Below are positions 1 through 64,000 of a DNA stretch of 64,000 bases, one piece after another (positions within the stretch are counted from its first letter, which is position 1; each line of letters starts with the position of its first letter). The DNA comes from Candidatus Woesearchaeota archaeon. GTDB taxonomy: Archaea; Nanobdellota; Nanobdellia; Woesearchaeales; 0-14-0-80-44-23. Below the pieces are notes generated by a model. That model was given only the letters and a program-made list of their open reading frames with translations. It searched no databases and had not been told where the DNA came from. The translations under genes were made by a program, and so were the position numbers. The stretch covers positions 448,001 to 512,000 of the forward strand of contig JAVZCZ010000001.1 in NCBI GenBank assembly GCA_038874135.1, written 5' to 3'.

Positions 1-379
1 TCTTAGGCCTGATGTAGCAATCTTGGACTGTCCTGACACTAATGAAGTCAGATATGCTGAGAATGTAAAGTCACTTGTGTGGAATAAGGAGATTAAGATT
101 GTGGCGGAACACAAGGCTGACTCAAAGTATCCTGAGGTTGGAGCTGCTTCAATACTTGCAAAGGTAATACGGGATAGGGAGATAGATAAGATAAAGAAAA
201 AATTAGGAGTTGATTTCGGCTCAGGATACCCTGCAGATCCGGTGACTTCAGATTTTATAAAGAAGAACTGGAATAACGATAAGCTTGAAGGAATAATAAG
301 AAAGAGTTGGGCTCCTGTTGTTGAAATTTCAAGGAAGAGTAGAGAAGAAAAAAGGCAGAAGAAGATTTTTGATTTTTGA
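1..379 (+). CDS. rnhB: Ribonuclease HII, 5'-truncated by the window edge
   Basis: Motifs KAD-x-x-YPEVGAASILAKV and DFGSGYPADP; C-terminal PIP-like QKKIFDF; frame is open back to base 2. Confidence 0.93.
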   Translation, partial: LRPDVAILDCPDTNEVRYAENVKSLVWNKEIKIVAEHKADSKYPEVGAASILAKVIRDREIDKIKKKLGVDFGSGYPADPVTSDFIKKNWNNDKLEGIIRKSWAPVVEISRKSREEKRQKKIFDF

Positions 380-395
380 ATCTCTTTTAAACCTT

Positions 396-1346
396 TCACG
401 GAAGAGTTCTGTAGCGGGTGTTAAGCAGAGTCCATTCTAAGAATATTAGAATTATACCGAGAGGTAGAAATACTTCCGAAAGGTTGAAAGCTGTATTTCT
501 AACCCTTGCTGAGATTATCTGCTGGTAAGCGCTTTTGAGCTCTTCGGGAGTGCTCGCTTTAAAATAGGAGCCCCCTGTTTTTTCAGCTATCGTCTTAAGG
601 GAGTCCTCATCTAGTTTTGAAACCAGCTCAGTTTTTATGAATGAACCTCCCTGCTCTGTGCCTATGCCTATTGTGTAAATTGCAATGTTGTAAGCATTTG
701 CGTGCTCTATTGCTTCATCAATTCCAGCCCCCACATTGTTCTGCCCGTCAGTTATTAGGATTATAGTCTTTGCAAATTGCTCTTGGCTGAGCATGTTTGA
801 AGCTGTTATTATTGCTTCTCCAATTGCTGTCCCGCCAACATTTTCCACTTCAATAGTTTTTATTGAACTCTTTACACTTAAAAGGTCATCAGTGATTGGC
901 TGTTTTACAAATGCTGCCCCTGCAAAATCTATAACTCCAACTCTACCTTGAGAGAGGCTGTTCACAAATGAGAAGGCAGATTCTTTTGCAGCAGAAAGCC
1001 TGTTTGGAATTACATCATTTGCCAGCATGCTGGAAGAGGCATCTATTGCAATGACGAAGCTCTGAGATGTAACAAGTGCTCTGTATCTCAGCTGAGCTCC
1101 TGCTGAGGCAAGTATCAGAAGCGTAAGCGAGAAAACTCTTATTAAAAGCAGCAAAATATTGCTGGAGACAAAATGAACATTGGCAATATTGCCCTGAGGT
1201 CCAACTATTCTTCTTATAACTTCAAAGTTTGCAAATCTGATTGCCCTTCTTTTTAGGAAGCCGAATACGAAGAAGTGCGTTATTACAACTACTGGAATTG
1301 AAAGGAGTAACCAGAGGTTTTGAGGATTTGAAAATACTATCTCCAT
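396..1346 (-). CDS. vWA-domain membrane protein (BatA/BatB-like)
   Basis: N-terminal FSNPQNLWLL Bat-type TM region; MIDAS DASSSM, GGTAIG, LITDGQNN; C-terminal TM. Confidence 0.9.
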   Translation of the reverse strand: MEIVFSNPQNLWLLLSIPVVVITHFFVFGFLKRRAIRFANFEVIRRIVGPQGNIANVHFVSSNILLLLIRVFSLTLLILASAGAQLRYRALVTSQSFVIAIDASSSMLANDVIPNRLSAAKESAFSFVNSLSQGRVGVIDFAGAAFVKQPITDDLLSVKSSIKTIEVENVGGTAIGEAIITASNMLSQEQFAKTIILITDGQNNVGAGIDEAIEHANAYNIAIYTIGIGTEQGGSFIKTELVSKLDEDSLKTIAEKTGGSYFKASTPEELKSAYQQIISARVRNTAFNLSEVFLPLGIILIFLEWTLLNTRYRTLP

Positions 1347-2224
1347 TTTTTCCTCTTTATGAAAAACTCGTTAACGCGGTGTACGAAATGCTGGCTTGTC
1401 AGGAGTTGAAGTAGGCTTCCTCCTGATTCTGTAAAAACCTTGTCCAGTTCAAACAGGAATTCCTTATTAAGCTTTTCATACTTACCCCTAATCTTTTCAG
1501 AGTCAAACATCAGCTGATCATTTGAAAATGGATCTGAGATCACTATCTTACCTATTCCCTCAGGAATGCTGTTGTCCATAGGGTCCCTCACGCATATACC
1601 TATCATCTCAAACTTCTTGCATGCAACTCTAATCAGATCCTGCCAGCCAGGCTTGAGCCCTATGAAGTCTGAAATGAGTATGATTACTGTCCCCTTTTTA
1701 AATTTCTTGTTAAGGTAATCCATAAGCTCCTTAAAGTTAAATTTTCCTTCATACAATTTAGGATTGCTGAGTTGTCTTAACAGATTGTAATACTGCTTTA
1801 TGCCTGAGTTAGCTTTTAGCTCTGCAGCAGGATGGTCAGAATACATGAGAAGACCTACGGAGTCGCCTGCCCTGAGTATTCCGAAAGCAATTGCCGAAGC
1901 AAGTTCAGCAGCGTATTCCGCTTTGGATTGAGACGGAGTTGAGGTGTAGCACATGCTAGAACTCACATCCAGAACAATTACTACTTCCAGGTTTCTCTCC
2001 TCTTTGAACTCTCTAACCAGGAGCTTCTGAGCCCTCACGCTGGCCTTCCAATCTATCCTTGAAGCGTCATCAAAAGGGCTGTACTCTCTGAATGAGTCAA
2101 AATCCATTCCCTTCCCCTTAACAGAGGAGAGATAGCCGCCTGAGAAGTATCCTGAGATTTCCTTCTTAGTAAAAATTTCAAGCTGTTTTAATATTGGCTT
2201 GAAATTAAGTTTTAGCTCATACAT
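1337..2224 (-). CDS. DUF58 protein (MoxR-associated, vWA-like)
   Basis: GKGMDFDSFREYSPFDDASRIDWKASVR, LDVSSSM, ILISDF. Confidence 0.92.
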   Translation of the reverse strand: MYELKLNFKPILKQLEIFTKKEISGYFSGGYLSSVKGKGMDFDSFREYSPFDDASRIDWKASVRAQKLLVREFKEERNLEVVIVLDVSSSMCYTSTPSQSKAEYAAELASAIAFGILRAGDSVGLLMYSDHPAAELKANSGIKQYYNLLRQLSNPKLYEGKFNFKELMDYLNKKFKKGTVIILISDFIGLKPGWQDLIRVACKKFEMIGICVRDPMDNSIPEGIGKIVISDPFSNDQLMFDSEKIRGKYEKLNKEFLFELDKVFTESGGSLLQLLTSQHFVHRVNEFFIKRKKWR

Positions 2225-2233
2225 GTTTTGCCC

Positions 2234-3214
2234 CTAAGGCAGTTCTACCTTTTCAAGAACTTGAGAGATTATATTGTCAGAAGTTACACCTTCAGCCTGG
2301 CCTTCATAGTTTACTATGATTCTATGCCTCAGCACATCAGGAACTACCCTTTTCACATATTCGGGAATAACAAAGTTCTTTCCTGAAAGGAGCGCTTCCG
2401 CCTTGGAAGCCATAAATATGCTTATAGAAGCTCTGGGAGAAGCCCCCCAAGCGATATACTTGCCCAAAGGTATTCCGTATCTTGAAGGATTCCTCGTAGC
2501 GTCAACTATCCTTATGATGTATTTCTCAATCTTGTTATCCACATAAATCTTGTGAATGCTCTGCTGTATCCTCAGAATTTGTTGAGGAGAAGAAACTGCT
2601 TTTATTTTGAAATCCTCAAATGGCTTTACGCTGATGTTCTGATGAAGTATCTTTTCTTCTTCTTCAAGTGATGGATATGTGATGTTAAGCTTGAAAAGGA
2701 ATCTGTCCATCTGAGCTTCTGGCAGGGGATATGTACCTAAGCTTTCCAGAGGGTTCTGAGTTGCCATAACAAAGAAAGGCCTTTTCATAGGAAATGTCTG
2801 ATTTCCTATTGTAGCCTGCCTCTCCTGCATGCACTCCAGCAGTGCAGACTGCACCTTGGGGGGAGCCCTGTTTATCTCGTCAGCCAGAACCAGATTGCTA
2901 AATATGGGGCCCTTAATTACATAGAATCCCTTGTTCTTGTCATATGCTGTCACTCCTATTATGTCTGTTGGGAGAAGGTCTGGAGTGAACTGTATCCTTG
3001 AAAAGTCGCAGCCTATTGTTTTTGCCAGGGTCTTTATCATAAGGGTTTTAGCAAGTCCGGGAACACCCTCTATCAGCACATGTCCATTTAGCAGAAGTGC
3101 CCTGAGAAAACCGCTTATTACCTCATCCTGGCCTACAATAACTTTTGAGATTTCCCGATGTATTCTATCTACTACTTCTCTGCTCTTTTCAATCTCAGCT
3201 GAGAGGTTTGCCAT
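2234..3214 (-). CDS. moxR: MoxR-family AAA+ ATPase
   Basis: EGVPGLAKT, RIQFTPDLLPTD, LADEINRAPPKVQSALLE, ATQNP, GASPR, VLRHR. Confidence 0.96.
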   Translation of the reverse strand: MANLSAEIEKSREVVDRIHREISKVIVGQDEVISGFLRALLLNGHVLIEGVPGLAKTLMIKTLAKTIGCDFSRIQFTPDLLPTDIIGVTAYDKNKGFYVIKGPIFSNLVLADEINRAPPKVQSALLECMQERQATIGNQTFPMKRPFFVMATQNPLESLGTYPLPEAQMDRFLFKLNITYPSLEEEEKILHQNISVKPFEDFKIKAVSSPQQILRIQQSIHKIYVDNKIEKYIIRIVDATRNPSRYGIPLGKYIAWGASPRASISIFMASKAEALLSGKNFVIPEYVKRVVPDVLRHRIIVNYEGQAEGVTSDNIISQVLEKVELP

Positions 3215-3294
3215 CTCGGCAGAAACTCTTTTTTCAGTATAAATTTTTATTGTTTCACTTTTAAAGAGTAAAAAATTCTGGGCAAGATTTAAAT

Positions 3295-3972
3295 ATGAAA
3301 AAAATAGAAGAAGAGAACATGTCTTATGACCCTTCCGGCAGGAATGATGAACAGCGAATTCTGACCGTGAAAAATGCCAGTAGAAAGATGAATGTGTTTT
3401 TGAAAAACTTCTCCCGCCACTCTGAAGAGGATAACGCTATACACCTGAGCCACATTGTAAAAAAGTTCGTCTCTTCTTTAATGAAAATTGACTACAACCT
3501 GTCTTATGAAGAGATGAAGGGTAAGATTAAAGAAAGTAAAGAGAACCCACACCTTAAGGAGCAGCTCACAAATATTCTTGACAGGCTGGACGCGCTGGAA
3601 TTTGAAGGAGTAAAAATAACTAAGCAGGATGTTTTAGAGTGTGCAAATCAGTTTATTAACACAATCAAATTCGTAGAAGTGAATACTAACAAAAACAGAA
3701 GTTCAACCCTGACTGTGCTAATAAGAAAGATTAGAAAGTGGTTTGGCTTAGAGAAGCTTGCGAAGGAGCGCGAGGAGGATGCTATTCAAGAACTATATGA
3801 GCTCCTTGTAGAAGGACATAAATTAATATCTTCTGGAAAGAAGGGAGAGGCTTCACTTCAGTATTTGAAGATTAAAAAGATATATTCACACCTTTCAGCG
3901 GAATCAAAGAAGAGAGTTTATCCCGATGTGATATACTACTATAAGAAAATTGTTGGAACTGCTACAGATTAG
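3295..3972 (+). CDS. Helical hypothetical protein resembling the cytoplasmic loop of the adjacent giant protein (DUF4129/BatD-C-like region plus helical hairpin)
   Basis: LSHIVKKFVSSLMKIDYNLSYEEM and EASLQYLKIKKIYSHLSAESKKRVY align by eye with LSFAVRTFFQEGFGLRYEFTAQDL and LAREAYSKILTEYSILKEEEKKILK in 3975..10742. Confidence 0.6.
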   Translation: MKKIEEENMSYDPSGRNDEQRILTVKNASRKMNVFLKNFSRHSEEDNAIHLSHIVKKFVSSLMKIDYNLSYEEMKGKIKESKENPHLKEQLTNILDRLDALEFEGVKITKQDVLECANQFINTIKFVEVNTNKNRSSTLTVLIRKIRKWFGLEKLAKEREEDAIQELYELLVEGHKLISSGKKGEASLQYLKIKKIYSHLSAESKKRVYPDVIYYYKKIVGTATD

Positions 3973-3974
3973 AA

Positions 3975-6900
3975 CTACTTAAATTTACGCCTAGTGTATA
4001 GCACCACGCTTAAGGTTAAGATGAAAATTACAGCCAGTGAAGAGGCAACTATTATAAAATTCCTCGTTATTTTTAGTGAGAATGTTGAAGGCTTTTGATA
4101 GATTCTTTCTTTCTGAGAGATTAGATACTGACAGTTTTCCACAACTGAGCTTAGAACTCGTGCTGCCTTTTCATAATTGCCCATTTCAACATCTGCCTCT
4201 GCCTGCTTTATGAACTCGTTCAGCTCAAGACAGATGCTGTTTTGGCTGAGCAGGTCCCTAGTGTAGGCAATTCTCATATCTAATGCTTTCCGGTCCAGAG
4301 TGCCTTTTTCCAGAGAATTTATGAAAATCTTATTGGTTTCGTTAAAGCGCGGATCCTCAACCATTGCTCTAACCAAAACTTCATAACTGCCAAACATCTG
4401 GTATGAGGTTATTATAACTGTTGCTCCTGCTTCTTCTCCCGGGTTTAATCTTTCTATCAGCTCAGGAGATATTGAGATCGTAACATTCTTGTTTTCAGAT
4501 GTGACATCCAAAGATATTTTGTTTAGTGTTATATTTCCGGAGTTGACAATCTTTATCGGTATTGAGATTGTTTCATTTTTGTAGATTGTTATTGGCTGAG
4601 GAACTATTATGTTCATAGAGTATGGAACCTCTTTTGGAATCTGCTGGAAGACTACCGTGGTGCTTCCCCCTCCCGAATTCTGAGGAACTGGGACTGGGCT
4701 TGAAATCTTTTTTATAGTAACATTTACTGCATTGCTCTCTACATTTGCACCTTCAGGATCTGAAGCTGAGAATTTTATCACTGCATTACCCTCTGCCAGT
4801 GGGATCAACTGGACTCTGCCATTTAAGGACATGGTGAGATTCAAGAAGCCAACTCCTGAAAGCATTGTATAATTGTAGGTGAGGTTCTCTAAATCGTCAT
4901 CCTTAAAGAAATTTCCAAGATATACCCACCACAGGTTTATATTGTCTGGAATAGTCACATTACTTATCGTGTAGTTTATTCTAACTGCTTCTATCACTGG
5001 AGTTTGTTCAGACCGAGAGGTTAAGAGCACAAGCTGGTATTGTACATACCTATTTGAGGTTAGGTTTGCACATTCCGGATTGCACTCAGTCCAAGCACCC
5101 CAATTTGTATTGTCTGAAGAGGTTCGCAAATACAGCTGAACTGAAGTTTCACTGGGAACATACCCCAAGTATTCTGCACTATTGATTGTAAAGTGAGGAT
5201 AATTAGAATTGTCCTCCTGCAAGTCCAGAACTCTGGAAATCAGAGCGCCCTTCAGGTAATGCTGAGAAGAATTTTCAAGTGCCAGCTCAACAGAATGTGT
5301 AAAGCTTAGGTTCTGATAGTATGAGTTATTTTCAAAGTTTGTATCATAAAATATACCAAAGTACGGGGGCCTATTCACATTCAAAACTGTAATGTTCCAA
5401 GTGATAGATGTCTCATTCTCTCCATCAGATGCAATAAATTGTAACAGATGAACGCCTGAACCGAAATATCCTGGAGCGTATGTGAAGTTTTCTGCCGTAG
5501 AATTTGGAACGCCGTCTAAGATCCAAGAATAGGTTATGTTGTCAAAATCAGGATCCACAGTATGCTGGGTGAATGTTACAGATTCGTTTTCATACATCAA
5601 AACAGTAAGGTTTATGGGAGCGTACTCCATTATTTCCGGGGGGTTATTCTTGTGCTTAACTGTTATCTTAAACATTTTAGAATCGTTGCGAGAATAATTT
5701 AGAACTTCCCTTACAGTTATGTTTATCATATGCGTACCTATGTCAGTTGAATTCGGAGTGAAATTTATCAGACCTGAAGAGAGCATTCTAAAGTTCGGGA
5801 AAGAATCCAAGAGCGTGTAAATGAATTCTAAAGGATCATTTTCCAAATCGGTGGCGTTTATCTGAATAATGAATGTTGTGTTTTCGTAAGCTATGAGCTC
5901 ATCTGAAGGTATAAGAGTTGGGGGGTTGTTTATCGGCAATACTCTGAACAGTAATTGTTTTGTGCTCTGATTTTCTTCATCGGAAACTGTTATGTTTATT
6001 GTGTGGTTTCCAATGTCGCTCTTGTTCAGAGTAAAATACATGAGTCCAGATTGGCTTAGGTAAAAATTCGGGAAGTCATCTAAGAGAACATATGAGAAGT
6101 TCAACGGGTCATTATCAAGATCCAGGACATATTGGGAAAAGTTCATGTAGAAATTATCGCCTTCTGTTGCATTTATCTCGCTTATTAATATTTGTGGAAT
6201 GAAGTTATAATCTATTGTGATGTTCAGCTGCTTAGAATCGTGCTCGCCGTACGCGTCACTAACATTAATTGTAAATGAATAATTTCCAATTTGAGCTTCA
6301 GAAGGAGTGAAGTTTATCATAACTGCAGTTTCATTATAATATTGTAGGGAGAAAAGAGAAGAATCATTTAGCTGGAAGGTGAGGGTGTCTCCACACATGA
6401 TATCTGGATCAAATGCTCTTATTATAAGCGCGAATGGCTTGTTTATCTTTGCTCTCTTAGTTCCAAGCTCTTCAAGCTCCGGCTTCTGGTTTATGTTAAT
6501 GACTTCAAAGTTAAAGCTATAGTTGGAGTAAGCTCCCCAAACATCAGTAGCGATTATTGTAACCGTGTGGTTTCCAACATCGCCCTGATTAAGAGTGAAG
6601 TTCATAAGTCCCGTACTGCTGATATATAGGCTTGGGAAGTAGTTGTTAGAAGTTGCTGAAAAAGTTATATTATCATTATCAGGGTCAGTTGCTAATACTT
6701 GCATAGTAAAAGTGCTGGTCTCATTTACGGATTGATTTGAGATTGGCTCAATTATTGGAGCGTGATTATTTGAAATATTAAAGAGTACATCCTCAGCGTC
6801 TGAGAAGGAATCTGAATCTGTAACTATTATTTTTATAACATATTCACCTATCTGCTCGTTTGTCGGAGTAAAGTTGATAACTGCAATGCCGATTGGGCTT

Positions 6901-9900
6901 AGTGTAGTTATGTTAAATAAGGAGGTATCATTTAAAGAGAAGTTTAGTTCATCTCCGTAAGGTATGTCTGGGTCTGAGGCATTTATATAAAGCACAAATT
7001 GAGATTCTGCTCTCAACTGCTGAGTGCCGATTGGATTAAGTTTAGGCGGGTCCGGAAGGCAGTTTACAGAAACTTTAAAGTTGTTGCTGTATGTCTCGTT
7101 TTCAGAATCAGAAGCTACAACCATCACAGTCTGATTTCCGCACCAGTTGCTCGCTGCTGAGAGCAAAACATTTCTATTTTCATCTACAACCATGCTTATT
7201 GCTGAGGCGCTGCCATTGGAAAGTTCAATGCGGAAGGTTAAATTATCTTTGTTGGCATCAGTGCATTCCAGCTCGTCAGGATCGTAGAATATTCTATTTA
7301 GATTAAATGCGTTTTGAAGGAAAGAGTCCTCATCCCAGGATTGGTTTTCAATTGTTCCGTTAAGCACAGGTGGCCTATTGAGGTTTGTAACATTTACTGT
7401 CCAGGAATGAGAATCATTTAAGTTATATGAATCTCTTACCATTACAGTTATGTTGTGAAGTCCAGCATCACAGAAGCTTGTAGTGTAGTTGATTGCGCTC
7501 TTGTTATATTCAAAAGGATTGTTATCAACATACCATTCTGAGGTCAGATAGTCTCCATAGGGAATGTCAGGATCACTGGCAGTGTAGTTAAACATGAAGC
7601 CAAGCGTGTAGTTCTCTTCAATGGAGACGCTCTCATTTTGAGGGAACCATCCTGTTATTGATGGGGGGTCGTTAATGTTTAGGATGGTGTAAGTTGGCTG
7701 CTTCTGGTCTAGAAGAACTCCGTTTTCTGCCTTTACGGATATTGTGACGATGTGCGATCCGACATCTGAATTACTGGGTGTGAATGTTATTCTGCCGCAG
7801 GTGTTGTTTATCTTCTCTATTGAGGAAAATAACGGGTTTCCTACAAGGGTGTCAAATGTTATGTTCTGATCGTATGGATTCGTTACATACACATAGACTG
7901 TTACATTTTCGCTCTGGTTAAATGTCATGTCTGAGGGAACAGGATTAAAACAGATGTCTCCACTGCATATGAATTCAAACCCTGTTATTGAAAGCCTTCT
8001 CCCGAGAAGACCGCGCTGATTTGCCACAATTAGGCCTGATATTATAAGCAGGAGCATTATTGCAGCTATGCCTGCGGTTAAGTTATGCTTGTGAGCATCT
8101 TTTCTGGCCATGCCTGTTCTGCTTCCCCCTATTCTGTTGTAAAGCTGAATTATTTTTTGTTTTAAAATCTTTTTTTCTTCCTCTTTTAGTATGGAATATT
8201 CAGTGAGTATTTTTGAATATGCTTCTCTGGCAAGTGGAAGGTTACTATTTTCAGCTGCCCTGTTGCCCTCTTCTATTAGTTCCAGTATCCTGAAAGCTGA
8301 GGGGCTGTGAAGCTTCATTGAACTCTCGTCAGGTTTTAGGTTCAGCTTCTCTGCCTCCTGGCTGATTTTTATTATTAAATCCCTACTTAATTTAAGCGCT
8401 TTTGCTAAGTTCTGTGGTGAAGCCTTAAATCTTGCGAATTCCATCTCTTCAATTATGTTGTAAAGCTTTGAAGCTGCTTCTTTAATCTCTCCGCTGAGAG
8501 GGAGGATTTCTAACTCTCTTGAAAGGTCCTGTGCAGTAAACTCGTATCTTAAACCAAAGCCTTCCTGAAAGAAGGTTCTCACTGCAAATGAAAGCTGCTG
8601 AGCAGACTTTTTAATACTATTTTTAGCAATATTGCTGGATATACCTTCCAGGTGAAGCAGAGCCCTCTCCTCTGCTGTCAGTATTGGGTTCTCAGCTGGA
8701 GTCTTCATAAAATTCAATGAAGAAACTCCCCTGGCAACCACTTTTGCAATTCCTATGAGTATAATTGCTGAGAGGGAAAGCGTGAAAAAAATTAGAATAC
8801 CCTTTTGCCTACTCCCAACCACGCTGAGCTGTGCAGGCATCTCAATCTTAGAGCACGGCTGGCATGGTCCTCCGCAGTCAACTCCTGTTTCGCCCTGGTT
8901 CTGTATTCCGTCAGAGCAGTTGGGGCAGGGAGCACATAGTCCTCCGCAGTCAACTCCGGTTTCAAGGCCATTCTTTATCAGGTCTGAGCAGCTTGGACAG
9001 CTCGGGCAGGGCCCTCCGCAGTCCACGCCCTCCTCGCCATTGTTCTTTACCAGGTCGTAGCAGGACGGCTCGTATAGGCACTCAGAATATTCTTCCGGCT
9101 TGCTTCTGTTTGTACTGCAGTTGTGCAGGTCTATGCAGTTTCTGAGGCGTATTCCTGAGTATAGGCATGGGCTCCATTCAGTGCAATTCCAGAGTGGTAT
9201 GCATGAGGAAGACATTCCGCCTCCTGAGCTTGTTTCTTTGGGAGGAACGTGTATTACTGAGAGGAGCACCTCGTTGCTCTCAGCTATAAGCCCTGCTGGG
9301 TCGTGAGCATAGAATCTTACTGTTTGGTTTCCGTACCAGAAGTATTCCGGCTGTAGCGTTATCATGCTGGAGTTGCTTATTTCCACTTTTATGTGCGGCA
9401 CGGGGCTTGAGTCGTATCTGAGTTTTTCCCCGTCTGGGTCTGCGAAGTAGTCGTTCAGGTATAATCCTGAGAACTGCCTATTTTCCAGCCATGTAATGTT
9501 GGGTATTGGAGAGATTAAAACTGGAGGCCTGTTTGTGATTAGGAAGGTAGAGTATTTAGTTAACGATTGAATTTCAAGTTCTGGAGAGTAGCAGGTGACT
9601 GTCCAGTTGTGTATTCCCGTTGTGGTAAAGCTTCTTGTGTATTCGTATAGCAGGCTCGCGTTGTTGAAGCTCATCCGTACAGGAGTAGCGTATCTGTTAT
9701 TTTCTTCAAAGCTTGCTTCGCAGTAGTATTGGCTTCCGTTAAGAATAATGCCGCCTATTGTAGTGAAGTTTGCGTAGAATGTTACATTTTGAAGCACGAA
9801 TCTCTCATACTTGTCTGTGTCGCTGAATATTTTCAGGATTGGAGTCATGTTTTCTGCTACTGAGAAGAAGAGTCTTTCTCCAATTCCGAATGTGTATACT

Positions 9901-10742
9901 CTCATTATGTATGTTGAGTTGTTATAAGCTAAGAACTTGCAGATTGAGTTGGGACAGTTCTTTCCGTTTGCCATTGGTTTTGGTGCTTTGAAGGATAGGT
10001 TGTAAAATTCAAGTATCGCCTGCACGTCCAGGCAGGGCTCTGCGCTTGTATCTACTGATATGTTGTTGTGTTCTATTTTTACATTAGAATTGAGGTCTGC
10101 AGCATCAAAGTTTAATGTTGAATCTGAGAAGTTGATCAAGCCGACATCTGGAATTCCTATTGTAGCATCTCTTATTCTTACCCAAGAGGTAAAGTTTGAA
10201 AAGTTAGTTGTAAGCTGGTTTGCATACTTACTCCAGATTGGCGGCTGGTCTATATTGTTGATTGATATCTTTCTGACAAGAGCTATTTTCTTTTCGCATA
10301 TGCTCTCTGCCCGGGCAACAAGAGTGTATCTGCAATTCGCATCGGGAATTGTTGTAGTGTTTAAGTCCATCTCGTACTGAGAGTCCCCGTCAAAAAAGAT
10401 TGTTCCAAGCCCGTACTGCTGGTCGCCGTATTGCAGGCCTAGAGAAAGGTTTGCGAACACGCTTACATTTTTTACAGTGTCTATGCTGTAAAGGTTTGTT
10501 GCATAAATCTTTATTCGTTCAGTCCCGTTAAGAACGGCCCAGGATTGGGGGTAGATGAACCACACTTCTGAGGGTGGCCCGACGCAGAGTCTGATTTGTG
10601 TGGTAGTTTTTCCTAGGAGAGGTTGAGATGGCAGGGAAAGGTAGAGGAATGTGAAGTTTAGGCAGACGATTATTAGGAGGAGTAGAGAGAAAATGAAGAG
10701 GGCTATCCTGTTGTTCTCATCTCCTGAATCTGGATTGTTCAT
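3975..10742 (-). CDS. Giant (2255 aa) multi-pass cell-surface protein with Ig/cadherin-like repeats and Cys-rich ETGVDCGG repeats; putative adhesin
   Basis: Four hydrophobic segments; many N-x-S/T sequons; repeated NxPP...A(S/T)DPD...D modules; three C-x-D-x3-N-x2-E-x-GVDCGG-x-C-x2-C units. Confidence 0.8.
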   Translation of the reverse strand: MNNPDSGDENNRIALFIFSLLLLIIVCLNFTFLYLSLPSQPLLGKTTTQIRLCVGPPSEVWFIYPQSWAVLNGTERIKIYATNLYSIDTVKNVSVFANLSLGLQYGDQQYGLGTIFFDGDSQYEMDLNTTTIPDANCRYTLVARAESICEKKIALVRKISINNIDQPPIWSKYANQLTTNFSNFTSWVRIRDATIGIPDVGLINFSDSTLNFDAADLNSNVKIEHNNISVDTSAEPCLDVQAILEFYNLSFKAPKPMANGKNCPNSICKFLAYNNSTYIMRVYTFGIGERLFFSVAENMTPILKIFSDTDKYERFVLQNVTFYANFTTIGGIILNGSQYYCEASFEENNRYATPVRMSFNNASLLYEYTRSFTTTGIHNWTVTCYSPELEIQSLTKYSTFLITNRPPVLISPIPNITWLENRQFSGLYLNDYFADPDGEKLRYDSSPVPHIKVEISNSSMITLQPEYFWYGNQTVRFYAHDPAGLIAESNEVLLSVIHVPPKETSSGGGMSSSCIPLWNCTEWSPCLYSGIRLRNCIDLHNCSTNRSKPEEYSECLYEPSCYDLVKNNGEEGVDCGGPCPSCPSCSDLIKNGLETGVDCGGLCAPCPNCSDGIQNQGETGVDCGGPCQPCSKIEMPAQLSVVGSRQKGILIFFTLSLSAIILIGIAKVVARGVSSLNFMKTPAENPILTAEERALLHLEGISSNIAKNSIKKSAQQLSFAVRTFFQEGFGLRYEFTAQDLSRELEILPLSGEIKEAASKLYNIIEEMEFARFKASPQNLAKALKLSRDLIIKISQEAEKLNLKPDESSMKLHSPSAFRILELIEEGNRAAENSNLPLAREAYSKILTEYSILKEEEKKILKQKIIQLYNRIGGSRTGMARKDAHKHNLTAGIAAIMLLLIISGLIVANQRGLLGRRLSITGFEFICSGDICFNPVPSDMTFNQSENVTVYVYVTNPYDQNITFDTLVGNPLFSSIEKINNTCGRITFTPSNSDVGSHIVTISVKAENGVLLDQKQPTYTILNINDPPSITGWFPQNESVSIEENYTLGFMFNYTASDPDIPYGDYLTSEWYVDNNPFEYNKSAINYTTSFCDAGLHNITVMVRDSYNLNDSHSWTVNVTNLNRPPVLNGTIENQSWDEDSFLQNAFNLNRIFYDPDELECTDANKDNLTFRIELSNGSASAISMVVDENRNVLLSAASNWCGNQTVMVVASDSENETYSNNFKVSVNCLPDPPKLNPIGTQQLRAESQFVLYINASDPDIPYGDELNFSLNDTSLFNITTLSPIGIAVINFTPTNEQIGEYVIKIIVTDSDSFSDAEDVLFNISNNHAPIIEPISNQSVNETSTFTMQVLATDPDNDNITFSATSNNYFPSLYISSTGLMNFTLNQGDVGNHTVTIIATDVWGAYSNYSFNFEVININQKPELEELGTKRAKINKPFALIIRAFDPDIMCGDTLTFQLNDSSLFSLQYYNETAVMINFTPSEAQIGNYSFTINVSDAYGEHDSKQLNITIDYNFIPQILISEINATEGDNFYMNFSQYVLDLDNDPLNFSYVLLDDFPNFYLSQSGLMYFTLNKSDIGNHTINITVSDEENQSTKQLLFRVLPINNPPTLIPSDELIAYENTTFIIQINATDLENDPLEFIYTLLDSFPNFRMLSSGLINFTPNSTDIGTHMINITVREVLNYSRNDSKMFKITVKHKNNPPEIMEYAPINLTVLMYENESVTFTQHTVDPDFDNITYSWILDGVPNSTAENFTYAPGYFGSGVHLLQFIASDGENETSITWNITVLNVNRPPYFGIFYDTNFENNSYYQNLSFTHSVELALENSSQHYLKGALISRVLDLQEDNSNYPHFTINSAEYLGYVPSETSVQLYLRTSSDNTNWGAWTECNPECANLTSNRYVQYQLVLLTSRSEQTPVIEAVRINYTISNVTIPDNINLWWVYLGNFFKDDDLENLTYNYTMLSGVGFLNLTMSLNGRVQLIPLAEGNAVIKFSASDPEGANVESNAVNVTIKKISSPVPVPQNSGGGSTTVVFQQIPKEVPYSMNIIVPQPITIYKNETISIPIKIVNSGNITLNKISLDVTSENKNVTISISPELIERLNPGEEAGATVIITSYQMFGSYEVLVRAMVEDPRFNETNKIFINSLEKGTLDRKALDMRIAYTRDLLSQNSICLELNEFIKQAEADVEMGNYEKAARVLSSVVENCQYLISQKERIYQKPSTFSLKITRNFIIVASSLAVIFILTLSVVLYTRRKFK
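8860..9065 (-). repeat. Three tandem 72-bp Cys-rich coding repeats (GVDCGG)
   Basis: cctccgcagtc recurs at about 8869, 8941 and 9013. Confidence 0.85.
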
Positions 10743-10921
10743 TTTTTTGCCTCTTCCTTTTCTTCTTTTTGATATTGCTGTTTATATCTCAAAACTAGGG
10801 AGCGTATTGCCTCGCGAGCAAGTTCTGTTTGACTTGAGAATATTCCTATATCTATAAGCTCGTCAATATCCTTTTTAAGCTGCTTTCCAACCCTTATATG
10901 CAAGAGCTCATCTTTAGACAT
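10739..10921 (-). CDS. Ribbon-helix-helix (CopG/Arc-like) transcription regulator
   Basis: 60 aa; LLHIRV strand followed by IDELIDIGIFSSQTELAREAIR; 4-bp overlap with the giant gene. Confidence 0.85.
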   Translation of the reverse strand: MSKDELLHIRVGKQLKKDIDELIDIGIFSSQTELAREAIRSLVLRYKQQYQKEEKEEAKK

Positions 10922-10931
10922 TCAGGATTTA

Positions 10932-11002
10932 TGTATCGTTTTGATATATAAATATTTCTATACCAATATACAAAACCAAAATAGATATATCAAAATGATA
11001 CA
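10932..11002. promoter_or_regulatory. 18-bp inverted repeat (17/18 match) overlapping the minus-strand TATA box; candidate RHH operator
   Basis: tgtatcgttttgatatat (10932-10949) and atatatcaaaatgataca (10985-11002); each arm contains TATC-N5-GATA. Confidence 0.65.
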
Positions 11003-11025
11003 CTTCCGTTTTAGAGAATAGGAAA

Positions 11026-11100
11026 CGCGCCTGGGGAGATTCGAACTCCCGACCCACAGCTTAGGAGGCTGTTGCCCTATCCAGACTGGGCTACAGGCGC
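11026..11100 (-). tRNA. tRNA-Arg(CCT)
   Basis: Reverse complement gives a GCGCCTG/CAGGCGC acceptor stem, ACAGC-CT CCT AA-GCTGT anticodon arm and GTTCGAATC T-loop; CCA not encoded. Confidence 0.95.
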
Positions 11101-11174
11101 ATAAAAGTTTAACACGGGAATTAACCCGGGACTTTTAAATATTACTAAAACATAAAGAAAGGATGAGAAGAGGC

Positions 11175-11402
11175 TCAGCTCTGCTCAATATCTCTATATA
11201 TCTGAGCGGTTATTCCGAGAATCACAAGAAACACTAGAATACCGCCGAGAAACAAAATATCTGTTTGCCTTGAAACATTAGAAGCAGAAACCGCCATTCC
11301 CGAAGGCCCTCCCGCAATCCAGTTGAGCAGGGTTATTGCCCCGATGACTGTTATTGTTGCTGATACTATCAGGATTACCTTCTGCCAGTTTTTATCTATC
11401 AT
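11175..11402 (-). CDS. Small two-TM membrane protein
   Basis: Likely start ATG 11402 after GGGGAG; two hydrophobic helices around GPSGMAV. Confidence 0.6.
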   Translation of the reverse strand: MIDKNWQKVILIVSATITVIGAITLLNWIAGGPSGMAVSASNVSRQTDILFLGGILVFLVILGITAQIYRDIEQS

Positions 11403-11496
11403 AATCTCCCCACTTTGTTTAATAAAGTTTTGTTTAAATATTTTTCCAATACTTTTTTGAAATAAATTTTTAAATTCAACAATTTGTCCAGGAAGC

Positions 11497-12693
11497 ATGT
11501 ATAAGATAAAGCAGCTGCCTGAAGACTTTTTTGTAAGGGAGATTGCCAGGCACGAATTCAGAGAAAAAGGGGATTACGCTTATTACATTATGAGAAAGAA
11601 AAATTATACCACGCAGAGGGCTGCCGAGAGGGTTGCTGATTTTCTCGGAGTAAAGCGTGAGGACTTCAGCTATGCAGGATTGAAGGACAGGAATGCTGTT
11701 ACTGAACAATTTGTTTCAATAAGAAGCAGGGAATCGCCTACAGAGATAAAACTTCCGGATATTGAGCTTAAGCTTCTGGGCAGAGGCTATGTTAAGATCG
11801 GAATAGGCGAATTGGATGGGAACGAGTTCAAGATAACAGTCAGAAACTTAGAAATTTCAGATATAATAAGGCTCTATAACCGCTTTGCAGAAGAAGAGAT
11901 GCTGGAAGATTTTCAGCTCTCAGAATCGGGGTTGAAGGTTCTATTCAACGAACTTAAAGAGATAACCAATTCAAGAGGAATATTCTTTCCGAACTATTTT
12001 GGAAATCAGAGATTTTCCAAGAACAATTACGAAGTTGGAAGAAGCCTACTCCTAAGGGACTTTAAAGGCGCAATTAATAAGATACTCTGCTTTGACATTC
12101 CTGAAGAGAGTGTCAAGAATCATTGGGAAAACTGGGATGAGCTTCTTAAGATTGCAAGAGCTGAGAGCAGCAAGGAAATTCTAAAACACCTCTCCCAAAA
12201 CAGCAGGGATTATGTTGGCGCTCTTAGGAGAATTCCCAAAAGGATTCTAAGATTATACATAGGAAGCTTTCAGGCCTTCTTGTTTAACGAAGCACTATCC
12301 GCAAAGGTCAGGAGTAGGTTTGAAAAATACTTTGAAGTCAATTACAAACTTGGCAGGATGGCTTTTCCTGAAAAGATTATTGATAAGCCAAATAATGAAA
12401 AAATCTCACTTCCAGGATTCGGAAGTGATAAAGTAGACGAACAGGTTTCTAAAATACTTGAAAGGGAAGGGATCTCCCAGCGAAGCTTCATAATAAGAGA
12501 AATGCCAGAGCTGTCTGCTGAGGGAACTGAGAGGGATGCCTTCTGCGCTGCTGAAAGGTTCACAATTACAGGCATTTCAAGAGATGAGTTGAACAGTGGA
12601 AGATTCAAAATTGAACTCTCATTTTATCTGAGAAAGGGAAGTTATGCCACCATACTCATTGACTTCCTATTTGGTCAGAATATTTTGAACTGA
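11497..12693 (+). CDS. truD: tRNA pseudouridine(13) synthase
   Basis: PEDFFVRE, YAGLKDRNAVTEQ, GNEFKITVR, FPNYFGNQRF, FYLRKGSYAT. Confidence 0.95.
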   Translation: MYKIKQLPEDFFVREIARHEFREKGDYAYYIMRKKNYTTQRAAERVADFLGVKREDFSYAGLKDRNAVTEQFVSIRSRESPTEIKLPDIELKLLGRGYVKIGIGELDGNEFKITVRNLEISDIIRLYNRFAEEEMLEDFQLSESGLKVLFNELKEITNSRGIFFPNYFGNQRFSKNNYEVGRSLLLRDFKGAINKILCFDIPEESVKNHWENWDELLKIARAESSKEILKHLSQNSRDYVGALRRIPKRILRLYIGSFQAFLFNEALSAKVRSRFEKYFEVNYKLGRMAFPEKIIDKPNNEKISLPGFGSDKVDEQVSKILEREGISQRSFIIREMPELSAEGTERDAFCAAERFTITGISRDELNSGRFKIELSFYLRKGSYATILIDFLFGQNILN

Positions 12694-13327
12694 AGAATTC
12701 ATCTATTCTTTTTATCAGTTCTCTATGAACCTCAGAAGCACTCCTATTCCCATCAATAGTTATGAGCATGCATTTTTCAGAATAGTGCTCTGCAACTCTT
12801 TCTGTAATCCTGTGGTATATGCTAACCCTGTGCCAGAAGGAATCCTCAGAATCATCAGCCCGCCTAACAAGCTGAACCTTGCAAGTATCGCATAGAGTGT
12901 CTCTTCTCGGCTTAGGCCCTGTTATCATGTTGTAAACTGCTGAACACTTGGGACAGTAAAGCCTTCCCATTATTCGCGCTTTTGCAACCTCATCCTCCAA
13001 GGATATTAAAATGGCGAGGTCAATTCCTATTCTGCTGTCCAGAAACTGCGCCTGAGCCAAATTTCTCGGATAGCCATCCAGAATGAAACCTCGCTTACAG
13101 TCCGGCATGGATATCCTACTTTTAACCATTTTGTTGATTATGGAGTCGGGAACCAGCTTTCCCTCACTTGTTAGTTGAAAAACTTTCTTAGCCAGTTGAG
13201 TGTTTCTGTTAAGCTCAGCTCTGAGCAGGTCTCCAGTGGATATGTGAGCTATATGATAATGCCTCGCTAGCATTTCAGCCTGGGTTCCCTTCCCCGAACC
13301 AGGCATCCCTATTATTATCGTTTTCAT
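12656..13327 (-). CDS. adk: Adenylate kinase, bacterial type with Zn-LID
   Basis: GMPGSGKGTQA, HISTGDLLR, GFILDGYPR, CPKC...CDTC; start set at MKTII (13327). Confidence 0.93.
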   Translation of the reverse strand: MKTIIIGMPGSGKGTQAEMLARHYHIAHISTGDLLRAELNRNTQLAKKVFQLTSEGKLVPDSIINKMVKSRISMPDCKRGFILDGYPRNLAQAQFLDSRIGIDLAILISLEDEVAKARIMGRLYCPKCSAVYNMITGPKPRRDTLCDTCKVQLVRRADDSEDSFWHRVSIYHRITERVAEHYSEKCMLITIDGNRSASEVHRELIKRIDEFFSSKYSDQIGSQ

Positions 13328-13328
13328 C

Positions 13329-15638
13329 TTATCCGAAATATCCCGGACTTTCTTCCTTCTCCTTTTTCCTCTTCTCCTTAGCATAAGCAAGCTTTGCAAC
13401 TTCCTTAAAGTCCTTATAAGCCTTCATCAGCTCAGGCGTTATTGAAGGCGATACCTTCTTAAGTGCTTCTTTGAAGTTTTGAGCACTCACTTCCTTAGCA
13501 TTTATGTCCTTTCTAAGAGCCAAGATTGCTGCCTCCCTGCAAACAGCCTCTATCTCTGAACCCACATAGCCTTCAGTCTTCTTAGCAAGCTCTTCAAGAT
13601 TCACATCCTTAGCCAACGGCATTCCCTTAGTGTGAATCTTAAAGATTTCCAGTCTCGCCTTCTCGTCAGGCATATCAGTAAGTATGAGCCTATCAAACCT
13701 TCCTGGCCTTAGAAGTGCGGGGTCCATAATGTCTGGCCTGTTAGTAGATGCTATAACTACAACATCGTGAAGTTCCTCCAAGCCGTCAATCTCAGTGAGC
13801 AGCTGGTTAAGGATTCTGTCAGTCACTTGAGAGTCAGAGCTGGAGCCTCTTCTAGGGGCTAAGGCGTCAATCTCGTCAAAGAATACAATTACAGGTGCGT
13901 TCTGCCTCGCCTTCTTGAAAACTTCTCTAACTGCCTTTTCAGACTCTCCAACCCACTTGCTCAAAAGCTCGGGGCCCTTAACAGGTATGAAGTTGGCTTG
14001 CGACTCGTTTGCAACCGCCTTAGCCAGCAGGGTCTTCCCAGTCCCGGGAGGTCCGTAAAGCAGGATTCCCCTCGGAGGCCTTATACCCATCCTCTTAAAG
14101 GCTTGAGGATACTTAAATGGCCACTCAACAGCCTCTTTGAGCTCCTGTTTTGCATCCTCCATTCCGCCAACATCTTCCCACTTAACCTTCGGAATCTCCA
14201 CCAGCACTTCCCTCATTGCAGAAGGCCTTACAACCTTGAGAGCGTCCTTAAAGTCCACTTGTTTTACTATAAGCTTTTCCAGAACCTCCTGAGGCAGGGG
14301 CTCGTCCTCCTTTATTTTCAAATCTGGAACAACCCTTCTAAGCACTATCATCGCAGCCTCCTTTGCAAGTGCTTCCAGGTCTGCGCCTACGAAGCCGTGG
14401 GTGATATCAGCAATCTCTCTAAGATTTACATCCTTAGCAAGGGGCATGTTTCTGGTGTGAATCTGAAGAATCTCGTAACGGGCGTCAGCGTTCGGAACTC
14501 CGATCTCTATCTCCCTATCAAACCTTCCAGGCCTTCTAAGAGCTGGGTCTATCATGTTTGGAACATTTGTAGCTGCAATTACAACAACCTTACCTCTGGA
14601 TTTTAATCCATCCATAAGTGCAAGCAGCTGAGCAACTACCCTCCTTTCAACCTCTCCCTTGCTTTCTTCCCTCTTAGAAGCAATAGCGTCTATCTCGTCA
14701 ATAAAGATTATGGAAGGAGCATTTGCTTCAGCTTCCTCAAACTTCTTTCTGAGATTTTCTTCACTCTGGCCGTAGAACTTGCTCATAATCTCTGGACCGT
14801 TAATCAGTATGAAGTGCGACTGAGTCTCGTTTGCAACCGCCTTAGCCAGCAGGGTCTTCCCAGTCCCGGGAGGTCCGTGTAATAATACACCCTTAGGAGG
14901 CTCTATTCCCAACCTTTCAAATATTTCAGGATGCTTAAGCGGAAGTTCAACCATTTCCCTTATCTTTTTTATCTCATTAGAAAGTCCGCCTATATCCTCA
15001 TATGAGACATCTGCAATTCTGGCCTCTGAAACCTCAACTGCTCTCGGGCTTATCTGAATCTCAGTAAGCTCAGTTATCTGAACCGCCTTCTTCGGAACTG
15101 TATCCACTATCATCAGTGCAATATTCCCGAAGCCAAGAGGAAATGCTGTGAAGCTGTCCAGCTGCCTAAGAGCTTCTGTCACCTCATCTGCGAATGGGGA
15201 AATTGATTCTGAAAGAGAAGTTCGCCTGTATCCAGTCCAGGTCGGAATAACCACATCTCCCTTTAAAACATACCTGCCGAGCAGGGCGTCTCTAAATATG
15301 TTTGGAGATGAAACTCTAAGCTCCATCTCCTTCTTCGCAGGGGCAACTATTATCTTCTTAGCCTCTTTTACCTCAACCTTTCTAACCCTAACTATGTCCC
15401 CTATGCTTGTCTGGGCGTTCCTCCTAGTAACGCCGTCCATCCTAACTATTCCCAAGCCCTCGTCTCCCGGATAAGCCCGGTCCACCATCGCCACGGTTTT
15501 CCTGCCACCTTCTATCTCTACAGGATCGCCCGGCTTCAATCCGAGAATCTTCCTAGACTCAGCATCAATTCTCACAACTCCCCTATTAACATCTTCCTGC
15601 TGGGCCTCAGCAACCTTCAGTTTTAACTCTTCAGCCAT
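13329..15638 (-). CDS. cdc48: CDC48/VAT-family double AAA ATPase
   Basis: N-domain plus two [19 protein letters not shown] modules. Confidence 0.97.
14004..14878. repeat. 53-bp perfect direct repeat inside cdc48 (14004-14056 = 14826-14878)
   Basis: ctcgtttgcaaccgccttagccagcagggtcttcccagtcccgggaggtccgt read at both positions. Confidence 0.92.
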
Positions 15639-15732
15639 GTGCTCACCCCGATTAGCGTAAATCTGAAAGCGTTATATCTTTAAATGGAATTTTGTATTTA
15701 AATAAATTTTTGAAAAGAAAAGAGAAAAATGC

Positions 15733-16179
15733 TTAGCCGATGTACTCGTTACTTCCCTTTTGTTCGCTCTGCTGTTCATTCACTCGTGGAAAAGGAATAG
15801 GAGGTGGAAGTGAAAGCTCTCTGCTAATAACTACTGCCTCAACAGTTGCTCTAGCGAGGATAGCGTCCATTATCTCCTTTACAAGTTCCTTAAGCAATGT
15901 TTTGCTCTTCTTCCATTCCTTAACTGCACTCTCTGCAACTTCCTTTTTCTCAACAGCAATCAGCTCTCCTTCAAGTTCAATAAGTCCTATGTCGGGCGTA
16001 TAAGTTGTAGTGAATGTAAAAGAAACTTTTATCCCGCCGCTGTTCTTCTGCGATCCTCCAATCTCGGCATTCTCAACTCCCTTTATCTGGACATTATTAT
16101 TCACTTGAAGCTGTCCTGCAACTCTTTTCTTGTTCTCAGCTGAAATCTTAACAAAGTTTATTCCAAGTATCAAAGACAA
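15733..16179 (-). CDS. Conserved archaeal hypothetical protein, possible SecB-like fold
   Basis: Beta-rich N-half, long C-terminal helix, LSLPPPIPFPRV tail; TTG start after AGGTGA. Confidence 0.6.
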   Translation of the reverse strand: MSLILGINFVKISAENKKRVAGQLQVNNNVQIKGVENAEIGGSQKNSGGIKVSFTFTTTYTPDIGLIELEGELIAVEKKEVAESAVKEWKKSKTLLKELVKEIMDAILARATVEAVVISRELSLPPPIPFPRVNEQQSEQKGSNEYIG

Positions 16180-16242
16180 TCACCTTTCCTTAATGAAATT
16201 GGGCGCGAATTTAAAAACTTTGCTAAAATGTGCTAATATTTC

Positions 16243-16262
16243 AGGAAAAGATTTATAATATA
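16243..16262 (+). promoter_or_regulatory. BRE/TATA-like promoter of the por operon
   Basis: Purine run ggaaaag followed by tttataata, about 40 bp before the porC ATG. Confidence 0.45.
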
Positions 16263-16298
16263 GTGGCTTAACAAGAAAATAAGAAATCGGCGAGTTGA

Positions 16299-16862
16299 AT
16301 GAGTGCAGTCAAGGAGATAACAATCCTGGGAAGAGGAGGTCAGGGAGCGGTAACTGCTGCAGAGCTTATTGCCAAGGCCGCATTTCATGAGGGCAAGCAG
16401 AGCCAGGCGTTCCCGAGCTTCGGAGTTGAAAGAAGAGGCGCTCCTGTAAGCGCCTTCTGCAGAATTTCTGAAGACAAAATAACATTGAGAAGCCAGATTT
16501 ATGCGCCGGAATATGTCCTGGTATTAGATTCAACACTGCTCTCATCAGTGGATATTCAATCCCTCTCAAAGAAGAAGGGAACTTTAATAGTGAACACTTC
16601 CAAAGAGATAAATGGTGAAATAAAGAGGGAAGGAATAAAAATATTCAGCGCGGACCTGAGCAGCATAGCCAAAGAAACCTTTGGGGCAGACATAGTAAAT
16701 ACTGCAATTGTAGCAGCATTCGCAGCATTCACTAAAGAAATCTCAATAGGTTCAGTTGAAGAGGCATTGCCAGAAATATTTGAAGATAAAAACTTGCTGA
16801 ACAAAAACATTGCAGCTGTCAGAAAGGCGTACAATATCTGTATAAAAATGATGGAAAAATGA
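16299..16862 (+). CDS. porC: Pyruvate/2-oxoacid:ferredoxin oxidoreductase gamma subunit
   Basis: GRGGQGAVTA, FPSFGVERRGAPV. Confidence 0.93.
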   Translation: MSAVKEITILGRGGQGAVTAAELIAKAAFHEGKQSQAFPSFGVERRGAPVSAFCRISEDKITLRSQIYAPEYVLVLDSTLLSSVDIQSLSKKKGTLIVNTSKEINGEIKREGIKIFSADLSSIAKETFGADIVNTAIVAAFAAFTKEISIGSVEEALPEIFEDKNLLNKNIAAVRKAYNICIKMMEK

Positions 16863-17158
16863 GGAGTAGAAAAAAATTTGAAAATAAGAGCGAGATTGAG
16901 TTCACCCCTGGCGCAGTGATAAGAAGCCCTGGATCCACTCTAAATACAAAAACAGGCAGTTGGAGGAGCGAGAGGCCTGTGCTGGACCTTGCAAAATGCA
17001 CAAAGTGCGGACTCTGCTGGACATTCTGCCCTGACGCTGCAATAAGAAAAAACAAGAAAGGCGAGTTTGAAATTAACTACGATTACTGCAAGGGCTGCGG
17101 AATATGCGCCTCCGTATGCCCGGTAAAGGCAATATCCATGAAAAAAGAAGAGAAATGA
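16859..17158 (+). CDS. porD: Oxidoreductase delta subunit (2x[4Fe-4S])
   Basis: KTGSWRSERP, CTKCGLCWTFCP, YDYCKGCGICASVCP. Confidence 0.94.
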   Translation: MRSRKKFENKSEIEFTPGAVIRSPGSTLNTKTGSWRSERPVLDLAKCTKCGLCWTFCPDAAIRKNKKGEFEINYDYCKGCGICASVCPVKAISMKKEEK

Positions 17159-17173
17159 AGAAAGGGTGAAAAA

Positions 17174-17518
17174 ATGAAAAAGGAAATTTTAGACAAGCTT
17201 AAGCAGGATGCAAGGAATGACGAGATTACATTGAAAGAGATACTGGCTGAAGAGAAAAACACTGAAGCTGCAGTTGCCAGATTCTCCCAAAAGCTAAGTG
17301 AGAGGCACGCTTCGGATTTCAGCGGAGTCCTAATGTTAAAATATGACAAAATATCTGGAAAGATACATCTATACGCTGGGGACATCAAAAAGCCAGAATT
17401 AGTAATAGATAAGGAAGACATATTAATAATACCGCATCAGGTTATGCTTTTAAGAGAACGAAGGATAAAGGAGAAGGAGCTAAAAGATTGGGAATATTCC
17501 ACCAAGTCAAAAGTGTAA
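17174..17518 (+). CDS. Hypothetical protein inside the por operon
   Basis: 114-aa ORF with GGGTGA RBS that fills the porD-porA gap. Confidence 0.7.
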   Translation: MKKEILDKLKQDARNDEITLKEILAEEKNTEAAVARFSQKLSERHASDFSGVLMLKYDKISGKIHLYAGDIKKPELVIDKEDILIIPHQVMLLRERRIKEKELKDWEYSTKSKV

Positions 17519-17528
17519 GATAAGGGAA

Positions 17529-18674
17529 GTGGGTATGGAAGAAGTAATTGAAGCCAGTGAAGCTGTTGCCAGGGCAGCAGCACTCTGCAAGCCTGCTGTA
17601 ATTCCGATGTATCCAATAACGCCTCAGACGCACATAGTTGAAAAGCTTGCTTCAATGATAAGCAAGGGCGAGTTAGACGCTGAGATGATCCACGCAGAAT
17701 CAGAACACAGCGCACTCAGCGCAGCCATAGGCGCATCTGCAACAGGAGCCAGAGTATTCACTGCAACATCAGCTCAGGGACTGGCGCTCATGCATGAGGT
17801 GCTGTTCATAGCTTCTGGGATGAGGCTCCCAATTGTTATGGCAGTTGCGAACAGGTCCCTCTCAGCCCCAATTAACATTTGGAACGACCAGCAGGACACA
17901 ATTTCCGAAAGGGACTCGGGCTGGGTGCAGCTATATGCTGAATCGGCTCAGGAAGCATTAGACACTACAATTATGGCTTTCAAGATTGCTGAGAGCAAAA
18001 AAGTCCTACTCCCAGTTATGGTTTGCATAGACGGCTTCACACTCTCACATCTTTTTGAACCTGTGGAGATTCCTGAACAGAAGGATGTAAATAGGTTCCT
18101 GCCAGAGTTTAAGCCGGAGGACTTCTTGGATCCTAAGAGTCCTAAGAGCTTCGGGCCGATAGCATTTCCAAACACTTATGCCTGGTTTAGAAAGATGCAG
18201 CAGGAAGCTATGAAGAATGCTGTCCCTGAGATAAAAAGGGTAAATCTTGAATTCAAGAAGAGCTTCGGAAGGGCTTACGGAGATGGCTTGATTGAAGAGT
18301 ATATGATGCAAGATGCAGAATACGCAATAATCGCAATCGGATCTGTGTGCGGAACTATAAGAAGCGTGATAGATGAGATGCGCTCTCGCGGAAAAAGGTA
18401 CGGAATGATAAGGATAAAGTCTCTACGCCCATTCCCGCAAGAGGAGCTTAAAAAATCTGCATCCAGACTTAAAGGCATCTGCGTAATTGACAGAAACCTG
18501 AGCCCCGGATTGGGTGGAGCTGTTGTAAATGAGGTCAGAGCAGTTCTTCCTAACAAGAAGGTGTGCTCAGCAATAGCGGGACTTGGCGGCATGGACATAA
18601 CTCCTGAACACATAAAAGAGGCTTTCCAAATTGCTGAGCGGGGAAGTCAAAAAGAGCATTGGCTGCTCAAGTGA
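17529..18674 (+). CDS. porA: Oxidoreductase alpha subunit
   Basis: YPITPQT, ESEHSA, TATSAQGL, NRSLSAPINIWNDQ, DGFTLSH. Confidence 0.95.
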   Translation: MGMEEVIEASEAVARAAALCKPAVIPMYPITPQTHIVEKLASMISKGELDAEMIHAESEHSALSAAIGASATGARVFTATSAQGLALMHEVLFIASGMRLPIVMAVANRSLSAPINIWNDQQDTISERDSGWVQLYAESAQEALDTTIMAFKIAESKKVLLPVMVCIDGFTLSHLFEPVEIPEQKDVNRFLPEFKPEDFLDPKSPKSFGPIAFPNTYAWFRKMQQEAMKNAVPEIKRVNLEFKKSFGRAYGDGLIEEYMMQDAEYAIIAIGSVCGTIRSVIDEMRSRGKRYGMIRIKSLRPFPQEELKKSASRLKGICVIDRNLSPGLGGAVVNEVRAVLPNKKVCSAIAGLGGMDITPEHIKEAFQIAERGSQKEHWLLK

Positions 18675-18678
18675 AAAA

Positions 18679-18921
18679 ATGAGACACATAAAACATCACA
18701 TATTAAAAGATGAACAACTAACGAGCAGATGCTTTTACTGCAATGAAAAAATTACAAAGGAAAAATGGAAATCTGAATTTGAATCATACTTCCACTACAA
18801 GGTTGCAGAATGCCCAAAATGTAACAAGACAAACAGAATAAGAGTAAGGTTTTACGGCTCTGGACACGACAAGTGGGCTGATGGTCTTGAAGAAAGATTG
18901 GTAGCAAGTGAGAAAAAATGA
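18679..18921 (+). CDS. Small Zn-ribbon protein inside the por operon
   Basis: CFYC...CPKC and GSGHD; likely start ATG 18679; overlaps the porB start. Confidence 0.7.
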   Translation: MRHIKHHILKDEQLTSRCFYCNEKITKEKWKSEFESYFHYKVAECPKCNKTNRIRVRFYGSGHDKWADGLEERLVASEKK

Positions 18922-19823
18922 TAATGGGACTTGAGGAAGAGGAATATTTTGCATCTGGGCATAGAGCCTGCGCTGGCTGTGGCGCTGCAATAATACTTAG
19001 ACACGCCTTAAAAGCTGCTGGGCCAAACACTATAGTGGTGAGTGCCACTGGCTGCATGGAGGTTGTGAGCTCTCCATATCCTGAAACTGCTTGGAAGCTG
19101 CCGTGGATACATGTTGCCTTTGAAAATGCCGCTGCAGTCGCTTCCGGCATTGACTCCGCACTTAGAAAGATGAACAGGAGGGAAGGAATAAACATCTTAG
19201 TAATTGGCGGAGACGGGGGTACTTTTGACATAGGGCTTCAGGCATTAAGCGGCGCTGCTGAGAGGGGCCACAAGTTCACATACCTTTGCTATGACAACGA
19301 GGCGTACATGAACACTGGAATTCAGAGGAGTGGTGCAACTCCGAGGTTTGCATCAACCACTACGAGCCCGTACGGCTCAAAGATACACGGAAAAACCCAG
19401 AATGCTAAAGATATGCCATTCATAATGGCTGCTCACGGCTCATATGTCGCTACTGCCAACATTTCAGAATTTATAGATTTTAGGAACAAGCTTAAGAAAT
19501 CATTCTCAAAAGACGGAGTAAGTTATATTCAGATATTCTCACCTTGCCCTCCCGGCTGGAAGAGCCCTAGTGATAGTGCAGTTGAGATTTCTAAAATTGC
19601 CTTCTCAGCTAAGGTCACACCTCTTTATGAGATTGAAAACGGCGTGGTCAGGATTACAAGGGAGCCGGCGCTCACCCTTCCTGTTTCAGAATACCTAAAA
19701 AGGCAGGGAAGATTTGCACATCTAAGCGCTGAAGAAGCTGCAGAGGTTCAGAAAAGTGTTGATTCATATTATGAGAGAATAAAGAAGCTTTCAGAATCTG
19801 GAATTAAAATATTCAATTATTAG
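18918..19823 (+). CDS. porB: Oxidoreductase beta subunit (TPP-binding)
   Basis: GHRACAGCG, GGDGGTFDIG, YDNEAYMNTGIQRS, SPCPPGW. Confidence 0.95.
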   Translation: MIMGLEEEEYFASGHRACAGCGAAIILRHALKAAGPNTIVVSATGCMEVVSSPYPETAWKLPWIHVAFENAAAVASGIDSALRKMNRREGINILVIGGDGGTFDIGLQALSGAAERGHKFTYLCYDNEAYMNTGIQRSGATPRFASTTTSPYGSKIHGKTQNAKDMPFIMAAHGSYVATANISEFIDFRNKLKKSFSKDGVSYIQIFSPCPPGWKSPSDSAVEISKIAFSAKVTPLYEIENGVVRITREPALTLPVSEYLKRQGRFAHLSAEEAAEVQKSVDSYYERIKKLSESGIKIFNY

Positions 19824-20515
19824 GAAATCGTGGTACCTTCAAACTCTTTCCCAAGAATAGCCCTCTTAATATTGGAAGCTCTTGTTCCAACTATGTTAAC
19901 TACAATTTTGTGCTTCTCACAATTTAAACTTGCCACTGGATCAAAAGGCATGTTCATTCCTGGAACCCACTTACTTCCAACCAGCTTTCTAAATTCCTTC
20001 CAGGAGACATATTTCAGCGGCTTAGCATCTTTAAACCTGCTGGGATCCTTATCGTAAACATAATCTATGTTGCTCACATTAATTATCTTCCTAACTCGGA
20101 AGCGCATTGCCCATAGAAAAGCGTCATAATCAGTACTGCATCCTGGCTTGTATCCAGCTGCTATCAGGAGCCTGTGCTCGCCACTTATCCTGCTGTTTGG
20201 GTCTGTAAGGATTTCTTCATAAGCACTTCTTCCGAATATGGTTTTAACAAGCTGAGCATTCAGTTTAGTTGCCATTATTCCAATCAGGTCTTCTTCCTCT
20301 TTGCTTACGCGAGAAACTTTGGCAGCTGAGCTCATATACTTCCTAGCAGTACTTCCTCCCCCGCAGACAATCAGTATTTTTTTTCCAAGTCGGATGCACT
20401 CCAGGATGACTCTGCGAAAATTTTTCAGAAAATCAACATTTATTTCATTAGGAACTATCACAGAGCCGCCTAGAGAGATTATGACTGTTTGCAAGCCAGC
20501 TGTTTTTGCCTTCAT
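19820..20515 (-). CDS. pyrH: UMP kinase, archaeal type
   Basis: ISLGGS, VCGGGSTAR, PGCSTD, VYDKDP, PFDPVA. Confidence 0.93.
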   Translation of the reverse strand: MKAKTAGLQTVIISLGGSVIVPNEINVDFLKNFRRVILECIRLGKKILIVCGGGSTARKYMSSAAKVSRVSKEEEDLIGIMATKLNAQLVKTIFGRSAYEEILTDPNSRISGEHRLLIAAGYKPGCSTDYDAFLWAMRFRVRKIINVSNIDYVYDKDPSRFKDAKPLKYVSWKEFRKLVGSKWVPGMNMPFDPVASLNCEKHKIVVNIVGTRASNIKRAILGKEFEGTTIS

Positions 20516-20536
20516 TTTCTAACCCTCCGCTAACAT

Positions 20537-20878
20537 TTACGAAATACTTATCAGCAGCACTCCTAAAATTATTGACGAGATTGAAGCATATTTCCAAAAA
20601 TTCATTCTCTCACCGAGAACCTTAACAGAGAGCAGTGCAGTCCAGACATAAGAAAGGGAAGTTATAGGATAGAGTACTGAGAGTGGTGCATTTTTAAGAG
20701 CAATGAGAAAGGGAATTGTGGATATTCCGTAAAGCATCACCCCTAACAAGAGCTTCCAATTTTTCAGAAAGTCCCTAAGCCCAAAGGTAATTGAAGAAGA
20801 ACCGAGCTTAAGCATGAGCGCTCCGAAAGAGCCTATAATCGTGCCAAAAACAACTAACAGTATTGGAACTATCAGCAT
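20537..20878 (-). CDS. Small DMT/EamA half-transporter (ArnE/F-like)
   Basis: Four TMs; PLSVLYPITSLSYVW, LGER. Confidence 0.8.
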   Translation of the reverse strand: MLIVPILLVVFGTIIGSFGALMLKLGSSSITFGLRDFLKNWKLLLGVMLYGISTIPFLIALKNAPLSVLYPITSLSYVWTALLSVKVLGERMNFWKYASISSIILGVLLISIS

Positions 20879-21306
20879 TTCCTTCTCACCTTCAGATTTA
20901 AACGCCTGTCTCTCCAGCTTACATTTTTACTGCTTCCAAAGCCCATAAGAACAACCCCTAATATTATAAGAGAAATGCCAACCAATCTCCATCTGCCTAT
21001 TACATCTCCAAACAATTTGGAAGAGAGGATACTCACCCACACGAAACCAGTAGAAATTACAGGATAAACCACGGAGAGCTCCCCATACCTCAATGCAGTA
21101 ATGAGAAGTGCTGCACCAATAAAATAGGAAATAAAACCTAAGATGAGGGGAACATTTCCTAAGATGAGCAGTATGTTTGCAGAAAGATTAGAAGCCGCCA
21201 TCTTGTAAAGAATTTGGCCTGCTGATGTAAAGAATGTGCAGAGTATAACAAAGAGGAGCGCCTTAAGCTGACTTGTTTTTTCGCGTCCTTCAAGCTTTTT
21301 TCTCAA
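20872..21306 (-). CDS. Small DMT/EamA half-transporter, paralog and likely partner of the previous gene
   Basis: GQILYK, GELSVVYPVIS; likely TTG start at 21306 after GGGAGG. Confidence 0.8.
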   Translation of the reverse strand: MRKKLEGREKTSQLKALLFVILCTFFTSAGQILYKMAASNLSANILLILGNVPLILGFISYFIGAALLITALRYGELSVVYPVISTGFVWVSILSSKLFGDVIGRWRLVGISLIILGVVLMGFGSSKNVSWRDRRLNLKVRRKC

Positions 21307-21427
21307 CGCAATCCTCCCGAAAAGAATTTTACACATGACTTTATATAATTTTCCCAATGGCTAAACTCATACTGACAGAAAACTTTTTAATAGTTGCATA
21401 ACAGAGTATTGAAAAAGAGGTGGTGGA

Positions 21428-24124
21428 GTGCAAGACTTCTCCTACGCACAGAAGACTGAAGAGGTGCTCTCTCAGCTCAACACTCGCACTTCGGGACTGA
21501 GCATTGCAGAAGCAAAGGAACGGCTAAAATCTGGAAGAAATGTATTAGAAGAGGAAAAGCGGAGAAGCAGACTTAGCATATTCTTAGAACAATTTAAAGA
21601 TGTAATAATAATAATCCTTGTGATAGCAGTTGTAATCTCATTTCTCCTGGGAGAGTATGTTGATGCTGCTGCAATTCTAATAATACTTCTCCTAAATGCA
21701 ACAGTGGGATTCATACAGGAATACAGAGCTGAGAAGGCAATTGCAGAGCTCAAAAAGATGGCTAGCAAGAAGGCACTCGTGATAAGAGAAGGTAAAAAGA
21801 TGGAGATTGAAGCAGCAGAGCTCGTGCCTGGAGACATAATAATGTTAGAGCCCGGAATGATTGTTCCAGCAGATGCTAGGCTGATTGAAGCAGTAAACCT
21901 GGAAACTCAGGAAGCTTCCCTCACTGGAGAATCAATGCCTGTGCGGAAAACAACAGAGCCTCTGCCGGAATCCACACCTTTAGCAGAGCGAAATAACATG
22001 GTATATGCTTCAACTATCGTTACGAGAGGTAGAGGAATAGCAGCAGTAACTTCCACTGGAATGAAAACTGAAGTTGGCAAAATAGCTAGTCTCATCCAAA
22101 ATCCGGATGAGGACATTACACCCCTTCAAAAGAAACTGAAAAAGCTAGGAGTACAACTTAGCTATATCGTACTGATAATATGCTGCTTCGTGCTCATCGC
22201 GCAGCTTTTGAAAGATTCTGAGCTGATTAGACTGCTTCTAAATCTTGACTTAGCCATATTTACTAAACCGGCATTTGTTCAACTGCTGATAAATTCCGTT
22301 GCATTAGCAGTTGCAGTGCTGCCAGAGGGGCTTCCCGCAATAGTTACAATATCCCTAGCCTTGGGAGTTCAAAGGATGGTTAAGAGGAATGCTCTCATAA
22401 GAAAGCTTCCTGCAGTAGAAACTCTTGGATGCGTGAATGTAATATGCACTGACAAGACAGGCACTCTGACCTGCAATGAGATGACGGTTAAGAAGATTTT
22501 TGTAGATGGGAAAGTTGCTGAGGTTTCAGGAGAGGGATACTCCACAGCTGGGAAGATTTCTGAAAGTAGCAAAGACACTCAGCTTTTATTAAAAATAGGA
22601 GTATTATGTAATGATGCCGACATTGAAAACGGAATAAACGGAGATCCTACTGAAATTGCGCTCCTGGTAAGTGGAGCAAAGCTCGGACTGTCCAAAAGAG
22701 AACTCAGCAGAGAGCTTCCAAGAGTTGGTGAAATTCCGTTTGAATCTGAAAGGAAGTTGATGAGCACAATTCATTTGGATTCAAAGAGGAAGATGCTTCT
22801 ATCCTGCGTTAAGGGATCTCCTGAAGTGCTACTGAGAAGATGCTCAAAGATAATGATTAACGGCAAAGCTGTAAGGCTCACAAAGAAGCATAGGGAACAG
22901 ATTATAAAAACAAATGAAGAGTTCGGCTCCCAAGCGCTTAGAGTTTTAGGATTTGCATTCAGAGAGTTCAAGGGAAATAAGCTCAGCGAGAAAATCAGAA
23001 AAAATGCTGAATCCGAGCTTACCTTTGTTGGGCTGCAGGCAATGATTGACCCGCCCAGGCCTGAAGTCCAATCCGCTATTGAGAAGTGCAAGAGTGCAGG
23101 CATAAGAGTAGTTATGATTACTGGAGATCAGAAGCATACTGCAGAGGCGATAGCTAAGCAGCTGGGAATTGAATCAGAAGGCGTTGTGACTGGGGAGGAG
23201 CTAGATTCAACTGATTCAATTGAATCAATAGTGGATAGGGTTTCTGTTTATGCAAGAGTTAGTCCGGAACACAAGATAAAAATTGTTGAAGCTCTGAAAA
23301 AGAAGAATATGGTTGTAGCAATGACGGGTGACGGCATAAATGATGCTCCTGCACTCAAAAAGGCAGATATTGGGATTGCGATGGGCGTCACCGGAACTGA
23401 TGTGGCTAAGGAAGCTTCAGATATGATTTTAACAGATGACAACTTTACTTCAATAGTTAATGCTGTTGAAGAGGGAAGAATCATATACAGCAACATAAAA
23501 AAGTTTGTAAGGTTCCTTCTTTCAAGCAACATGGGTGAAGTTATGATTATTTTCTTTGCTGTGCTATTTGGACTTCCTCTTCCACTGGTTGCTGTTCAGA
23601 TATTATGGATAAATTTGGCTACGGATGGGCTCCCGGCAATAGCTCTGGGTGTTGAGCCTCCTGAAAGGGACATTATGAAGAAAAGTCCGAGGAAGATTGA
23701 TGAAGAGATAATTAACAGAAAAGATATGATTATAATGCTGCTCATAAGTTTTGTTATGAGCATTGAGACCCTTTTGGTATTTAGAAGTTACCTGCCCGAT
23801 CTGCCTATGGCAAGGACAGCTGCATTCACTATGGTTGTAATGCTGGAAATGTTTAATGTGCTTAATTGTAAAAATCTTGAAACTCCACTTTTTAAAGGGG
23901 GCGCATTCTCAAACAAGTACCTCATATATGCGATACTAAGCTCAGTGGGAATCCACTTGATAATACTTTATACCCCGCTTAGCAAGATTTTTGATGTGGT
24001 GCCACTTTCATTTACCGAATTAGCAAAGATAATCCTGATATCCTCTTCAATATTATTAATTGGCGACCTTATTAAGATAGTTATTTCAAAGTGGCAGGCG
24101 AGAGAAAGCGGCATTAAGAATTAA
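21428..24124 (+). CDS. P-type IIA (Ca2+) ATPase
   Basis: TGES, PEGLP, DKTGTLT, MITGD, GDGINDAPAL, NLATDGLPA. Confidence 0.94.
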   Translation: MQDFSYAQKTEEVLSQLNTRTSGLSIAEAKERLKSGRNVLEEEKRRSRLSIFLEQFKDVIIIILVIAVVISFLLGEYVDAAAILIILLLNATVGFIQEYRAEKAIAELKKMASKKALVIREGKKMEIEAAELVPGDIIMLEPGMIVPADARLIEAVNLETQEASLTGESMPVRKTTEPLPESTPLAERNNMVYASTIVTRGRGIAAVTSTGMKTEVGKIASLIQNPDEDITPLQKKLKKLGVQLSYIVLIICCFVLIAQLLKDSELIRLLLNLDLAIFTKPAFVQLLINSVALAVAVLPEGLPAIVTISLALGVQRMVKRNALIRKLPAVETLGCVNVICTDKTGTLTCNEMTVKKIFVDGKVAEVSGEGYSTAGKISESSKDTQLLLKIGVLCNDADIENGINGDPTEIALLVSGAKLGLSKRELSRELPRVGEIPFESERKLMSTIHLDSKRKMLLSCVKGSPEVLLRRCSKIMINGKAVRLTKKHREQIIKTNEEFGSQALRVLGFAFREFKGNKLSEKIRKNAESELTFVGLQAMIDPPRPEVQSAIEKCKSAGIRVVMITGDQKHTAEAIAKQLGIESEGVVTGEELDSTDSIESIVDRVSVYARVSPEHKIKIVEALKKKNMVVAMTGDGINDAPALKKADIGIAMGVTGTDVAKEASDMILTDDNFTSIVNAVEEGRIIYSNIKKFVRFLLSSNMGEVMIIFFAVLFGLPLPLVAVQILWINLATDGLPAIALGVEPPERDIMKKSPRKIDEEIINRKDMIIMLLISFVMSIETLLVFRSYLPDLPMARTAAFTMVVMLEMFNVLNCKNLETPLFKGGAFSNKYLIYAILSSVGIHLIILYTPLSKIFDVVPLSFTELAKIILISSSILLIGDLIKIVISKWQARESGIKN

Positions 24125-24870
24125 AGCTCTTCATATCTTTTTATTATCTCATCTATTCTCTTGAGAATGAGCACCCTGCCTGAGTTTAATGCCTCTTCAA
24201 TTCCTTCAGTATTGGCATCGTATCTCCATCCGCCGTTCGGGATGTAAATTGACTTTATTCCTGCTTCAAAGGCGGGCTTTATGTCAGATCTGAAATAGTT
24301 GCCAACGCTGTATGCTTTATCCTTATTTGTGATATCATATTTTTTGATTATTGAGAGTAAAAGGGAAGGGCTCTTATCTACTTCACTGACAAATATATCC
24401 TCTTCTGAGAACCAGCGATTGAGTCCGCATATTTCAATCTTACTCATCTGAAAATTTTTCTCCCCTTTTGTAAGAAGTGCCAATTTATCATGCCTGCTTA
24501 CTAGAAATTCAAGCGTCTCATAAGCTCCCTCAATAGTGTCTTGTGGAAGAACATTAAAAGTTGCTTTAGTTACTATCTCAGCAAGGTTGTCCAAATCGCG
24601 CTGTTTATACTGAACGCCTTGCTCCTGGCATATGAGTCCAAAAGCATAGCATATTGATTTGGGAAACCTTTCAATTGAGTAGGGCTTATCTGAATGTTTT
24701 ATGGCATCTTCATCAATTTTGTGTATATATCCTAAAAGTCTATCTAAGTGTATTGCTCTTTTTCCAAGAAAGTTAGTTATAAAACATATTGCTTCTGCAT
24801 ATCCTCTAATATATTTGTAGTCGGTATGTATTAAAGTGTCGTCAAGGTCAAATATGAAAAGCTTATCCAT
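24121..24870 (-). CDS. HAD-superfamily hydrolase
   Basis: FDLDDTL, LLTKG, SVGNYFRSDI. Confidence 0.88.
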   Translation of the reverse strand: MDKLFIFDLDDTLIHTDYKYIRGYAEAICFITNFLGKRAIHLDRLLGYIHKIDEDAIKHSDKPYSIERFPKSICYAFGLICQEQGVQYKQRDLDNLAEIVTKATFNVLPQDTIEGAYETLEFLVSRHDKLALLTKGEKNFQMSKIEICGLNRWFSEEDIFVSEVDKSPSLLLSIIKKYDITNKDKAYSVGNYFRSDIKPAFEAGIKSIYIPNGGWRYDANTEGIEEALNSGRVLILKRIDEIIKRYEEL

Positions 24871-24967
24871 TTTTAATCAGTTAAAAAAATTGATATATAA
24901 ATGTTATCTTTTTTTAATAGTAAAAAATTTAAATATGGTTAAGTTAAAATAAAAATCAGGTGAGCTA

Positions 24968-26593
24968 ATGCAAAACAATGATGAAATTCTAAAAACACTA
25001 GAAGAAAACATAGAAAAATGGATGAGTATTTCTGAAAAGAGAAACCTGTTCGGAAATGAGGTGCTCATAAAGCCTGCTTACATTGGAATAAATCACTTAT
25101 TCGTCCGCACATTTGATGTAGAATATAAGAATGGAGTGCAGTATGAAGAAGTTTGGGATGATACAGATTCATATTTGGGAATAAGGGTTCTATCAGGAGA
25201 TCCAGAAACTGGATTTGGAAGCGGTTTTGACGCAAACATGGTTGGAAAAGAGCTGAATGCTCTTCATATAAAAAATGTTGGAGATAAAATGTTCAGAAAG
25301 CTCTTTTACGAAAGTGTAGGAGCTTATTTTAGAGGGCACGAGCACATGTCTTATAAGAAGCTTCCTGTAATAAACAATGTTAGGTATAATCCCAAGTTAT
25401 GTTACATTGGAAAGATGGAAAGAAATGAGTACATTGAAGAGATAGTTGAAAGTGAATATAACAAGGACAGAATAATCAAATTTGCAAAAAGAATAAGTGA
25501 GTATTTCAGTCAAAAAAAGTTTGTAAACACTGCGACAGTAAATTATGAGATAAAAGAAGAAGTTAAGAGGTTCATTTCTTCAGAAGGCTCAAGGATACAG
25601 ATTACTGGCAGAAGAATGAGATTGAACTTCACTTTAGAAATTAAAGACATTGACGGCAGACCAATTGAGTTCTTCACCGCAATAACTTTCTCAAAGCCGG
25701 GAGAAATGGTTAACTTTAACAGAATAATTAACAAGCTTGAAGAGTTTTATACAAAGGCGGCTGCAAGGTATGACTGCCCAATCCAGGAGGCTGGCTCTTA
25801 TCCTGTACTGCTGGACCCCGCTCAGATGGGCACTCTATTCCATGAGGCAGCTGTAGCTCATCTGTTCTCTGCAGATTACATACTGAACGAAAATCTGAGC
25901 ACATTCAATCTGGAAAAGCTCAACAGGCAGATAATGCCAGAATTCATATCCTTGTATGACAATCCAATCTTAGAAAGCGCTAAGCATTGGAACTATTTCA
26001 AGTATGATGACGAGGGAGTTGCAACTTCTAGAAAGCAGCTAGTAGAAAACGGAGTTCTTAAGAATTATCTCACTGACATAAACACTGCTGAAATACTTAC
26101 CAAGATTTTGGGCAGAGAAGTGAAAGCAGGGAATAGCCGTCTTAGTCTCAAAGAGTTCACTAAACCTGAACCGAGAATAAGCAACTTGGAGATAGAAACT
26201 TCTGATTACAAAAGTTTGAAAGAAATGGAAAAAAGTCTTATAAGAGAGTGCGAAGCAAAAAACTTGGAGTACGGCATATTCGCAGAAGATTTCATAAGGG
26301 GATTTGTAAATGTAGATGAAGACGAAGAGATAACAGGAGTTAATGCTGTATTTCCAACCTTCATGGAAAGAGTATACCCTGATGGAAGAAGGATTCCAAT
26401 CAAGTTCGCTCACATCATAGGATCTCCGCACAATATGCTTCAGTCAATAATAATGCTTGGAGGTCCAAAGAAGCTAATAACTGGCTTCTGCGGAGCAGAA
26501 TCTGGAGTAATTCCTACTTCAGAAGTTTCTCCATACGGGCTTATGAGAAATGTTGAAATCGTGAACGAGAACTCAGATATTGAGAGAGGGTAA
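24968..26593 (+). CDS. TldD/PmbA-family metalloprotease
   Basis: LFHEAAVAH, YDDEG, LVENGVLKNYL, GNSR, PRISNL, GFCGAESG. Confidence 0.88.
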   Translation: MQNNDEILKTLEENIEKWMSISEKRNLFGNEVLIKPAYIGINHLFVRTFDVEYKNGVQYEEVWDDTDSYLGIRVLSGDPETGFGSGFDANMVGKELNALHIKNVGDKMFRKLFYESVGAYFRGHEHMSYKKLPVINNVRYNPKLCYIGKMERNEYIEEIVESEYNKDRIIKFAKRISEYFSQKKFVNTATVNYEIKEEVKRFISSEGSRIQITGRRMRLNFTLEIKDIDGRPIEFFTAITFSKPGEMVNFNRIINKLEEFYTKAAARYDCPIQEAGSYPVLLDPAQMGTLFHEAAVAHLFSADYILNENLSTFNLEKLNRQIMPEFISLYDNPILESAKHWNYFKYDDEGVATSRKQLVENGVLKNYLTDINTAEILTKILGREVKAGNSRLSLKEFTKPEPRISNLEIETSDYKSLKEMEKSLIRECEAKNLEYGIFAEDFIRGFVNVDEDEEITGVNAVFPTFMERVYPDGRRIPIKFAHIIGSPHNMLQSIIMLGGPKKLITGFCGAESGVIPTSEVSPYGLMRNVEIVNENSDIERG

Positions 26594-26652
26594 AAAACAG
26601 GTTTGTCAGGCGGCAAAGCTTTATAAATTTTAGAATAAAACATTCATCTAAA

Positions 26653-28584
26653 ATGCACATCAATAGGAAAGGGCACTGGCTGGTGTTCTTTCTCACAATC
26701 GGCTCTTTAATAATATTCGCATTTCTATACGCTACCTTATACAAGAAGGATACACAGCTGACCAAATACATCGGATTTGAACAGATAAGAATGCTGGACA
26801 CATACGCTCAGGGAGAAAAAGCTCTTTATTTCATAGATGTCGCTTCAAAATATGCAATCTATGATGCAGCCGTAAAATTGGGTGAAAACGGAGGCCTGTG
26901 GGGAAGCAGCTGCGGACTGGCTGACGGATTTCAGGCGTGGAGGGATAGAGCTCAGGAGTGCTATCCAAACTCAAGGGACGCTCTGATCAACTTTCAAAAG
27001 GCTTACAGCGATTCGCTCATCAAATACTTAAATTCGTATCCTGAAGGAAGCCTGCCTGTTGGCAAGTACTACTCCATAATCGCTTGGAATAATGACAAAA
27101 CTACAAGCGTAGTGGGCACTACCAAGGAGAGCATAGCAATAATTCCGCCTGGAAGTATTGAAGCATCAATTGACGCTTCAAAGGGGTTTGCATATCCGAT
27201 ACAGAAAAATGGAGGTATTAAAGCTGATAAGTTCTTTGTAACATCCTGTTTTGGAATTAGGATACTTAATGGCGAGCAGGATTCTCATCCTGGTGTTGAT
27301 TTTGGACATCCTGAAGGCACGCCAATATATGCAGTTGACGAAGGAATTGTAGAAGATGTAAGTTATGACTGCAAAAGCAGGTGCGAGGGCTTAATAGGAG
27401 AGGATAAGTGGGGTCCAAGCTGCTACTGCGGATCGGGATATGGGAACTATGTCAAGATAAAACATTCTAACTTTGAAACGGTGTATGCGCATCTGAAGGA
27501 AATCTTTGTAAAGGAAGGCGACTCTGTAAGCAAGGGGCAGCAGATTGGAACTGAGGGGAGCACTGGAAAATCAACAGGTCCACACCTGCACTTTGAACTC
27601 AGAATTAAAGGAAACGCGGTAAATCCGCTATGCGTATATGACACAAATTCTGGAAACTTTGTTTTTTCCGACGGCGGCGATGGAAGCTGCGAGCGTACAA
27701 TGCAGTGCAGCTATGTTGTAACAGCAAGCTCAACCGGCACAAGTGCTGATGAGTCAACATTTAAAGCCGGAGATCTAAGCTATTATGTCAATCCTTCATT
27801 CAAAGCCTCTGCTGAATACAGCTTTCAAATATATGACATTCTGAGTGAGAAGGCAAAAACTATAGTTAAAGCGTGCTCCAAGAAGAGTTATGATGAGAGG
27901 GCGCAGTGCGTAATGAGTAAGTCAAAAGAGCTTTCTGATAGCGAAGTTGAGCTTAGTGTTTGCAGTCAGAAAAAATTCAAATTTGGTGAAGAAGCAATAA
28001 TAACCCTGTTAAGAAGTATTGAAGAAGAATGCCTGGACGGGGACGGCTGTTACTGTTACACGGACTTATTGAACATACCTGCAATAGAGGTGCCTGATGG
28101 GACTTATGATTTTGAAGTAAGTAATGGCTTTCTAAAAGCGAAGGTGTGTACCAGCAGCAATTGCATTTCATCAACTAGGCTTGTGTTCCTCTCAGATAAT
28201 TATGATGATGCTTCTTATAACTTAGGATTCCCAACGACAATTTCTACGAATTACGAAATTGGAATAACTTACAGGAGTGGAAAAATAGTTAGTGCACAAC
28301 TCAGATTTGAGGACTCTTCCGGAAATATGCATGTTTGGGACCTTTCAAACCTTATAATTTTCAAGAAGAGAGGAATTGCGGGAGAACTCTTCTCAATGAT
28401 AGTTAACAAAGACGCATTTGAAAATCCAGACAACCACTTTAAAGAGTATATGAGCTGCGGTTTTTCTCCGGATGCATTTACCTTCTGCGCTATTGACAAG
28501 ACAAACAAGATTCCAGTTTATGTGCCAAACAAAAATAAGCTGTCATTAGAGAACCCAACAATAAAATTCGCACTTTACATATAA
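26653..28584 (+). CDS. Membrane-anchored M23 (LytM/lysostaphin-type) metallopeptidase with pilin-like leader
   Basis: RKG followed by a hydrophobic stretch at the N-terminus; HPGVDF (HxxxD), GYGNYV, YAHL, GSTGKSTGPHLHFE (HxH), VNP. Confidence 0.88.
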   Translation: MHINRKGHWLVFFLTIGSLIIFAFLYATLYKKDTQLTKYIGFEQIRMLDTYAQGEKALYFIDVASKYAIYDAAVKLGENGGLWGSSCGLADGFQAWRDRAQECYPNSRDALINFQKAYSDSLIKYLNSYPEGSLPVGKYYSIIAWNNDKTTSVVGTTKESIAIIPPGSIEASIDASKGFAYPIQKNGGIKADKFFVTSCFGIRILNGEQDSHPGVDFGHPEGTPIYAVDEGIVEDVSYDCKSRCEGLIGEDKWGPSCYCGSGYGNYVKIKHSNFETVYAHLKEIFVKEGDSVSKGQQIGTEGSTGKSTGPHLHFELRIKGNAVNPLCVYDTNSGNFVFSDGGDGSCERTMQCSYVVTASSTGTSADESTFKAGDLSYYVNPSFKASAEYSFQIYDILSEKAKTIVKACSKKSYDERAQCVMSKSKELSDSEVELSVCSQKKFKFGEEAIITLLRSIEEECLDGDGCYCYTDLLNIPAIEVPDGTYDFEVSNGFLKAKVCTSSNCISSTRLVFLSDNYDDASYNLGFPTTISTNYEIGITYRSGKIVSAQLRFEDSSGNMHVWDLSNLIIFKKRGIAGELFSMIVNKDAFENPDNHFKEYMSCGFSPDAFTFCAIDKTNKIPVYVPNKNKLSLENPTIKFALYI

Positions 28585-28629
28585 GAAGTTTAAGATAAAT
28601 TTAAGAATTAGAAGTAAATCTCTAAAACT

Positions 28630-29790
28630 ATGTTTGGAGTTGTTGCAAAAGACCCTAAAAGCAGGGCAAGAGCAGGAGTCCTTAAAACAAAGAGCGGGAA
28701 TGCGCTCACTCCATTCTTCATGCCTGTAGCAACCAAGGCAGCTCCCAGATATTTATCCTCTCAAGACTTAAAGGAGATCAAGGTTCAAGCAATAATCTCA
28801 AATGCTCTGATGCTATACCTGCACCCGGGAACAGAGGTAGTTAAAAAAGCAGGAGGCATCCACGGCTTTATGAACTTTCAGCAGCCAATATTTACTGACT
28901 GCGGTGGATTTCAAATACTCAGAAAGGGAATATTTCTTAAAATTGAGAAGAACGGCATACTGTTTAGGTCTCCATTTGACGGGAAAAAGATCCTGCTAAC
29001 TCCCGAGCTGAGCATTAATATTCAGCAGGAGCTAAACTCTGATGCTGCAATGTGTCTAGACTACTGCGCTCCCTACGGGGCTGAGAGGGACGAAGCAGAA
29101 GAGGCTCTTAAAAAGACGCACGAATGGGCCCTCCGCTCTAAAAAGGTGCATCTGCTAAAAGAACAGCTCCTTTTTGGAATAGCACAAGGTAGCTTTTACA
29201 GAGAGCTCAGAATTGAAAGCATGAAATTCATAAGAGACCTGAATTTTGACGGCGTATCTCTTGGAGGGCTCTTCATAGGTGAGCCTAAGAAAAAGAGCTA
29301 TGAGATGATAAAAGCTTCTATAAGGTATGCTCCCGAAGATAAGCCCCGCTATATAATGGGGCTGGGAAGTCCAGAGGACATTGTTAAGTGCGTTTCTTTG
29401 GGAGTGGACATCTTTGACAGCGTTTATCCTGTGGAGAATGCTAGGCACGGAACGCTCTTTACTTGGAATGGCAAGATCAGCATTGATAAAAAGGAGTATA
29501 AACAAGATTTTTCACCTATTGAAGAGGGCTGCGGATGCTACACTTGTAGGCATTACACTAAGGCGTACCTGCACCATCTAATTAAGACGGATGAGCAGCT
29601 CGGATTCAGACTAAGGATATATCATAACATGTACTTCATGCAGAGGCTCATGGACAAGATAAGAGAATCAATAGCTGCTGGAACATTCTCAAAACTTGAG
29701 AAGCAGATAACATCTGCATATTCTAAAGGCTGTGACCCTGAAGAATTAACTCAGGGAAGGGCTTCTAACAGGATAAGAGTTCTAAAGTGA
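28630..29790 (+). CDS. tgt: Bacterial-type tRNA-guanine(34) transglycosylase
   Basis: TPFFMPVAT, TDCGGFQ, GIAQG, GGLFIGE, PRYIMGLG, GVDIFDSV, CGCYTC...H. Confidence 0.92.
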   Translation: MFGVVAKDPKSRARAGVLKTKSGNALTPFFMPVATKAAPRYLSSQDLKEIKVQAIISNALMLYLHPGTEVVKKAGGIHGFMNFQQPIFTDCGGFQILRKGIFLKIEKNGILFRSPFDGKKILLTPELSINIQQELNSDAAMCLDYCAPYGAERDEAEEALKKTHEWALRSKKVHLLKEQLLFGIAQGSFYRELRIESMKFIRDLNFDGVSLGGLFIGEPKKKSYEMIKASIRYAPEDKPRYIMGLGSPEDIVKCVSLGVDIFDSVYPVENARHGTLFTWNGKISIDKKEYKQDFSPIEEGCGCYTCRHYTKAYLHHLIKTDEQLGFRLRIYHNMYFMQRLMDKIRESIAAGTFSKLEKQITSAYSKGCDPEELTQGRASNRIRVLK

Positions 29791-29811
29791 ATAGTTAAAT
29801 AAGAAAAGTGC

Positions 29812-30561
29812 TTACTCGTTTTCTATCCTTGGCGCCAGTATGAAGGAAACCATAAGCTTATCGGTTTCTGCATAGTCCAGCTTTAGTGGGTAGTCTGAAC
29901 TCAGTGAGATTGTAACATTCTCACAGAGCTTCTCTGCTGTTATCATCTTCTTGAGGTATTCAATTGAGTAGCGCGCTCTGGCTTTTTCTCCTTTCAATTC
30001 TATCTTAGTGTTTTCAGATGCTGAGATCTCAACTTCTGCCTGGCTTAGCTCTCCCTCTGCAGATATTACCAGCTTGGACGGCTGCACTTCAAACAGGACT
30101 GACTCGCCGATGATGTCGGCATCTCCTATTGCACTGCTCAGTATTGAGGAAGATGTTTTTACCTTAGCGTTGAACTTTAAGTCTGGAACCTTCTGCTCCT
30201 TGTCTTCCATGTCTATTAGTGGGAGTGAAAATGTCCTCTTGCTCCCTCCCTGAAGGGTTATTTTTAGCTTGTTGTCGGTCCTTTCTATGGTCATCGTGTC
30301 GTTAGCATTCACTCTTCTTAGTATCTGTTTAAGGTTTGCCAGGTTGAGTCCAAGCTCGGATGGCTTTTGAAGCTCATATTCTACAAATGTGCTGGAAAAC
30401 AGCTTAAAGATTACCATCGCAACATTTGCAGGGTCCATGGCAACTATTTCTATGCCTTCAGAAGTTATCTTCATCCTTGCCTCATTAACAAGTTCTGAGA
30501 TGATTGAGATGCTGTCTTTGAAGTATTTTGGCTCTGCAAGCACTAGTTTCATATAAAACAC
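29812..30561 (-). CDS. pcn: PCNA sliding clamp
   Basis: AMDPANVAM, YSIEYLKK, DYPLKL, FILAPRIE. Confidence 0.96.
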   Translation of the reverse strand: MFYMKLVLAEPKYFKDSISIISELVNEARMKITSEGIEIVAMDPANVAMVIFKLFSSTFVEYELQKPSELGLNLANLKQILRRVNANDTMTIERTDNKLKITLQGGSKRTFSLPLIDMEDKEQKVPDLKFNAKVKTSSSILSSAIGDADIIGESVLFEVQPSKLVISAEGELSQAEVEISASENTKIELKGEKARARYSIEYLKKMITAEKLCENVTISLSSDYPLKLDYAETDKLMVSFILAPRIENE

Positions 30562-30674
30562 CCCACTTTTTTATTTAAATCTCCAAATGGCATATTTAAA
30601 CTTTTTCCTTTAACCATGAATTTTTTGCCCCTCTGTACAAAAGCTTTTTATGCATTTAATGCATCCTGTTAAGC

Positions 30675-31571
30675 GTGGACTTTATGGAGATTTACGAGTC
30701 TAGCAATGGGCTTATAAGCAGAGATGAGTGGGAGAAGCAGATAATCAGCCTTTTTAAAAGTAGACGGGCTGATATTAAAGAAGAAGTTAATGAGGAAGCC
30801 CTTTCCAAAATTATAAGCAGGGCAGTTGAGAAGCGCATTCCTTCTGAGAAGTGCGGAGTTCTCCTTTCAGGAGGAGTTGATTCAACCCTTATAGCTTTCC
30901 TGCTTAAAAGGTTGGGTGCAGAGGTGGAATGCTTCTCAGTCGGTATTTCAGGAAGTGAGGATTTAAATTGGGCGCGCATTGCTGCAGCATCGCTTAATCT
31001 TCCAATATTTTGTGAAGAGTTTTCAGATGAATCCTTGGAATCTGCCTTCAGAACTGTAAAAAGGATTCTTGAAACGGACAATCCGGTAAGCATATGCATA
31101 GGCGCGGTCAGCTACCTGGGAATGAAGCTGGCTTCAGATCACAATGTGCACATAATATTTTCCGGACTCGGATCTGAAGAGCTTTTTGCCGGCTATGAGC
31201 GGCACCTTAACGCTTTAAAACAGGGCAGGGATGTAAATGAGGAGTGCCTTTCAGGACTCATATCAATGTATGAAAGGGACATTGAGAGGGACTACAAAAT
31301 TTCAAAGGCTTTGGGATGCGTCTTAAAAACTCCATTTTTAGATGATGAGCTCATACCTGCTTCTGCAGCTATTCCTGGCAGTGAAAAAATAAATCTTGAG
31401 GATAAGAAGATAATTCTTAGGAGAAGCGCCATGCTGCTCGGCCTTCCAGAGCAGTTCTGTACAAGAAAGAAAAGAGCTGCTCAGTACGGCTCAGGCTTTG
31501 AAAGGCGAATGGAGAAGATTGCTAAGAAGCATGGGTTTAAGAGCGAGCGGGAGTATTGTAAGTTTCTATGA
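30675..31571 (+). CDS. Asparagine-synthase C-terminal (PP-loop) domain protein without glutaminase domain
   Basis: LLSGGVDS, SGLGSEELFAGY, PFLD, RKKRAAQYGSG. Confidence 0.85.
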   Translation: MDFMEIYESSNGLISRDEWEKQIISLFKSRRADIKEEVNEEALSKIISRAVEKRIPSEKCGVLLSGGVDSTLIAFLLKRLGAEVECFSVGISGSEDLNWARIAAASLNLPIFCEEFSDESLESAFRTVKRILETDNPVSICIGAVSYLGMKLASDHNVHIIFSGLGSEELFAGYERHLNALKQGRDVNEECLSGLISMYERDIERDYKISKALGCVLKTPFLDDELIPASAAIPGSEKINLEDKKIILRRSAMLLGLPEQFCTRKKRAAQYGSGFERRMEKIAKKHGFKSEREYCKFL

Positions 31572-31578
31572 GCAGGAC

Positions 31579-32733
31579 TCATTTTAGGTGAAGCTGGAGT
31601 ATGTCTGTGTCTGAGAGCTGGTGTTCCAGCTTGAACTTCTGGCCTGGAAACTTGGCTGATGGTCCCCAGACGCGTGCGAATCTGAGCCTGTTGGGAAAGT
31701 CTGTGTGAATCTTAAGGCAGGCGTCCCTTATTGTGGCGCCCCTTCTCAGAATCATTGGCTTTTCAAGGTCTGGGTCCTTGCCAACCTCTTTTAGATAGAC
31801 TCTTATGAAGTCCAGCCGCTGGTAGATTGCCTCTTTTAGCTCTTCCAGGTTGGTGTTGTTTTCTGCTGAGATGAAAACAGCTTTGGGCTCTTTGCAGTTC
31901 TTGAGTATTGCAGACTTTTTAGAGAGCGATTCAATGTATTCCTTTATGCTCTTAATTTCTTCCTCTCCAACCATGTCAATCTTATTTACAACAATCAGCC
32001 CTTCTGAGTACTTCCTGTTTCCTGCAACAGCGTCTATGAACTGGCCCAAGCTTATGTCTTCCTTTATTATAACATCTGCATTCATAATTTTGAACTCTTT
32101 TAGTGTTGAAGCTACATCTTCCCTGGTTAGGTTAGAGAGCTTGACTGTTGCTGTAATGTTGATACCACCCCGCTCTTTCTTTTCAATCTTTACATCTGGC
32201 GAGTGCTGGTTTAGTCTTATCCCTGCGTTGTAGAGCTCCTTTCTCACTGTTTCCAGCTGTCTCTGAACATCGTACGCCTCAACTACGAGAAGGATGAGAT
32301 CCGCATTTCTCAGAACCGAGATTGCCTCTTTTCCTCTGCCTGTGCCCTCTGCTGCTCCTCCCAGTATTCCCGGAAGGTCCAGGATCTGTATTTTTGCCTG
32401 CTTGTATTCTAAAAGTCCTGGAATGCACTCCAAGGTTGTGAAGTTGTAGCTTGCAGTTTTTGAATTTGCATTGGTAAGCCTGTTTATGAGAGTTGATTTT
32501 CCAACTGAGGGAAGTCCTATGAGAGCCACTGTTGCGTCGCCACTCTTTCTAACAGCATATGATGGGCCCTTTGACCCCCTTTTTGCTTCCCTTCTTGCTT
32601 CCAGCTGTTCTTTAAGCCTTGCAATTTTTACCTTAAGTAAGCCTATTGCGTGTTCTGTTCTCTTGTTGTATTTTGTCTTGCTCAGCTCCTTCTCTAGTGC
32701 CCTTATCTGTTCTATGATTCTCTGCTCGCTCAT
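31579..32733 (-). CDS. DRG/OBG-family GTPase with TGS domain
   Basis: GLPSVGKST, YNFTT, DLPG, NKID, C-terminal TGS. Confidence 0.94.
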   Translation of the reverse strand: MSEQRIIEQIRALEKELSKTKYNKRTEHAIGLLKVKIARLKEQLEARREAKRGSKGPSYAVRKSGDATVALIGLPSVGKSTLINRLTNANSKTASYNFTTLECIPGLLEYKQAKIQILDLPGILGGAAEGTGRGKEAISVLRNADLILLVVEAYDVQRQLETVRKELYNAGIRLNQHSPDVKIEKKERGGINITATVKLSNLTREDVASTLKEFKIMNADVIIKEDISLGQFIDAVAGNRKYSEGLIVVNKIDMVGEEEIKSIKEYIESLSKKSAILKNCKEPKAVFISAENNTNLEELKEAIYQRLDFIRVYLKEVGKDPDLEKPMILRRGATIRDACLKIHTDFPNRLRFARVWGPSAKFPGQKFKLEHQLSDTDILQLHLK

Positions 32734-32856
32734 TCAGCTTTAGACAGTGGCGGGCAATTTTTAAAGGTTTTCAAGAAAAAGCATATTCTGTAAAATATAT
32801 TTTGTAATACTCTTGTTTGCTAAATATTTATAAAACGGCTTTGGAACATCAACAAT

Positions 32857-33435
32857 ATGAATGAGACTAATCTTAGCGCAATTGCAGAGACAGTTAGCAC
32901 AATAAAGAGCGTCTCGGTAGTTTTTAACGAGTTTCTAATAGCCTCATTCATAATAGTTGTAGGGTTCTTTATAGGAACCTTCGCTGGAAAAATCATCAGG
33001 AAACTCCTCGCAATACTTGGTTTGGACCAGTTTGTTAGAAGAGCCTTTAAGACCAACCTGCCGCTAGAAAGCTTCATAGCATTCCTAATAACTTCTGCTG
33101 CCTATGTAATTTCAATAATAATCGCGCTTAACCAGCTTGGAATTGCTGCAGCGGTTTTTAAGGTGATCTCAGCCGTGATAGTTTTTCTCCTCTTAGTCTC
33201 AATGGGGCTCTACATAAAAGACATACTTCCCAACTTCTTTGCAGGAATCAACATAATAAGCACAAGGAAGATAAGAGTTGGGGACCATCTTAAGATTGAT
33301 GACAGAACAGAAGGAGACGTGGTAAGGGTGGATATTACTGAGATATGTCTCAAGGGTGCTGAGGGCGAGCTCATATATGTGCCTCCAGCCTTGATTCAGA
33401 AGTCAAAGGTTGAGATAAGAAAGAAGATAGGATGA
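32857..33435 (+). CDS. Small mechanosensitive channel (MscS-like) protein
   Basis: TM helices, KDILPNFFAG, IRVGDHLKI beta domain. Confidence 0.82.
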   Translation: MNETNLSAIAETVSTIKSVSVVFNEFLIASFIIVVGFFIGTFAGKIIRKLLAILGLDQFVRRAFKTNLPLESFIAFLITSAAYVISIIIALNQLGIAAAVFKVISAVIVFLLLVSMGLYIKDILPNFFAGINIISTRKIRVGDHLKIDDRTEGDVVRVDITEICLKGAEGELIYVPPALIQKSKVEIRKKIG

Positions 33436-33441
33436 AGATTC

Positions 33442-33726
33442 TTACAGTATGCTCTCCAACAAAGAAGCGATGTTCCAAAGCTGAGTCCTGGTGTATGGTT
33501 GTATGTTAGTGTCGTCAGCTATCTCATCCAGCTCGTTCAAAGCCTTATGAATCCTAAGAGATAGTTCGCCCTGTTCCAGAAGCGCCTGCCTGGCATTGGC
33601 TATCTTCGCCTTGACATTTCTTGGAACAGTACTGTCATTTTCTAACTCCTGCATAAACTCAATTATTTCTGAAAGCTTTTTCTCATTCTTGGAATCTTTC
33701 GCATTTTTCGCCGCCATTTCAACCAC
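33442..33726 (-). CDS. UPF0147-family protein
   Basis: DSTVPRNVK, LDEIADDTNIQPYTRTQLWNIAS. Confidence 0.88.
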   Translation of the reverse strand: MVEMAAKNAKDSKNEKKLSEIIEFMQELENDSTVPRNVKAKIANARQALLEQGELSLRIHKALNELDEIADDTNIQPYTRTQLWNIASLLESIL

Positions 33727-33760
33727 GCTCCTTAAAAATTATTAGTTGAAAACGCTTTTT

Positions 33761-34102
33761 TTATTTATGATGCTGATGAGCATGGGAATTAAGATTTTCC
33801 ACAACCCTCTTTTGAAGCTCAGAAGCCTTCTTTTTCATGGCTTCTTCCTGCTTCTCAATTGAGCTTATCCTTAAATTAAGTATTTCCTTCTTAGACTCAA
33901 GATCCGACTTTACAGCATCCCTATCCGCCAGGACCATGACGCCTCCAACAATCTTGTAAACCTTCTCTGCATTCTGAATTTGTTCCAAAGCAGATTCAAC
34001 TTCGGCAAGCTGAAGCTGAAAATTCTGCTTTTGAAGCGAAAGATTTTGAAATGCCTGTTCCATTGCTTGAAGCTCAGCTATTGAAGAATCCTCATCTGCC
34101 AT
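33761..34102 (-). CDS. pfdB: Prefoldin beta subunit
   Basis: Coiled coils flanking KVYKIVGGVMV; conserved context after rpl37ae/rpoP. Confidence 0.92.
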   Translation of the reverse strand: MADEDSSIAELQAMEQAFQNLSLQKQNFQLQLAEVESALEQIQNAEKVYKIVGGVMVLADRDAVKSDLESKKEILNLRISSIEKQEEAMKKKASELQKRVVENLNSHAHQHHK

Positions 34103-34130
34103 TTAAACCAGCCCTCCTCATTCAAAAAGT

Positions 34131-34370
34131 TTACAAGTGCTGCTCAACTAGAGCAACCATCTTCCTGAAAATTGTTTCATACCTTCGCAGCGAACCGCTT
34201 CTCAGCTTGAAATCTTCATCGTCACGCGCAGCAAAACTTATCTCAACTCCGGAATTAATGGCAGATACCTTATATTCTGCCCCGAGCTCAGGAGAGATTG
34301 CCTCCGCCATCAGCTCAGCATAGGCAGAATCTGCTTGAAGTAAAACTGAAACCTGCTTACAGCCTACAAT
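34131..34370 (-). CDS. Probable KEOPS subunit Pcc1-like protein (start uncertain)
   Basis: Lies between rpoP and pfdB; AELMAEAISPE and VEISFAARD...LR pattern; ATT at 34370 or first ATG at 34310. Confidence 0.55.
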   Translation of the reverse strand: MVGCKQVSVLLQADSAYAELMAEAISPELGAEYKVSAINSGVEISFAARDDEDFKLRSGSLRRYETIFRKMVALVEQHL

Positions 34371-34371
34371 C

Positions 34372-34512
34372 TTATCTTGCCTTGACGCTAGTTGGAATTG
34401 TTCTTGGTTTGAAAAGGATCTTGCTGCCGCAGTAGGGGCATCTGACCTTTCTTTTGACATAGTTATCCGCCACCTTTTTCCCACAAACCATGCACTTGTA
34501 TTCCATGCTCAT
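34372..34512 (-). CDS. rpoP: RNA polymerase subunit P (Rpo12), missing from the ORF track
   Basis: Hand translation: MSMEYKCMVCGKKVADNYVKRKVRCPYCGSKILFKPRTIPTSVKAR*; TGATG coupling to rpl37ae. Confidence 0.93.
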   Translation of the reverse strand: MSMEYKCMVCGKKVADNYVKRKVRCPYCGSKILFKPRTIPTSVKAR

Positions 34513-34766
34513 CACTCAGTAGCTTCCTCTTTCAGAGCTAAACTCTTCTTTTCAATGCTATAGGCTGAAGCTGCAAACTCTGCCCCGCACTTGCTGCACT
34601 TCCAAATTCCAAGAGCCACTCTCTTAACCTTGTTATAGTGGCAGTATGGGCATTTCAGCCTCTTTTTATAGTATTCCGCTTCAATCTTTCCAAGCTTTAG
34701 TTTCAAAGTCCTGCCATACCTGGTTCCAAACCTGTTGGCTGATTTCGCCTCTGATTTCTTCGCCAA
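34512..34766 (-). CDS. rpl37ae: 50S ribosomal protein L37Ae (eL43)
   Basis: RFGTRYG, CPYC, GIWKCSKC. Confidence 0.95.
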   Translation of the reverse strand: MAKKSEAKSANRFGTRYGRTLKLKLGKIEAEYYKKRLKCPYCHYNKVKRVALGIWKCSKCGAEFAASAYSIEKKSLALKEEATE

Positions 34767-34838
34767 AATAATCGCCTCTATTATTTAAAAGAGATTTTGC
34801 CCTCTTTTAAAAACTTTTCTAATATTTCAAATAAGGGA

Positions 34839-34912
34839 TGGGGCTGCCCGGATTCGAACCGGGGTCATTCGGTCCCAAACCGAAGAGGATAGCCAGGCTA
34901 CCCCACAGCCCC
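34839..34912 (-). tRNA. tRNA-Pro(TGG)
   Basis: Reverse complement gives GGGGCTG/CAGCCCC acceptor stem, TTCGG-TT TGG GA-CCGAA anticodon arm and GTTCGAATC; CCA not encoded. Confidence 0.95.
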
Positions 34913-35009
34913 TTTTTAGCAACCAAAGATTTAGCCAATCTTTTTAAAGCTTTCCAAGGGAAAGCCCCCCATACAAACTTTTATAAACGGTACTGATTCC
35001 CTTAAAAAC

Positions 35010-36101
35010 ATGGATGACGCCCAGAGGTTTAAGCTTAAAAAGTTAATAGCCGAGCTTAAAAAGTATAGGGGAAGGCACACTGAGCTCGTATCAGTTTACA
35101 TACCTCAAGATTATGACATTAACAAGGTAATCTCGCAGCTCTCACAAGAAGAGGGAACCGCTACCAACATAAAGTCTACCTCCACCAGAAAAAATGTAAT
35201 TGACGCTCTGGAAAGGATGATTCAGCACCTGAAATTATACCCAAAAACGCCACCCCACGGGCTGGCCGTCTTCTCAGGAAATGTGGCTGAGCGTGAGGGC
35301 GACAGCGATGTGCGGGTTTGGAGCATAGAACCGCACCTGCCATTAAAGATAAGAATCTACAGGTGCGACAAGGCATTCGTAACAGAGCCGCTAGAGCAGA
35401 TGCTGGAATCAAAGGACAGCTACGGCCTCGTAGTCATGGATAGAAGGGAAGCCACTCTCGCACTGCTAAGCGGAAAGAGCGTAACCATACTTGCAAAGAC
35501 GCACTCAATGGTGCCTGGAAAGTTCAAAGCAGGAGGCCAGTCTGCAATGAGGTTCCTCAGACTAAGAGAGGGAGCTGCCAAGGACTTCTACAAGAAGGTG
35601 GCAGAATACATGAAGGAGCAATTCCTAGGGCGAGATCTTAAAGGAATAATCGTTGGGGGACCGGGACCTACAAAGTACGAGCTCGTGGAGGGCAACTACA
35701 TAACAAACGATGTAAAGAAAAAGATAATAGCTGTCAAGGATATAACTTACACTGACGAGTTTGGAATAAACGAGCTAATAGAAAAAAGCGAGGATGTGCT
35801 GGCTGAAGCTGAGATAACTGAAGAGAAAAACCTGATGCACAGGTTCTTTGACCTACTTGCGAAGAATCCCTCAAAAGTGGCTTATGGGCCAGAGATAGTT
35901 TACAACCTGCTCTCGGCAGGGGTAGTGGACACTCTCCTCATTTCAGAATCGCTGAAGGATGAGGAAATAGAGAGGTTTGAAACAGAAGCTGAAAAGTTTG
36001 GAACAGGTGTAAAGATAATCTCCACAGAAACAAACGAAGGAGTTCAGCTTAAGGAGCTCGGTGGAGTCGCCGCCCTTCTAAGGTATGAATACAGCTCTTA
36101 A
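35010..36101 (+). CDS. prf1: Peptide chain release factor aRF1
   Basis: NIKS, YRCD, GGQS. Confidence 0.97.
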   Translation: MDDAQRFKLKKLIAELKKYRGRHTELVSVYIPQDYDINKVISQLSQEEGTATNIKSTSTRKNVIDALERMIQHLKLYPKTPPHGLAVFSGNVAEREGDSDVRVWSIEPHLPLKIRIYRCDKAFVTEPLEQMLESKDSYGLVVMDRREATLALLSGKSVTILAKTHSMVPGKFKAGGQSAMRFLRLREGAAKDFYKKVAEYMKEQFLGRDLKGIIVGGPGPTKYELVEGNYITNDVKKKIIAVKDITYTDEFGINELIEKSEDVLAEAEITEEKNLMHRFFDLLAKNPSKVAYGPEIVYNLLSAGVVDTLLISESLKDEEIERFETEAEKFGTGVKIISTETNEGVQLKELGGVAALLRYEYSS

Positions 36102-36112
36102 GTGTTCTAAAA

Positions 36113-36799
36113 ATGGAAGAGCAGACATGTTTAGAGGGCTTCAAAGAGCTTTTTCCTAAAGAGAAGCCTCCCCACTTCCAGATTAAATACCGCATTGGAA
36201 GGAGAAGGTACTCTGCATCTGCCAGGCTGTTTAAGCATGCGTGGAAGCTTCAGTTCATCCTTGGGAATGAATGGAAAGAAGTTTCAGAAGAGATAAAAAA
36301 GGGGCTCTTTCAAGAGATGATTGTCCGCATCTTAAAGAGAAAGGTGCATCCAACCCTTAACATGAAGCTTTACAGCTCATTTGTAAAGAACATCCACCTC
36401 TCAATTCCAAAAGACAGAGTAGATGCTGAGCTGAAAGAATCATTTGACCGAGTCAACGAGAAATACTTTCACGGGCTTATGGAGATGCCCAACTTAAAGT
36501 TTGAAGGAAACTCCACAAGGCATCTGGCAGAATACGACTTTCACGAGGACATGATAAGAGTCAGCCAAATCTTTAGAGGAGCTCCCAAAGAGATACTGGA
36601 CTACCTGGTATACCATGAACTTCTGCACAAGAGCTTAAAATTCAAGTATTCCAACGGGAGAAACTACTATCATACTGAGAAGTTTCGCAGGATGGAGCTT
36701 CAGTTTGAAAATGCTGAGGAAATAGAAAGAAGAATTGAAGAATTTCTAAAATCAAAAAGAGGTAGAAACTGGAAAAGTTTATTATTCAGAAATGATTAG
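36113..36799 (+). CDS. SprT/DUF45(M48-like) zinc metallopeptidase
   Basis: FDRVNEKYF, YLVYHELLH, HTEKFR. Confidence 0.8.
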   Translation: MEEQTCLEGFKELFPKEKPPHFQIKYRIGRRRYSASARLFKHAWKLQFILGNEWKEVSEEIKKGLFQEMIVRILKRKVHPTLNMKLYSSFVKNIHLSIPKDRVDAELKESFDRVNEKYFHGLMEMPNLKFEGNSTRHLAEYDFHEDMIRVSQIFRGAPKEILDYLVYHELLHKSLKFKYSNGRNYYHTEKFRRMELQFENAEEIERRIEEFLKSKRGRNWKSLLFRND

Positions 36800-36807
36800 C
36801 TGAACAT

Positions 36808-37500
36808 ATGCAGGAAGAAAAGATTCCCTCAGGAAGCGACGCGATTGACCACCTCTTAAGCGGGGGCTACGAAAAGGACGTGATTACTGTCATATACGGT
36901 CCTTCCGGCTCTGGAAAGACAAACATATGCCTGTGCGCAATTGCCAGCATTGCTCCCAAAAAGAAAGTAATCTTCATGGACACCGAAGGCGGCTTCTCAA
37001 TAACCAGACTATACCAAATTGTAGGAAACTCTGAAAAGATAATGAAAAATGTAATGGTGCTGCAACCGACAAACTTTGAAGAGCAGCTGGCTGACTTTGA
37101 AAGGCTTAAGGACCTAGTTGATGAGAATATTGGCATCATAATAATAGACACTATAAGCAGTCTGTACAGGATTGAAAGGACTGAGGAAGACATAAAAGGG
37201 ATAAACAGCTCTCTTGGAAGAATGCTTAACTACCTCTCACAGATTGCCAGAAAGCAGAAGATTCCAGTTCTCATAACCTCTCAAGTTTACTCAGACTTTG
37301 AAAACAAGGGGAGAATAAAGATAGTTGGCGGAGACATAGTTAGGTACAGCGGAAAATGTCTGATAGAGCTTCAGCAGCTGGAAAATTCAAGAATAGCAGT
37401 TCTCCGAAAGCACCGAAGCTTGCCCGAGGGGAACCAGGTGGCTTTTGAAATAAAAGAGAAAGGAGTATTCTTGGTTAAGAGGAGGTTTTCAATCTTCTAA
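36808..37500 (+). CDS. radB: DNA repair protein RadB
   Basis: LSGGYE, GPSGSGKT, DTEGGFS, ITSQVY, KHRS motif. Confidence 0.94.
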   Translation: MQEEKIPSGSDAIDHLLSGGYEKDVITVIYGPSGSGKTNICLCAIASIAPKKKVIFMDTEGGFSITRLYQIVGNSEKIMKNVMVLQPTNFEEQLADFERLKDLVDENIGIIIIDTISSLYRIERTEEDIKGINSSLGRMLNYLSQIARKQKIPVLITSQVYSDFENKGRIKIVGGDIVRYSGKCLIELQQLENSRIAVLRKHRSLPEGNQVAFEIKEKGVFLVKRRFSIF

Positions 37501-38366
37501 GCTTTGTAGTGCTTCATTCTAATCCAGTAATACAGAAACTCCTGCGCGTAAGCAGAATTTTTCTGAAAGGTCTTCCTACCAAACTCCTCGGCATGCTTAG
37601 TACTCAGATTCTTACCCTTAAAAAAAACTTGTGAAACTGCCCTCCTTATCCACACATCAGTTGGAAATGCCTCTCCGAAGCCAAGAGAAAATGCCAGCAC
37701 GCAGTCAGCCACCTTACTGCCCACCCCTCTGAGCTTCATAAGTTCAAGCTTAGCAGCCTCGTACGGCATGCTTGAAATTGTTGAGAAGAATCGGTTAAAC
37801 TTCTGGTCAGCAGTTCTTCCGTAAGTAGAGGATAAAACCTGCCCAATCAGTACGGGATAAAAGCGTGCCCTAAATCCCAAGCCACACTTCTTAAGAGATT
37901 TTTCACACGCGCCAGCTGAAAGTTCCGAAGGGGTTGGAAATGAGTATGTTTCAAAGCCCTCAAAGCTTATTCTACTGCCAAATCTCCTGCTAAGCAGGTT
38001 AAGATTTCTCTTTATCCTGGGAATGTTAGAAGCTGAGGAAGCCACATAGCTAATTAGACACTCAAAAGGCTCCTGCCTTATCAGCCTGAGCCCAAAAGCA
38101 GAGCTTATAACCTCTCCTGGAAGTCCAGCCCTGCCGAGCTGCAAAACTATGCGGCTGTAATCCTCATCAAGAGAAAAATAATGCCTAACAAAAGCTGAGT
38201 TTCCGCTTGAAATCCTAAACTCAAGATTATCGCCGTCTTGGCGAGCCACAATAATCCTGTCCCCCGCAGTTATGTAATAATAGTCTCCGAGCTTCTCCCA
38301 CCTGAATATTTGGCCGCACTCAACCGTCTTTTTAAGGTCAAAATTTCTTACTCGAATCCTTGCCAT
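37497..38366 (-). CDS. 8-oxoguanine DNA glycosylase (OGG1-type HhH-GPD)
   Basis: CGQIFRW, GLRLIRQEPFECL, GLGFRA, LRGVGSKVADCV, FPTDVWI, AYAQEFLY. Confidence 0.9.
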   Translation of the reverse strand: MARIRVRNFDLKKTVECGQIFRWEKLGDYYYITAGDRIIVARQDGDNLEFRISSGNSAFVRHYFSLDEDYSRIVLQLGRAGLPGEVISSAFGLRLIRQEPFECLISYVASSASNIPRIKRNLNLLSRRFGSRISFEGFETYSFPTPSELSAGACEKSLKKCGLGFRARFYPVLIGQVLSSTYGRTADQKFNRFFSTISSMPYEAAKLELMKLRGVGSKVADCVLAFSLGFGEAFPTDVWIRRAVSQVFFKGKNLSTKHAEEFGRKTFQKNSAYAQEFLYYWIRMKHYKA

Positions 38367-38439
38367 GATGAGTACTAAAATGGTTTCATTTATTAAGTTT
38401 GGGAAAGAGTTATAAAGCAGTTAAAAATTCTAAAGCTCC

Positions 38440-39159
38440 ATGACAGAGCTGATGTATCTCAAAGACTGCTACCTCAGAGAGTTTGAAGCAAGAGTCACTT
38501 TTATTCAAGGAAGAATTATTGAACTGGACCGGACGGCATTTTATCCTGAATCTGGCGGGCAGCCCTCCGACCGAGGCTTCCTAGAATTTAATGGAAAAAC
38601 CGCTGAAGTGGTTAATGTGCGAAAGGAAGGCGGCAGAGTGCTGCACGAGCTAGCTGCAGATGCTGAAGTTTTAGGCATCACTCTTGGCGGGGCAGTGAAG
38701 TGCATTGTTGACTGGAATAGAAGGTACCTATTCATGAGATACCATACTGCCTGCCACGTGCTCTCAGCAGTGATATGCAGAAATGAACAGGATGTTGAAA
38801 TCACGGGAAACCAGATTGGAGAGGAAAAAACCAGGATGGACTTCAGTCTGAAAAGCTTTGACAGGGAAAAACTTGCCAAATATGAAGAGGAAGCCAATGC
38901 TGAAATTCAGAAGGCTCTCCCCGTAAGAATTGAATTTTTAGAGAGGGAGGAAGCCTTTAAAATCCCGGGGCTGGTTAAGCTGAGAAAGCTGCTGCCAGAA
39001 TCTTTAAAAGTCATACGGATAGTTTCAATTGACGGCTTAGACCAGCAGGCTTGCGGCGGAACCCATGTGAAGAACACTTCTGAGATTGGAAAGATAAAAA
39101 TCATAGGAAGTGAGAACAAGGGAAAGGACAACAGGAGAATCTACTTCACCCTAAGCTGA
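38440..39159 (+). CDS. alaX: Free-standing alanyl-tRNA editing protein (AlaX-M type)
   Basis: TAFYPESGGQPSD, HTACH, ACGGTHV. Confidence 0.92.
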   Translation: MTELMYLKDCYLREFEARVTFIQGRIIELDRTAFYPESGGQPSDRGFLEFNGKTAEVVNVRKEGGRVLHELAADAEVLGITLGGAVKCIVDWNRRYLFMRYHTACHVLSAVICRNEQDVEITGNQIGEEKTRMDFSLKSFDREKLAKYEEEANAEIQKALPVRIEFLEREEAFKIPGLVKLRKLLPESLKVIRIVSIDGLDQQACGGTHVKNTSEIGKIKIIGSENKGKDNRRIYFTLS

Positions 39160-39399
39160 ATCTTCCAAAGCCCTACTCTTCCTAACAGGCTCGTAATAAT
39201 CTATCTTTTTCTCCCTCTTAAGCTCTTCCATCCTGCTTATCAGCTTCTCTGAAGATTCTGCAAACCTGAGATGATAAACTCCAGTAGCGTACTTATAAAC
39301 TATCTCAATTCCGAACTGCGAGAGCTCTCTTAATAGCAAATCCTCATTAAAGCTCGTCCTAACAAAGAACTCGCCCTTAACCTCATCTTCTAGGGACAT
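39151..39399 (-). CDS. Small protein resembling a stand-alone subtilase prodomain/I9-like inhibitor
   Basis: VKGEFFVR...VYHLRF...IDYYEP resembles the prodomain pattern VPGExIVK...VxYAEP; overlaps the S8 gene end; likely start ATG 39399. Confidence 0.5.
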   Translation of the reverse strand: MSLEDEVKGEFFVRTSFNEDLLLRELSQFGIEIVYKYATGVYHLRFAESSEKLISRMEELKREKKIDYYEPVRKSRALEDSA

Positions 39400-40612
39400 T
39401 CCAATCCCTCCAGCAGGGTACACTGGCTTTTGAGCTCTGGCCGCTTAAAATTCTTGCGATTTTGGAATCATAATAGTTTGAGAGCAGAGCATCCGCCCTC
39501 ACAAGACCTGCTCCGAAAGCTTCCTGTGGGACGCCCTGTTGGGATATTGGCTGAGCAGTATCTGCCAGCCGCCTTTCAACAAGATTAACATCCATACCTA
39601 GTGAGAGCCCCAGAGCAATCGCGCCTGAAACGTGGGGAGCTGCCATTGAGGTGCCTGACAGCATCCTGTAAGAGCCGCCTGGATATGAAGAAACAATCTC
39701 AACTCCCGGCGCAGAGATGTCTACCAGATCATTTATGTTGCTGAAGTAGGCATGCCTGTTCATCCTATCTACTGCCGCTACGGATATGACTGGCTGAAAG
39801 GATGCTGGATAATCATATATTGGAGCCGCGTCGTTGCCAGCTGCAGCGCACATTATGAGGCCATGCTTGTGAGCGTAGTAGCAGAGCTCCTTAAAGGCTT
39901 CTGAATAGTCTGGTGCTCCGAGGCTCATATTCACAATTTGTAATCTCTTCTTCAATGCCCATTCGATTCCGAGCATCACAGTTGCCTCGCTACCAGAGCC
40001 GTCCTCATCCAGAACTCTTAAGGCGTATAGTCTAGCTCCTGGAGCGACTCCGCAGTTTCTTCCTGCAATAATGCCTGCAACATGGGTGCCGTGCCCGTTA
40101 AGATCCATAGGCTTTGAATTATTTAGGATGAAGTCAAAGCCCTTATCATCTGAAAACCTGGAGGATATTTCAGGATGAGAGTAGTCGCAGCCAGTGTCTA
40201 TCACGCCTACTGAAACTTCTGAGCCTGTTGAGAGCTTCCAAGCCTCATATGCTCCAATATTTTCAAGGTTCCAGAGCCTCTCGCCATGATCTAGAGAATA
40301 GTTTATGCCCTTCCTCATTGGAGGTATTGAAACCTTAGCAGAGGGCTCTATTGAGAGTATCTGCTCCAGAGCACTTCTCACCTCGCGACTTAGAAGCCAG
40401 GAGCGGCGTTCCTTATACTTTAAGCTTGCAAGCCGCTCAGCATCCTTAACGCTGCACTCTAAGGCAAGGTATGGAATCAGTTCAAAAGCCCTGCACCTGC
40501 CAAACCTTCTAAGCGTGTTATAAGCCTTCTCCTTATCCGAAACTTCTATTATTAGCTCTATGCCTCCTTTCGCATTTTTAAGCGTTGAAAAAATTTTATC
40601 AATTTCAGCCAT
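39383..40612 (-). CDS. S8 subtilisin-like serine protease, no signal peptide
   Basis: Triad motifs VIDTG, GHGTHVAG, SGTSMAAPHV; oxyanion AAAGN. Confidence 0.93.
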   Translation of the reverse strand: MAEIDKIFSTLKNAKGGIELIIEVSDKEKAYNTLRRFGRCRAFELIPYLALECSVKDAERLASLKYKERRSWLLSREVRSALEQILSIEPSAKVSIPPMRKGINYSLDHGERLWNLENIGAYEAWKLSTGSEVSVGVIDTGCDYSHPEISSRFSDDKGFDFILNNSKPMDLNGHGTHVAGIIAGRNCGVAPGARLYALRVLDEDGSGSEATVMLGIEWALKKRLQIVNMSLGAPDYSEAFKELCYYAHKHGLIMCAAAGNDAAPIYDYPASFQPVISVAAVDRMNRHAYFSNINDLVDISAPGVEIVSSYPGGSYRMLSGTSMAAPHVSGAIALGLSLGMDVNLVERRLADTAQPISQQGVPQEAFGAGLVRADALLSNYYDSKIARILSGQSSKASVPCWRDWNVPRR

Positions 40613-40697
40613 GAGGAGAATTTTAATTTTAAGTTAAATAATGCTTATCACAAATTTCTCGGAAGTCCTTCGGAATTGGTCGCAAGAGTTTCAAGAC

Positions 40698-41933
40698 TCA
40701 TCTTAAGGATAAGATGAGGGAACGCACCTCTTCTCTGAGAATGCGCTCGTCATCCCTCCTGAGCTTAAGCTCAGCAGTAACAAATCCTGAATTCCCACCG
40801 CCCTTGCCAGAAAAGAGTGAGAATACTGTATTATTAAGAAATTCCAGTAGGTCTGAATCCAGATCTGAAGAGCGCATAAGGTAAATGTTCGCTTTCTCTT
40901 CACCCGTTCTGTTTATTAGCAAAACAAACGCCTGTTTTGAGCACAGGGCTGACATGCCTTTAACTATAACCTTCTGCTCCTCGCCCTCAAGAGTCTCAGA
41001 ATAGAAGCTTATGCCGAAAAGCCTCTCGGGAGTTATACTAGAAATCCTTCTCAGCAAATCCTGCTGGTGCCTCTCCTTCAACTCCCTATTCTCATTCCAA
41101 AGCTTAAGAGTGTCTTCAAATACAGAGTCACTCCTTCCTAAAAGCGCAGATATCCTTCTAAAATCCCTCGAATGCCTAAAAACCTCTCTAAAAGCATGCT
41201 CGGCAACTTTGAACTTTATCTCAAACTTTGAGCTTCCTAAACTTTTAAGAGAGGTTACCAGAACGAGCTTCAACTCAGAAGTATTCTCAACGTGGGTGCC
41301 CGTGCAGGCAGAAGCGTCAACCCCGACAATCTCAACCCTCCTAACAAATTCGTCCTTAATCCTGTCAGCCTTAATCCGCAAATCCGAATCAGAAAGAGCC
41401 TCCTGCGGTGCGAGGTAAGAAATCCTAAACGCCCGCCCCTCTTTTACTATAGAATTTGCAAGCTCCTCAGCCTCAAACATGAGATTCCAATTAAGAGAAG
41501 AAGCCCTAACAAAAAATGATGACTCCTCAGCACCTATTGAAACCTTATCAATTTCAACACTGAGAGAGTGTTCACCCATCACGCGTTTCAAACAGGCAAA
41601 TAGCAGATGCTCTCCAGAATGCATAAGCGTGTAAGCCCTCCTAAGCTGAGAATTCACCTCAAAAATAACCTTCTGCCCCTCAGAAATACTTCCCGAAAAC
41701 CTTGAACATCTGTGCATTATCAAACCGCCATCCTCAAAGGAGTCCTCAACCTCGGCATAAAAGCCATCTCCAGAGATTACTCCCCTATCAGAAGGCTGGC
41801 CTCCGGAAGCTGGCCTGAAAGGGCTCTTCTCAGCGCCTACTAATAAAAAGCTTCCCTCCCGCCTTACGGCCCTGACAGGCTCCGCTGATTTGAGAATTCC
41901 CGAATCGTAAAACTGGAATAGCTCCCGCCTCAT
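40698..41933 (-). CDS. Long AlaX-type editing protein with C-terminal DHHA1/C-Ala domain
   Basis: GGQPSD, HSGEH, ACTGTHV, C-terminal GKGGGN. Confidence 0.82.
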   Translation of the reverse strand: MRRELFQFYDSGILKSAEPVRAVRREGSFLLVGAEKSPFRPASGGQPSDRGVISGDGFYAEVEDSFEDGGLIMHRCSRFSGSISEGQKVIFEVNSQLRRAYTLMHSGEHLLFACLKRVMGEHSLSVEIDKVSIGAEESSFFVRASSLNWNLMFEAEELANSIVKEGRAFRISYLAPQEALSDSDLRIKADRIKDEFVRRVEIVGVDASACTGTHVENTSELKLVLVTSLKSLGSSKFEIKFKVAEHAFREVFRHSRDFRRISALLGRSDSVFEDTLKLWNENRELKERHQQDLLRRISSITPERLFGISFYSETLEGEEQKVIVKGMSALCSKQAFVLLINRTGEEKANIYLMRSSDLDSDLLEFLNNTVFSLFSGKGGGNSGFVTAELKLRRDDERILREEVRSLILSLR

Positions 41934-42014
41934 TACTCCCGCTTTGCCCGGAGGGTATAAAAAATTATCTGAAAATGTTTAAATACTAAACTCGCATTAA
42001 ATGCATCTTAGGGG

Positions 42015-42275
42015 GTGAACTATTTGGAAGAAGAAGTTGGAAGGATAACGCACTACTTCTCAAAGATAGGAGTTGCCGTTCTTAAGCTTTCAGGCAGCAT
42101 AAGGGTTGGAGACACTATAAGGATAAGGGGCCACTCCACAGACTTCAAGCAGAAGGTAAGCTCAATGCAGGTTGAGCACAAAAACATCCCTGAAGCAAAG
42201 TCTGGAGATGAAGTAGGGCTAAAAGTGGAATCGCAAGTCAGAGAGGGAGACCTAGTTTATCTTGTTAAGGAGTAG
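42015..42275 (+). CDS. Small EF-Tu-domain-II-like beta-barrel protein (U32 C-terminal-like)
   Basis: VGRITHYFSKIGVAV, VSSMQVEH, GDEVGLKV, VREGDLVY. Confidence 0.8.
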   Translation: MNYLEEEVGRITHYFSKIGVAVLKLSGSIRVGDTIRIRGHSTDFKQKVSSMQVEHKNIPEAKSGDEVGLKVESQVREGDLVYLVKE

Positions 42276-43369
42276 AGGTTTTTCAGGCGCATCAGCGCCC
42301 TCCTCTTATCAAAATCTCCAACCTGAGCATCCCTTATGGCATCTCTCAACACGCTAACATTCTCATCCATAAGGGCAGTATCCACAGGGTATGGAATTCC
42401 GTCCTTGCCACCGTGCGCAAAGCTGAACCTGGCAGGATCATCCCAGGAAGCGCCGCACCCGTAGATGAGCTCAGAGATAAGTGCGAGAGCCCTCACTGCT
42501 TTAGCCCCAAACCCCCTAACTGAGATTAGCTCTTCATAAGTTTCCGGCTGAAGCTCGTAAGCTGCCTTGAGAGTTTCAAAGTCGCGCTTCCCCATCCTGG
42601 GAATAGTGTGCATCCGCGGCATGGATAAACTCTTAAACTGGGAATACTCCAAGAGCGAACGCTGCTCTGAACAGCACGAATTCAACATCCTGACAATCCT
42701 GCCAGGCCCGTCGCAAGCCAGGTCAACGCTGCACTTCCTAGCAGCCCTGCTTTCACGAGAAGTCATGTTCAGAACATCCTGCTTCAAGGTGTAGGAAAAG
42801 ATTGCGGAGTGCGGCTCCTCAACGAAGCTTTCAAAGCCTGAAAGCCAATGATACCTGCGGGCGTATTGTGAAGCCTGACTCATGCCCTGCTGCACGACAG
42901 CGTATGAGCCGTCCTCAGCCAGAAAGAAGGAGTGGTGATAAAGCTGGAATCCGTCCTGCACCAGAGCATTATCCACCTTGGCAATAAGCCTTGAAGCCCT
43001 CTGCAGCTCCTCAGCCCGAGAACTTCCCATACCGAAAGATTCAGAAGCTTCAATAATCTCAGAAGGAGTGCCTCTTGAAGCAGAACCCTTGCCTCCGAGC
43101 ACCAAAACTCCGTCCTCAGGCGTTAAAGCCTCCTTAAGAGCAGCGCACACAGTAGTAGTAAGCCCGGAAGAGTGCCAGTCAAATCCGAGAACGCTGCCCA
43201 GGCATTGGAAGAAGTAAGGATCAGAAATTCTCCTAAGAAATTCACTCCTGCCATACTCAAAGATGATGAATCTTGAAATCTCGCCTCCAAGCCGCACCAT
43301 CCTCGGAAAGAGCCATCTTGGACACCTTCCCGAGTGAAGCGGCAGCTCTGCACACCCCGTCCTATTCAT
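42257..43369 (-). CDS. DUF763 protein
   Basis: LPLHSGRCPRWL, GFDWHSSGLTT, AKVDNALVQDG, FAHGGKDGIPYPVD. Confidence 0.9.
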   Translation of the reverse strand: MNRTGCAELPLHSGRCPRWLFPRMVRLGGEISRFIIFEYGRSEFLRRISDPYFFQCLGSVLGFDWHSSGLTTTVCAALKEALTPEDGVLVLGGKGSASRGTPSEIIEASESFGMGSSRAEELQRASRLIAKVDNALVQDGFQLYHHSFFLAEDGSYAVVQQGMSQASQYARRYHWLSGFESFVEEPHSAIFSYTLKQDVLNMTSRESRAARKCSVDLACDGPGRIVRMLNSCCSEQRSLLEYSQFKSLSMPRMHTIPRMGKRDFETLKAAYELQPETYEELISVRGFGAKAVRALALISELIYGCGASWDDPARFSFAHGGKDGIPYPVDTALMDENVSVLRDAIRDAQVGDFDKRRALMRLKNLYSLTR

Positions 43370-43424
43370 AGAAAAAAAGATTTAATAAAATGAATTAAAA
43401 GGATTGCGCAGAGGTGTCCAATGC

Positions 43425-44069
43425 CTAAACCCCGCGCCTAGGACAGAGCCTTTTCAATATGCAGAGCTCGCACTTAGGCTTAAGAGCATTACACACCATC
43501 CTCCCGTGCGATATTAAAAGAAATGAAATGTTCCTCCACTCTCTCCTGGGAAGAAGCGTCATGAGATCCTGTTCTATAACCCTCGGATCACGACTTCTAG
43601 TAAAGCCAAGCCTGAATGAAAGCCTCCTAACATGAGTGTCAACAACTATGCCCTTAACAACTCCAAAGCCCTCAGAGAGCACAAGATTCGCAGTCTTCCT
43701 GGCAACACCTGGAAGGCTGAGAAGGTCATCCATACTAGCAGGAACCCTGGAATTAAACCTCTCCACTATAGCCCTAGAAGCCTCAACTATGCGCCTCGCC
43801 TTCAAGTGGTAAAAACCAGTGCTCCTAATAATCCCTTCTAGCTCCTTAACATCCGCCCTGGCAAAATCCTCAGGAGTTCTAAACCTCTTAAAGAGCACTG
43901 GCGTCACAGCATTAACCCTAGCGTCAGTACACTGCGCAGAAAGCATGGTAGCTATGAGAAGCTGAAAAGGGTTTGAAAACCTCAAAGCAGTTCCGGGAAT
44001 GCCATACTCCCGCTTGAGAATTCTCACAACCCTAATTGCACGATCCCTTTCAGAATGGTTCACACGCAT
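43425..44069 (-). CDS. nth: Endonuclease III
   Basis: LSAQCTD, LPGVARKTAN, VDTHV, C-x6-C-x2-C-x5-C cluster. Confidence 0.96.
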   Translation of the reverse strand: MRVNHSERDRAIRVVRILKREYGIPGTALRFSNPFQLLIATMLSAQCTDARVNAVTPVLFKRFRTPEDFARADVKELEGIIRSTGFYHLKARRIVEASRAIVERFNSRVPASMDDLLSLPGVARKTANLVLSEGFGVVKGIVVDTHVRRLSFRLGFTRSRDPRVIEQDLMTLLPRREWRNISFLLISHGRMVCNALKPKCELCILKRLCPRRGV

Positions 44070-44178
44070 AAGAAGACAAATGTTAAATCAAATTAAAAGC
44101 TTTACTCAAAATGCTAAAGCAAAACAAGTTTCAGCAAGATGTAAGCACAAAAATTCTTGCATATATCTTTAGAAAAAA

Positions 44179-44191
44179 ATTTCCACTGGAC
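44179..44191 (-). promoter_or_regulatory. ORB-like motif GTCCAGTGGAAAT in the nth-cas12a intergenic region
   Basis: Plus strand reads atttccactggac; matches the archaeal ORB core TCCAGTGGAAA; single copy and no cdc6 in the window. Confidence 0.35.
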
Positions 44192-44254
44192 TTGCGTTGT
44201 AGAAATATTTTTAAATGAAGAAAAAATTAAAGGAAATAGGGGGTGGGTTATATT

Positions 44255-47200
44255 ATGATTGAATCAAGAACTTCAATCTGGGATGAGTGCACTGGGCTTT
44301 ACAAATTAAAGAAGACCTTAAGATTCAGGCTGAAACCGATTGGCAAAACAGAAGAGTTCATAATAGAAAGGAAGATTATAGAAAATGACGAAGAACTTGC
44401 CAGAGATTCTGAAAGAGCTAAAAAAATAATAGATGAATATTATAGAAATTTCATAGCAGACAGGTTAAGAAATACAAAAATTAGCCTAGATAGTCTAAAA
44501 GAGTATGAAAAAAAGTATTTAGAGTTGAAAAAAGACAAAAAGAATAAAAACGCAACAAAAGAGTTCTCTACAATTCAAAAAAACCTCATTAAAGAAGTTC
44601 ACGATAAGTTCTTTGAAGGTACACAAAAAAATGAATTATTTGAAGACGACTTAATTAAAAATAGACTTCCCAATTGGTTAGAAAAAGAAAAAAGAGAAGA
44701 AGACAGAAAATTGATAGAAAAATTCAATAAGTTTGTTACATATTTTCATCCATTTTTTGAAAAAAGAAAAAATGTATTCTCAAATGAGGAGAAATCCACC
44801 TCGCTATTTTACAGAATTGTTGGTGAAAATTTACCAAGATATATTGATAACATAAAAAAGTATGAGAAGATAAGTCAATATTCAGATTTTGATTGCAGCA
44901 CACTAGAGAAAGAATTCTATCATGAATTAGGGGAAAAAAAATTAGATGAATTTTTCAAACTTGAAAACTTTAATGAGTTCCTAAGCCAGGAAGGAATAGA
45001 CAGATTCAACCTCGTAATAGGTGGTAAGTCGTTAGAAGGTAATAAAAAAATTCAGGGGCTCAACGAGCTGATTAACCTGTACTCCCAAAAACAGCCTGAA
45101 GACAAAAAACGGGAAATAAAAAAACTTTTAATGGTGCCACTATACAAGCAAATTCTAGGAGAAAAAAATACATTCTCTTTTGCTGAAGCAAAAATAGAAG
45201 ACGATGTAGAAGTAGTATCTACACTTCATGAGTTCTACACAGGAATCTCAAATGAGTTTGAAATAATAAAAAACATTTTTGAAAATATACTACAATACGA
45301 CGCTAGTGGGATCTATTTAAAAAAATCCTCTCTGAGTTACATATCTAAGGAGATATATAATGAGTGGGATCTTATTAATAGAGGATTAGATGCGTACGCA
45401 CAAAAAGACTTAAAAACTAAAAAAGAAAGAGACGCTTGGCTTAAAAAGACGTATTTTTCTCTAGAAGAAATTAAACAGTCATTAAGCTGCCTAGACGAAG
45501 AAGGTAAGTATTGGCAAACCTTTTTTGAGTACTACGCTGGAAAAAATAGCATTATAACGAAGCTTATAGATCAAGTAAAAGAAAAATACTCTCAGCTTAG
45601 CGAATTAAAACCGACTAAAAACGAGAAAGCACTCACAAAAGAAGAGAACTACAAAGATGTAGAAAAGATAAAGGAATTTTTAGATGTAGCTATGCAGCTG
45701 TATAAGATAATAAAACCGTTCAACTTAAGAAATAAAGAAGAAAGCTCACCATTGGAGATTAACGCAGAGTTCTACAACAAATTTGAAGAAGCATACGAAC
45801 CTTTTGAAAAAATCGTAGGAGTATATAACAGAATAAGAAATTATGTGACACAAAAACCTTTCAGCACTGATAAAATAAAAATAACATTCAAAAAATCAAA
45901 ATTATTAAACGGTTGGGATGTTAACAAAGTAAAAGATTGTCGGGGAATAATATTGGAGAAGGAAGGAAAATACTTCTTAGGTATTATTGAAGATACGGAA
46001 GAATTCGATAGGATAAAAAAGAAGGAAGAAGTAAAAGGACCAGCATATAAACTTGTGGAGTACAAATTAATTCCTGAACCTGCAAAAGAATTGGCACATG
46101 TGTTTTTTTCAGAAAAATACAAAAAAATGTATCCAATTCCTAAAGAGATAGAAGAAATAAGAAAGTATGCTAGTTACAGCAAAAATGCGAAGCTGCAAGA
46201 TGGTTATGAGAAGAAGGAATTCAAAATTGAGGACTGCCATAAGATGATAAACTTTTACAAAGAGGGTATAAAAAAACATCCGGAATGGAACAAGAAGTTT
46301 AATTTTAAATTCAAAGAAACATCTGAGTACAAAGATATTAAAGAATTTTTCCAAGATGTTCATAACCAGGCGTATGAAATAGAGTATGAATACATACCTG
46401 AATCTGAAATAAATCAAATGGTAAATGATGGCAAGCTGTACCTATTCCAGCTGTGGAACAAAGATTTTTCACCCTACTCAAAAGGTAGGAAGAACCTGCA
46501 CACGCTCTACTGGCAGGCATTATTCAGTGAAGAAAACCTAAAGGATGTAAAATTCAAGTTAGACGGAGGCGCAGAAATTTTTTTCAGAAATAAATCCATA
46601 GAAAATCCCACAATTCACCGAGCAGGGGGACCTATTGAAAACAAGAATCCAATTAGAGAAAAAGAAAGAAGCATATTCAAATATGACATCATAAAGGACA
46701 GGAGGTATACGGAAAACCAGTTCTTTTTACATTGCCCAATAACACTAAATTTCAAATTAGAAGAATTAAAAAGAAAAGATCTAAACAAAAATATCAACGA
46801 GATTATAGAGAAAAATCACTCAAAGGTTAACATTCTAAGCATTGACCGCGGTGAGAGAAACCTGCTGTATTACACACTGCTCTCACCTGAAGGGAGGATA
46901 ATAGAACAAAAATCATTAAACATTTTATACGATGATATTAATAGAAAACACTCATACTGGGATAAGCTTGATGAACTTGAACAAGAAAGGAAACGAGCAA
47001 GAGTAAACTGGAGCAAAATAAAGAATATAAAAGAGATGAAAGAGGGTTACCTATCAAAGGCAGTTCACGATATCTGCAAAATGGCTGTGGAGCATAATGC
47101 AGTGATAGTTTTAGAAGACTTAAACACCGAATTCAAGCGCGGAAGATCAAAGATAGAAAAACAGGTATACCAGAAGTTTGAAAAGATGCTAATTAATAAG

Positions 47201-47995
47201 TTAAACTACCTCGTATTCAAAGACAGGGAAGAAACGCAAAAAGGCGGACTGTTAAATGCATATCAGCTAACCAGCCAATTTACATCATTTGAGGAAATAG
47301 GAAAACAAACGGGAATAATATTCTATGTAGATGCGGGCTACACTTCAGCCATATGTCCCAAAACAGGATTTGTAAATATGCTCCACCCAAAGTACACAAA
47401 CATAAAAGCTGCACAGGACTTTTTCAAAAGATTTAAGTCAATAAGATACAACAGTAAAGAGAAATACTTTGAATTCACTTTCAAGTATGCAGACTTCTTA
47501 GAAAAAGACTCTAAAAATGAATACAACCAGAAAGAATGGACTGTTTGCAGCTTTGGAACGAGATTTGTAATAAAGAAGAAAAACAATTTGATAACTGGAG
47601 AAACTGAAGAGGTGCATGTAACGGAAAAACTCAAGGACCTATTCAAAAAGGAAGGAATCACATACGAGGATGAAAGAAACCTTGTTAAAGAGATAATTAA
47701 AAGCGAGAATAAGACATTCTTTGAAGAATTGATCTACCTGTTAAGATTAGTTCTGCAAATGAGAAACTTTGACAGTCAAAAAAATGAAGATTTTATATTG
47801 TCCTGCGTGAGAGATGCTTCGGGAAACTTCTTTGACTCTAGAAGAGCAGATAAGGATGAACCTCAAAATGCAGACGCAAACGGAGCATTACATATAGGAC
47901 TAAAAGGAATTCTGACAATCAAAAAGATCATTAAAGGAGAAAAACCTCATGTAGATAGGGAAGAGTATCTAGAATATGTGATAGCGAGGCACTGA
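44255..47995 (+). CDS. cas12a: Type V-A CRISPR effector Cas12a (Cpf1)
   Basis: LYKLKKTLRFRLKPIGKT, GLNELINLY, YNRIRNYVTQKPFS, GWDVNK, LYLFQLWNKDFS, NLHTLYW; RuvC SIDRGERNL / IVLEDLN / NADANGA; ATG 44255 preferred over GTG 44243. Confidence 0.97.
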   Translation: MIESRTSIWDECTGLYKLKKTLRFRLKPIGKTEEFIIERKIIENDEELARDSERAKKIIDEYYRNFIADRLRNTKISLDSLKEYEKKYLELKKDKKNKNATKEFSTIQKNLIKEVHDKFFEGTQKNELFEDDLIKNRLPNWLEKEKREEDRKLIEKFNKFVTYFHPFFEKRKNVFSNEEKSTSLFYRIVGENLPRYIDNIKKYEKISQYSDFDCSTLEKEFYHELGEKKLDEFFKLENFNEFLSQEGIDRFNLVIGGKSLEGNKKIQGLNELINLYSQKQPEDKKREIKKLLMVPLYKQILGEKNTFSFAEAKIEDDVEVVSTLHEFYTGISNEFEIIKNIFENILQYDASGIYLKKSSLSYISKEIYNEWDLINRGLDAYAQKDLKTKKERDAWLKKTYFSLEEIKQSLSCLDEEGKYWQTFFEYYAGKNSIITKLIDQVKEKYSQLSELKPTKNEKALTKEENYKDVEKIKEFLDVAMQLYKIIKPFNLRNKEESSPLEINAEFYNKFEEAYEPFEKIVGVYNRIRNYVTQKPFSTDKIKITFKKSKLLNGWDVNKVKDCRGIILEKEGKYFLGIIEDTEEFDRIKKKEEVKGPAYKLVEYKLIPEPAKELAHVFFSEKYKKMYPIPKEIEEIRKYASYSKNAKLQDGYEKKEFKIEDCHKMINFYKEGIKKHPEWNKKFNFKFKETSEYKDIKEFFQDVHNQAYEIEYEYIPESEINQMVNDGKLYLFQLWNKDFSPYSKGRKNLHTLYWQALFSEENLKDVKFKLDGGAEIFFRNKSIENPTIHRAGGPIENKNPIREKERSIFKYDIIKDRRYTENQFFLHCPITLNFKLEELKRKDLNKNINEIIEKNHSKVNILSIDRGERNLLYYTLLSPEGRIIEQKSLNILYDDINRKHSYWDKLDELEQERKRARVNWSKIKNIKEMKEGYLSKAVHDICKMAVEHNAVIVLEDLNTEFKRGRSKIEKQVYQKFEKMLINKLNYLVFKDREETQKGGLLNAYQLTSQFTSFEEIGKQTGIIFYVDAGYTSAICPKTGFVNMLHPKYTNIKAAQDFFKRFKSIRYNSKEKYFEFTFKYADFLEKDSKNEYNQKEWTVCSFGTRFVIKKKNNLITGETEEVHVTEKLKDLFKKEGITYEDERNLVKEIIKSENKTFFEELIYLLRLVLQMRNFDSQKNEDFILSCVRDASGNFFDSRRADKDEPQNADANGALHIGLKGILTIKKIIKGEKPHVDREEYLEYVIARH

Positions 47996-48000
47996 AAAAA

Positions 48001-48561
48001 TTGGAAGAAAATATAATCATATCAAACATAAACGACTTCATATTCTGTCCGAGAAGCATCTACTTTCACAATCTTTACAGCAATTATGATGAACACCTAT
48101 ATCATGAAAACCCGCAAGTGGAAGGAAGAATAGTTCACAATAGCATTGACAAAAAACAATACAGCACAAGGCGAGACGTTCTTCAAGGAGTTGAAGTTTA
48201 CAGCGAATCTTTGGGAGTGATAGGTAAAATAGACTTATTTGACAAAAAAGAAGGAGTTCTAACAGAGCGTAAGAAGAGAATAAGCAGGATTTACGAAGGC
48301 TATCTTCTCCAGATGTATGCACAGTACTTCTGCTTAACTGAAATGGGATTTGCAGTCAAAAAAATACGACTGTACTCAGTAATGGACAACAAGACATACG
48401 AGGTAAAAATTCCTGGAGATGAAGACCTACATAAGCTTATGGAATTGCTGAAAAGAATGAGAAGTTTCAGGCTGGAAGACAAATCTTTTTCTCAAAACTT
48501 AAAAAAATGTGAAAAATGCATATATCGCAATATGTGCGATTACTACGCAGATGATGAGTAA
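48001..48561 (+). CDS. cas4: Cas4 (type V-A)
   Basis: INDFIFCPRSIYFH, GKIDLF, ERK, QMYAQYFCL, C-x2-C-x5-C. Confidence 0.95.
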   Translation: MEENIIISNINDFIFCPRSIYFHNLYSNYDEHLYHENPQVEGRIVHNSIDKKQYSTRRDVLQGVEVYSESLGVIGKIDLFDKKEGVLTERKKRISRIYEGYLLQMYAQYFCLTEMGFAVKKIRLYSVMDNKTYEVKIPGDEDLHKLMELLKRMRSFRLEDKSFSQNLKKCEKCIYRNMCDYYADDE

Positions 48562-49525
48562 ACCCGACTTTATGGAAAAGCAGGTTCTGTTTTTAGAGAG
48601 TAGTGAAGCTAAAAAAATATCATTCAAAAATTCAAATCTTCAAGTTACAGATGAAAATGGAAGGATAATACTTCAAAACTCCTGCCACAAAATATTTTTA
48701 GTCTTTATCCGGGGAGAGTTCACTATAACTTCTGTGCTTCTTAAGAATGCAAAGAGGTTTGGATTTCCACTAGTTTTTCTGACTTACTCTCTAAGACCAT
48801 ATCTGGTTTACAATGCAGGCACTGAAGGTAACTTCCTTCTAAGAAGAGTGCAATATTCGTGCAACAGAAGTTTTGAAATTGCAAAACACATAGTCTACAA
48901 TAAAGTATTAAATCAAGTTCAACTGATGAAATCGCTGAGATATAAAACAAAAGAAGAAAAAAAGGCAATAGAGATTATTGAAAAATTGTTAACATCTATA
49001 AAAACAGCTAATGACGAACAAGAACTCCTGGGCATTGAAGGAGAATCCTCAAAGCTATTCTTCAGAACATACTTCAAAAACATTAACTTCAGCGGCAGAA
49101 AACCTCGGATAAAACCGGACATATACAACTGCCTATTAGACATAGGATACACCTACCTGTTTCAATTCATTGAAGCAAACCTGAGCCTATACGGATTTGA
49201 CCTATACTGCGGAGTATATCACAAGCAGTTCTATCAGCGAAAATCATTAGTGTGCGACATCATAGAGCCTTTCAGGTGCGTCATAGAAAAGAGAATTCGC
49301 ACAAGTTGCAATCTGAAACAAATTGATGAAAAAGATTTTGTAAGTATACAGGGAAGATACGAGCTAAAAAAAGAAGCAACACAAAAATACAGTGAAATAC
49401 TACTAAGAGCAATTCTAGAATACAAACAGGACATCTTCCTTTATGTAAGATCATACTACCGCGCATTCATAAAACAGAAGGAAATAGAGGCGTACCCAAT
49501 ATTTAGGATAGGTGAGGATAGATGA
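48551..49525 (+). CDS. cas1: Cas1 (type V-A)
   Basis: LLGIEG, LLDIGYTYLF, GVYH, SLVCDIIEPFR; start set at MMSKPDF (48551). Confidence 0.95.
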   Translation: MMSKPDFMEKQVLFLESSEAKKISFKNSNLQVTDENGRIILQNSCHKIFLVFIRGEFTITSVLLKNAKRFGFPLVFLTYSLRPYLVYNAGTEGNFLLRRVQYSCNRSFEIAKHIVYNKVLNQVQLMKSLRYKTKEEKKAIEIIEKLLTSIKTANDEQELLGIEGESSKLFFRTYFKNINFSGRKPRIKPDIYNCLLDIGYTYLFQFIEANLSLYGFDLYCGVYHKQFYQRKSLVCDIIEPFRCVIEKRIRTSCNLKQIDEKDFVSIQGRYELKKEATQKYSEILLRAILEYKQDIFLYVRSYYRAFIKQKEIEAYPIFRIGEDR

Positions 49526-49794
49526 TGATACTAGCATATGACATAAGAGAAGATGATTTGAGAAACAGGTTCAACAAATTTATCAGGCAGTATGGAAGAA
49601 GACTCCAGTTCTCAGTTTATGAAATAAGCAACAGCGAAAGGATACTAAGCATAGTTAAACTTGAGATAAGGGAAAGCTTTGAAAAAGAATTCCAGCAAAG
49701 CGACAGCGTACTAATATTTGAAGTGAATAATCCTGAAAAAGTAATAAGATTTGGATATGCAAAAAACGAGGAAGATGATCTGGTCTTCGGATAA
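49522..49794 (+). CDS. cas2: Cas2
   Basis: ILAYDI, YGRRLQFSVYEI. Confidence 0.95.
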   Translation: MMILAYDIREDDLRNRFNKFIRQYGRRLQFSVYEISNSERILSIVKLEIRESFEKEFQQSDSVLIFEVNNPEKVIRFGYAKNEEDDLVFG

Positions 49795-50003
49795 AAAATG
49801 CAAACCTCAGTCTGAATGCAAAATTATAAAAAAAGAGTTTCTCTTCACAAAAAAGAGCAAGCTTTTTAAATAACAAAGTCACAACATCCTTTCGTTTCCT
49901 ATGCAAAAGAGATGTGTCGTAGAGTAACTTCTACGCCGAAAACCGCAAATTTTGTCGTATATCAACCCCCTAAAATTCATATTCCTACCCCTAAGTGGGA
50001 CCT
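49795..50003 (+). promoter_or_regulatory. CRISPR leader
   Basis: Non-coding, A/C-rich stretch between cas2 and repeat 1; TATA-like tttttaaa near 49863; the degenerate repeat is at the far end of the array. Confidence 0.8.
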
Positions 50004-50493
50004 GTCTAATAATTCGTAATAATTTCTACTGTTGTAGATTCTCAGTTTTCTCAGAATTATTTTCAACGTCGTCTAATAATTCGTAATAATTTCTACTGTT
50101 GTAGATTTTTTCAAAAAAAGTCTTTAATTTTGTAATTTGTCTAATAATTCGTAATAATTTCTACTGTTGTAGATCTCATAATATTTTTTTAGCCCAGCAT
50201 GTCTAATAATTCGTAATAATTTCTACTGTTGTAGATCGAAATCACTCTAATTGAGCCGAACGATGGTCTAATAATTCGTAATAATTTCTACTGTTGTAGA
50301 TGGCTATGTTTATAAATTCAAATCCTTCGTCTAATAATTCGTAATAATTTCTACTGTTGTAGATGTTTGCTTGTTCTAATATTTTTTTTGTTGTCTAATA
50401 ATTCGTAATAATTTCTACTGTTGTAGATACAAGGTATGATTCTACAGAATAAGTTTGGTCTAATAATTCGTAATAATTTCTACTGTTGTAGCT
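50004..50493 (+). CRISPR. Type V-A array, 8 repeats / 7 spacers; repeat GTCTAATAATTCGTAATAATTTCTACTGTTGTAGAT (36 nt)
   Basis: Repeats start at 50004, 50071, 50139, 50201, 50266, 50329, 50393 and 50458 (last ends GTAGCT); spacers 31, 32, 26, 29, 27, 28, 29 nt; canonical Cas12a handle AATTTCTACTGTTGTAGAT. Confidence 0.98.
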
Positions 50494-50585
50494 TATTTTT
50501 CAATATTTTAGCCAATAATTGGAGTAGGTCTACTTTGCGGATTAGATTCAAAACCTTTATATTCCCCTTTTTTATTCTCCAAGTT

Positions 50586-53093
50586 ATGCTTTCGGATAAG
50601 GAGGTTAAAAGGGAGTTGAGAAGGGCTGCTTCTATGGAGCCTGAGAAGTATTATGCAGTTGATTTTCTGAAGGGTCAGGGCTTTTCTCGGCATCAGTGTT
50701 CCAGGTGTGGGAAGTTCTTTTGGAGTGTTGAGGATTCTGATGTCTGCGGAGATCCTGCCTGTTCGGGAGGTTTCAGGTTTATCGGGGATACTCCTGCCAA
50801 GAGGAGGTTGAGCTATGTTGAGGTCTGGGCTGAGTTTTCCAGGTTCTTTTCTGAGAGGGGGTATTCTCCTATTAAGAGGTATCCTGTGGCTGCTAGGTGG
50901 CGCGACGATACTGACTTCGTGCAGGCTTCCATTTATGACTTTCAGCCTTTCGTGGTTTCCGGCGAGGTTGAGCCTCCTGCCAACCCGCTTGTTGTTCCGC
51001 AGTTCTGCCTCCGCTTTAATGATGTGGATAATGTTGGCATAACTGGTGCTCACTATACAGGTTTTGTGATGATTGGCCAGCATGCTTTTACAAGTCCTGA
51101 GGGTTTTGATCAGGAGAGGTATTTTAGGGACATTTTTGAGTGGCTCACGCTCGGGCTTGGAATTCCTAAGGCTGAGTTGAAGTTTCACGAGGACGCTTGG
51201 GCTGGAGGCGGTAATGCCGGTCCCTGTATGGAGTACTTCTGCCGAGGGCTTGAGCTTGGCAATCAGGTTTACATGCGGTATCAGGTTACTGAGGGTGGTC
51301 TTAAGCCTTTGAGGCTTAATGTTCTTGACATGGGTATGGGGCATGAGAGGAATGCCTGGTTTACTAATGCTACGAGCACTAGTTATGAGGCTGTTTTTCC
51401 TGAGGTTATGAAGTATCTTTATGATAGGACCGGCTTTCGTACTGATCAGGCTCTTATGCGGAGGTTCCTACCGTATGCTTCATATCTTAATGCTGATGAG
51501 GTTGAGGATATTGAGGCGGTTTGGGCTGATATTGCAGATAAGCTCGGAGTTTCTAAGGATGAGTTGAAGAATAAGATCTCCAGGTCTGCTGCTCTGTATT
51601 CTATTGCTGAGCACGCGAGGAGTTTGCTATTTGCAATCTCTGACGGGGTTCTCCCCAGTAATGTTGCCGGCGGCTACAATCTTAGGATGCTTCTCAGGCG
51701 GGCTTTATCCCTTATTGAGAGGTACGGCTGGGATGTCTCCCTTGCTGAGGTTTGCAGGATTCATGCTGAGGAGCTTAAGCCTTTGTTCCCGGAGCTTTCG
51801 GAAGGGTTAGATGGTGTGGAGAAGATTCTGAATTATGAAAGGGAGAAGTATCTTGAGAGCAGGAGGAATGCTAAGCGCATTGTGGAAGGCTTGGCTTCTA
51901 AGAGGATTACTGCTGAGCTTCTCGTTCAGCTTTACGACAGTCACGGCATAAGTCCGGATTTTGTCAGGCAGGAGCTCGGAGCTAGGGGCATTAGTGTGGA
52001 CGTTCCTGAAAATTTTTACTCACTACTTTCAGAGAGGCACTCCGTGGGCGTTCAGAAAACTTCAACTAAGAAGGGCGTGCCTCTCGACCTGTCAGGGCTG
52101 CCGCAGACTGAGGCTTTATACTTTGGAGATTACACTCTAACTAAGTTCTCAGCAAGGGTGCTTAGGATTATTGATGGAAGGTATGTCGTGCTGGACAGGA
52201 CTGCTTTTTATCCCACATCTGGAGGGCAGCTGCACGATACCGGCACGCTGGGGAGTTCAAAAGTGTTGGAATGCTTTAAGGATGGGGGTATAATAGTGCA
52301 CCTTGTAGATTCTCCAAGATTTAGGGAAGGCGAATTGGTTGAAGGCGTTGTGGACTTTGAGAGGAGGCTTCAGCTGGCTCAGCATCATACATCTGCTCAC
52401 ATTGTAAATGCTGCTGCCAGGATCGTGCTTGGAAGGCACGTCTGGCAGGCTGGCGCTTCTAAGAGTTTGGAGCACGCTCGTCTGGACATAACCCATTACA
52501 AGCTGCTGGAAAGGCAGGAAGTTGCCAGGATTGAGGAGGAAGCTAACAGGATTGTGCAGGCTGATATTCCGGTGAGGAAGTTTTTCCTTCCAAGGGCTGA
52601 GGCTGAGCGGCGTTACGGATTCTCAATCTATCAGGGCGGCGCTGTTCCCGGCAGGGAGCTGAGGATTGTTGAGATTCCAGGTGTGGATGTGGAAGCGTGC
52701 GGGGGCACGCATCTTAACAGAACTGGAGAGGTTCGCAGCATAAGGATTCTGAGAACTTCAAAGGTTCAGGACGGCATAATAAGAATTGAGTTCGTTTCAG
52801 GAAGGGCTGCTGAAGTGCTCTCTTCTGAGGAGAACAGGATTATAAGTGAGCTCTCAGAAATTCTGAACTGCGAGAGGGAGCAGATTCCCGGAAGGGTTGG
52901 TGAGCTGTTTGACTGGTGGAAGAGGATTGTCAAGAAGGGTGAGGACAAGTTAAAGTTTAAGCTTTCTTCAGAGGAGAGGCTTAAAGCTTCTAATGCTCAG
53001 ATAATCTCGGCTGCTGCTGAGCGTTTGAAAACTCAGCCTGAGCACCTGGTGAAAACGGTTAAGAGGTTCTTAGAAGAGATTAAAAAATCTTAA
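50586..53093 (+). CDS. alaS: Alanyl-tRNA synthetase, archaeal type, apparently without the C-Ala/DHHA1 domain
   Basis: YPVAARWRDD, QASIYDFQP, WAGGGNAGP, GLELGNQVYM, editing HHTSAH/CGGTH; likely start ATG 50586 (835 aa). Confidence 0.95.
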   Translation: MLSDKEVKRELRRAASMEPEKYYAVDFLKGQGFSRHQCSRCGKFFWSVEDSDVCGDPACSGGFRFIGDTPAKRRLSYVEVWAEFSRFFSERGYSPIKRYPVAARWRDDTDFVQASIYDFQPFVVSGEVEPPANPLVVPQFCLRFNDVDNVGITGAHYTGFVMIGQHAFTSPEGFDQERYFRDIFEWLTLGLGIPKAELKFHEDAWAGGGNAGPCMEYFCRGLELGNQVYMRYQVTEGGLKPLRLNVLDMGMGHERNAWFTNATSTSYEAVFPEVMKYLYDRTGFRTDQALMRRFLPYASYLNADEVEDIEAVWADIADKLGVSKDELKNKISRSAALYSIAEHARSLLFAISDGVLPSNVAGGYNLRMLLRRALSLIERYGWDVSLAEVCRIHAEELKPLFPELSEGLDGVEKILNYEREKYLESRRNAKRIVEGLASKRITAELLVQLYDSHGISPDFVRQELGARGISVDVPENFYSLLSERHSVGVQKTSTKKGVPLDLSGLPQTEALYFGDYTLTKFSARVLRIIDGRYVVLDRTAFYPTSGGQLHDTGTLGSSKVLECFKDGGIIVHLVDSPRFREGELVEGVVDFERRLQLAQHHTSAHIVNAAARIVLGRHVWQAGASKSLEHARLDITHYKLLERQEVARIEEEANRIVQADIPVRKFFLPRAEAERRYGFSIYQGGAVPGRELRIVEIPGVDVEACGGTHLNRTGEVRSIRILRTSKVQDGIIRIEFVSGRAAEVLSSEENRIISELSEILNCEREQIPGRVGELFDWWKRIVKKGEDKLKFKLSSEERLKASNAQIISAAAERLKTQPEHLVKTVKRFLEEIKKS

Positions 53094-53150
53094 TCTTGCA
53101 CTGGACATTTTCTGAAAACATTTAAATTTTGTTTGTGAAACATTTACTTT

Positions 53151-54434
53151 ATGAAGGTTCTCTGCCTTAAATGCAAGGGGCGCGGCTTCTGCGGCAGGGA
53201 GTACTGCCCCGTATATGCTAAGGCAAACTCTATGCTCAAGATAAAGAAGGTTCTGCTTTCAGGAATGAAGGAGGAGTTCTATTCAAAAGCCCCTTCCGTG
53301 CTTGTGGGCAGGAGCGGCTATCCTGATGTGAATGTCGGAATACTCGCACCCCCTGAAGTTCCTGAGCTTCTGGAGCAGGCTGAGCTTTATGATGCTCCCA
53401 GGCTGTGGAGCGGGATGAACTTCTCAGTTGGAAAGATAATTGAGCTTAGGTCTGGCCTTATTAATTCCAGAGCGAGGGCTAGAGTTAATAGTGCATCTTC
53501 CAGGAATTATAGCAGGCTTCTGGAGCTTGCTCAGGAGGTGAGCATGGCTTCTAAGCCCGTGGATGTTGAGATTTATGTTGAGGAGGTTCCCAGGTTCAGG
53601 GTGAACCTGAGCCCTGAGCTGGCTCCTTTTGGTCCTGAGGCGAAGCTTAAGAGCGCCGTGCTTGCTGAGAATCCCAGGGTTAGCCCTGCTGTTGAGAAGG
53701 CAGTTTCAGATTACGACTTGAAGGCGTCTGAGGCGATATCCACACTCTTTTCCAAGGGCTTTGATGAGAATGCTATAGTTAGGCTTTTGAGCACAGGCAC
53801 TCTGGGAGTTAGGAGTGAGAGAAAGCTTGTTCCTACGAGGTGGGCGATAACTGCTGTAGATGATGCTCTCGGCAGGGAGCTGACTGGAGAGGTTAAGCAG
53901 TTTAGCATTTCAGACCCTCTGGCTTTCTTCGGCGGATATCTGGGAAACTATTATCTAGTTCTGCTCTTTCCCGAAGTTTGGAGTTATGAGCTGTTTGAAA
54001 CCTACATGCCAAAGGCTGAGTGGAATCTGAGCAATGAGGTGCAATTCATGACTGACTACGAGCCGTATGAGGGGAGAAGCGCTTATGCTGAGGAGTGCTC
54101 AGGCGGTTATTATGCTGCAAGGCTGGCAATACTTGAAAGGCTTAAAGCTATGAGAAGGCAGGCGTCAGTGCTCGCAATAAGAGTAATTACTGGAGAGTAT
54201 TTCTGCCCGCTTGGAGTGTGGGTTGTGAGGGAGGCTTCTCGTAAGGCGATGTCTTCCAAGCCTTTGGAGTTTGGAGATTCTGCGCTTATGCTCAGGTATG
54301 CTGAAGTTTTTCTTAAGAAGAAGTTTGGACTTGATGCTCATTTAATATTTAAGAGGAGCAGGCTTCTCAGACGCCTCCTTGGACAGGCTAAGCTAACTCA
54401 GTTCTTCTCTTCAGGAGAAGCAAAAAGTATTTAA
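53151..54434 (+). CDS. nreA: Nre-family DNA repair protein
   Basis: CLKCKGRGFCG, GYPDVNVG, RKLVPTRWAITAVD, GGYYAARL, PLGVWVVRE; C-terminal PIP box QAKLTQFF. Confidence 0.92.
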   Translation: MKVLCLKCKGRGFCGREYCPVYAKANSMLKIKKVLLSGMKEEFYSKAPSVLVGRSGYPDVNVGILAPPEVPELLEQAELYDAPRLWSGMNFSVGKIIELRSGLINSRARARVNSASSRNYSRLLELAQEVSMASKPVDVEIYVEEVPRFRVNLSPELAPFGPEAKLKSAVLAENPRVSPAVEKAVSDYDLKASEAISTLFSKGFDENAIVRLLSTGTLGVRSERKLVPTRWAITAVDDALGRELTGEVKQFSISDPLAFFGGYLGNYYLVLLFPEVWSYELFETYMPKAEWNLSNEVQFMTDYEPYEGRSAYAEECSGGYYAARLAILERLKAMRRQASVLAIRVITGEYFCPLGVWVVREASRKAMSSKPLEFGDSALMLRYAEVFLKKKFGLDAHLIFKRSRLLRRLLGQAKLTQFFSSGEAKSI

Positions 54435-54459
54435 AGAGTTCCAGTTTGCGATATCTTAT

Positions 54460-54537
54460 AGCGGGGTAGAGCAGACAGGAGTGCTCGGCGGGCTCATAAC
54501 CCGCAGGTCGGCGGTTCAAATCCTCCCCCCGCTACCA
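54460..54537 (+). tRNA. Initiator tRNA-Met(CAT)
   Basis: A1-U72, AGCGGGG/CCCCGCT acceptor stem, GCGGG-CT CAT AA-CCCGC with three consecutive G-C pairs; CCA encoded. Confidence 0.96.
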
Positions 54538-54608
54538 TTTTTTCATGTTTTTCTCACACTTCGGTTATATTTTTATATCTGTAAAGATAAGCTGGTTAAG
54601 GGGGTTTT

Positions 54609-55028
54609 ATGAAAAGGTTTGAATTCCTTCCAAAGACTGCTGATGTAAAGCTGAGGGCTTTCGGCAGAAGTTTTGAGGAAGCGTTAGAAAACGCTGCCCA
54701 GGCGATGACCTCTCTGATGGTAGAAGGCTCAGTGAAAGGAACAACTAAGCGGGAAATTGAAGTGGTTTCAGATTCTAGAGAGGAGTTGGCAGTGAAATTT
54801 TTAGAGGAGCTTCTCTTCTTAAGAGATTCTGAGGGCTTACTCCTCTCCAAGGTTGAAGGGATTAGGGTTAAGAGAGAGAAAATGCGATTCAAGCTTAATG
54901 CTGTCATAACTTTTGATTCAATAAGAAATTATGAGTATAGAGAGGTTGTTAAGGCGGTTACTTTCAACGAGCTTAGACTGTTTAGAAGTGGGAACAAAGT
55001 AGTCTTACAGGTTGTGCTGGACACTTGA
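54609..55028 (+). CDS. Archease
   Basis: TADV...AFG, VKAVT, QVVLD; immediately upstream of rtcB. Confidence 0.92.
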   Translation: MKRFEFLPKTADVKLRAFGRSFEEALENAAQAMTSLMVEGSVKGTTKREIEVVSDSREELAVKFLEELLFLRDSEGLLLSKVEGIRVKREKMRFKLNAVITFDSIRNYEYREVVKAVTFNELRLFRSGNKVVLQVVLDT

Positions 55029-55042
55029 AGGAGGTGCTAAGG

Positions 55043-56464
55043 ATGGAGGTTCGCAGGGTTAATGATATGATTTGGGAGATTCCCAAGAGCGGGCAGATGA
55101 GGGTGCCTGCAAGGGTGTACGCTTCAGAGGAGCTTCTCAGGAAGATGAAGGAGGATAAGACGCTGCAGCAGCTGGCGAACGTGGCTTCCCTTCCTGGAAT
55201 TTTAAAATACGCTATAGCGATGCCCGACGCTCATGAGGGTTACGGCTTCCCGATAGGCGGAGTCGCTGCCTTTGACATTGAAGATGGGATAATCTCCCCT
55301 GGAGGCGTCGGCTACGACATAAACTGCTCTGTTAGGCTTGTTAGAACTGAATACCACGAGAGGAACATCTCTGCAAAGAAAAAGGAGCTCCTAGATGCGA
55401 TATTCAGGGAGGTGCCAGCAGGTCTTGGAAAGGAGAGTGCAATACGCCTCTCTAAGGATGAGGTTAGAGAGCTAGTGGAGAAGGGAGCGGAATGGGCTGT
55501 TGAACACGGTTATGGCTTCAGAAGGGACTTGGAAAGAGTTGAAGAGAACGGGAGGATGAGGGATGCTGATGCAAGATTCGTTTCTGAAAGGGCGATCAGG
55601 AGGGGCGTACCCCAGCTCGGAACCCTTGGGAGTGGAAACCACTTTCTGGAAATACAAAGGGTGGACCGAATCTACAATGAGAAGACTGCTAGGGCTTTCG
55701 GAATAGACGCTGAAGGGCAAATAACAGTCATGATACACTGCGGAAGCAGAGGGCTTGGCCACCAAGTAGCTTCAGATTATATAGAACTCATGGAGAAGAA
55801 GTACGAATATGCGCACCTTCCCGACAGGGAGCTTGTGAACGCGCCTATAAATTCCGAGCTTGGTCAGAGGTATTATAAGGCTATGAGTGCTGCTGCAAAC
55901 TTCGCATTTGCTAACAAGCAGATGATTACGCACTGGGTGCGCTCAGTGTTTGAAAAGGTGTTGGGCTCATCCGAAAAAATGGAAGTAGTCTATGATGTCT
56001 GCCACAACATTGCAAAATTTGAAAAGCACAATGTTGAAGGCGAGCTTAGAAGGGTTTGCGTGCACAGAAAGGGGGCAACGCGCTCCTTCGGAGCCGGCAG
56101 GGAGGAAGTGCCTGAAGCGTACAGGAGCTTCGGTCAGCCTGTTATAATTCCCGGAAGCATGGGCACTGCCTCATACCTCTTAGTTGGAACAAGAACTGCT
56201 GAAGAGATAAGCTTCGGCTCAACTGCTCACGGAGCTGGAAGGGTTTCAAGCAGGTCTGCAGCGCTTAGGAACATAAGAGGAGAAGAGGTTGCCAAAGAAT
56301 TAGAGGCTAAGGGCATATCTGTCAGGGGTGTCTCGTGGAAGGGAATTGCCGAAGAGGCTCCTTCGGTTTATAAAGATATTGATGAAGTTGTAAGGGTTTC
56401 AAACTCATTAGGCATAGGAAACCTCGTAGCTAGGCTTGTACCTATTGCAGTAATGAAAGGATAA
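55043..56464 (+). CDS. rtcB: RNA ligase RtcB
   Basis: MPDAHEGYGFPIGG, GYDINC, GSGNHFLE, HCGSRGLGH, HRKGAT, HGAGR; ATG 55043 after GGAGGTG. Confidence 0.97.
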   Translation: MEVRRVNDMIWEIPKSGQMRVPARVYASEELLRKMKEDKTLQQLANVASLPGILKYAIAMPDAHEGYGFPIGGVAAFDIEDGIISPGGVGYDINCSVRLVRTEYHERNISAKKKELLDAIFREVPAGLGKESAIRLSKDEVRELVEKGAEWAVEHGYGFRRDLERVEENGRMRDADARFVSERAIRRGVPQLGTLGSGNHFLEIQRVDRIYNEKTARAFGIDAEGQITVMIHCGSRGLGHQVASDYIELMEKKYEYAHLPDRELVNAPINSELGQRYYKAMSAAANFAFANKQMITHWVRSVFEKVLGSSEKMEVVYDVCHNIAKFEKHNVEGELRRVCVHRKGATRSFGAGREEVPEAYRSFGQPVIIPGSMGTASYLLVGTRTAEEISFGSTAHGAGRVSSRSAALRNIRGEEVAKELEAKGISVRGVSWKGIAEEAPSVYKDIDEVVRVSNSLGIGNLVARLVPIAVMKG

Positions 56465-56473
56465 AAGTGCAAC

Positions 56474-57391
56474 ATGAAGCCAACACTTAAGAAAATTTTG
56501 TCACTCATAAGCGCCTCCCTGATTGGCCTATACTCAGTCAGCATGTGCAGCTACGAACTGAGCAAGCGTGGGCTGAGCAGGCCTGAAAGGCGGGATTATG
56601 AGGTTGCAATCTCACTTCACAACCACACTCCTTTCTTAAAAAGTGCAGATGCTGGACTTGAGGAGCTAGTGGAATGCGCTTTCAAGCAGGACATAGACAT
56701 TCTAGCATTGACAGATGCGAATAGTGAAGAAAATTTCTATTACCTTAAGGATAAGTATTCCGGCGTGCTATCAGGATATAATGTTCAAGACTTAGGCTCA
56801 GTATTGAAGATTTCTAAGATTAGTGATTCTGAAGATGTAATTTACATCCTAGCCGGCTACGAGTTTCACAGGCCTTCCGGACATATCCTAATAATCGGTC
56901 AGAATTGTAGGATAAATCTTGATTGTAAAAGCACGAGCGAGGATGCTATCCTTGCGGGGAAAAATTCTGGAGCCATCGTGATAATTCCACACCCTTTTGT
57001 TACTTCCTGGAATGTCGGGGGTGTTGGTGAAGATAAGCTTAAGGAACTTTATAATGAAGTTGATGCAATAGAATCATTCAACGCTCAGGCAGTCTGTATA
57101 TATCCGATAATTGCGGACCTACACCAAGCGAATTTGAAAGCTAGTAATTTTTGTGAAGAATTAAAGGTTCCCGGAGTTTCAAATTCTGATTCTCATATTG
57201 CATCTCATGTTGGGCTATCTTACATTCTTGTGGATAAAAGCAAAATTGACTTCAGCAGTGGAGAAGCAATTGTAAATTCTCTTAGAAATGTCATAAGGAG
57301 TGGCGAGTTTAGGAATTATGAGAGGTATGCTTCCTGGTTTGAGACTGTGCGCTGGGCTGCAATTTCCAGAATTCTTAGCAGGAAGAGATGA
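56474..57391 (+). CDS. PHP-domain protein with N-terminal signal/anchor
   Basis: LHNHT, GYEF, GHIL, IPHPF, ESFNA, NSDSH. Confidence 0.82.
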   Translation: MKPTLKKILSLISASLIGLYSVSMCSYELSKRGLSRPERRDYEVAISLHNHTPFLKSADAGLEELVECAFKQDIDILALTDANSEENFYYLKDKYSGVLSGYNVQDLGSVLKISKISDSEDVIYILAGYEFHRPSGHILIIGQNCRINLDCKSTSEDAILAGKNSGAIVIIPHPFVTSWNVGGVGEDKLKELYNEVDAIESFNAQAVCIYPIIADLHQANLKASNFCEELKVPGVSNSDSHIASHVGLSYILVDKSKIDFSSGEAIVNSLRNVIRSGEFRNYERYASWFETVRWAAISRILSRKR

Positions 57392-57392
57392 A

Positions 57393-57995
57393 TCATATGT
57401 CTATTATCTTTCCCTTCCTACCTACATTTATGACGCGCGTTTTGCCTATCATCTCTTCAAGGCCTTCTGCCTCGTGCACGTGACTGCACAGCAGGATGTC
57501 AGGCTTCAAGCGCTCAACCGCTCTTCTGACGCCGTCACTTCCCTTGAAGAAGTCTGTCATCTTTTCCATTAGCGTGCCTGAGGGGTGAACGTGAGTTACC
57601 ATTATCTTCTTATCAGCATCCCTCACTCCTTCAAAGCCCTTTTTGAGCAGGTTGTATATCTCAGATTCGGAAAGTTTGAAAAGGCCTATGTTGGCGCCGC
57701 CAGCTCCGAATATTCCTACATTCTTATACCTTACTGAGTAGCCGTGAAGGTTAACTGCTCCATAGAGCCTTGAAAGGAAGTCTGCAGTGGCTAAAGTCTC
57801 GTGGTTTCCGGGCACTAGCAGAACTTTCTTATTCTTCTTCACGAAGGGACCTATAAGGTTCTCTGTTGAGCGCTCACCATATGTTATGTCGCCGCATATT
57901 ACCACTAAGTCAACATTCTTCTTTTCAGCCTCTTCAGCCAGCTTCTTGGCAAGCCCGACATCTCCGTGGATGTCCCCAAATGCTAGAATTCTCAT
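57393..57995 (-). CDS. Calcineurin-like metallophosphoesterase
   Basis: GDIHG, CGDI, PGNHE, THVHP, SHVHE. Confidence 0.9.
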   Translation of the reverse strand: MRILAFGDIHGDVGLAKKLAEEAEKKNVDLVVICGDITYGERSTENLIGPFVKKNKKVLLVPGNHETLATADFLSRLYGAVNLHGYSVRYKNVGIFGAGGANIGLFKLSESEIYNLLKKGFEGVRDADKKIMVTHVHPSGTLMEKMTDFFKGSDGVRRAVERLKPDILLCSHVHEAEGLEEMIGKTRVINVGRKGKIIDI

Positions 57996-58621
57996 TTTCT
58001 TATTATTCCCTTAATCACTTTTGATATTGGAAGAATTTCCCTCTTTTGAGCCCTGCTAACTATTCTGACCTGCTCTCCGGAAAGGTCTATGATTGTTGAT
58101 GGATACCCCTTCTTTTCCCCTTCATAAATTATCAGGTCCATCTTTTCTTTTATCTCGGGGTTAAGATTTTCAAGAGAAGTCATAAACTCCTCTCCGGTTA
58201 TGTTAGCACTAGTTGTCACTACAGGTATTCCGAGCTGGCTTACAAATTCTGAAAACCAGTGGTTCGGAATTCTGACACCAATCGTCTCCCAGCCGTTATT
58301 GACTTCCTTGGCAACTGCGTTTCTATTCTTAAGCTTGAATATTAGGGTGTATGGGCCTGGCAGCTTCTTTATCCATTCTTCTGCAAATTGCGGGACTACG
58401 CAGTTCCTGTATATCCAGTCAATGTTTGGAATTATTATTGAGAATGGCATTATCTCCCTCTTTTTGATTGTTCTAACCCGCTGAACGCATTTGCTCTTGT
58501 TTGCCACGCACCCTATCCCGTAGATTGTATCTGTCGGGTGTATGAAGATTGCACCCTGTCTTATTATCTCTAGGAATCTTTGCTTGTTTAGTATGAATTC
58601 CTCTTTTGAAACTATTTCCAT
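57992..58621 (-). CDS. Threonylcarbamoyl-AMP synthase (YrdC/Sua5 family, short form)
   Basis: PTDTIYGIGC, K-x-R, LPGPYT, GVRIP, TTSAN, PSTIID; likely start MEIV (58621). Confidence 0.9.
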   Translation of the reverse strand: MEIVSKEEFILNKQRFLEIIRQGAIFIHPTDTIYGIGCVANKSKCVQRVRTIKKREIMPFSIIIPNIDWIYRNCVVPQFAEEWIKKLPGPYTLIFKLKNRNAVAKEVNNGWETIGVRIPNHWFSEFVSQLGIPVVTTSANITGEEFMTSLENLNPEIKEKMDLIIYEGEKKGYPSTIIDLSGEQVRIVSRAQKREILPISKVIKGIIRK

Positions 58622-58680
58622 AAGAAAAAGAGAGTGTTCATGAAGTTTAAAAATATTGTTAAAATTTATAAGATAGATGC

Positions 58681-59133
58681 TTATTTGATGCATATCTTGA
58701 GGCTTGCCTTAAGCGGCTTTCCCTGCAATGTTGCCAGAACCACTTCTCCTGAATTCAGGTTTGAGCATTTGGAAAGCTTGTTTATCTCCATTATCTGGCT
58801 CTCTCCATAACTTGCTGTGAATTTGTAGTCTTCCTTTCTCACTCCGAGAGAGCTGTCAAGTATTTGGGTAACTACTTGTTTTACATTTTCACACTCCTTA
58901 CTTTGAGGGTCTTCGCCGCATTTTTCAAGCGCATCCTTTATTGTACCTTCTCCGTAGCTCGTACTTACCAAGGCGTTTACAAAGCTCCAGGCAAGTTTGC
59001 TATACTGAACTTCTTTTGTGACTGAAGGCTTTTTTGCATTTGAAGAGGTCAGTCCCACTACAAAGAGTACTAAGAGAATTAAGATCACTACTGCAATTGC
59101 GATTCCCAATATTTCCGTCTGCGCCCGTCTCAT
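58681..59133 (-). CDS. Pilin-like protein (class III-type leader)
   Basis: MRRA|QTEILGIAIAVVILILLV; paired Cys. Confidence 0.65.
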   Translation of the reverse strand: MRRAQTEILGIAIAVVILILLVLFVVGLTSSNAKKPSVTKEVQYSKLAWSFVNALVSTSYGEGTIKDALEKCGEDPQSKECENVKQVVTQILDSSLGVRKEDYKFTASYGESQIMEINKLSKCSNLNSGEVVLATLQGKPLKASLKICIK

Positions 59134-59609
59134 ATGTAAACCCTCACAGAGAGCATCCCAAAAGAGTACTGTTCTGAAGTTGCATTGTATGCTGTAACTG
59201 GAAATTCAAACAGAGTACTGCTTTTTCCCTTTCCATTTGTAATAATAAATGTGCCAACCTCAGGGTATATCAGAGAGAGCTTTATCTCATAGTTGTATGC
59301 TCTGGAAGAATATGCGCCAAATGCGGTTGAGTAGAATATGTTTTTCTCCTTTTGTTTAAAAACTAAAAACTTATAGATGTCTATGCAGTTCTGCACATCG
59401 CATCTTATCTCAGGCATGTTAAGAATAACCTGAGCAAGGGCAGCTGCTTGAAGCTCTCTCCTATCATTCAGCTGCTGAGATGACAACTCCTGCTGTTTTT
59501 TTGACAAGAACAGCATTGCAAAGAGTATTAGGGCTGTAAAGAAGACTACGGCAAGTATTACTTCTAACATTCTTCCCTGAGCCTTCCCTTTTAGTAAATT
59601 GTTGGGCAT
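59130..59609 (-). CDS. Pilin-like protein (class III-type leader)
   Basis: KGKA|QGRMLEVILAVVFF; PEIRC...CID. Confidence 0.65.
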   Translation of the reverse strand: MPNNLLKGKAQGRMLEVILAVVFFTALILFAMLFLSKKQQELSSQQLNDRRELQAAALAQVILNMPEIRCDVQNCIDIYKFLVFKQKEKNIFYSTAFGAYSSRAYNYEIKLSLIYPEVGTFIITNGKGKSSTLFEFPVTAYNATSEQYSFGMLSVRVYI

Positions 59610-60616
59610 GAGTTCCTCTCCATCATACTTTCTCTTGAAGATATTTTTTGGATGTGACTCTCAAGCTGGGAGAATGTTGAACTATCAGGCTTTAATATTT
59701 GAGGACTGCTGAGGAAGTCGGCATATGCCAAGAGTTCATTTTTCGCTTCTTGAAGGCTCACCTTGCAAACATTACTCTCAACAAAATTAGAAAGCATAAC
59801 TGCACGCTGGGCAGAAAGGTTAATTATCCCGACCAAACGGTTAAGCGCCTTATTAGCGGAGCAGGAATACTCATCAGCATTTTCAGAAAGAACTGCTCCA
59901 GCCATCATCTCGTCACTGAGGTATGCTAATGTATTATGCCCTGTTGGAGTGTAGTAGGTTACGGTTCCAAAGGAGTTCTTTTCTGAGCTTATCTTAACAA
60001 CTGAGACCTGAGTGTTTATCATCTTTTTTACACTGTCTGGCGGTTCCTCATTGAAGTAAACTATCCTAACGCTTTTTCCCTTCCTGCGCTGTATTGCTGA
60101 GGTTATTGATTCAACCTCACCAACTTCTGAAATGTCAGTTCCTTCGGGAAGTATGCGTTTGAGCAGTGGGATCATATAGTCATTTTGCGGGTTTCTGACA
60201 AGCAGGTAGCTATCTGCGGGAGATGTTAGTAGGATTATGCTTCCCGCATTCATGGGTATTTGCCAAGATATGCTCTTCATAAATATGCTGCCAGAATCAG
60301 AGGATAGTTTTTTAGGAGCAAACGCAGAGCCAATATCAACTGGCTGGATTTTTTCATGAACTTGAATTCCGCCATCCTCGCAGCTAAAGGTTGCAGATAG
60401 TTTTCCAAGGTTGATTTGCAAGTAGGACTCCTTCTGAGATGAAGAGTACGCGCTGAGCACTGCAGATTCTAATGAGTCTCTTACTGCAATTGCTTGGTTC
60501 AGTTCTGAGGCTGAGCGTTGTACGGAGATAAATTTGAAAATTACAAACAAGAAGACTCCCGCTCCTATCAGAACATATATCCAGTTTATCTGAGTTTCTA
60601 CTTCAGCCCTTTTCAT
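59591..60616 (-). CDS. Larger pilin-like membrane-anchored protein
   Basis: MKRA|EVETQINWIYVLIGAGVFLF; C-terminal CPTIY. Confidence 0.62.
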   Translation of the reverse strand: MKRAEVETQINWIYVLIGAGVFLFVIFKFISVQRSASELNQAIAVRDSLESAVLSAYSSSQKESYLQINLGKLSATFSCEDGGIQVHEKIQPVDIGSAFAPKKLSSDSGSIFMKSISWQIPMNAGSIILLTSPADSYLLVRNPQNDYMIPLLKRILPEGTDISEVGEVESITSAIQRRKGKSVRIVYFNEEPPDSVKKMINTQVSVVKISSEKNSFGTVTYYTPTGHNTLAYLSDEMMAGAVLSENADEYSCSANKALNRLVGIINLSAQRAVMLSNFVESNVCKVSLQEAKNELLAYADFLSSPQILKPDSSTFSQLESHIQKISSRESMMERNSCPTIY

Positions 60617-60627
60617 TTTTATCAGAA

Positions 60628-63600
60628 CTACTTAGCATGCTTCTTTTTTGAACTGACTTCTTTTTTGCCTTTCGCTATTATTTTTTGCAGCTCCTGCTTT
60701 ATCTTTTCCTTCTCACTTTTTCTGTCTGCAGCTATCTTTTTGAGTTCTGCTCGCATTTCAAGCTCGTCTAAGCTCTTTTCTTCTCTTCTTTTGTTTTCTT
60801 CAGCTTCTTTACTTTCTCGCGGTGCTTCAGCTGGCTGAGAAACCTCAGAGGTGTCATATATTGGGCTTTCTGTTTCTTTCTTGCTGTTATATTCTTCAAA
60901 CTTGCTGAAGAGTTTCGCCCTTTCTTTCTCCCTGACAAGCGCCCTTATTCTGGCAATCTGCTCAGGAGTCATCCCGGCAAACTCCCGTATGTCTGGACGG
61001 GGACCTAATTCAGAGCTTCTTTGTTTACTTAAGAGGATTGGTGACCCTTCTGATCCTTTTCCCAGATTTCTTAGTTGAATTCCTCCACCTTTGAAATCCG
61101 GAGGAGCATTAAATAGTGGTTTCTTGCTTTTCTTCTGCTGGGCAGTGTAGTAATAGTATAATAGTCCTCCCCCGCCAATAATGAGTATTACTATGAGGAG
61201 AATTAAGAGAAGATTGCTTCCTCCAGATGCTGGAGCGCACTTTCTATCTTTACAATTTCCAGATTCGCAGTCTAGGTCGCCTTCACACGCTTTGCCTTCT
61301 GTGCAAGGAGCACAGCTTCCTCCGCAGTCAACATCCGTCTCATCACCGTCTTTTTTACCATCCTTGCAAGTAGAAGTACAGACATCATCTTCACAAATCA
61401 AGGAGCCGTAACAGTCTTTATTAACCTTACACTTTTTGCCCTCGTTGCATGGAGTGCAGCTTCCCCCGCAGTCAACATCTGTCTCATCACCATTCAATGT
61501 TTCGTCGGAACAGGTGTCGTTGGTTGTATTAGTATTTATGGAGCAGAATCCGTTTAGGCAAACAAGACCTTTTTGGCAGTCAGAGTCAAGTATGCAGCTA
61601 GATCCCAAGGGGCAGGGATCACACTCTTTTCCTCCGCAGTCAACTCCAGTTTCTCCATATTCAGAATCTTTCTTATGATTAGTGCAGTGCGGGTTAACTA
61701 TGCAGCGCTTTGTTGTGTTGTCACAAAGTTTTGAGTTGCAATCAGTATTGTTTATGCAGAGCTTTCCATCAGGGCAAGGATCGCAGGAGTTTCCACCGCA
61801 GTCAACATCTGTCTCGTTGCCATTCTTTACGCCATCATTGCATCCTGGGAGTATGCACTTTTTTGAAGTGATGTTGCAAAGCCCCGTCTTGCAGTCACGG
61901 TTTATGGTACAGTTTTTTCCTCCTTCACAAGGAATACAAAATCCGCCGCCGCAGTCAACATCTGTTTCTTGACCGTTCTTTATACCATCCTCGCACGGAT
62001 TGTAACTCAGGTTTATTCTTACGCCGTCGCTCTTATTAAAGCCAACCCTTCCAGAATAATCAGTAACCCACGCGTAGATGTAATAAACACTATTGTTCTT
62101 AAGTTCCAGCCCCTCAATGTAGAAATAGCCATCTTCCGGAGCGCCGCTTTCTGTAAAGTTCTCGGAAATAGAAATTCCATTCTGATCATACACCTGATAG
62201 GAATATTTAGCTATTCCGCAGCTGGGCTCCGGATCATCAGCGCTTATTTTCACTCTCAGTTTTTCTGCTGAGAAGCTTATGTTCTGATATCCTGCATATC
62301 CTGAGGAGTCGTCAACAGAGACTACAGGATCTGCGGAGTCTAAGCGGACTGTAAATTTCTTTTCTGCATAATCTGAATCGCCCACTTGGCAATAGACGAT
62401 GTAATCCTGACTATTCATATTTTCGGGAACGGTGACTGCTGAGTAGAAAGAATAGTCAGAGCCCTGCATCTTATTCGAATTTGAATAATCAGCTTTGCTG
62501 CCCTCATTCCAGAAACACTCTGCCCTCTTGTTTGTAGTAACTTTCAGAGTGAACTCGCGAGAAGATGTGCAGAGGATTGAAGATGGTGTAAGCGGAGGGG
62601 ATTCTATTAATATTTTTAGCGGCGTGCTGGTGTTCACTGTAAATTTTATTGAAGCATTAGATTCAAGTCCAGAAAGCCCAGTGCAGCGCACAATATAATT
62701 ATAAACTTTATTATCAACTAAATCGGTGAGGAGTGCACCCTTGGTATAAGTGTATCCGAAACGAAAGTTTGAATCATCCTTCTCAAAAGGAATCCACACT
62801 GGATAGGTGTTAGCTTCATACTTGAAATATTCGCATGCTGTTGGCTGATCTGTAGTTACTCTCAAATATGTTTTAAGAGGGCTCTCATAAACCGAAGGGG
62901 CTTCAAGAGTTATCTTCGGCCTGGAAGTTATCTTAGTAAAACCGTAAGTGTATGTCCTACCAGCAGGCGAACAATTGAGCATTATGGATATCTCTTTGAA
63001 CTCAGCGATGCTTGAAAGGTCAAGGGGTGCAGAGTATATTAAGGGGTTATTAGTTGAATTTAGTTTCTGTTTGACGCCGCTAGGGTAAACTATTGAGCAG
63101 GGCTGGTCCTCTGGAAGAATATCGCTCAACTGCACCGTGAGATTTAATTTACTCAGATTTGTGTAGACGTGCTGGACATAATCTGGATACTGCACTGGAT
63201 TAGTTATCCAAGCATCTGGCTGTTCATATATTAAAACTTGCGCTTCCTGTCCCCAGTTTCTTTCGTCAATAGTTGTGTAGGTTCCCCAAACTGTTGCAGA
63301 TCCGGGGCTGATTCCTGTAAAAATGTTGGGGCTATCACTGCTCTGCTCTAGAACATAGGCGTTATTAGTTCCGAAGGTTACATTGGGTGTAACATCCATC
63401 TGATAATTATCTCCGTAGTTGACAATTCCTCTAAAAGGAATGCTAGTGCCGACGTAGCTTGCTGCGTAGGGAGGAACTATATAGAATGCAGGGTTAATTA
63501 TGCCTTTCGGCTGCACTATGAGGGAGAAATTAATTGATTTGTAAGATCTGTAGGCTGCATACAATTGTACAGTCCCCTCTTTTTGTCCAACTACGCACTT

Positions 63601-64000
63601 TCCATCTTCAGAAATTGTTGCAATTGAAGTGTTAGTTGAGACGAGCGTGTAATCTTCAACTTTTGTGCAAGAATAACTGCACTCGCTGTCAATCGTGCAT
63701 AAAAAAACATTAATCAGGTTGCATCCGATGCTTCCTTCCGATATTATAAGTTGAGACGGGGAATAGACCTGTAACATTGAATATGAAGCATTCTTAACAA
63801 CACTAATAACGGTATAGTTGCTTCTGATATTACTTCCGTAGGAGTATGTCGCATTAACCTTCGCAGTGCCCAACGCTTTTGCAGTGATATTATTGTCTGC
63901 AATTGTTATTATGTTGGTGTCATTACTGCTGAACACAGCTTGGCTTGAAATCATACTATTTGTGTTATCGCTGTAATAGGCAAAAACTGAGAGTATGCTT
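60628..64000 (-). CDS. Large surface protein with Ig-like domains, five Cys-rich ET(D/G)VDCGG repeats, a TM helix and a charged cytoplasmic tail; 5'-truncated
   Basis: Frame is open to base 64000; Big_2-like motifs (SSNDTNIITI, STNTSIATIS); TM LLLILLIVILIIGGGGLLYYYY. Confidence 0.8.
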   Translation of the reverse strand, partial: SILSVFAYYSDNTNSMISSQAVFSSNDTNIITIADNNITAKALGTAKVNATYSYGSNIRSNYTVISVVKNASYSMLQVYSPSQLIISEGSIGCNLINVFLCTIDSECSYSCTKVEDYTLVSTNTSIATISEDGKCVVGQKEGTVQLYAAYRSYKSINFSLIVQPKGIINPAFYIVPPYAASYVGTSIPFRGIVNYGDNYQMDVTPNVTFGTNNAYVLEQSSDSPNIFTGISPGSATVWGTYTTIDERNWGQEAQVLIYEQPDAWITNPVQYPDYVQHVYTNLSKLNLTVQLSDILPEDQPCSIVYPSGVKQKLNSTNNPLIYSAPLDLSSIAEFKEISIMLNCSPAGRTYTYGFTKITSRPKITLEAPSVYESPLKTYLRVTTDQPTACEYFKYEANTYPVWIPFEKDDSNFRFGYTYTKGALLTDLVDNKVYNYIVRCTGLSGLESNASIKFTVNTSTPLKILIESPPLTPSSILCTSSREFTLKVTTNKRAECFWNEGSKADYSNSNKMQGSDYSFYSAVTVPENMNSQDYIVYCQVGDSDYAEKKFTVRLDSADPVVSVDDSSGYAGYQNISFSAEKLRVKISADDPEPSCGIAKYSYQVYDQNGISISENFTESGAPEDGYFYIEGLELKNNSVYYIYAWVTDYSGRVGFNKSDGVRINLSYNPCEDGIKNGQETDVDCGGGFCIPCEGGKNCTINRDCKTGLCNITSKKCILPGCNDGVKNGNETDVDCGGNSCDPCPDGKLCINNTDCNSKLCDNTTKRCIVNPHCTNHKKDSEYGETGVDCGGKECDPCPLGSSCILDSDCQKGLVCLNGFCSINTNTTNDTCSDETLNGDETDVDCGGSCTPCNEGKKCKVNKDCYGSLICEDDVCTSTCKDGKKDGDETDVDCGGSCAPCTEGKACEGDLDCESGNCKDRKCAPASGGSNLLLILLIVILIIGGGGLLYYYYTAQQKKSKKPLFNAPPDFKGGGIQLRNLGKGSEGSPILLSKQRSSELGPRPDIREFAGMTPEQIARIRALVREKERAKLFSKFEEYNSKKETESPIYDTSEVSQPAEAPRESKEAEENKRREEKSLDELEMRAELKKIAADRKSEKEKIKQELQKIIAKGKKEVSSKKKHAK
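61240..61995 (-). repeat. Five Cys-rich coding repeats
   Basis: ccgcagtcaac recurs near 61322, 61466, 61634, 61796 and 61949. Confidence 0.85.

Follow-up and report, generated by a model that had tools for sequence, protein, structure and literature searches.

What might an archaeon do with a peptidase of the kind that cuts bacterial peptidoglycan, and how would such an enzyme be held at its surface? These questions are raised by a gene in a 64,000-nucleotide stretch of DNA (the window), which comes from the complete, single-contig genome of a Candidatus Woesearchaeota archaeon (0.91 Mb, 99.4% completeness). A preliminary description of the sequence had proposed that the gene product displays an M23 hydrolase as a minor pilin and is a candidate weapon against walled cells. 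No host or prey is known to us for the very large DPANN radiation of the Woesearchaeales type.

An M23 peptidase between two conserved flanks

The gene, its promoter and the parts of its product, all on the + strand, are the following.

26620..26627, +: TATA-box-like element tttataaa, read in the sequence about 26 nt before the ATG
26653-28584, +: M23 scaffold gene, an ORF of 643 aa
26653..26673, +: residues 1-7, the short basic leader M-H-I-N-R-K-G, whose Gly7 precedes the putative cleavage site for prepilin peptidase (sequence, family statistics)
26674..26742, +: hydrophobic N-terminal helix, residues 8-30 (uncharged stretch, AF2 models)
26743..27177, +: head of the N-terminal module (N-module), residues 31-175 (family alignment, model)
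27283..27627, +: Peptidase M23 (LytM-type) catalytic domain, residues 211-325 (Pfam, PDB and fold matches)
27364..27438, +: insertion of residues 238-262 into the M23 domain, with the four cysteines C240, C244, C257 and C259 (homologue alignment)
27667..27768, +: low-confidence linker between the M23 domain and the C-module, residues 339-372 (pLDDT <50 at 355-373)
27769..28584, +: C-terminal module (C-module), residues 373-643 and then the stop codon (HMM, alignment)

The start and reading frame given in the preliminary description were confirmed, position 26653 being the first start codon downstream of the preceding stop. Judged by the usual archaeal promoter geometry, the TATA-like element points to transcription from a promoter of the gene's own, giving an mRNA with little or no leader. 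Its neighbors are a PmbA/TldD-like gene and a tRNA-guanine transglycosylase (TGT) gene; it adjoins no pilus gene and sits outside any pilus locus. We dropped a functional tie to the PmbA/TldD-like neighbor because it is not conserved in a same-genus relative, where only the downstream TGT is kept.

The identity of the catalytic domain is clear. Pfam Peptidase_M23 (PF01551) matches with an E-value of 5.9e-30 and 103.8 bits against a cut-off of 28.7, and a genome-wide scan gives a match at the same place. The domain thus lies where it had been predicted (27190-27640), in midprotein with a conserved flank on either side, although that range was slightly too wide on its 5' side. As had been read from the sequence, the HxxxD and HxH motifs are intact: H212xxxD216, H280, and H311xH313 are all present, and we take them to correspond to the zinc ligands and catalytic His of LytM. 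They are invariant across four full-length homologs and kept in 22 to 25 of the 25 scaffold-linked M23 domains. When the model was aligned with 2gu1 using VIA-align, we obtained a Z of 18.6 and an rmsd of 2.0 Å over 129 residues, with 27 chains scoring Z >9, while Foldseek matched ShyA with an E-value of 3.8e-11 and PDB sequence matches of the domain include Csd1/TagE and ShyA. Its nearest named relatives are murein DD-endopeptidases (MepM, ShyA, and Csd1), and the predicted activity, judged from sequence and model, is hydrolysis of peptide bonds in peptidoglycan.

The protein is indeed rich in cysteines, with 20 in total, 19 of which are invariant among close homologs. The four in the insertion are invariant in close homologs and lie where model confidence is low (pLDDT 54-56); a comparable CxC-GSGYGN insertion is present in some M23 proteins that are not linked to the scaffold. 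Scanning the whole protein against Pfam at E ≤ 1 returned only M23 and a subthreshold Biotin_lipoyl_2, with no LysM, SH3, PG_binding_1, or similar binding domain.

A prepilin-like N terminus and a dispersed operon

The N-module (residues 1-175) defines a family of 594 representative clusters at E ≤ 1e-3, in which it is always found at the N terminus of the protein. It is found in 309 of the 401 high-quality genomes in our sample of the phylum (304 of 396 when five unpublished genomes are excluded), nearly always as one match per genome, and the ESM Atlas clusters nearest to it are 100% archaeal, from Nanobdellota/Woesearchaeota. The source genome has one copy, the gene itself, with no paralog of the N-module at E ≤ 1.

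A basic leader ending in RKG and one hydrophobic helix had been noticed in the preliminary description, which assigned the leader to class III. The leader is followed by a 23-residue uncharged stretch, and the class III assignment holds as a sequence pattern that is family-wide. N4, R5, and G7 are invariant in the alignment of homologs. Among 141 family members, whose median leader is 7 aa long, 91% have K/R at -3 and 93% (131/141) have G/A/S at the putative -1, after the last basic residue, versus 37% of the other N-terminal-TM ORFs in the source genome. R5-K6-G7 followed by residues 8-30 fits a class-III-like (prepilin-type) pattern. The putative cleavage site is followed by His (+1) and Trp (+2), which look atypical for the FlaFind pattern; close homologs have Asn at +1.

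The hydrophobic helix would either anchor the protein in a membrane or form part of a filament core. Should it be only an uncleaved signal-anchor (type II), the protein would be a plain membrane-anchored ectoenzyme that acts at cell–cell contacts and never enters a filament, and its basic residues and Gly would reflect the positive-inside rule. We consider this unlikely since 93% G/A/S at the putative -1, set against the 37% background, is hard to explain by that rule alone. Bacterial M23 enzymes of the MepM type are likewise anchored in the membrane by their N terminus, which does count in favor of an ectoenzyme. Structural models pull both ways. In the full-length AF2 model, the N-terminal helix spans residues 5-35 and is broken at residues 36-41, as would suit a simple anchor. 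In the AF2 model of the N-module (pLDDT 86), on the other hand, a continuous helix of 74 residues (5-78) carries a small alpha/beta head, giving a lollipop shape that speaks against it.

The head comprises the conserved motif IGxxQ...GEKxLFYID...GG..C87..W96..C103-Y-P105, an amphipathic helix, and the small alpha/beta head proper. Pfam and NCBIfam searches with the flanks (residues 1-175 and 340-643) returned nothing. A Foldseek search of the N-module model against the PDB gave no significant pilin (best E-value 0.65), a point for the ectoenzyme, and the best VIA-align score of the N-module against 48,161 chains was a Z of 6.2 for a phage sheath protein, which is within noise and is not evidence of a new fold. 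With the full model, pilin-type matches were weak, with Z of 5.5 for GspK, 3.9 for PilX, and 3.8 for a competence pilin.

The preliminary description had named the absence of a type IV pilus ATPase or peptidase as a refutation of its reading, and both, together with platform genes, are present in the source genome. Profile searches detected an A24 prepilin peptidase at C1:265091, three T2SSE ATPases at 257 kb, 355 kb, and 416 kb, and four T2SSF platform matches at 255-256 kb and 358-359 kb. That the scaffold gene lies apart from pilus loci in this genome again suits an ectoenzyme. Two further features of the window, both on the - strand, bear on this point.

58681..60616, -: three prepilin-like genes encoding 150, 159, and 341 aa (leaders, tblastn, operon order in a relative)
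60628..63999, -: giant Cys-rich surface protein of at least 1108 aa, which runs off the window (ORF directly upstream of the trio)

The leaders of the trio products read M-R-R-A-Q, ...K-G-K-A-Q, and M-K-R-A-E, and a hydrophobic helix comes after each. By tblastn, they are homologous to the genes that open an operon in a relative, toward the end of which lies the scaffold-M23 gene, next-to-last of at least 20 codirectional genes. This operon encodes two giant adhesins and about 15 prepilin-like proteins, and no ATPase or platform gene was seen in it. Homologs of its genes, including the window's trio, are dispersed in the source genome. In position, the giant protein corresponds to the giant adhesins at the head of the operon in the relative, and a Pfam search with it found no family. 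The link once drawn between the M23 gene, the pilin-like trio, and giant adhesins is thus borne out by synteny, since in the relative they form one operon. That relatives keep the gene in an operon together with genes for about 15 proteins whose leaders are of the same kind is further evidence against a plain ectoenzyme.

A cassette site for murein hydrolases

The preliminary description had suggested looking in related genomes for the same scaffold with other lytic domains. The result is strongly positive, with at least ten types of hydrolase domain in relatives. A Pfam scan of 103 N-module members detected M23 (19), SLT (13), VanY (8), M15 (7), Amidase_2 (3), NlpC/P60 (3), glucosaminidase (3), 3D (3), CHAP (2), and YkuD (1). 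In 8 of 10 long members that were scanned singly, the catalytic domain is found past the N-module, at about residues 190-370; five of these eight also match the C-module HMM, and the catalytic domain precedes the C-module in all five. The C-module, which opens with Y-x-V-N-P-S-F, closes with I-K-F-A-L-Y-I, and is enlarged in the present protein by an internal insertion, matches 57 of about 150 members of the family. In scaffold-only members (245-290 aa), it comes straight after the N-module with no cassette. These findings show that a fixed site between the N-module and the C-module is a cassette site, either empty or filled by varied murein hydrolases.

Other searches with the C-terminal part were negative: an ESM Atlas feature search gave no usable match, no shorter protein that corresponds to residues 365-643 by themselves turned up in a word-index search, and BLASTP against the 457-aa gene that follows the relative's scaffold-M23 gene was not significant (E-value 0.075), a comparison that bears on whether the present protein might be a fusion of those two genes. 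The source genome's only SLT protein (C1:654316-655398) has an N terminus different from that of the scaffold. Scaffold-linked M23 domains cluster in a quick tree, with 3 label changes versus 20 in shuffles; this pattern is compatible with a single origin, and the poorly supported forks and several long branches of the tree allow neither donor nor timing to be read.

The range of cassettes bears directly on the substrate. It might be something other than bacterial murein, such as the pseudomurein of a methanogen host, an S-layer, or a host surface protein: specificity is not readable from sequence, some M23 members cleave nonmurein proteins, and every cultivated DPANN that we know of has an archaeal host. 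We nevertheless find this improbable, for in relatives the same site holds SLT, MurNAc-L-Ala amidases, VanY/M15 D-Ala-D-Ala peptidases, glucosaminidase, NlpC/P60, and YkuD. MurNAc and the D-amino-acid bonds that these cassettes target are absent from pseudomurein and from proteins, and the nearest named relatives of the present M23 domain are themselves murein DD-endopeptidases.

A released, diffusible weapon of the bacteriocin type that, like zoocin A, lysostaphin, or Woldo from a haloarchaeon, kills competing bacteria is distinctly improbable. M23 enzymes are classic weaponized hydrolases, and archaeal M23 proteins that kill bacteria have been documented (PMC12352652). However, the present protein has only a single N-terminal hydrophobic helix in place of a cleavable Sec- or Tat-type signal, Pfam detects no known cell wall–binding domain in it, and in relatives its gene is co-operonic with structural surface proteins. 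Moreover, its family is single copy and near-universal in the class, in contrast to the patchy weaponized hydrolases of PMC12352652, a distribution that suits a core device for contact with hosts better than it suits a bacteriocin. The "weapon" of the preliminary description is only one of several possible uses.

Last, remodeling of the archaeon's own wall, the usual role of M23 enzymes in bacteria, is barely credible and was rejected because searches of this complete genome for Mur ligase (which pseudomurein requires too), SEDS, and PBP transpeptidase families found nothing, while the same searches were positive in 10 to 12 of 14 control genomes. This also supports the earlier premise that the archaeon makes no peptidoglycan of its own.

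On balance, we lean toward the view that the gene is this genome's single copy of a class-wide DPANN (Woesearchaeales-type) surface scaffold that takes murein-hydrolase cassettes, with a class-III leader that is probably cut, a helix that holds it in a membrane or filament, and an M23 domain aimed at the peptidoglycan of a contacted bacterium. The protein would be inserted via its hydrophobic N terminus, and the A24 prepilin peptidase encoded in the genome would probably cleave off the 7-residue leader behind Gly7. The N-terminal helix would keep the protein in place, whether in the membrane or in a type IV filament–like fiber as one of its minor or tip subunits; the prepilin-like operon, now dispersed, would provide products for building that fiber. 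The M23 domain might then cut peptide cross-links in the contacted bacterium's peptidoglycan, leading to anchoring, local breaching, or feeding. The interpretation offered in the preliminary description therefore stands in part: the leader, the machinery, the variety of cassettes, and the operon link speak for it, while the head has no significant match to a solved pilin and the gene is outside a pilus locus here.

A more specific version is possible, though we regard it as doubtful. The scaffold might be the tip or a minor subunit of an undescribed DPANN type IV–like fiber encoded by the conserved operon, with its giant adhesins and about 15 prepilin-like proteins, and murein-cutting enzymes would have been repeatedly plugged into one fixed site. 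If so, it would be a fiber-mounted wall-breaching device, and most Woesearchaeales-type archaea (probably Pacearchaeales-type archaea too) would dock onto or prey on bacteria rather than archaea.

For the scaffold family as a whole, one conserved single-copy prepilin-like gene in about three-quarters of the good genomes sampled serves as a socket for at least 10 kinds of murein-specific enzymes. It gives a concrete handle on whether these archaea attach to or attack bacteria and offers defined targets, namely an antibody or tag for location, the putative cleavage site, and the enzyme. The type of cassette in each genome can also be set against the cell wall chemistry of the bacteria that co-occur with it.

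Comparison with known systems

Murein DD-endopeptidases and LytM-type M23 enzymes (Escherichia coli MepM, Vibrio cholerae ShyA, Helicobacter pylori Csd1, and Staphylococcus aureus LytM) share their Pfam family, zinc-binding/catalytic residues, and fold with the present protein. Unlike these bacterial enzymes, it comes from an archaeon that gave no match to the murein-synthesis families searched for, its flanks are unrelated to their LysM, OapA, or Csd3-N domains, and its M23 domain, which contains the insertion with four cysteines, is lodged in a scaffold specific to DPANN.

Large extracellular lytic-transglycosylase (LT) proteins of Woesearchaeota/Pacearchaeota have been published as fam00969 (Castelle et al. 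2021, PMC8204110), with AR20 in Castelle 2015 and the GH23 genes in Vigneron et al. 2022 (PMC9723730) being related examples. These proteins share with the present one their lineage and their proposed target, the bacterial wall. Since SLT-bearing N-module members reach about 1,300 aa, the published LT proteins probably overlap with the N-module family. However, fam00969 is defined by SLT/GH23, whereas the present protein has M23 and no SLT, and the available portions of PMC8204110 and PMC9723730 treat the LT domain only, with no mention of a prepilin-type leader, a shared scaffold, other cassettes, or an operon. The LT proteins were a hint of bacterial partners, which now extends beyond a few odd genomes.

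Woldo and Danwoldo of Halogranum salarium were presented as archaeal peptidoglycan hydrolases that kill bacteria by Strock et al. 2025 (PMC12352652), whose survey lists M23 in four Nanoarchaeia genomes. Woldo and the present protein are both M23 enzymes of archaea whose presumed substrate is bacterial murein. Woldo is Tat secreted, has PG_binding_1 domains, and is patchily distributed, whereas the present protein has no known binding domain, a class-III-like N terminus, and a near-universal single-copy family. Only hydrolases in which a known binding domain is present were counted in the survey, with signal peptides in 32% of those, and it would therefore miss the N-module family. The scaffold family would account for its result that most archaeal hydrolases have no recognized signal peptide.

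Bacterial walls have already been proposed in print as a target of Woesearchaeota (PMC8204110, PMC9723730, and PMC12352652), and the bacterial-wall target put forward in the preliminary description is not new. DPANN murein hydrolases are known from publications; the shared scaffold was not found in the literature searched. The remaining comparison is with modular pilins and minor pseudopilins such as GspK of the type II secretion tip complex (PDB 3ci0), which gave the best structural match outside M23 (Z of 5.5 over model residues 39-388), a score within noise and with no sequence similarity. Unlike in GspK, the grafted modules here are murein hydrolases, of which we found no published example in the literature searched, but the proposed logic is the same: a pilin-type helix and a head with a grafted domain.

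The scaffold family and its cassette site

The preliminary description presented the gene at 26653 as encoding a pilin-leader protein with an intact M23 peptidase domain inserted mid-protein, a candidate contact-delivered weapon against peptidoglycan-walled cells. The corresponding features are:

26653-28584 (+), scaffold-M23 ORF, 643 residues; 26653 is the first start codon past the upstream stop
26620-26627, TATA-like element tttataaa, ~26 nt 5' of the ATG of the scaffold-M23 gene
27283-27627 (+), Peptidase_M23, residues 211-325 (Pfam, E 5.9e-30)

The position of the TATA-like element suggests a leaderless transcript made from a promoter belonging to this gene. The ORF and its intact M23 domain were confirmed by the Pfam match, by the catalytic residues, kept as a full set (H212xxxD216, H280, and H311xH313), and by the full-length AF2 model (pLDDT 86.9, pTM 0.74), the middle domain of which superposes on LytM-type structures (Z 18.6, rmsd 2.0 Å). 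The closest named families are the murein DD-endopeptidases MepM, ShyA, and ShyC, and the closest solved relatives Csd1/TagE and ShyA. The protein has 20 cysteines, including four within an insertion inside the M23 domain, and this is the one M23 copy in the genome.

Among 5.8 billion proteins, only three match the protein over its full length, with 42-48% identity. When the N-module (residues 1-175, comprising leader, hydrophobic helix, and small head) was used as query, we found 594 representative clusters at E≤1e-3 and 90 at 1e-10, and in the matched proteins (110-1,334 aa) it lies at the extreme N-terminus without exception. The N-module profile is present in 309/401 high-quality genomes drawn from the phylum at large and from the same class and order (304/396 without five unpublished genomes, G276, G277, G351, G362, and G419, included in the tally), nearly always with one match per genome. 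The N-terminal domain has as its closest ESM Atlas clusters ones that are 100% archaeal (Nanobdellota/Woesearchaeota).

The same scaffold with other lytic domains, for which a search of relatives had been proposed, was indeed found, both in a Pfam scan of 103 family members and in 10 long members scanned individually. The former detected M23 in 19 and SLT in 13 members, followed by M15-type domains (VanY 8, Peptidase_M15 7, M15_3 5, and M15_4 3), then Amidase_2, NlpC/P60, glucosaminidase, C39_2, 3D, and lysozyme-like domains (three each), CHAP (2), and Amidase_3, YkuD, and M99 (1 each). In 8 of the 10 long members, a catalytic domain (M23, glucosaminidase, SLT, or Amidase_2 + 3D) directly follows the N-module, at ~residues 190-370. 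Past this site, the C-module (residues 373-643) runs from Y-x-V-N-P-S-F to I-K-F-A-L-Y-I, and its HMM matches 57 of ~150 family members; in short members (245-290 aa) it immediately adjoins the N-module, with no cassette. M23 thus occupies the site between the two modules, as "inserted mid-protein" had implied, and the picture is of a scaffold in two parts, whose single fixed site holds varied murein-specific enzymes or is empty.

Leader and N-module

The N-terminus of the scaffold-M23 protein, M-H-I-N-R-K-G, is followed by an uncharged stretch of 23 residues. In 141 members of the family, the position that follows the last basic residue ahead of the hydrophobic stretch holds Gly in 63, Ala in 54, and Ser in 14 (together 93%), compared with 37% in other ORFs of the genome with an early hydrophobic stretch. 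These leaders have a median length of 7 residues, and 91% carry K or R at position -3. Because of this excess over background, the family leader is, at sequence level, a class-III pattern beyond the positive-inside rule alone. The pilus ATPase and prepilin peptidase on which the minor-pilin proposal depended are encoded in the genome, which has an A24 prepilin peptidase, three T2SSE ATPases (the third at C1:416564 on its single contig, C1), and T2SSF platform proteins. The same leader type is found on many further proteins of this genome.

Modelled alone (pLDDT 86.3), the N-module shows an unbroken helix (residues 5-78) and then a small alpha/beta head, a model resembling a pilin in general shape. 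The head has no significant match among solved structures, the helix is broken at residues 36-41 in the full-length model, and pilin-type structural matches are all weak (GspK, Z 5.5 across model residues 39-388; PilX, Z 3.9; competence pilin, Z 3.8); His at +1 and Trp at +2 of the putative cleavage site look atypical for the FlaFind pattern. For these reasons, the leader part of the minor-pilin claim is supported, and the pilin fold and filament incorporation are at most putative.

Gene neighborhood and prepilin-like operon

The scaffold-M23 gene (C1:474653) is flanked by a PmbA/TldD-like gene and tRNA-guanine transglycosylase (TGT), the latter also downstream of the scaffold gene in one same-genus and one same-family relative. 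Near the locus lie the archaeal housekeeping genes for PCNA, archaeosine-type TGT, prefoldin, and Nre. A more distant relative (JGI contig Ga0137716_10000734) has a minimal scaffold-M23 gene (330 aa) that is next to last of at least 20 co-directional genes, in the order two giant adhesin-like proteins, ~15 small proteins with [KR][KR][GA] leaders, scaffold-M23, and a 457-aa protein; neither an ATPase nor a platform gene was seen within this operon. The two giant proteins at its start (1-8506), upstream of the prepilin-like genes, are of at least 2,556 aa (CarboxypepD_reg, Big_13, and Glucodextran_B matches) and 1,139 aa (TSP3_bac). Homologs of the operon genes are present in our genome, but dispersed:

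58681-60616 (-), prepilin-like trio, operon homologs, behind the giant Cys-rich protein
60628-63999 (-), giant Cys-rich protein, listed as neighbor of the trio
C1:574865-579721 (+), outside the window, nine-gene co-directional block with [KR][KR][GA] leaders, homologs of the operon's central genes
C1:626381-626902 (-), outside the window, two Cys-rich pilin-like genes (84-85 aa) beside a ribosomal-protein cluster, candidate major subunits

Synteny in the relative, where scaffold-M23, prepilin-like, and giant adhesin-like genes share one operon, thus supports the earlier view that the M23 gene belongs together with the pilin-like trio and the giant adhesins.

Several other genes were recorded. 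The 150-aa trio member (58684-59133, -) has a weak, sub-threshold DUF7263 match over its N-terminal 57 residues (E 0.0035, 17.4 bits vs. a cut-off of 27). At 3975-10742 (-), a protein of 2,255 aa combines Big_9, He_PIG, and cadherin-like Ig domains and is plausibly a giant adhesin. Immediately upstream of the window, C1:426583-441129 (-) encodes a cluster of six large proteins (145-730 aa), among whose prepilin-like leaders are K-K-R-G|E, S-R-K-G|E, and M-R-A|E. The window also holds a complete type V-A CRISPR-Cas locus (44243-50493) with Cas12a/Cpf1 (1,250 aa; Pfam RuvC_1, REC1, NUC, REC2, and PI), Cas4, Cas1, and then an array (~50004-50493) in which a 36-nt repeat with the Cas12a-type end TCTACTGTTGTAGAT occurs at least 8 times. 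The GC of the locus, 0.31-0.35 vs. ~0.42 in the surroundings, suggests that this is an island acquired horizontally. For the alanyl-tRNA synthetase ORF, the called start (50436) falls inside the array and is probably too far upstream.

Proposed function and relation to known systems

The reading we favor, at somewhat better than even confidence, is that the protein is exported, held through its N-terminal helix, and probably leader-processed, and that its M23 domain would cut wall cross-links of a contacted bacterium. Within this reading, a minor or tip subunit in a type-IV-like fiber is a tentative option; a plain signal-anchored ectoenzyme is a rival of limited probability. A non-murein substrate is improbable: SLT, MurNAc-L-Ala amidases, D-Ala-D-Ala peptidases, and NlpC/P60 cut bonds absent from pseudomurein and protein, so the cassette repertoire argues for bacterial murein as the likely substrate. 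A shed, diffusible weapon seems slightly less probable still, since the scaffold family is single-copy and near-universal whereas weaponized hydrolases are patchily distributed (PMC12352652), which argues for a core host-contact device over a bacteriocin. Remodeling of a self-made wall, murein or pseudomurein, is rejected as highly improbable because searches for Mur ligase, SEDS, and PBP transpeptidase families, positive in 10-12/14 control genomes, were empty across this single-contig genome (909,956 bp, 99.4% complete; same-order relatives, 0.6-2.7 Mb). The sole SLT protein of the genome (C1:654316-655398, -, outside the window; 360 aa) lacks the scaffold N-module and has instead a long, basic tail at its N-terminus plus a single internal hydrophobic helix. 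In a quick, poorly resolved tree, scaffold-linked M23 domains separate from the best bacterial hits (3 label changes vs. 20 in shuffles), which gives no indication that M23 entered this genome by recent transfer.

Enzymes directed at murein have already been published for these archaea. Large LT-domain proteins of Woesearchaeota and Pacearchaeota are described in one paper (PMC8204110), and another interprets GH23 genes, found together with a pore-forming toxin, as signs of a "vampiristic" lifestyle (PMC9723730). An archaeal hydrolase survey found M23 in four Nanoarchaeia genomes, and showed haloarchaeal M23 and glucosaminidase proteins to kill a bacterium; its count was restricted to hydrolases that carry a known binding domain, 32% of which have signal peptides, and would therefore miss the scaffold family (PMC12352652). 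Few DPANN systems are reported in a 2026 census of archaeal type IV filaments, in which a word search gave no occurrence of "hydrolase" or of "peptidoglycan" (PMC13705601). Our literature searches found no paper on a shared prepilin-like scaffold, a fixed cassette site, or the operon. This genome adds a complete single contig enabling whole-genome wall-synthesis searches, an operon-detached scaffold gene, and an expanded C-module.

Follow-up and report, generated by a model that had tools for sequence, protein, structure and literature searches.

How did a class 2 CRISPR-Cas system come to lie between two core genes of a reduced-genome DPANN archaeon, and does it still work there? We addressed this question in a window of 64,000 nt, meaning the whole stretch of DNA analysed (Candidatus Woesearchaeota archaeon, GCA_038874135.1, contig JAVZCZ010000001.1, positions 448,001–512,000 of the forward strand). 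The host genome consisted of a single contig of 909,956 bp, 99.4% complete, and the best named relatives of its alaS gene were Woesearchaeota and Nanoarchaeota, which confirmed the DPANN-like host named in the original prediction. Very probably, the locus is a canonical, intact type V-A system that was horizontally transferred into this Woesearchaeota-type genome, with another DPANN archaeon of low GC as the most likely donor, and that occupies a variable slot for defence genes flanked by the divergent nth and alaS promoters.

Gene content of the type V-A locus

The locus was complete, as predicted, with cas12a, cas4, cas1, cas2, leader and array arranged in that order between nth and alaS. 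Its features, in window coordinates, were the following:

43425–44069, minus strand: nth (endonuclease III), left core gene (TIGR01083, 236 bits)
44080–44102, unstranded: conserved nth-proximal promoter block, left edge of the insertion; 20 of 23 positions match the empty-site intergenic region of the relative L041
44103–50546, plus strand: low-GC island of about 6.4 kb between the two conserved blocks (region upstream of cas12a, the four cas genes, leader, array and a trailer of 53 bp)
44177–44206, unstranded: repeat-handle-like inverted repeat abutting the cas12a TATA-like box, read from the sequence
44208–44216, plus strand: TATA-like box TTTTTAAAT, read from the sequence; putative promoter element
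44255–47995, plus strand: cas12a, 1246 aa (TIGR04330; Pfam REC1, REC2, PI, RuvC and NUC)
48001–48561, plus strand: cas4, type V flavour (TIGR04328, 233 bits, cut-off 70)
48551–49525, plus strand: cas1, type V flavour (TIGR04329, 389 bits, cut-off 300)
49522–49794, plus strand: cas2 (PF09827, TIGR01573)
49795–50003, plus strand: leader, 209 bp, with the same sequence in all assemblies
50004–50493, plus strand: CRISPR array, 8 repeats of 36 nt and 7 spacers of 26–32 nt
50547–50578, plus strand: conserved alaS promoter block, right edge of the insertion, kept in L041, L042, L025 and G335 directly 3′ of the cargo of each lineage
50586–53093, plus strand: alaS (archaeal alanine-tRNA ligase), right core gene (TIGR03683, 842 bits)

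The family scores of all four cas genes were far above the curated cut-offs. The cas12a ORF opened at GTG 44243 (1250 aa) and its likely start was ATG 44255 (1246 aa), from which residues are numbered here; this ATG was preceded by a ribosome-binding-like GGGGGTG motif and was the start used in public gene calls. The protein matched the TIGR04330 equivalog over residues 15–1248 (1187 bits, cut-off 300), together with PF18501, PF21918, PF22222, PF18516 and PF18510. Alignment with FnCas12a placed the RuvC residues D864/E954/D1207 (SIDRGE, VLEDLN, NADANGA) at Fn D917/E1006/D1255, the Nuc residue R1170 (LQMRN) at Fn R1218 and the pre-crRNA RNase residues H788/K797/K814 (IHRAG, ENKNP, IIKDRRY) at Fn H843/K852/K869, so the acidic motifs and H/K/K equivalents had been correctly recognised. 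All seven catalytic residues were present and were invariant or nearly so among 131 homologues, with no variation in the D864, E954, D1207 and R1170 columns. The nearest database protein was 47% identical (about 47–50% at most among the homologues found) and the nearest solved one, the synthetic ancestor ReChb, 44%; the protein was therefore a new orthologue, as proposed, rather than a near-copy of a characterised Cas12a.

Public gene calls placed the start of cas1 at 48551 or 48572, within an ORF that opened at 48509. The leader ended in ACCT before the first repeat, likewise in the same-order relatives, and the array was co-oriented with cas12a. Repeats started at 50004, 50071, 50139, 50201, 50266, 50329, 50393 and 50458. 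Seven of the eight were identical, as originally counted, but an eighth, the degenerate terminal repeat (50458–50493, GAT to GCT), had gone uncounted. The last 19 nt of the repeat constituted the Cas12a handle, with a hairpin predicted at -4.8 kcal/mol. Against the published FnCas12a repeat (PMC5716609), 31 of 36 positions matched and the last 22 nt were identical, a likeness that the original prediction had pointed out. The whole genome carried one array and one cas1; another candidate array, at 293 kb, was discarded as a perfect 63-bp tandem repeat. Similarly, an alaS start at 50436, which would give a longer ORF overlapping the array, was rejected, since the TIGR03683 match began at residue 71 of that ORF; the relatives of alaS aligned with the 835-aa form from its first residue.

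Upstream of cas12a, the 9-mer TTTTTAAAT of the TATA-like box recurred in the leader at 49863–49871. The adjoining inverted repeat differed from the handle at one substituted position and by an insertion of 8 nt in the loop, and about 4 chance occurrences of its loose pattern would be expected in the genome. CreR-type mini-CRISPRs, which autoregulate cas12a, comprise a repeat-like element, the source of a crRNA-type handle, and after it a spacer-like stretch with partial complementarity to a site in the cas12a promoter that is flanked by a PAM (bioRxiv 10.1101/2023.03.10.532045). The best candidate target of the 44177–44206 element matched 10 of 20 positions (the first 10), within the cas12a coding region and without a T-rich PAM. 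We rejected the CreR reading for now because a PAM-flanked partial target was lacking.

The insertion slot between nth and alaS

The locus stood out by its composition, as had been noticed, with a GC content of 0.30–0.36 compared with 0.45–0.50 in the flanking genes. The island as a whole had 33.4% GC, whereas the genome averaged 40.8% (SD 3.2% across island-sized windows), and values this low were reached by 4.5% of such windows. A replication origin at the island was rejected: the cumulative GC skew had its minimum at about 93 kb and its maximum at about 602 kb, the island lay at 492 kb and the local skew switch tracked gene orientation.

A synteny comparison showed that nth adjoined the slot in all relatives and that the cargo beyond it differed or was missing. 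Specifically, L041 carried an empty site, with nth and alaS 102 bp apart and the promoter blocks 28 bp apart. The cargo was a single MNT/HEPN pair in L042; MNT/HEPN, a Dam methylase and a transglutaminase-core gene in L025; Cas12f2-cas4-cas2-cas1 (V-F2) in the congener G335; and 1.1 kb of small ORFs in G117. Searches for Cas12a in the congener and in one family member found none. The slot could thus be mapped to within a few bases, and related lineages carried in it nothing, toxin-antitoxin and methylase genes, V-F2 or V-A. The empty site, the different cargo elsewhere and the low GC, together with the lack of Cas12a in the congener and the family member searched, supported the horizontal acquisition that had been proposed.

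Two other accounts of the island were weighed against these data. Vertical inheritance from an ancestor of the family, followed by loss in the relatives, would fit the V-A systems of the same layout and handle found elsewhere in the order, and loss of CRISPR loci is common. We consider it very improbable, however, since the GC of the island was 7 points under that of the genome, five other lineages, the congener among them, had either unrelated cargo or an empty site at the same point, and five assemblies of the species showed 0 differences over 5,934 bp of the island while their flanks differed. In addition, Cas12a was 39–43% identical to the in-order relatives fetched and at most 47–50% to any homologue, compared with 58–71% for alaS and its relatives. 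An assembly or binning chimera with another organism, which the sharp GC contrast at both edges could suggest, is barely credible: the same junctions were present in the single 910-kb contig of the genome and recurred in four or more other assemblies, which differed in flank SNPs and array content, and the conserved promoter blocks continued across both edges.

For the horizontal transfer that we favour, the search and phylogeny of Cas12a pointed to a DPANN source. The branch of the protein was long (0.79 changes per site) and fell in a well-supported clade of 38 rows whose seven identifiable members were all DPANN (five from the host phylum, one Woesearchaeota and one Ca. ainarchaeum record). 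The other 31 of the 38 lacked a taxonomic assignment, which leaves the donor lineage as one that we infer. A further clade member lay on a 939-kb contig with Orc1/Cdc6.

Spacer turnover, interference and PAM reading

The arrays of the five assemblies contained 7, 17 or 19 spacers, 35 unique spacers in total. Within one array lineage, three trailer-end spacers and an inner block were common, and 4 or 11 unique spacers lay at the leader end; the two array lineages had no spacer in common despite identical cas genes. The common trailer-end and new leader-end spacers support active spacer acquisition in the natural population, and are a rare glimpse of how, in such a population, a class 2 system gains spacers in a reduced-genome DPANN archaeon. 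Of the activity held probable at the outset, acquisition thus gained population evidence, and the intact catalytic residues are consistent with interference. Exact-pattern scans of IMG/VR and JGI metagenome contigs with PAM-proximal spacer parts, and with two composite targets, gave 0 protospacer matches. BLAST of the 35 spacers against the genome and the fetched loci revealed no self-targeting spacer in the own genome, chance matches reaching at most 17 nt.

These data also bear on whether the system might be a decaying or repurposed relic, for example a binding-only or regulatory one. The short array in the window (7 spacers), the replaced PAM lysine described below and the repeat-like element on the cas12a promoter would agree with this reading, but the nuclease and RNase residues were all intact, the four cas genes were full length, the repeats were identical and the leader-end spacers differed among natural strains, which makes a relic very improbable.

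An intact system would, by homology, work as follows. The leader would drive transcription of the array, and Cas12a would cut its own pre-crRNA at the WED RNase site H788/K797/K814, leaving a 5′ handle of 19–20 nt identical to that of FnCas12a, so that a tracrRNA would not be needed. The crRNA-Cas12a complex would read a 5′ PAM on double-stranded DNA, the single RuvC site D864/E954/D1207, aided by Nuc R1170, would cut both strands with the stagger characteristic of type V-A, and Cas4-Cas1-Cas2 would add new spacers at the leader end.

In type V-A systems, lysines of the WED and PI domains read a T-rich 5′ PAM (TTTV or TTN). The PAM helix of the present protein was unusual. It comprised K611, A614, H615 and K621, with K558 as the WED lysine. 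The WED lysine (Fn K613), Fn K667 and Fn K677 were all kept, whereas the PAM-inserting lysine Fn K671 was replaced by His and the preceding Fn P670 by Ala (LAH versus LPK). Only 3 of 131 homologues had His at the Fn K671 column and 1 of 131 had Ala at the Fn P670 column, and no report of a Lys-to-His change at the PAM-inserting position was found in the literature searched. These two substitutions suggest that PAM reading by this Cas12a may depart from the canonical one.

The IVYWREL (thermophile-associated residue) fraction of Cas12a was the highest among the 131 homologues, and the host genome contained no reverse gyrase above cut-off, so a hyperthermophilic host was rejected. For the proposed thermotolerance, the support comprised compositional hints only. 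We tentatively put forward, as a possible but doubtful extension, that Cas12a could be a natural altered-PAM variant adapted to moderate heat with a standard Fn/Lb-type crRNA handle and, separately, that the nth-alaS gap could be a fixed slot in which recombination through the core flanks lets this archaeal genus swap whole type V systems (V-A versus V-F2) as well as other defence cassettes. The enzyme pairs a standard crRNA handle with an unusual PAM helix and a composition that leans towards heat, which makes it a candidate for testing as a tool.

Comparison with known systems

The FnCas12a/Cpf1 system of Francisella novicida (PDB 5NG6, 5MGA) has the same cas12a-cas4-cas1-cas2-array order, and its effector aligned over the full length (935 bits) with catalytic, RNase and Nuc residues in common; the Woesearchaeote Cas12a differs in its DPANN host, its divergent sequence and its richness in Lys and Glu. 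As a solved relative, ReChb outscored FnCas12a. Closer in setting are the V-A loci of Woesearchaeales and other DPANN (G363, G272, G239 and G051; records from Ca. Woesearchaeota, Ca. ainarchaeum and Diapherotrites), which share the layout, the 3′ handle and the leader ACCT, the same-order ones also having low GC (23–38%). Their Cas4, Cas1 and Cas2 were 53–76% identical to those of the window, but their Cas12a only 39–47%, with a PAM helix that was mostly canonical (LPK or LPR), unlike LAH. The G335 V-F2 (Cas12f2/Cas14-like) locus lies in the same slot, immediately 5′ of the alaS promoter block, and has its own cas4-cas2-cas1; its Cas12f2 is a miniature effector of 619 aa (NF049972, 712 bits) on the opposite strand, and its Cas1 is only 30% identical.

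Candidatus Methanoplasma termitum, a member of the Methanomassiliicoccales, belongs to another archaeal phylum. Its CMtCpf1 is a functional archaeal Cas12a orthologue (PMC6507119) and, in a likeness by description only, an earlier example of an archaeon with a working V-A effector. The statement that class 2 systems are uncommon in archaea agrees with the literature (PMC12669027), but V-A recurred in the host phylum, where 11 of the 401 genomes sampled encoded Cas12a; the case is therefore less exceptional than first thought. Altogether, the system is textbook V-A, a clean but ordinary example of a kind for which DPANN genomes already have annotated counterparts, and what it contributes is a divergent orthologue, not a new principle.

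Layout of the type V-A locus

Four co-oriented genes and a CRISPR array were located between nth and alaS, in a host genome consisting of a single contig of 909,956 bp (99.4% complete, 40.8% GC). The closest named relatives of the host alaS (58-62% identity) carry the labels Candidatus Woesearchaeota or Nanoarchaeota and, since the genome is also smaller than 1 Mb, the original prediction of a DPANN-like host was correct.

Features of the locus and its flanks (window coordinates)
43425-44069, minus strand: nth, left flank of the locus
44255 (likely start ATG): cas12a, 1246 aa, TIGR04330 and five Pfam Cas12a domains
50004-50493: CRISPR array, eight 36-nt repeats, spacers of 26-32 nt
50586-53093, plus strand: alaS, right flank of the locus

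The cas12a product scored 1187 bits on the NCBIfam equivalog TIGR04330 (cut-off 300) and matched 5/5 Pfam Cas12a domains. Similarly, cas4 and cas1 exceeded the cut-offs of the type V-specific models TIGR04328 and TIGR04329, respectively, and cas2 was typical. Seven of the eight repeats were identical and the terminal one carried a single change. These family matches, together with the array, bore out a complete type V-A locus: judged by its sequence, it is a type V-A system with all the testable defining features, PAM recognition and cleavage being predicted functions. The ATG at 44255 is likely the cas12a start, as a GGGGGTG motif lies upstream and public gene calls agree. An ORF from 50436 overlapping the array was rejected as an artefact, since the alaS family match and the alignments of relatives begin at or after the ATG at 50586. 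Three genes with AlaRS-type domains were observed within 15 kb (38440-39159, 40698-41933 and 50586-53093), namely alaS and two shorter AlaX-like paralogues, a trio that is kept in relatives.

The 9-mer TTTTTAAAT was present upstream of cas12a (44208-44216) and again within the leader (49863-49871), each copy being a candidate archaeal TATA box, the first for the cas operon and the second for the pre-crRNA. At 44177-44206, an inverted repeat touches the TATA-like box of cas12a and resembles the repeat handle, from which it differs by one substitution and a loop longer by 8 nt; its minus strand forms a hairpin (-8.6 kcal/mol) with a run of U residues after it. Autoregulation of cas12a by CreR-type elements is known (bioRxiv 10.1101/2023.03.10.532045). 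Such a role for this element failed its test, there being no PAM-flanked partial target and the loose pattern being expected by chance.

Insertion into the nth-alaS slot and origin of the island

The corresponding slots of relatives were located via alaS and nth. In L041, whose alaS is 71% identical, nth and alaS were divergent neighbours with merely 102 bp between them, and this region contained two short blocks kept in the window at 44080-44102 (nth side) and 50547-50578 (alaS side). The blocks are spaced by 28 bp in this empty site versus 6.4 kb in the window. The alaS-side block was also kept in two other relatives' loci (L042 and L025) and in the congener G335; in all three it immediately follows the cargo, which differs from one to the next. 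Specifically, L042 carried one MNT/HEPN pair, and L025 carried MNT/HEPN, two unknown genes, a Dam methylase and a transglutaminase-core gene. In G335, two MNT/HEPN pairs, a PD-(D/E)XK gene and a Dam methylase adjoined nth, and a Cas12f2 (V-F2) effector with cas4, cas2 and cas1 lay directly upstream of alaS, on the opposite strand (L023:162-3815; Cas12f2 of 619 aa, 712 bits on NF049972). This G335 contig (C33) terminates just beyond cas12f2, probably at the V-F2 array. The slot of G117, a genome of the same family, held 1.1 kb of small ORFs. The synteny check originally proposed for nth-alaS thus returned an empty site and differing cargo at the same point, and by this sequence comparison the window locus was inserted into a defence slot. 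No integrase or transposase was found in the island, and the cargo may be exchanged via homologous recombination through the conserved core flanks.

The proposed horizontal acquisition was supported by base composition and distribution. The island had a GC content of 33.4% versus a genome mean of 40.8% (SD 3.2%, windows of island size), and only 4.5% of the genome windows were as low. The Cas12a family model gave above-cut-off matches in 11 out of 401 sampled genomes of the phylum (~3%, host included), with none in either the 93%-complete congener or the 98%-complete family member. One sampled genome, G359, is unpublished; its match stayed below the threshold and none of the present conclusions depends on it. 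Further stretches of the host contig with GC ≤34% (~266-304, 720-726 and 844-853 kb) may be additional foreign islands. A region at 293155-293540 of this contig, array-like in a k-mer screen, was rejected as CRISPR because it comprised six perfect copies of a 63-bp tandem repeat (21 codons).

Near-identity to a known Cas12a, against which the original prediction had cautioned, was absent, the closest among 5.8 billion proteins being 47% identical. In a FastTree phylogeny of 126 homologues, the window Cas12a occupied a long branch (0.79), sister to two unlabelled metagenomic proteins, within a 38-row clade of 99% local support. The identifiable members of this clade were all DPANN (7/7: five of the host's phylum, plus one Woesearchaeota and one Ca. 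ainarchaeum record), and one further member was encoded on a 939-kb contig, adjoining Orc1/Cdc6. Ten in-phylum cas12a loci showed GC contents of 23-38%. Given these DPANN identities and low GC values, a low-GC DPANN donor is the most economical inference, a tentative one because most clade members are unlabelled. In the locus of the nearest Cas12a relative (P0024), an extra 440-aa gene without a Pfam hit was observed between cas12a and cas4 (L048:4274-5596).

Spacer turnover among natural strains

Exact look-ups found the identical 1246-aa Cas12a on nine contigs, with five readable loci. These five showed no differences from the window across 44070-50003 (5,934 bp), and the flanks differed in four of them. 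In L029, a locus from another assembly of the species, the flanks presented 6 differences in 2,704 bp (left) and 46 in 12,600 bp (right), a rate that predicts ~20 differences for the island versus 0 observed, by simple arithmetic on flanks that are not uniform. Because L029 was found through alaS, this comparison is unbiased by the identity look-up.

The arrays differed among assemblies. The window and L037 had spacers 1-7 in common; L029 carried 19 spacers and L038 and L039 carried 17, these three sharing three spacers next to the trailer, an inner block of four, one displaced spacer and an extra mutation in the terminal repeat, with leader ends that bear 11 or 4 unique spacers. Leader-end novelty and trailer-end sharing are the classical signature of polarised acquisition, and these array differences support the spacer-acquisition side of the predicted activity. 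Spacer number 19 preceded the shared block of four in one strain and followed it in the other two, which implies array rearrangement or recombination between arrays. The two lineages had no spacer in common; trailer deletions or array replacement are possible, and the pattern cannot be fully explained. In two pairs, spacers overlapped in opposite orientation (by 15 and 18 nt), which suggests that the same invaders were sampled more than once. A single array and a single cas1 were present in the genome, and no spacer was self-targeting.

The effector and its relation to known Cas12a systems

Residues were paired by HMMER alignment to FnCas12a (Francisella novicida; PDB 5MGA, native numbering). 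The pre-crRNA RNase residues H788, K797 and K814 paired with Fn H843, K852 and K869, the RuvC residues D864, E954 and D1207 with Fn D917, E1006 and D1255, and the Nuc residue R1170 with Fn R1218, all in columns invariant or nearly so among 131 homologues. The protein is rich in Lys plus Glu (26%, fifth of 131), and its IVYWREL fraction (0.430) was the highest of the 131 (mean 0.383, SD 0.014). The proteome fraction of 0.415 corresponds to ~54 °C by the Zeldovich regression. The 16S GC was 54% and no reverse gyrase was found in the genome, which fits moderate thermophily at most. The suggested thermotolerance was hinted at by protein composition and tempered by the host.

The predicted fold of the repeat is the expected hairpin of 5 bp. 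The repeat matched the full Fn repeat at 31 out of 36 positions, the last 22 nt among them, as originally stated (PMC5716609), so the mature crRNA handle should equal the widely used Cas12a scaffold. The PAM helix reads KELAH versus KMLPK in FnCas12a. Fn K671 contacts PAM bases, and K671R alters PAM preference (PMC8484740). Unlike Fn, Lb and AsCas12a, which have the PAM-inserting lysine, the window protein has His615 there, preceded by Ala614 instead of Pro (46094-46099); His occurred in 3 and Ala in 1 of the 131 homologues at these columns. The WED lysine and two flanking lysines were retained. The enzyme may be a natural PAM variant.

Four same-order V-A relatives shared the gene order, the 19-nt handle and the leader ending ACCT, with Cas4, Cas1 and Cas2 53-76% identical; their arrays reach 60 or more repeats. 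Among archaeal CRISPR-Cas systems, those of class 2 form a minority (PMC12669027), as originally stated, and V-A loci are annotated in DPANN database records. The window locus is a real V-A system and a new, divergent addition to a known kind, which contributes an insertion slot that has been mapped and takes alternative type V cargo, population evidence of ongoing spacer acquisition and two testable enzyme leads.
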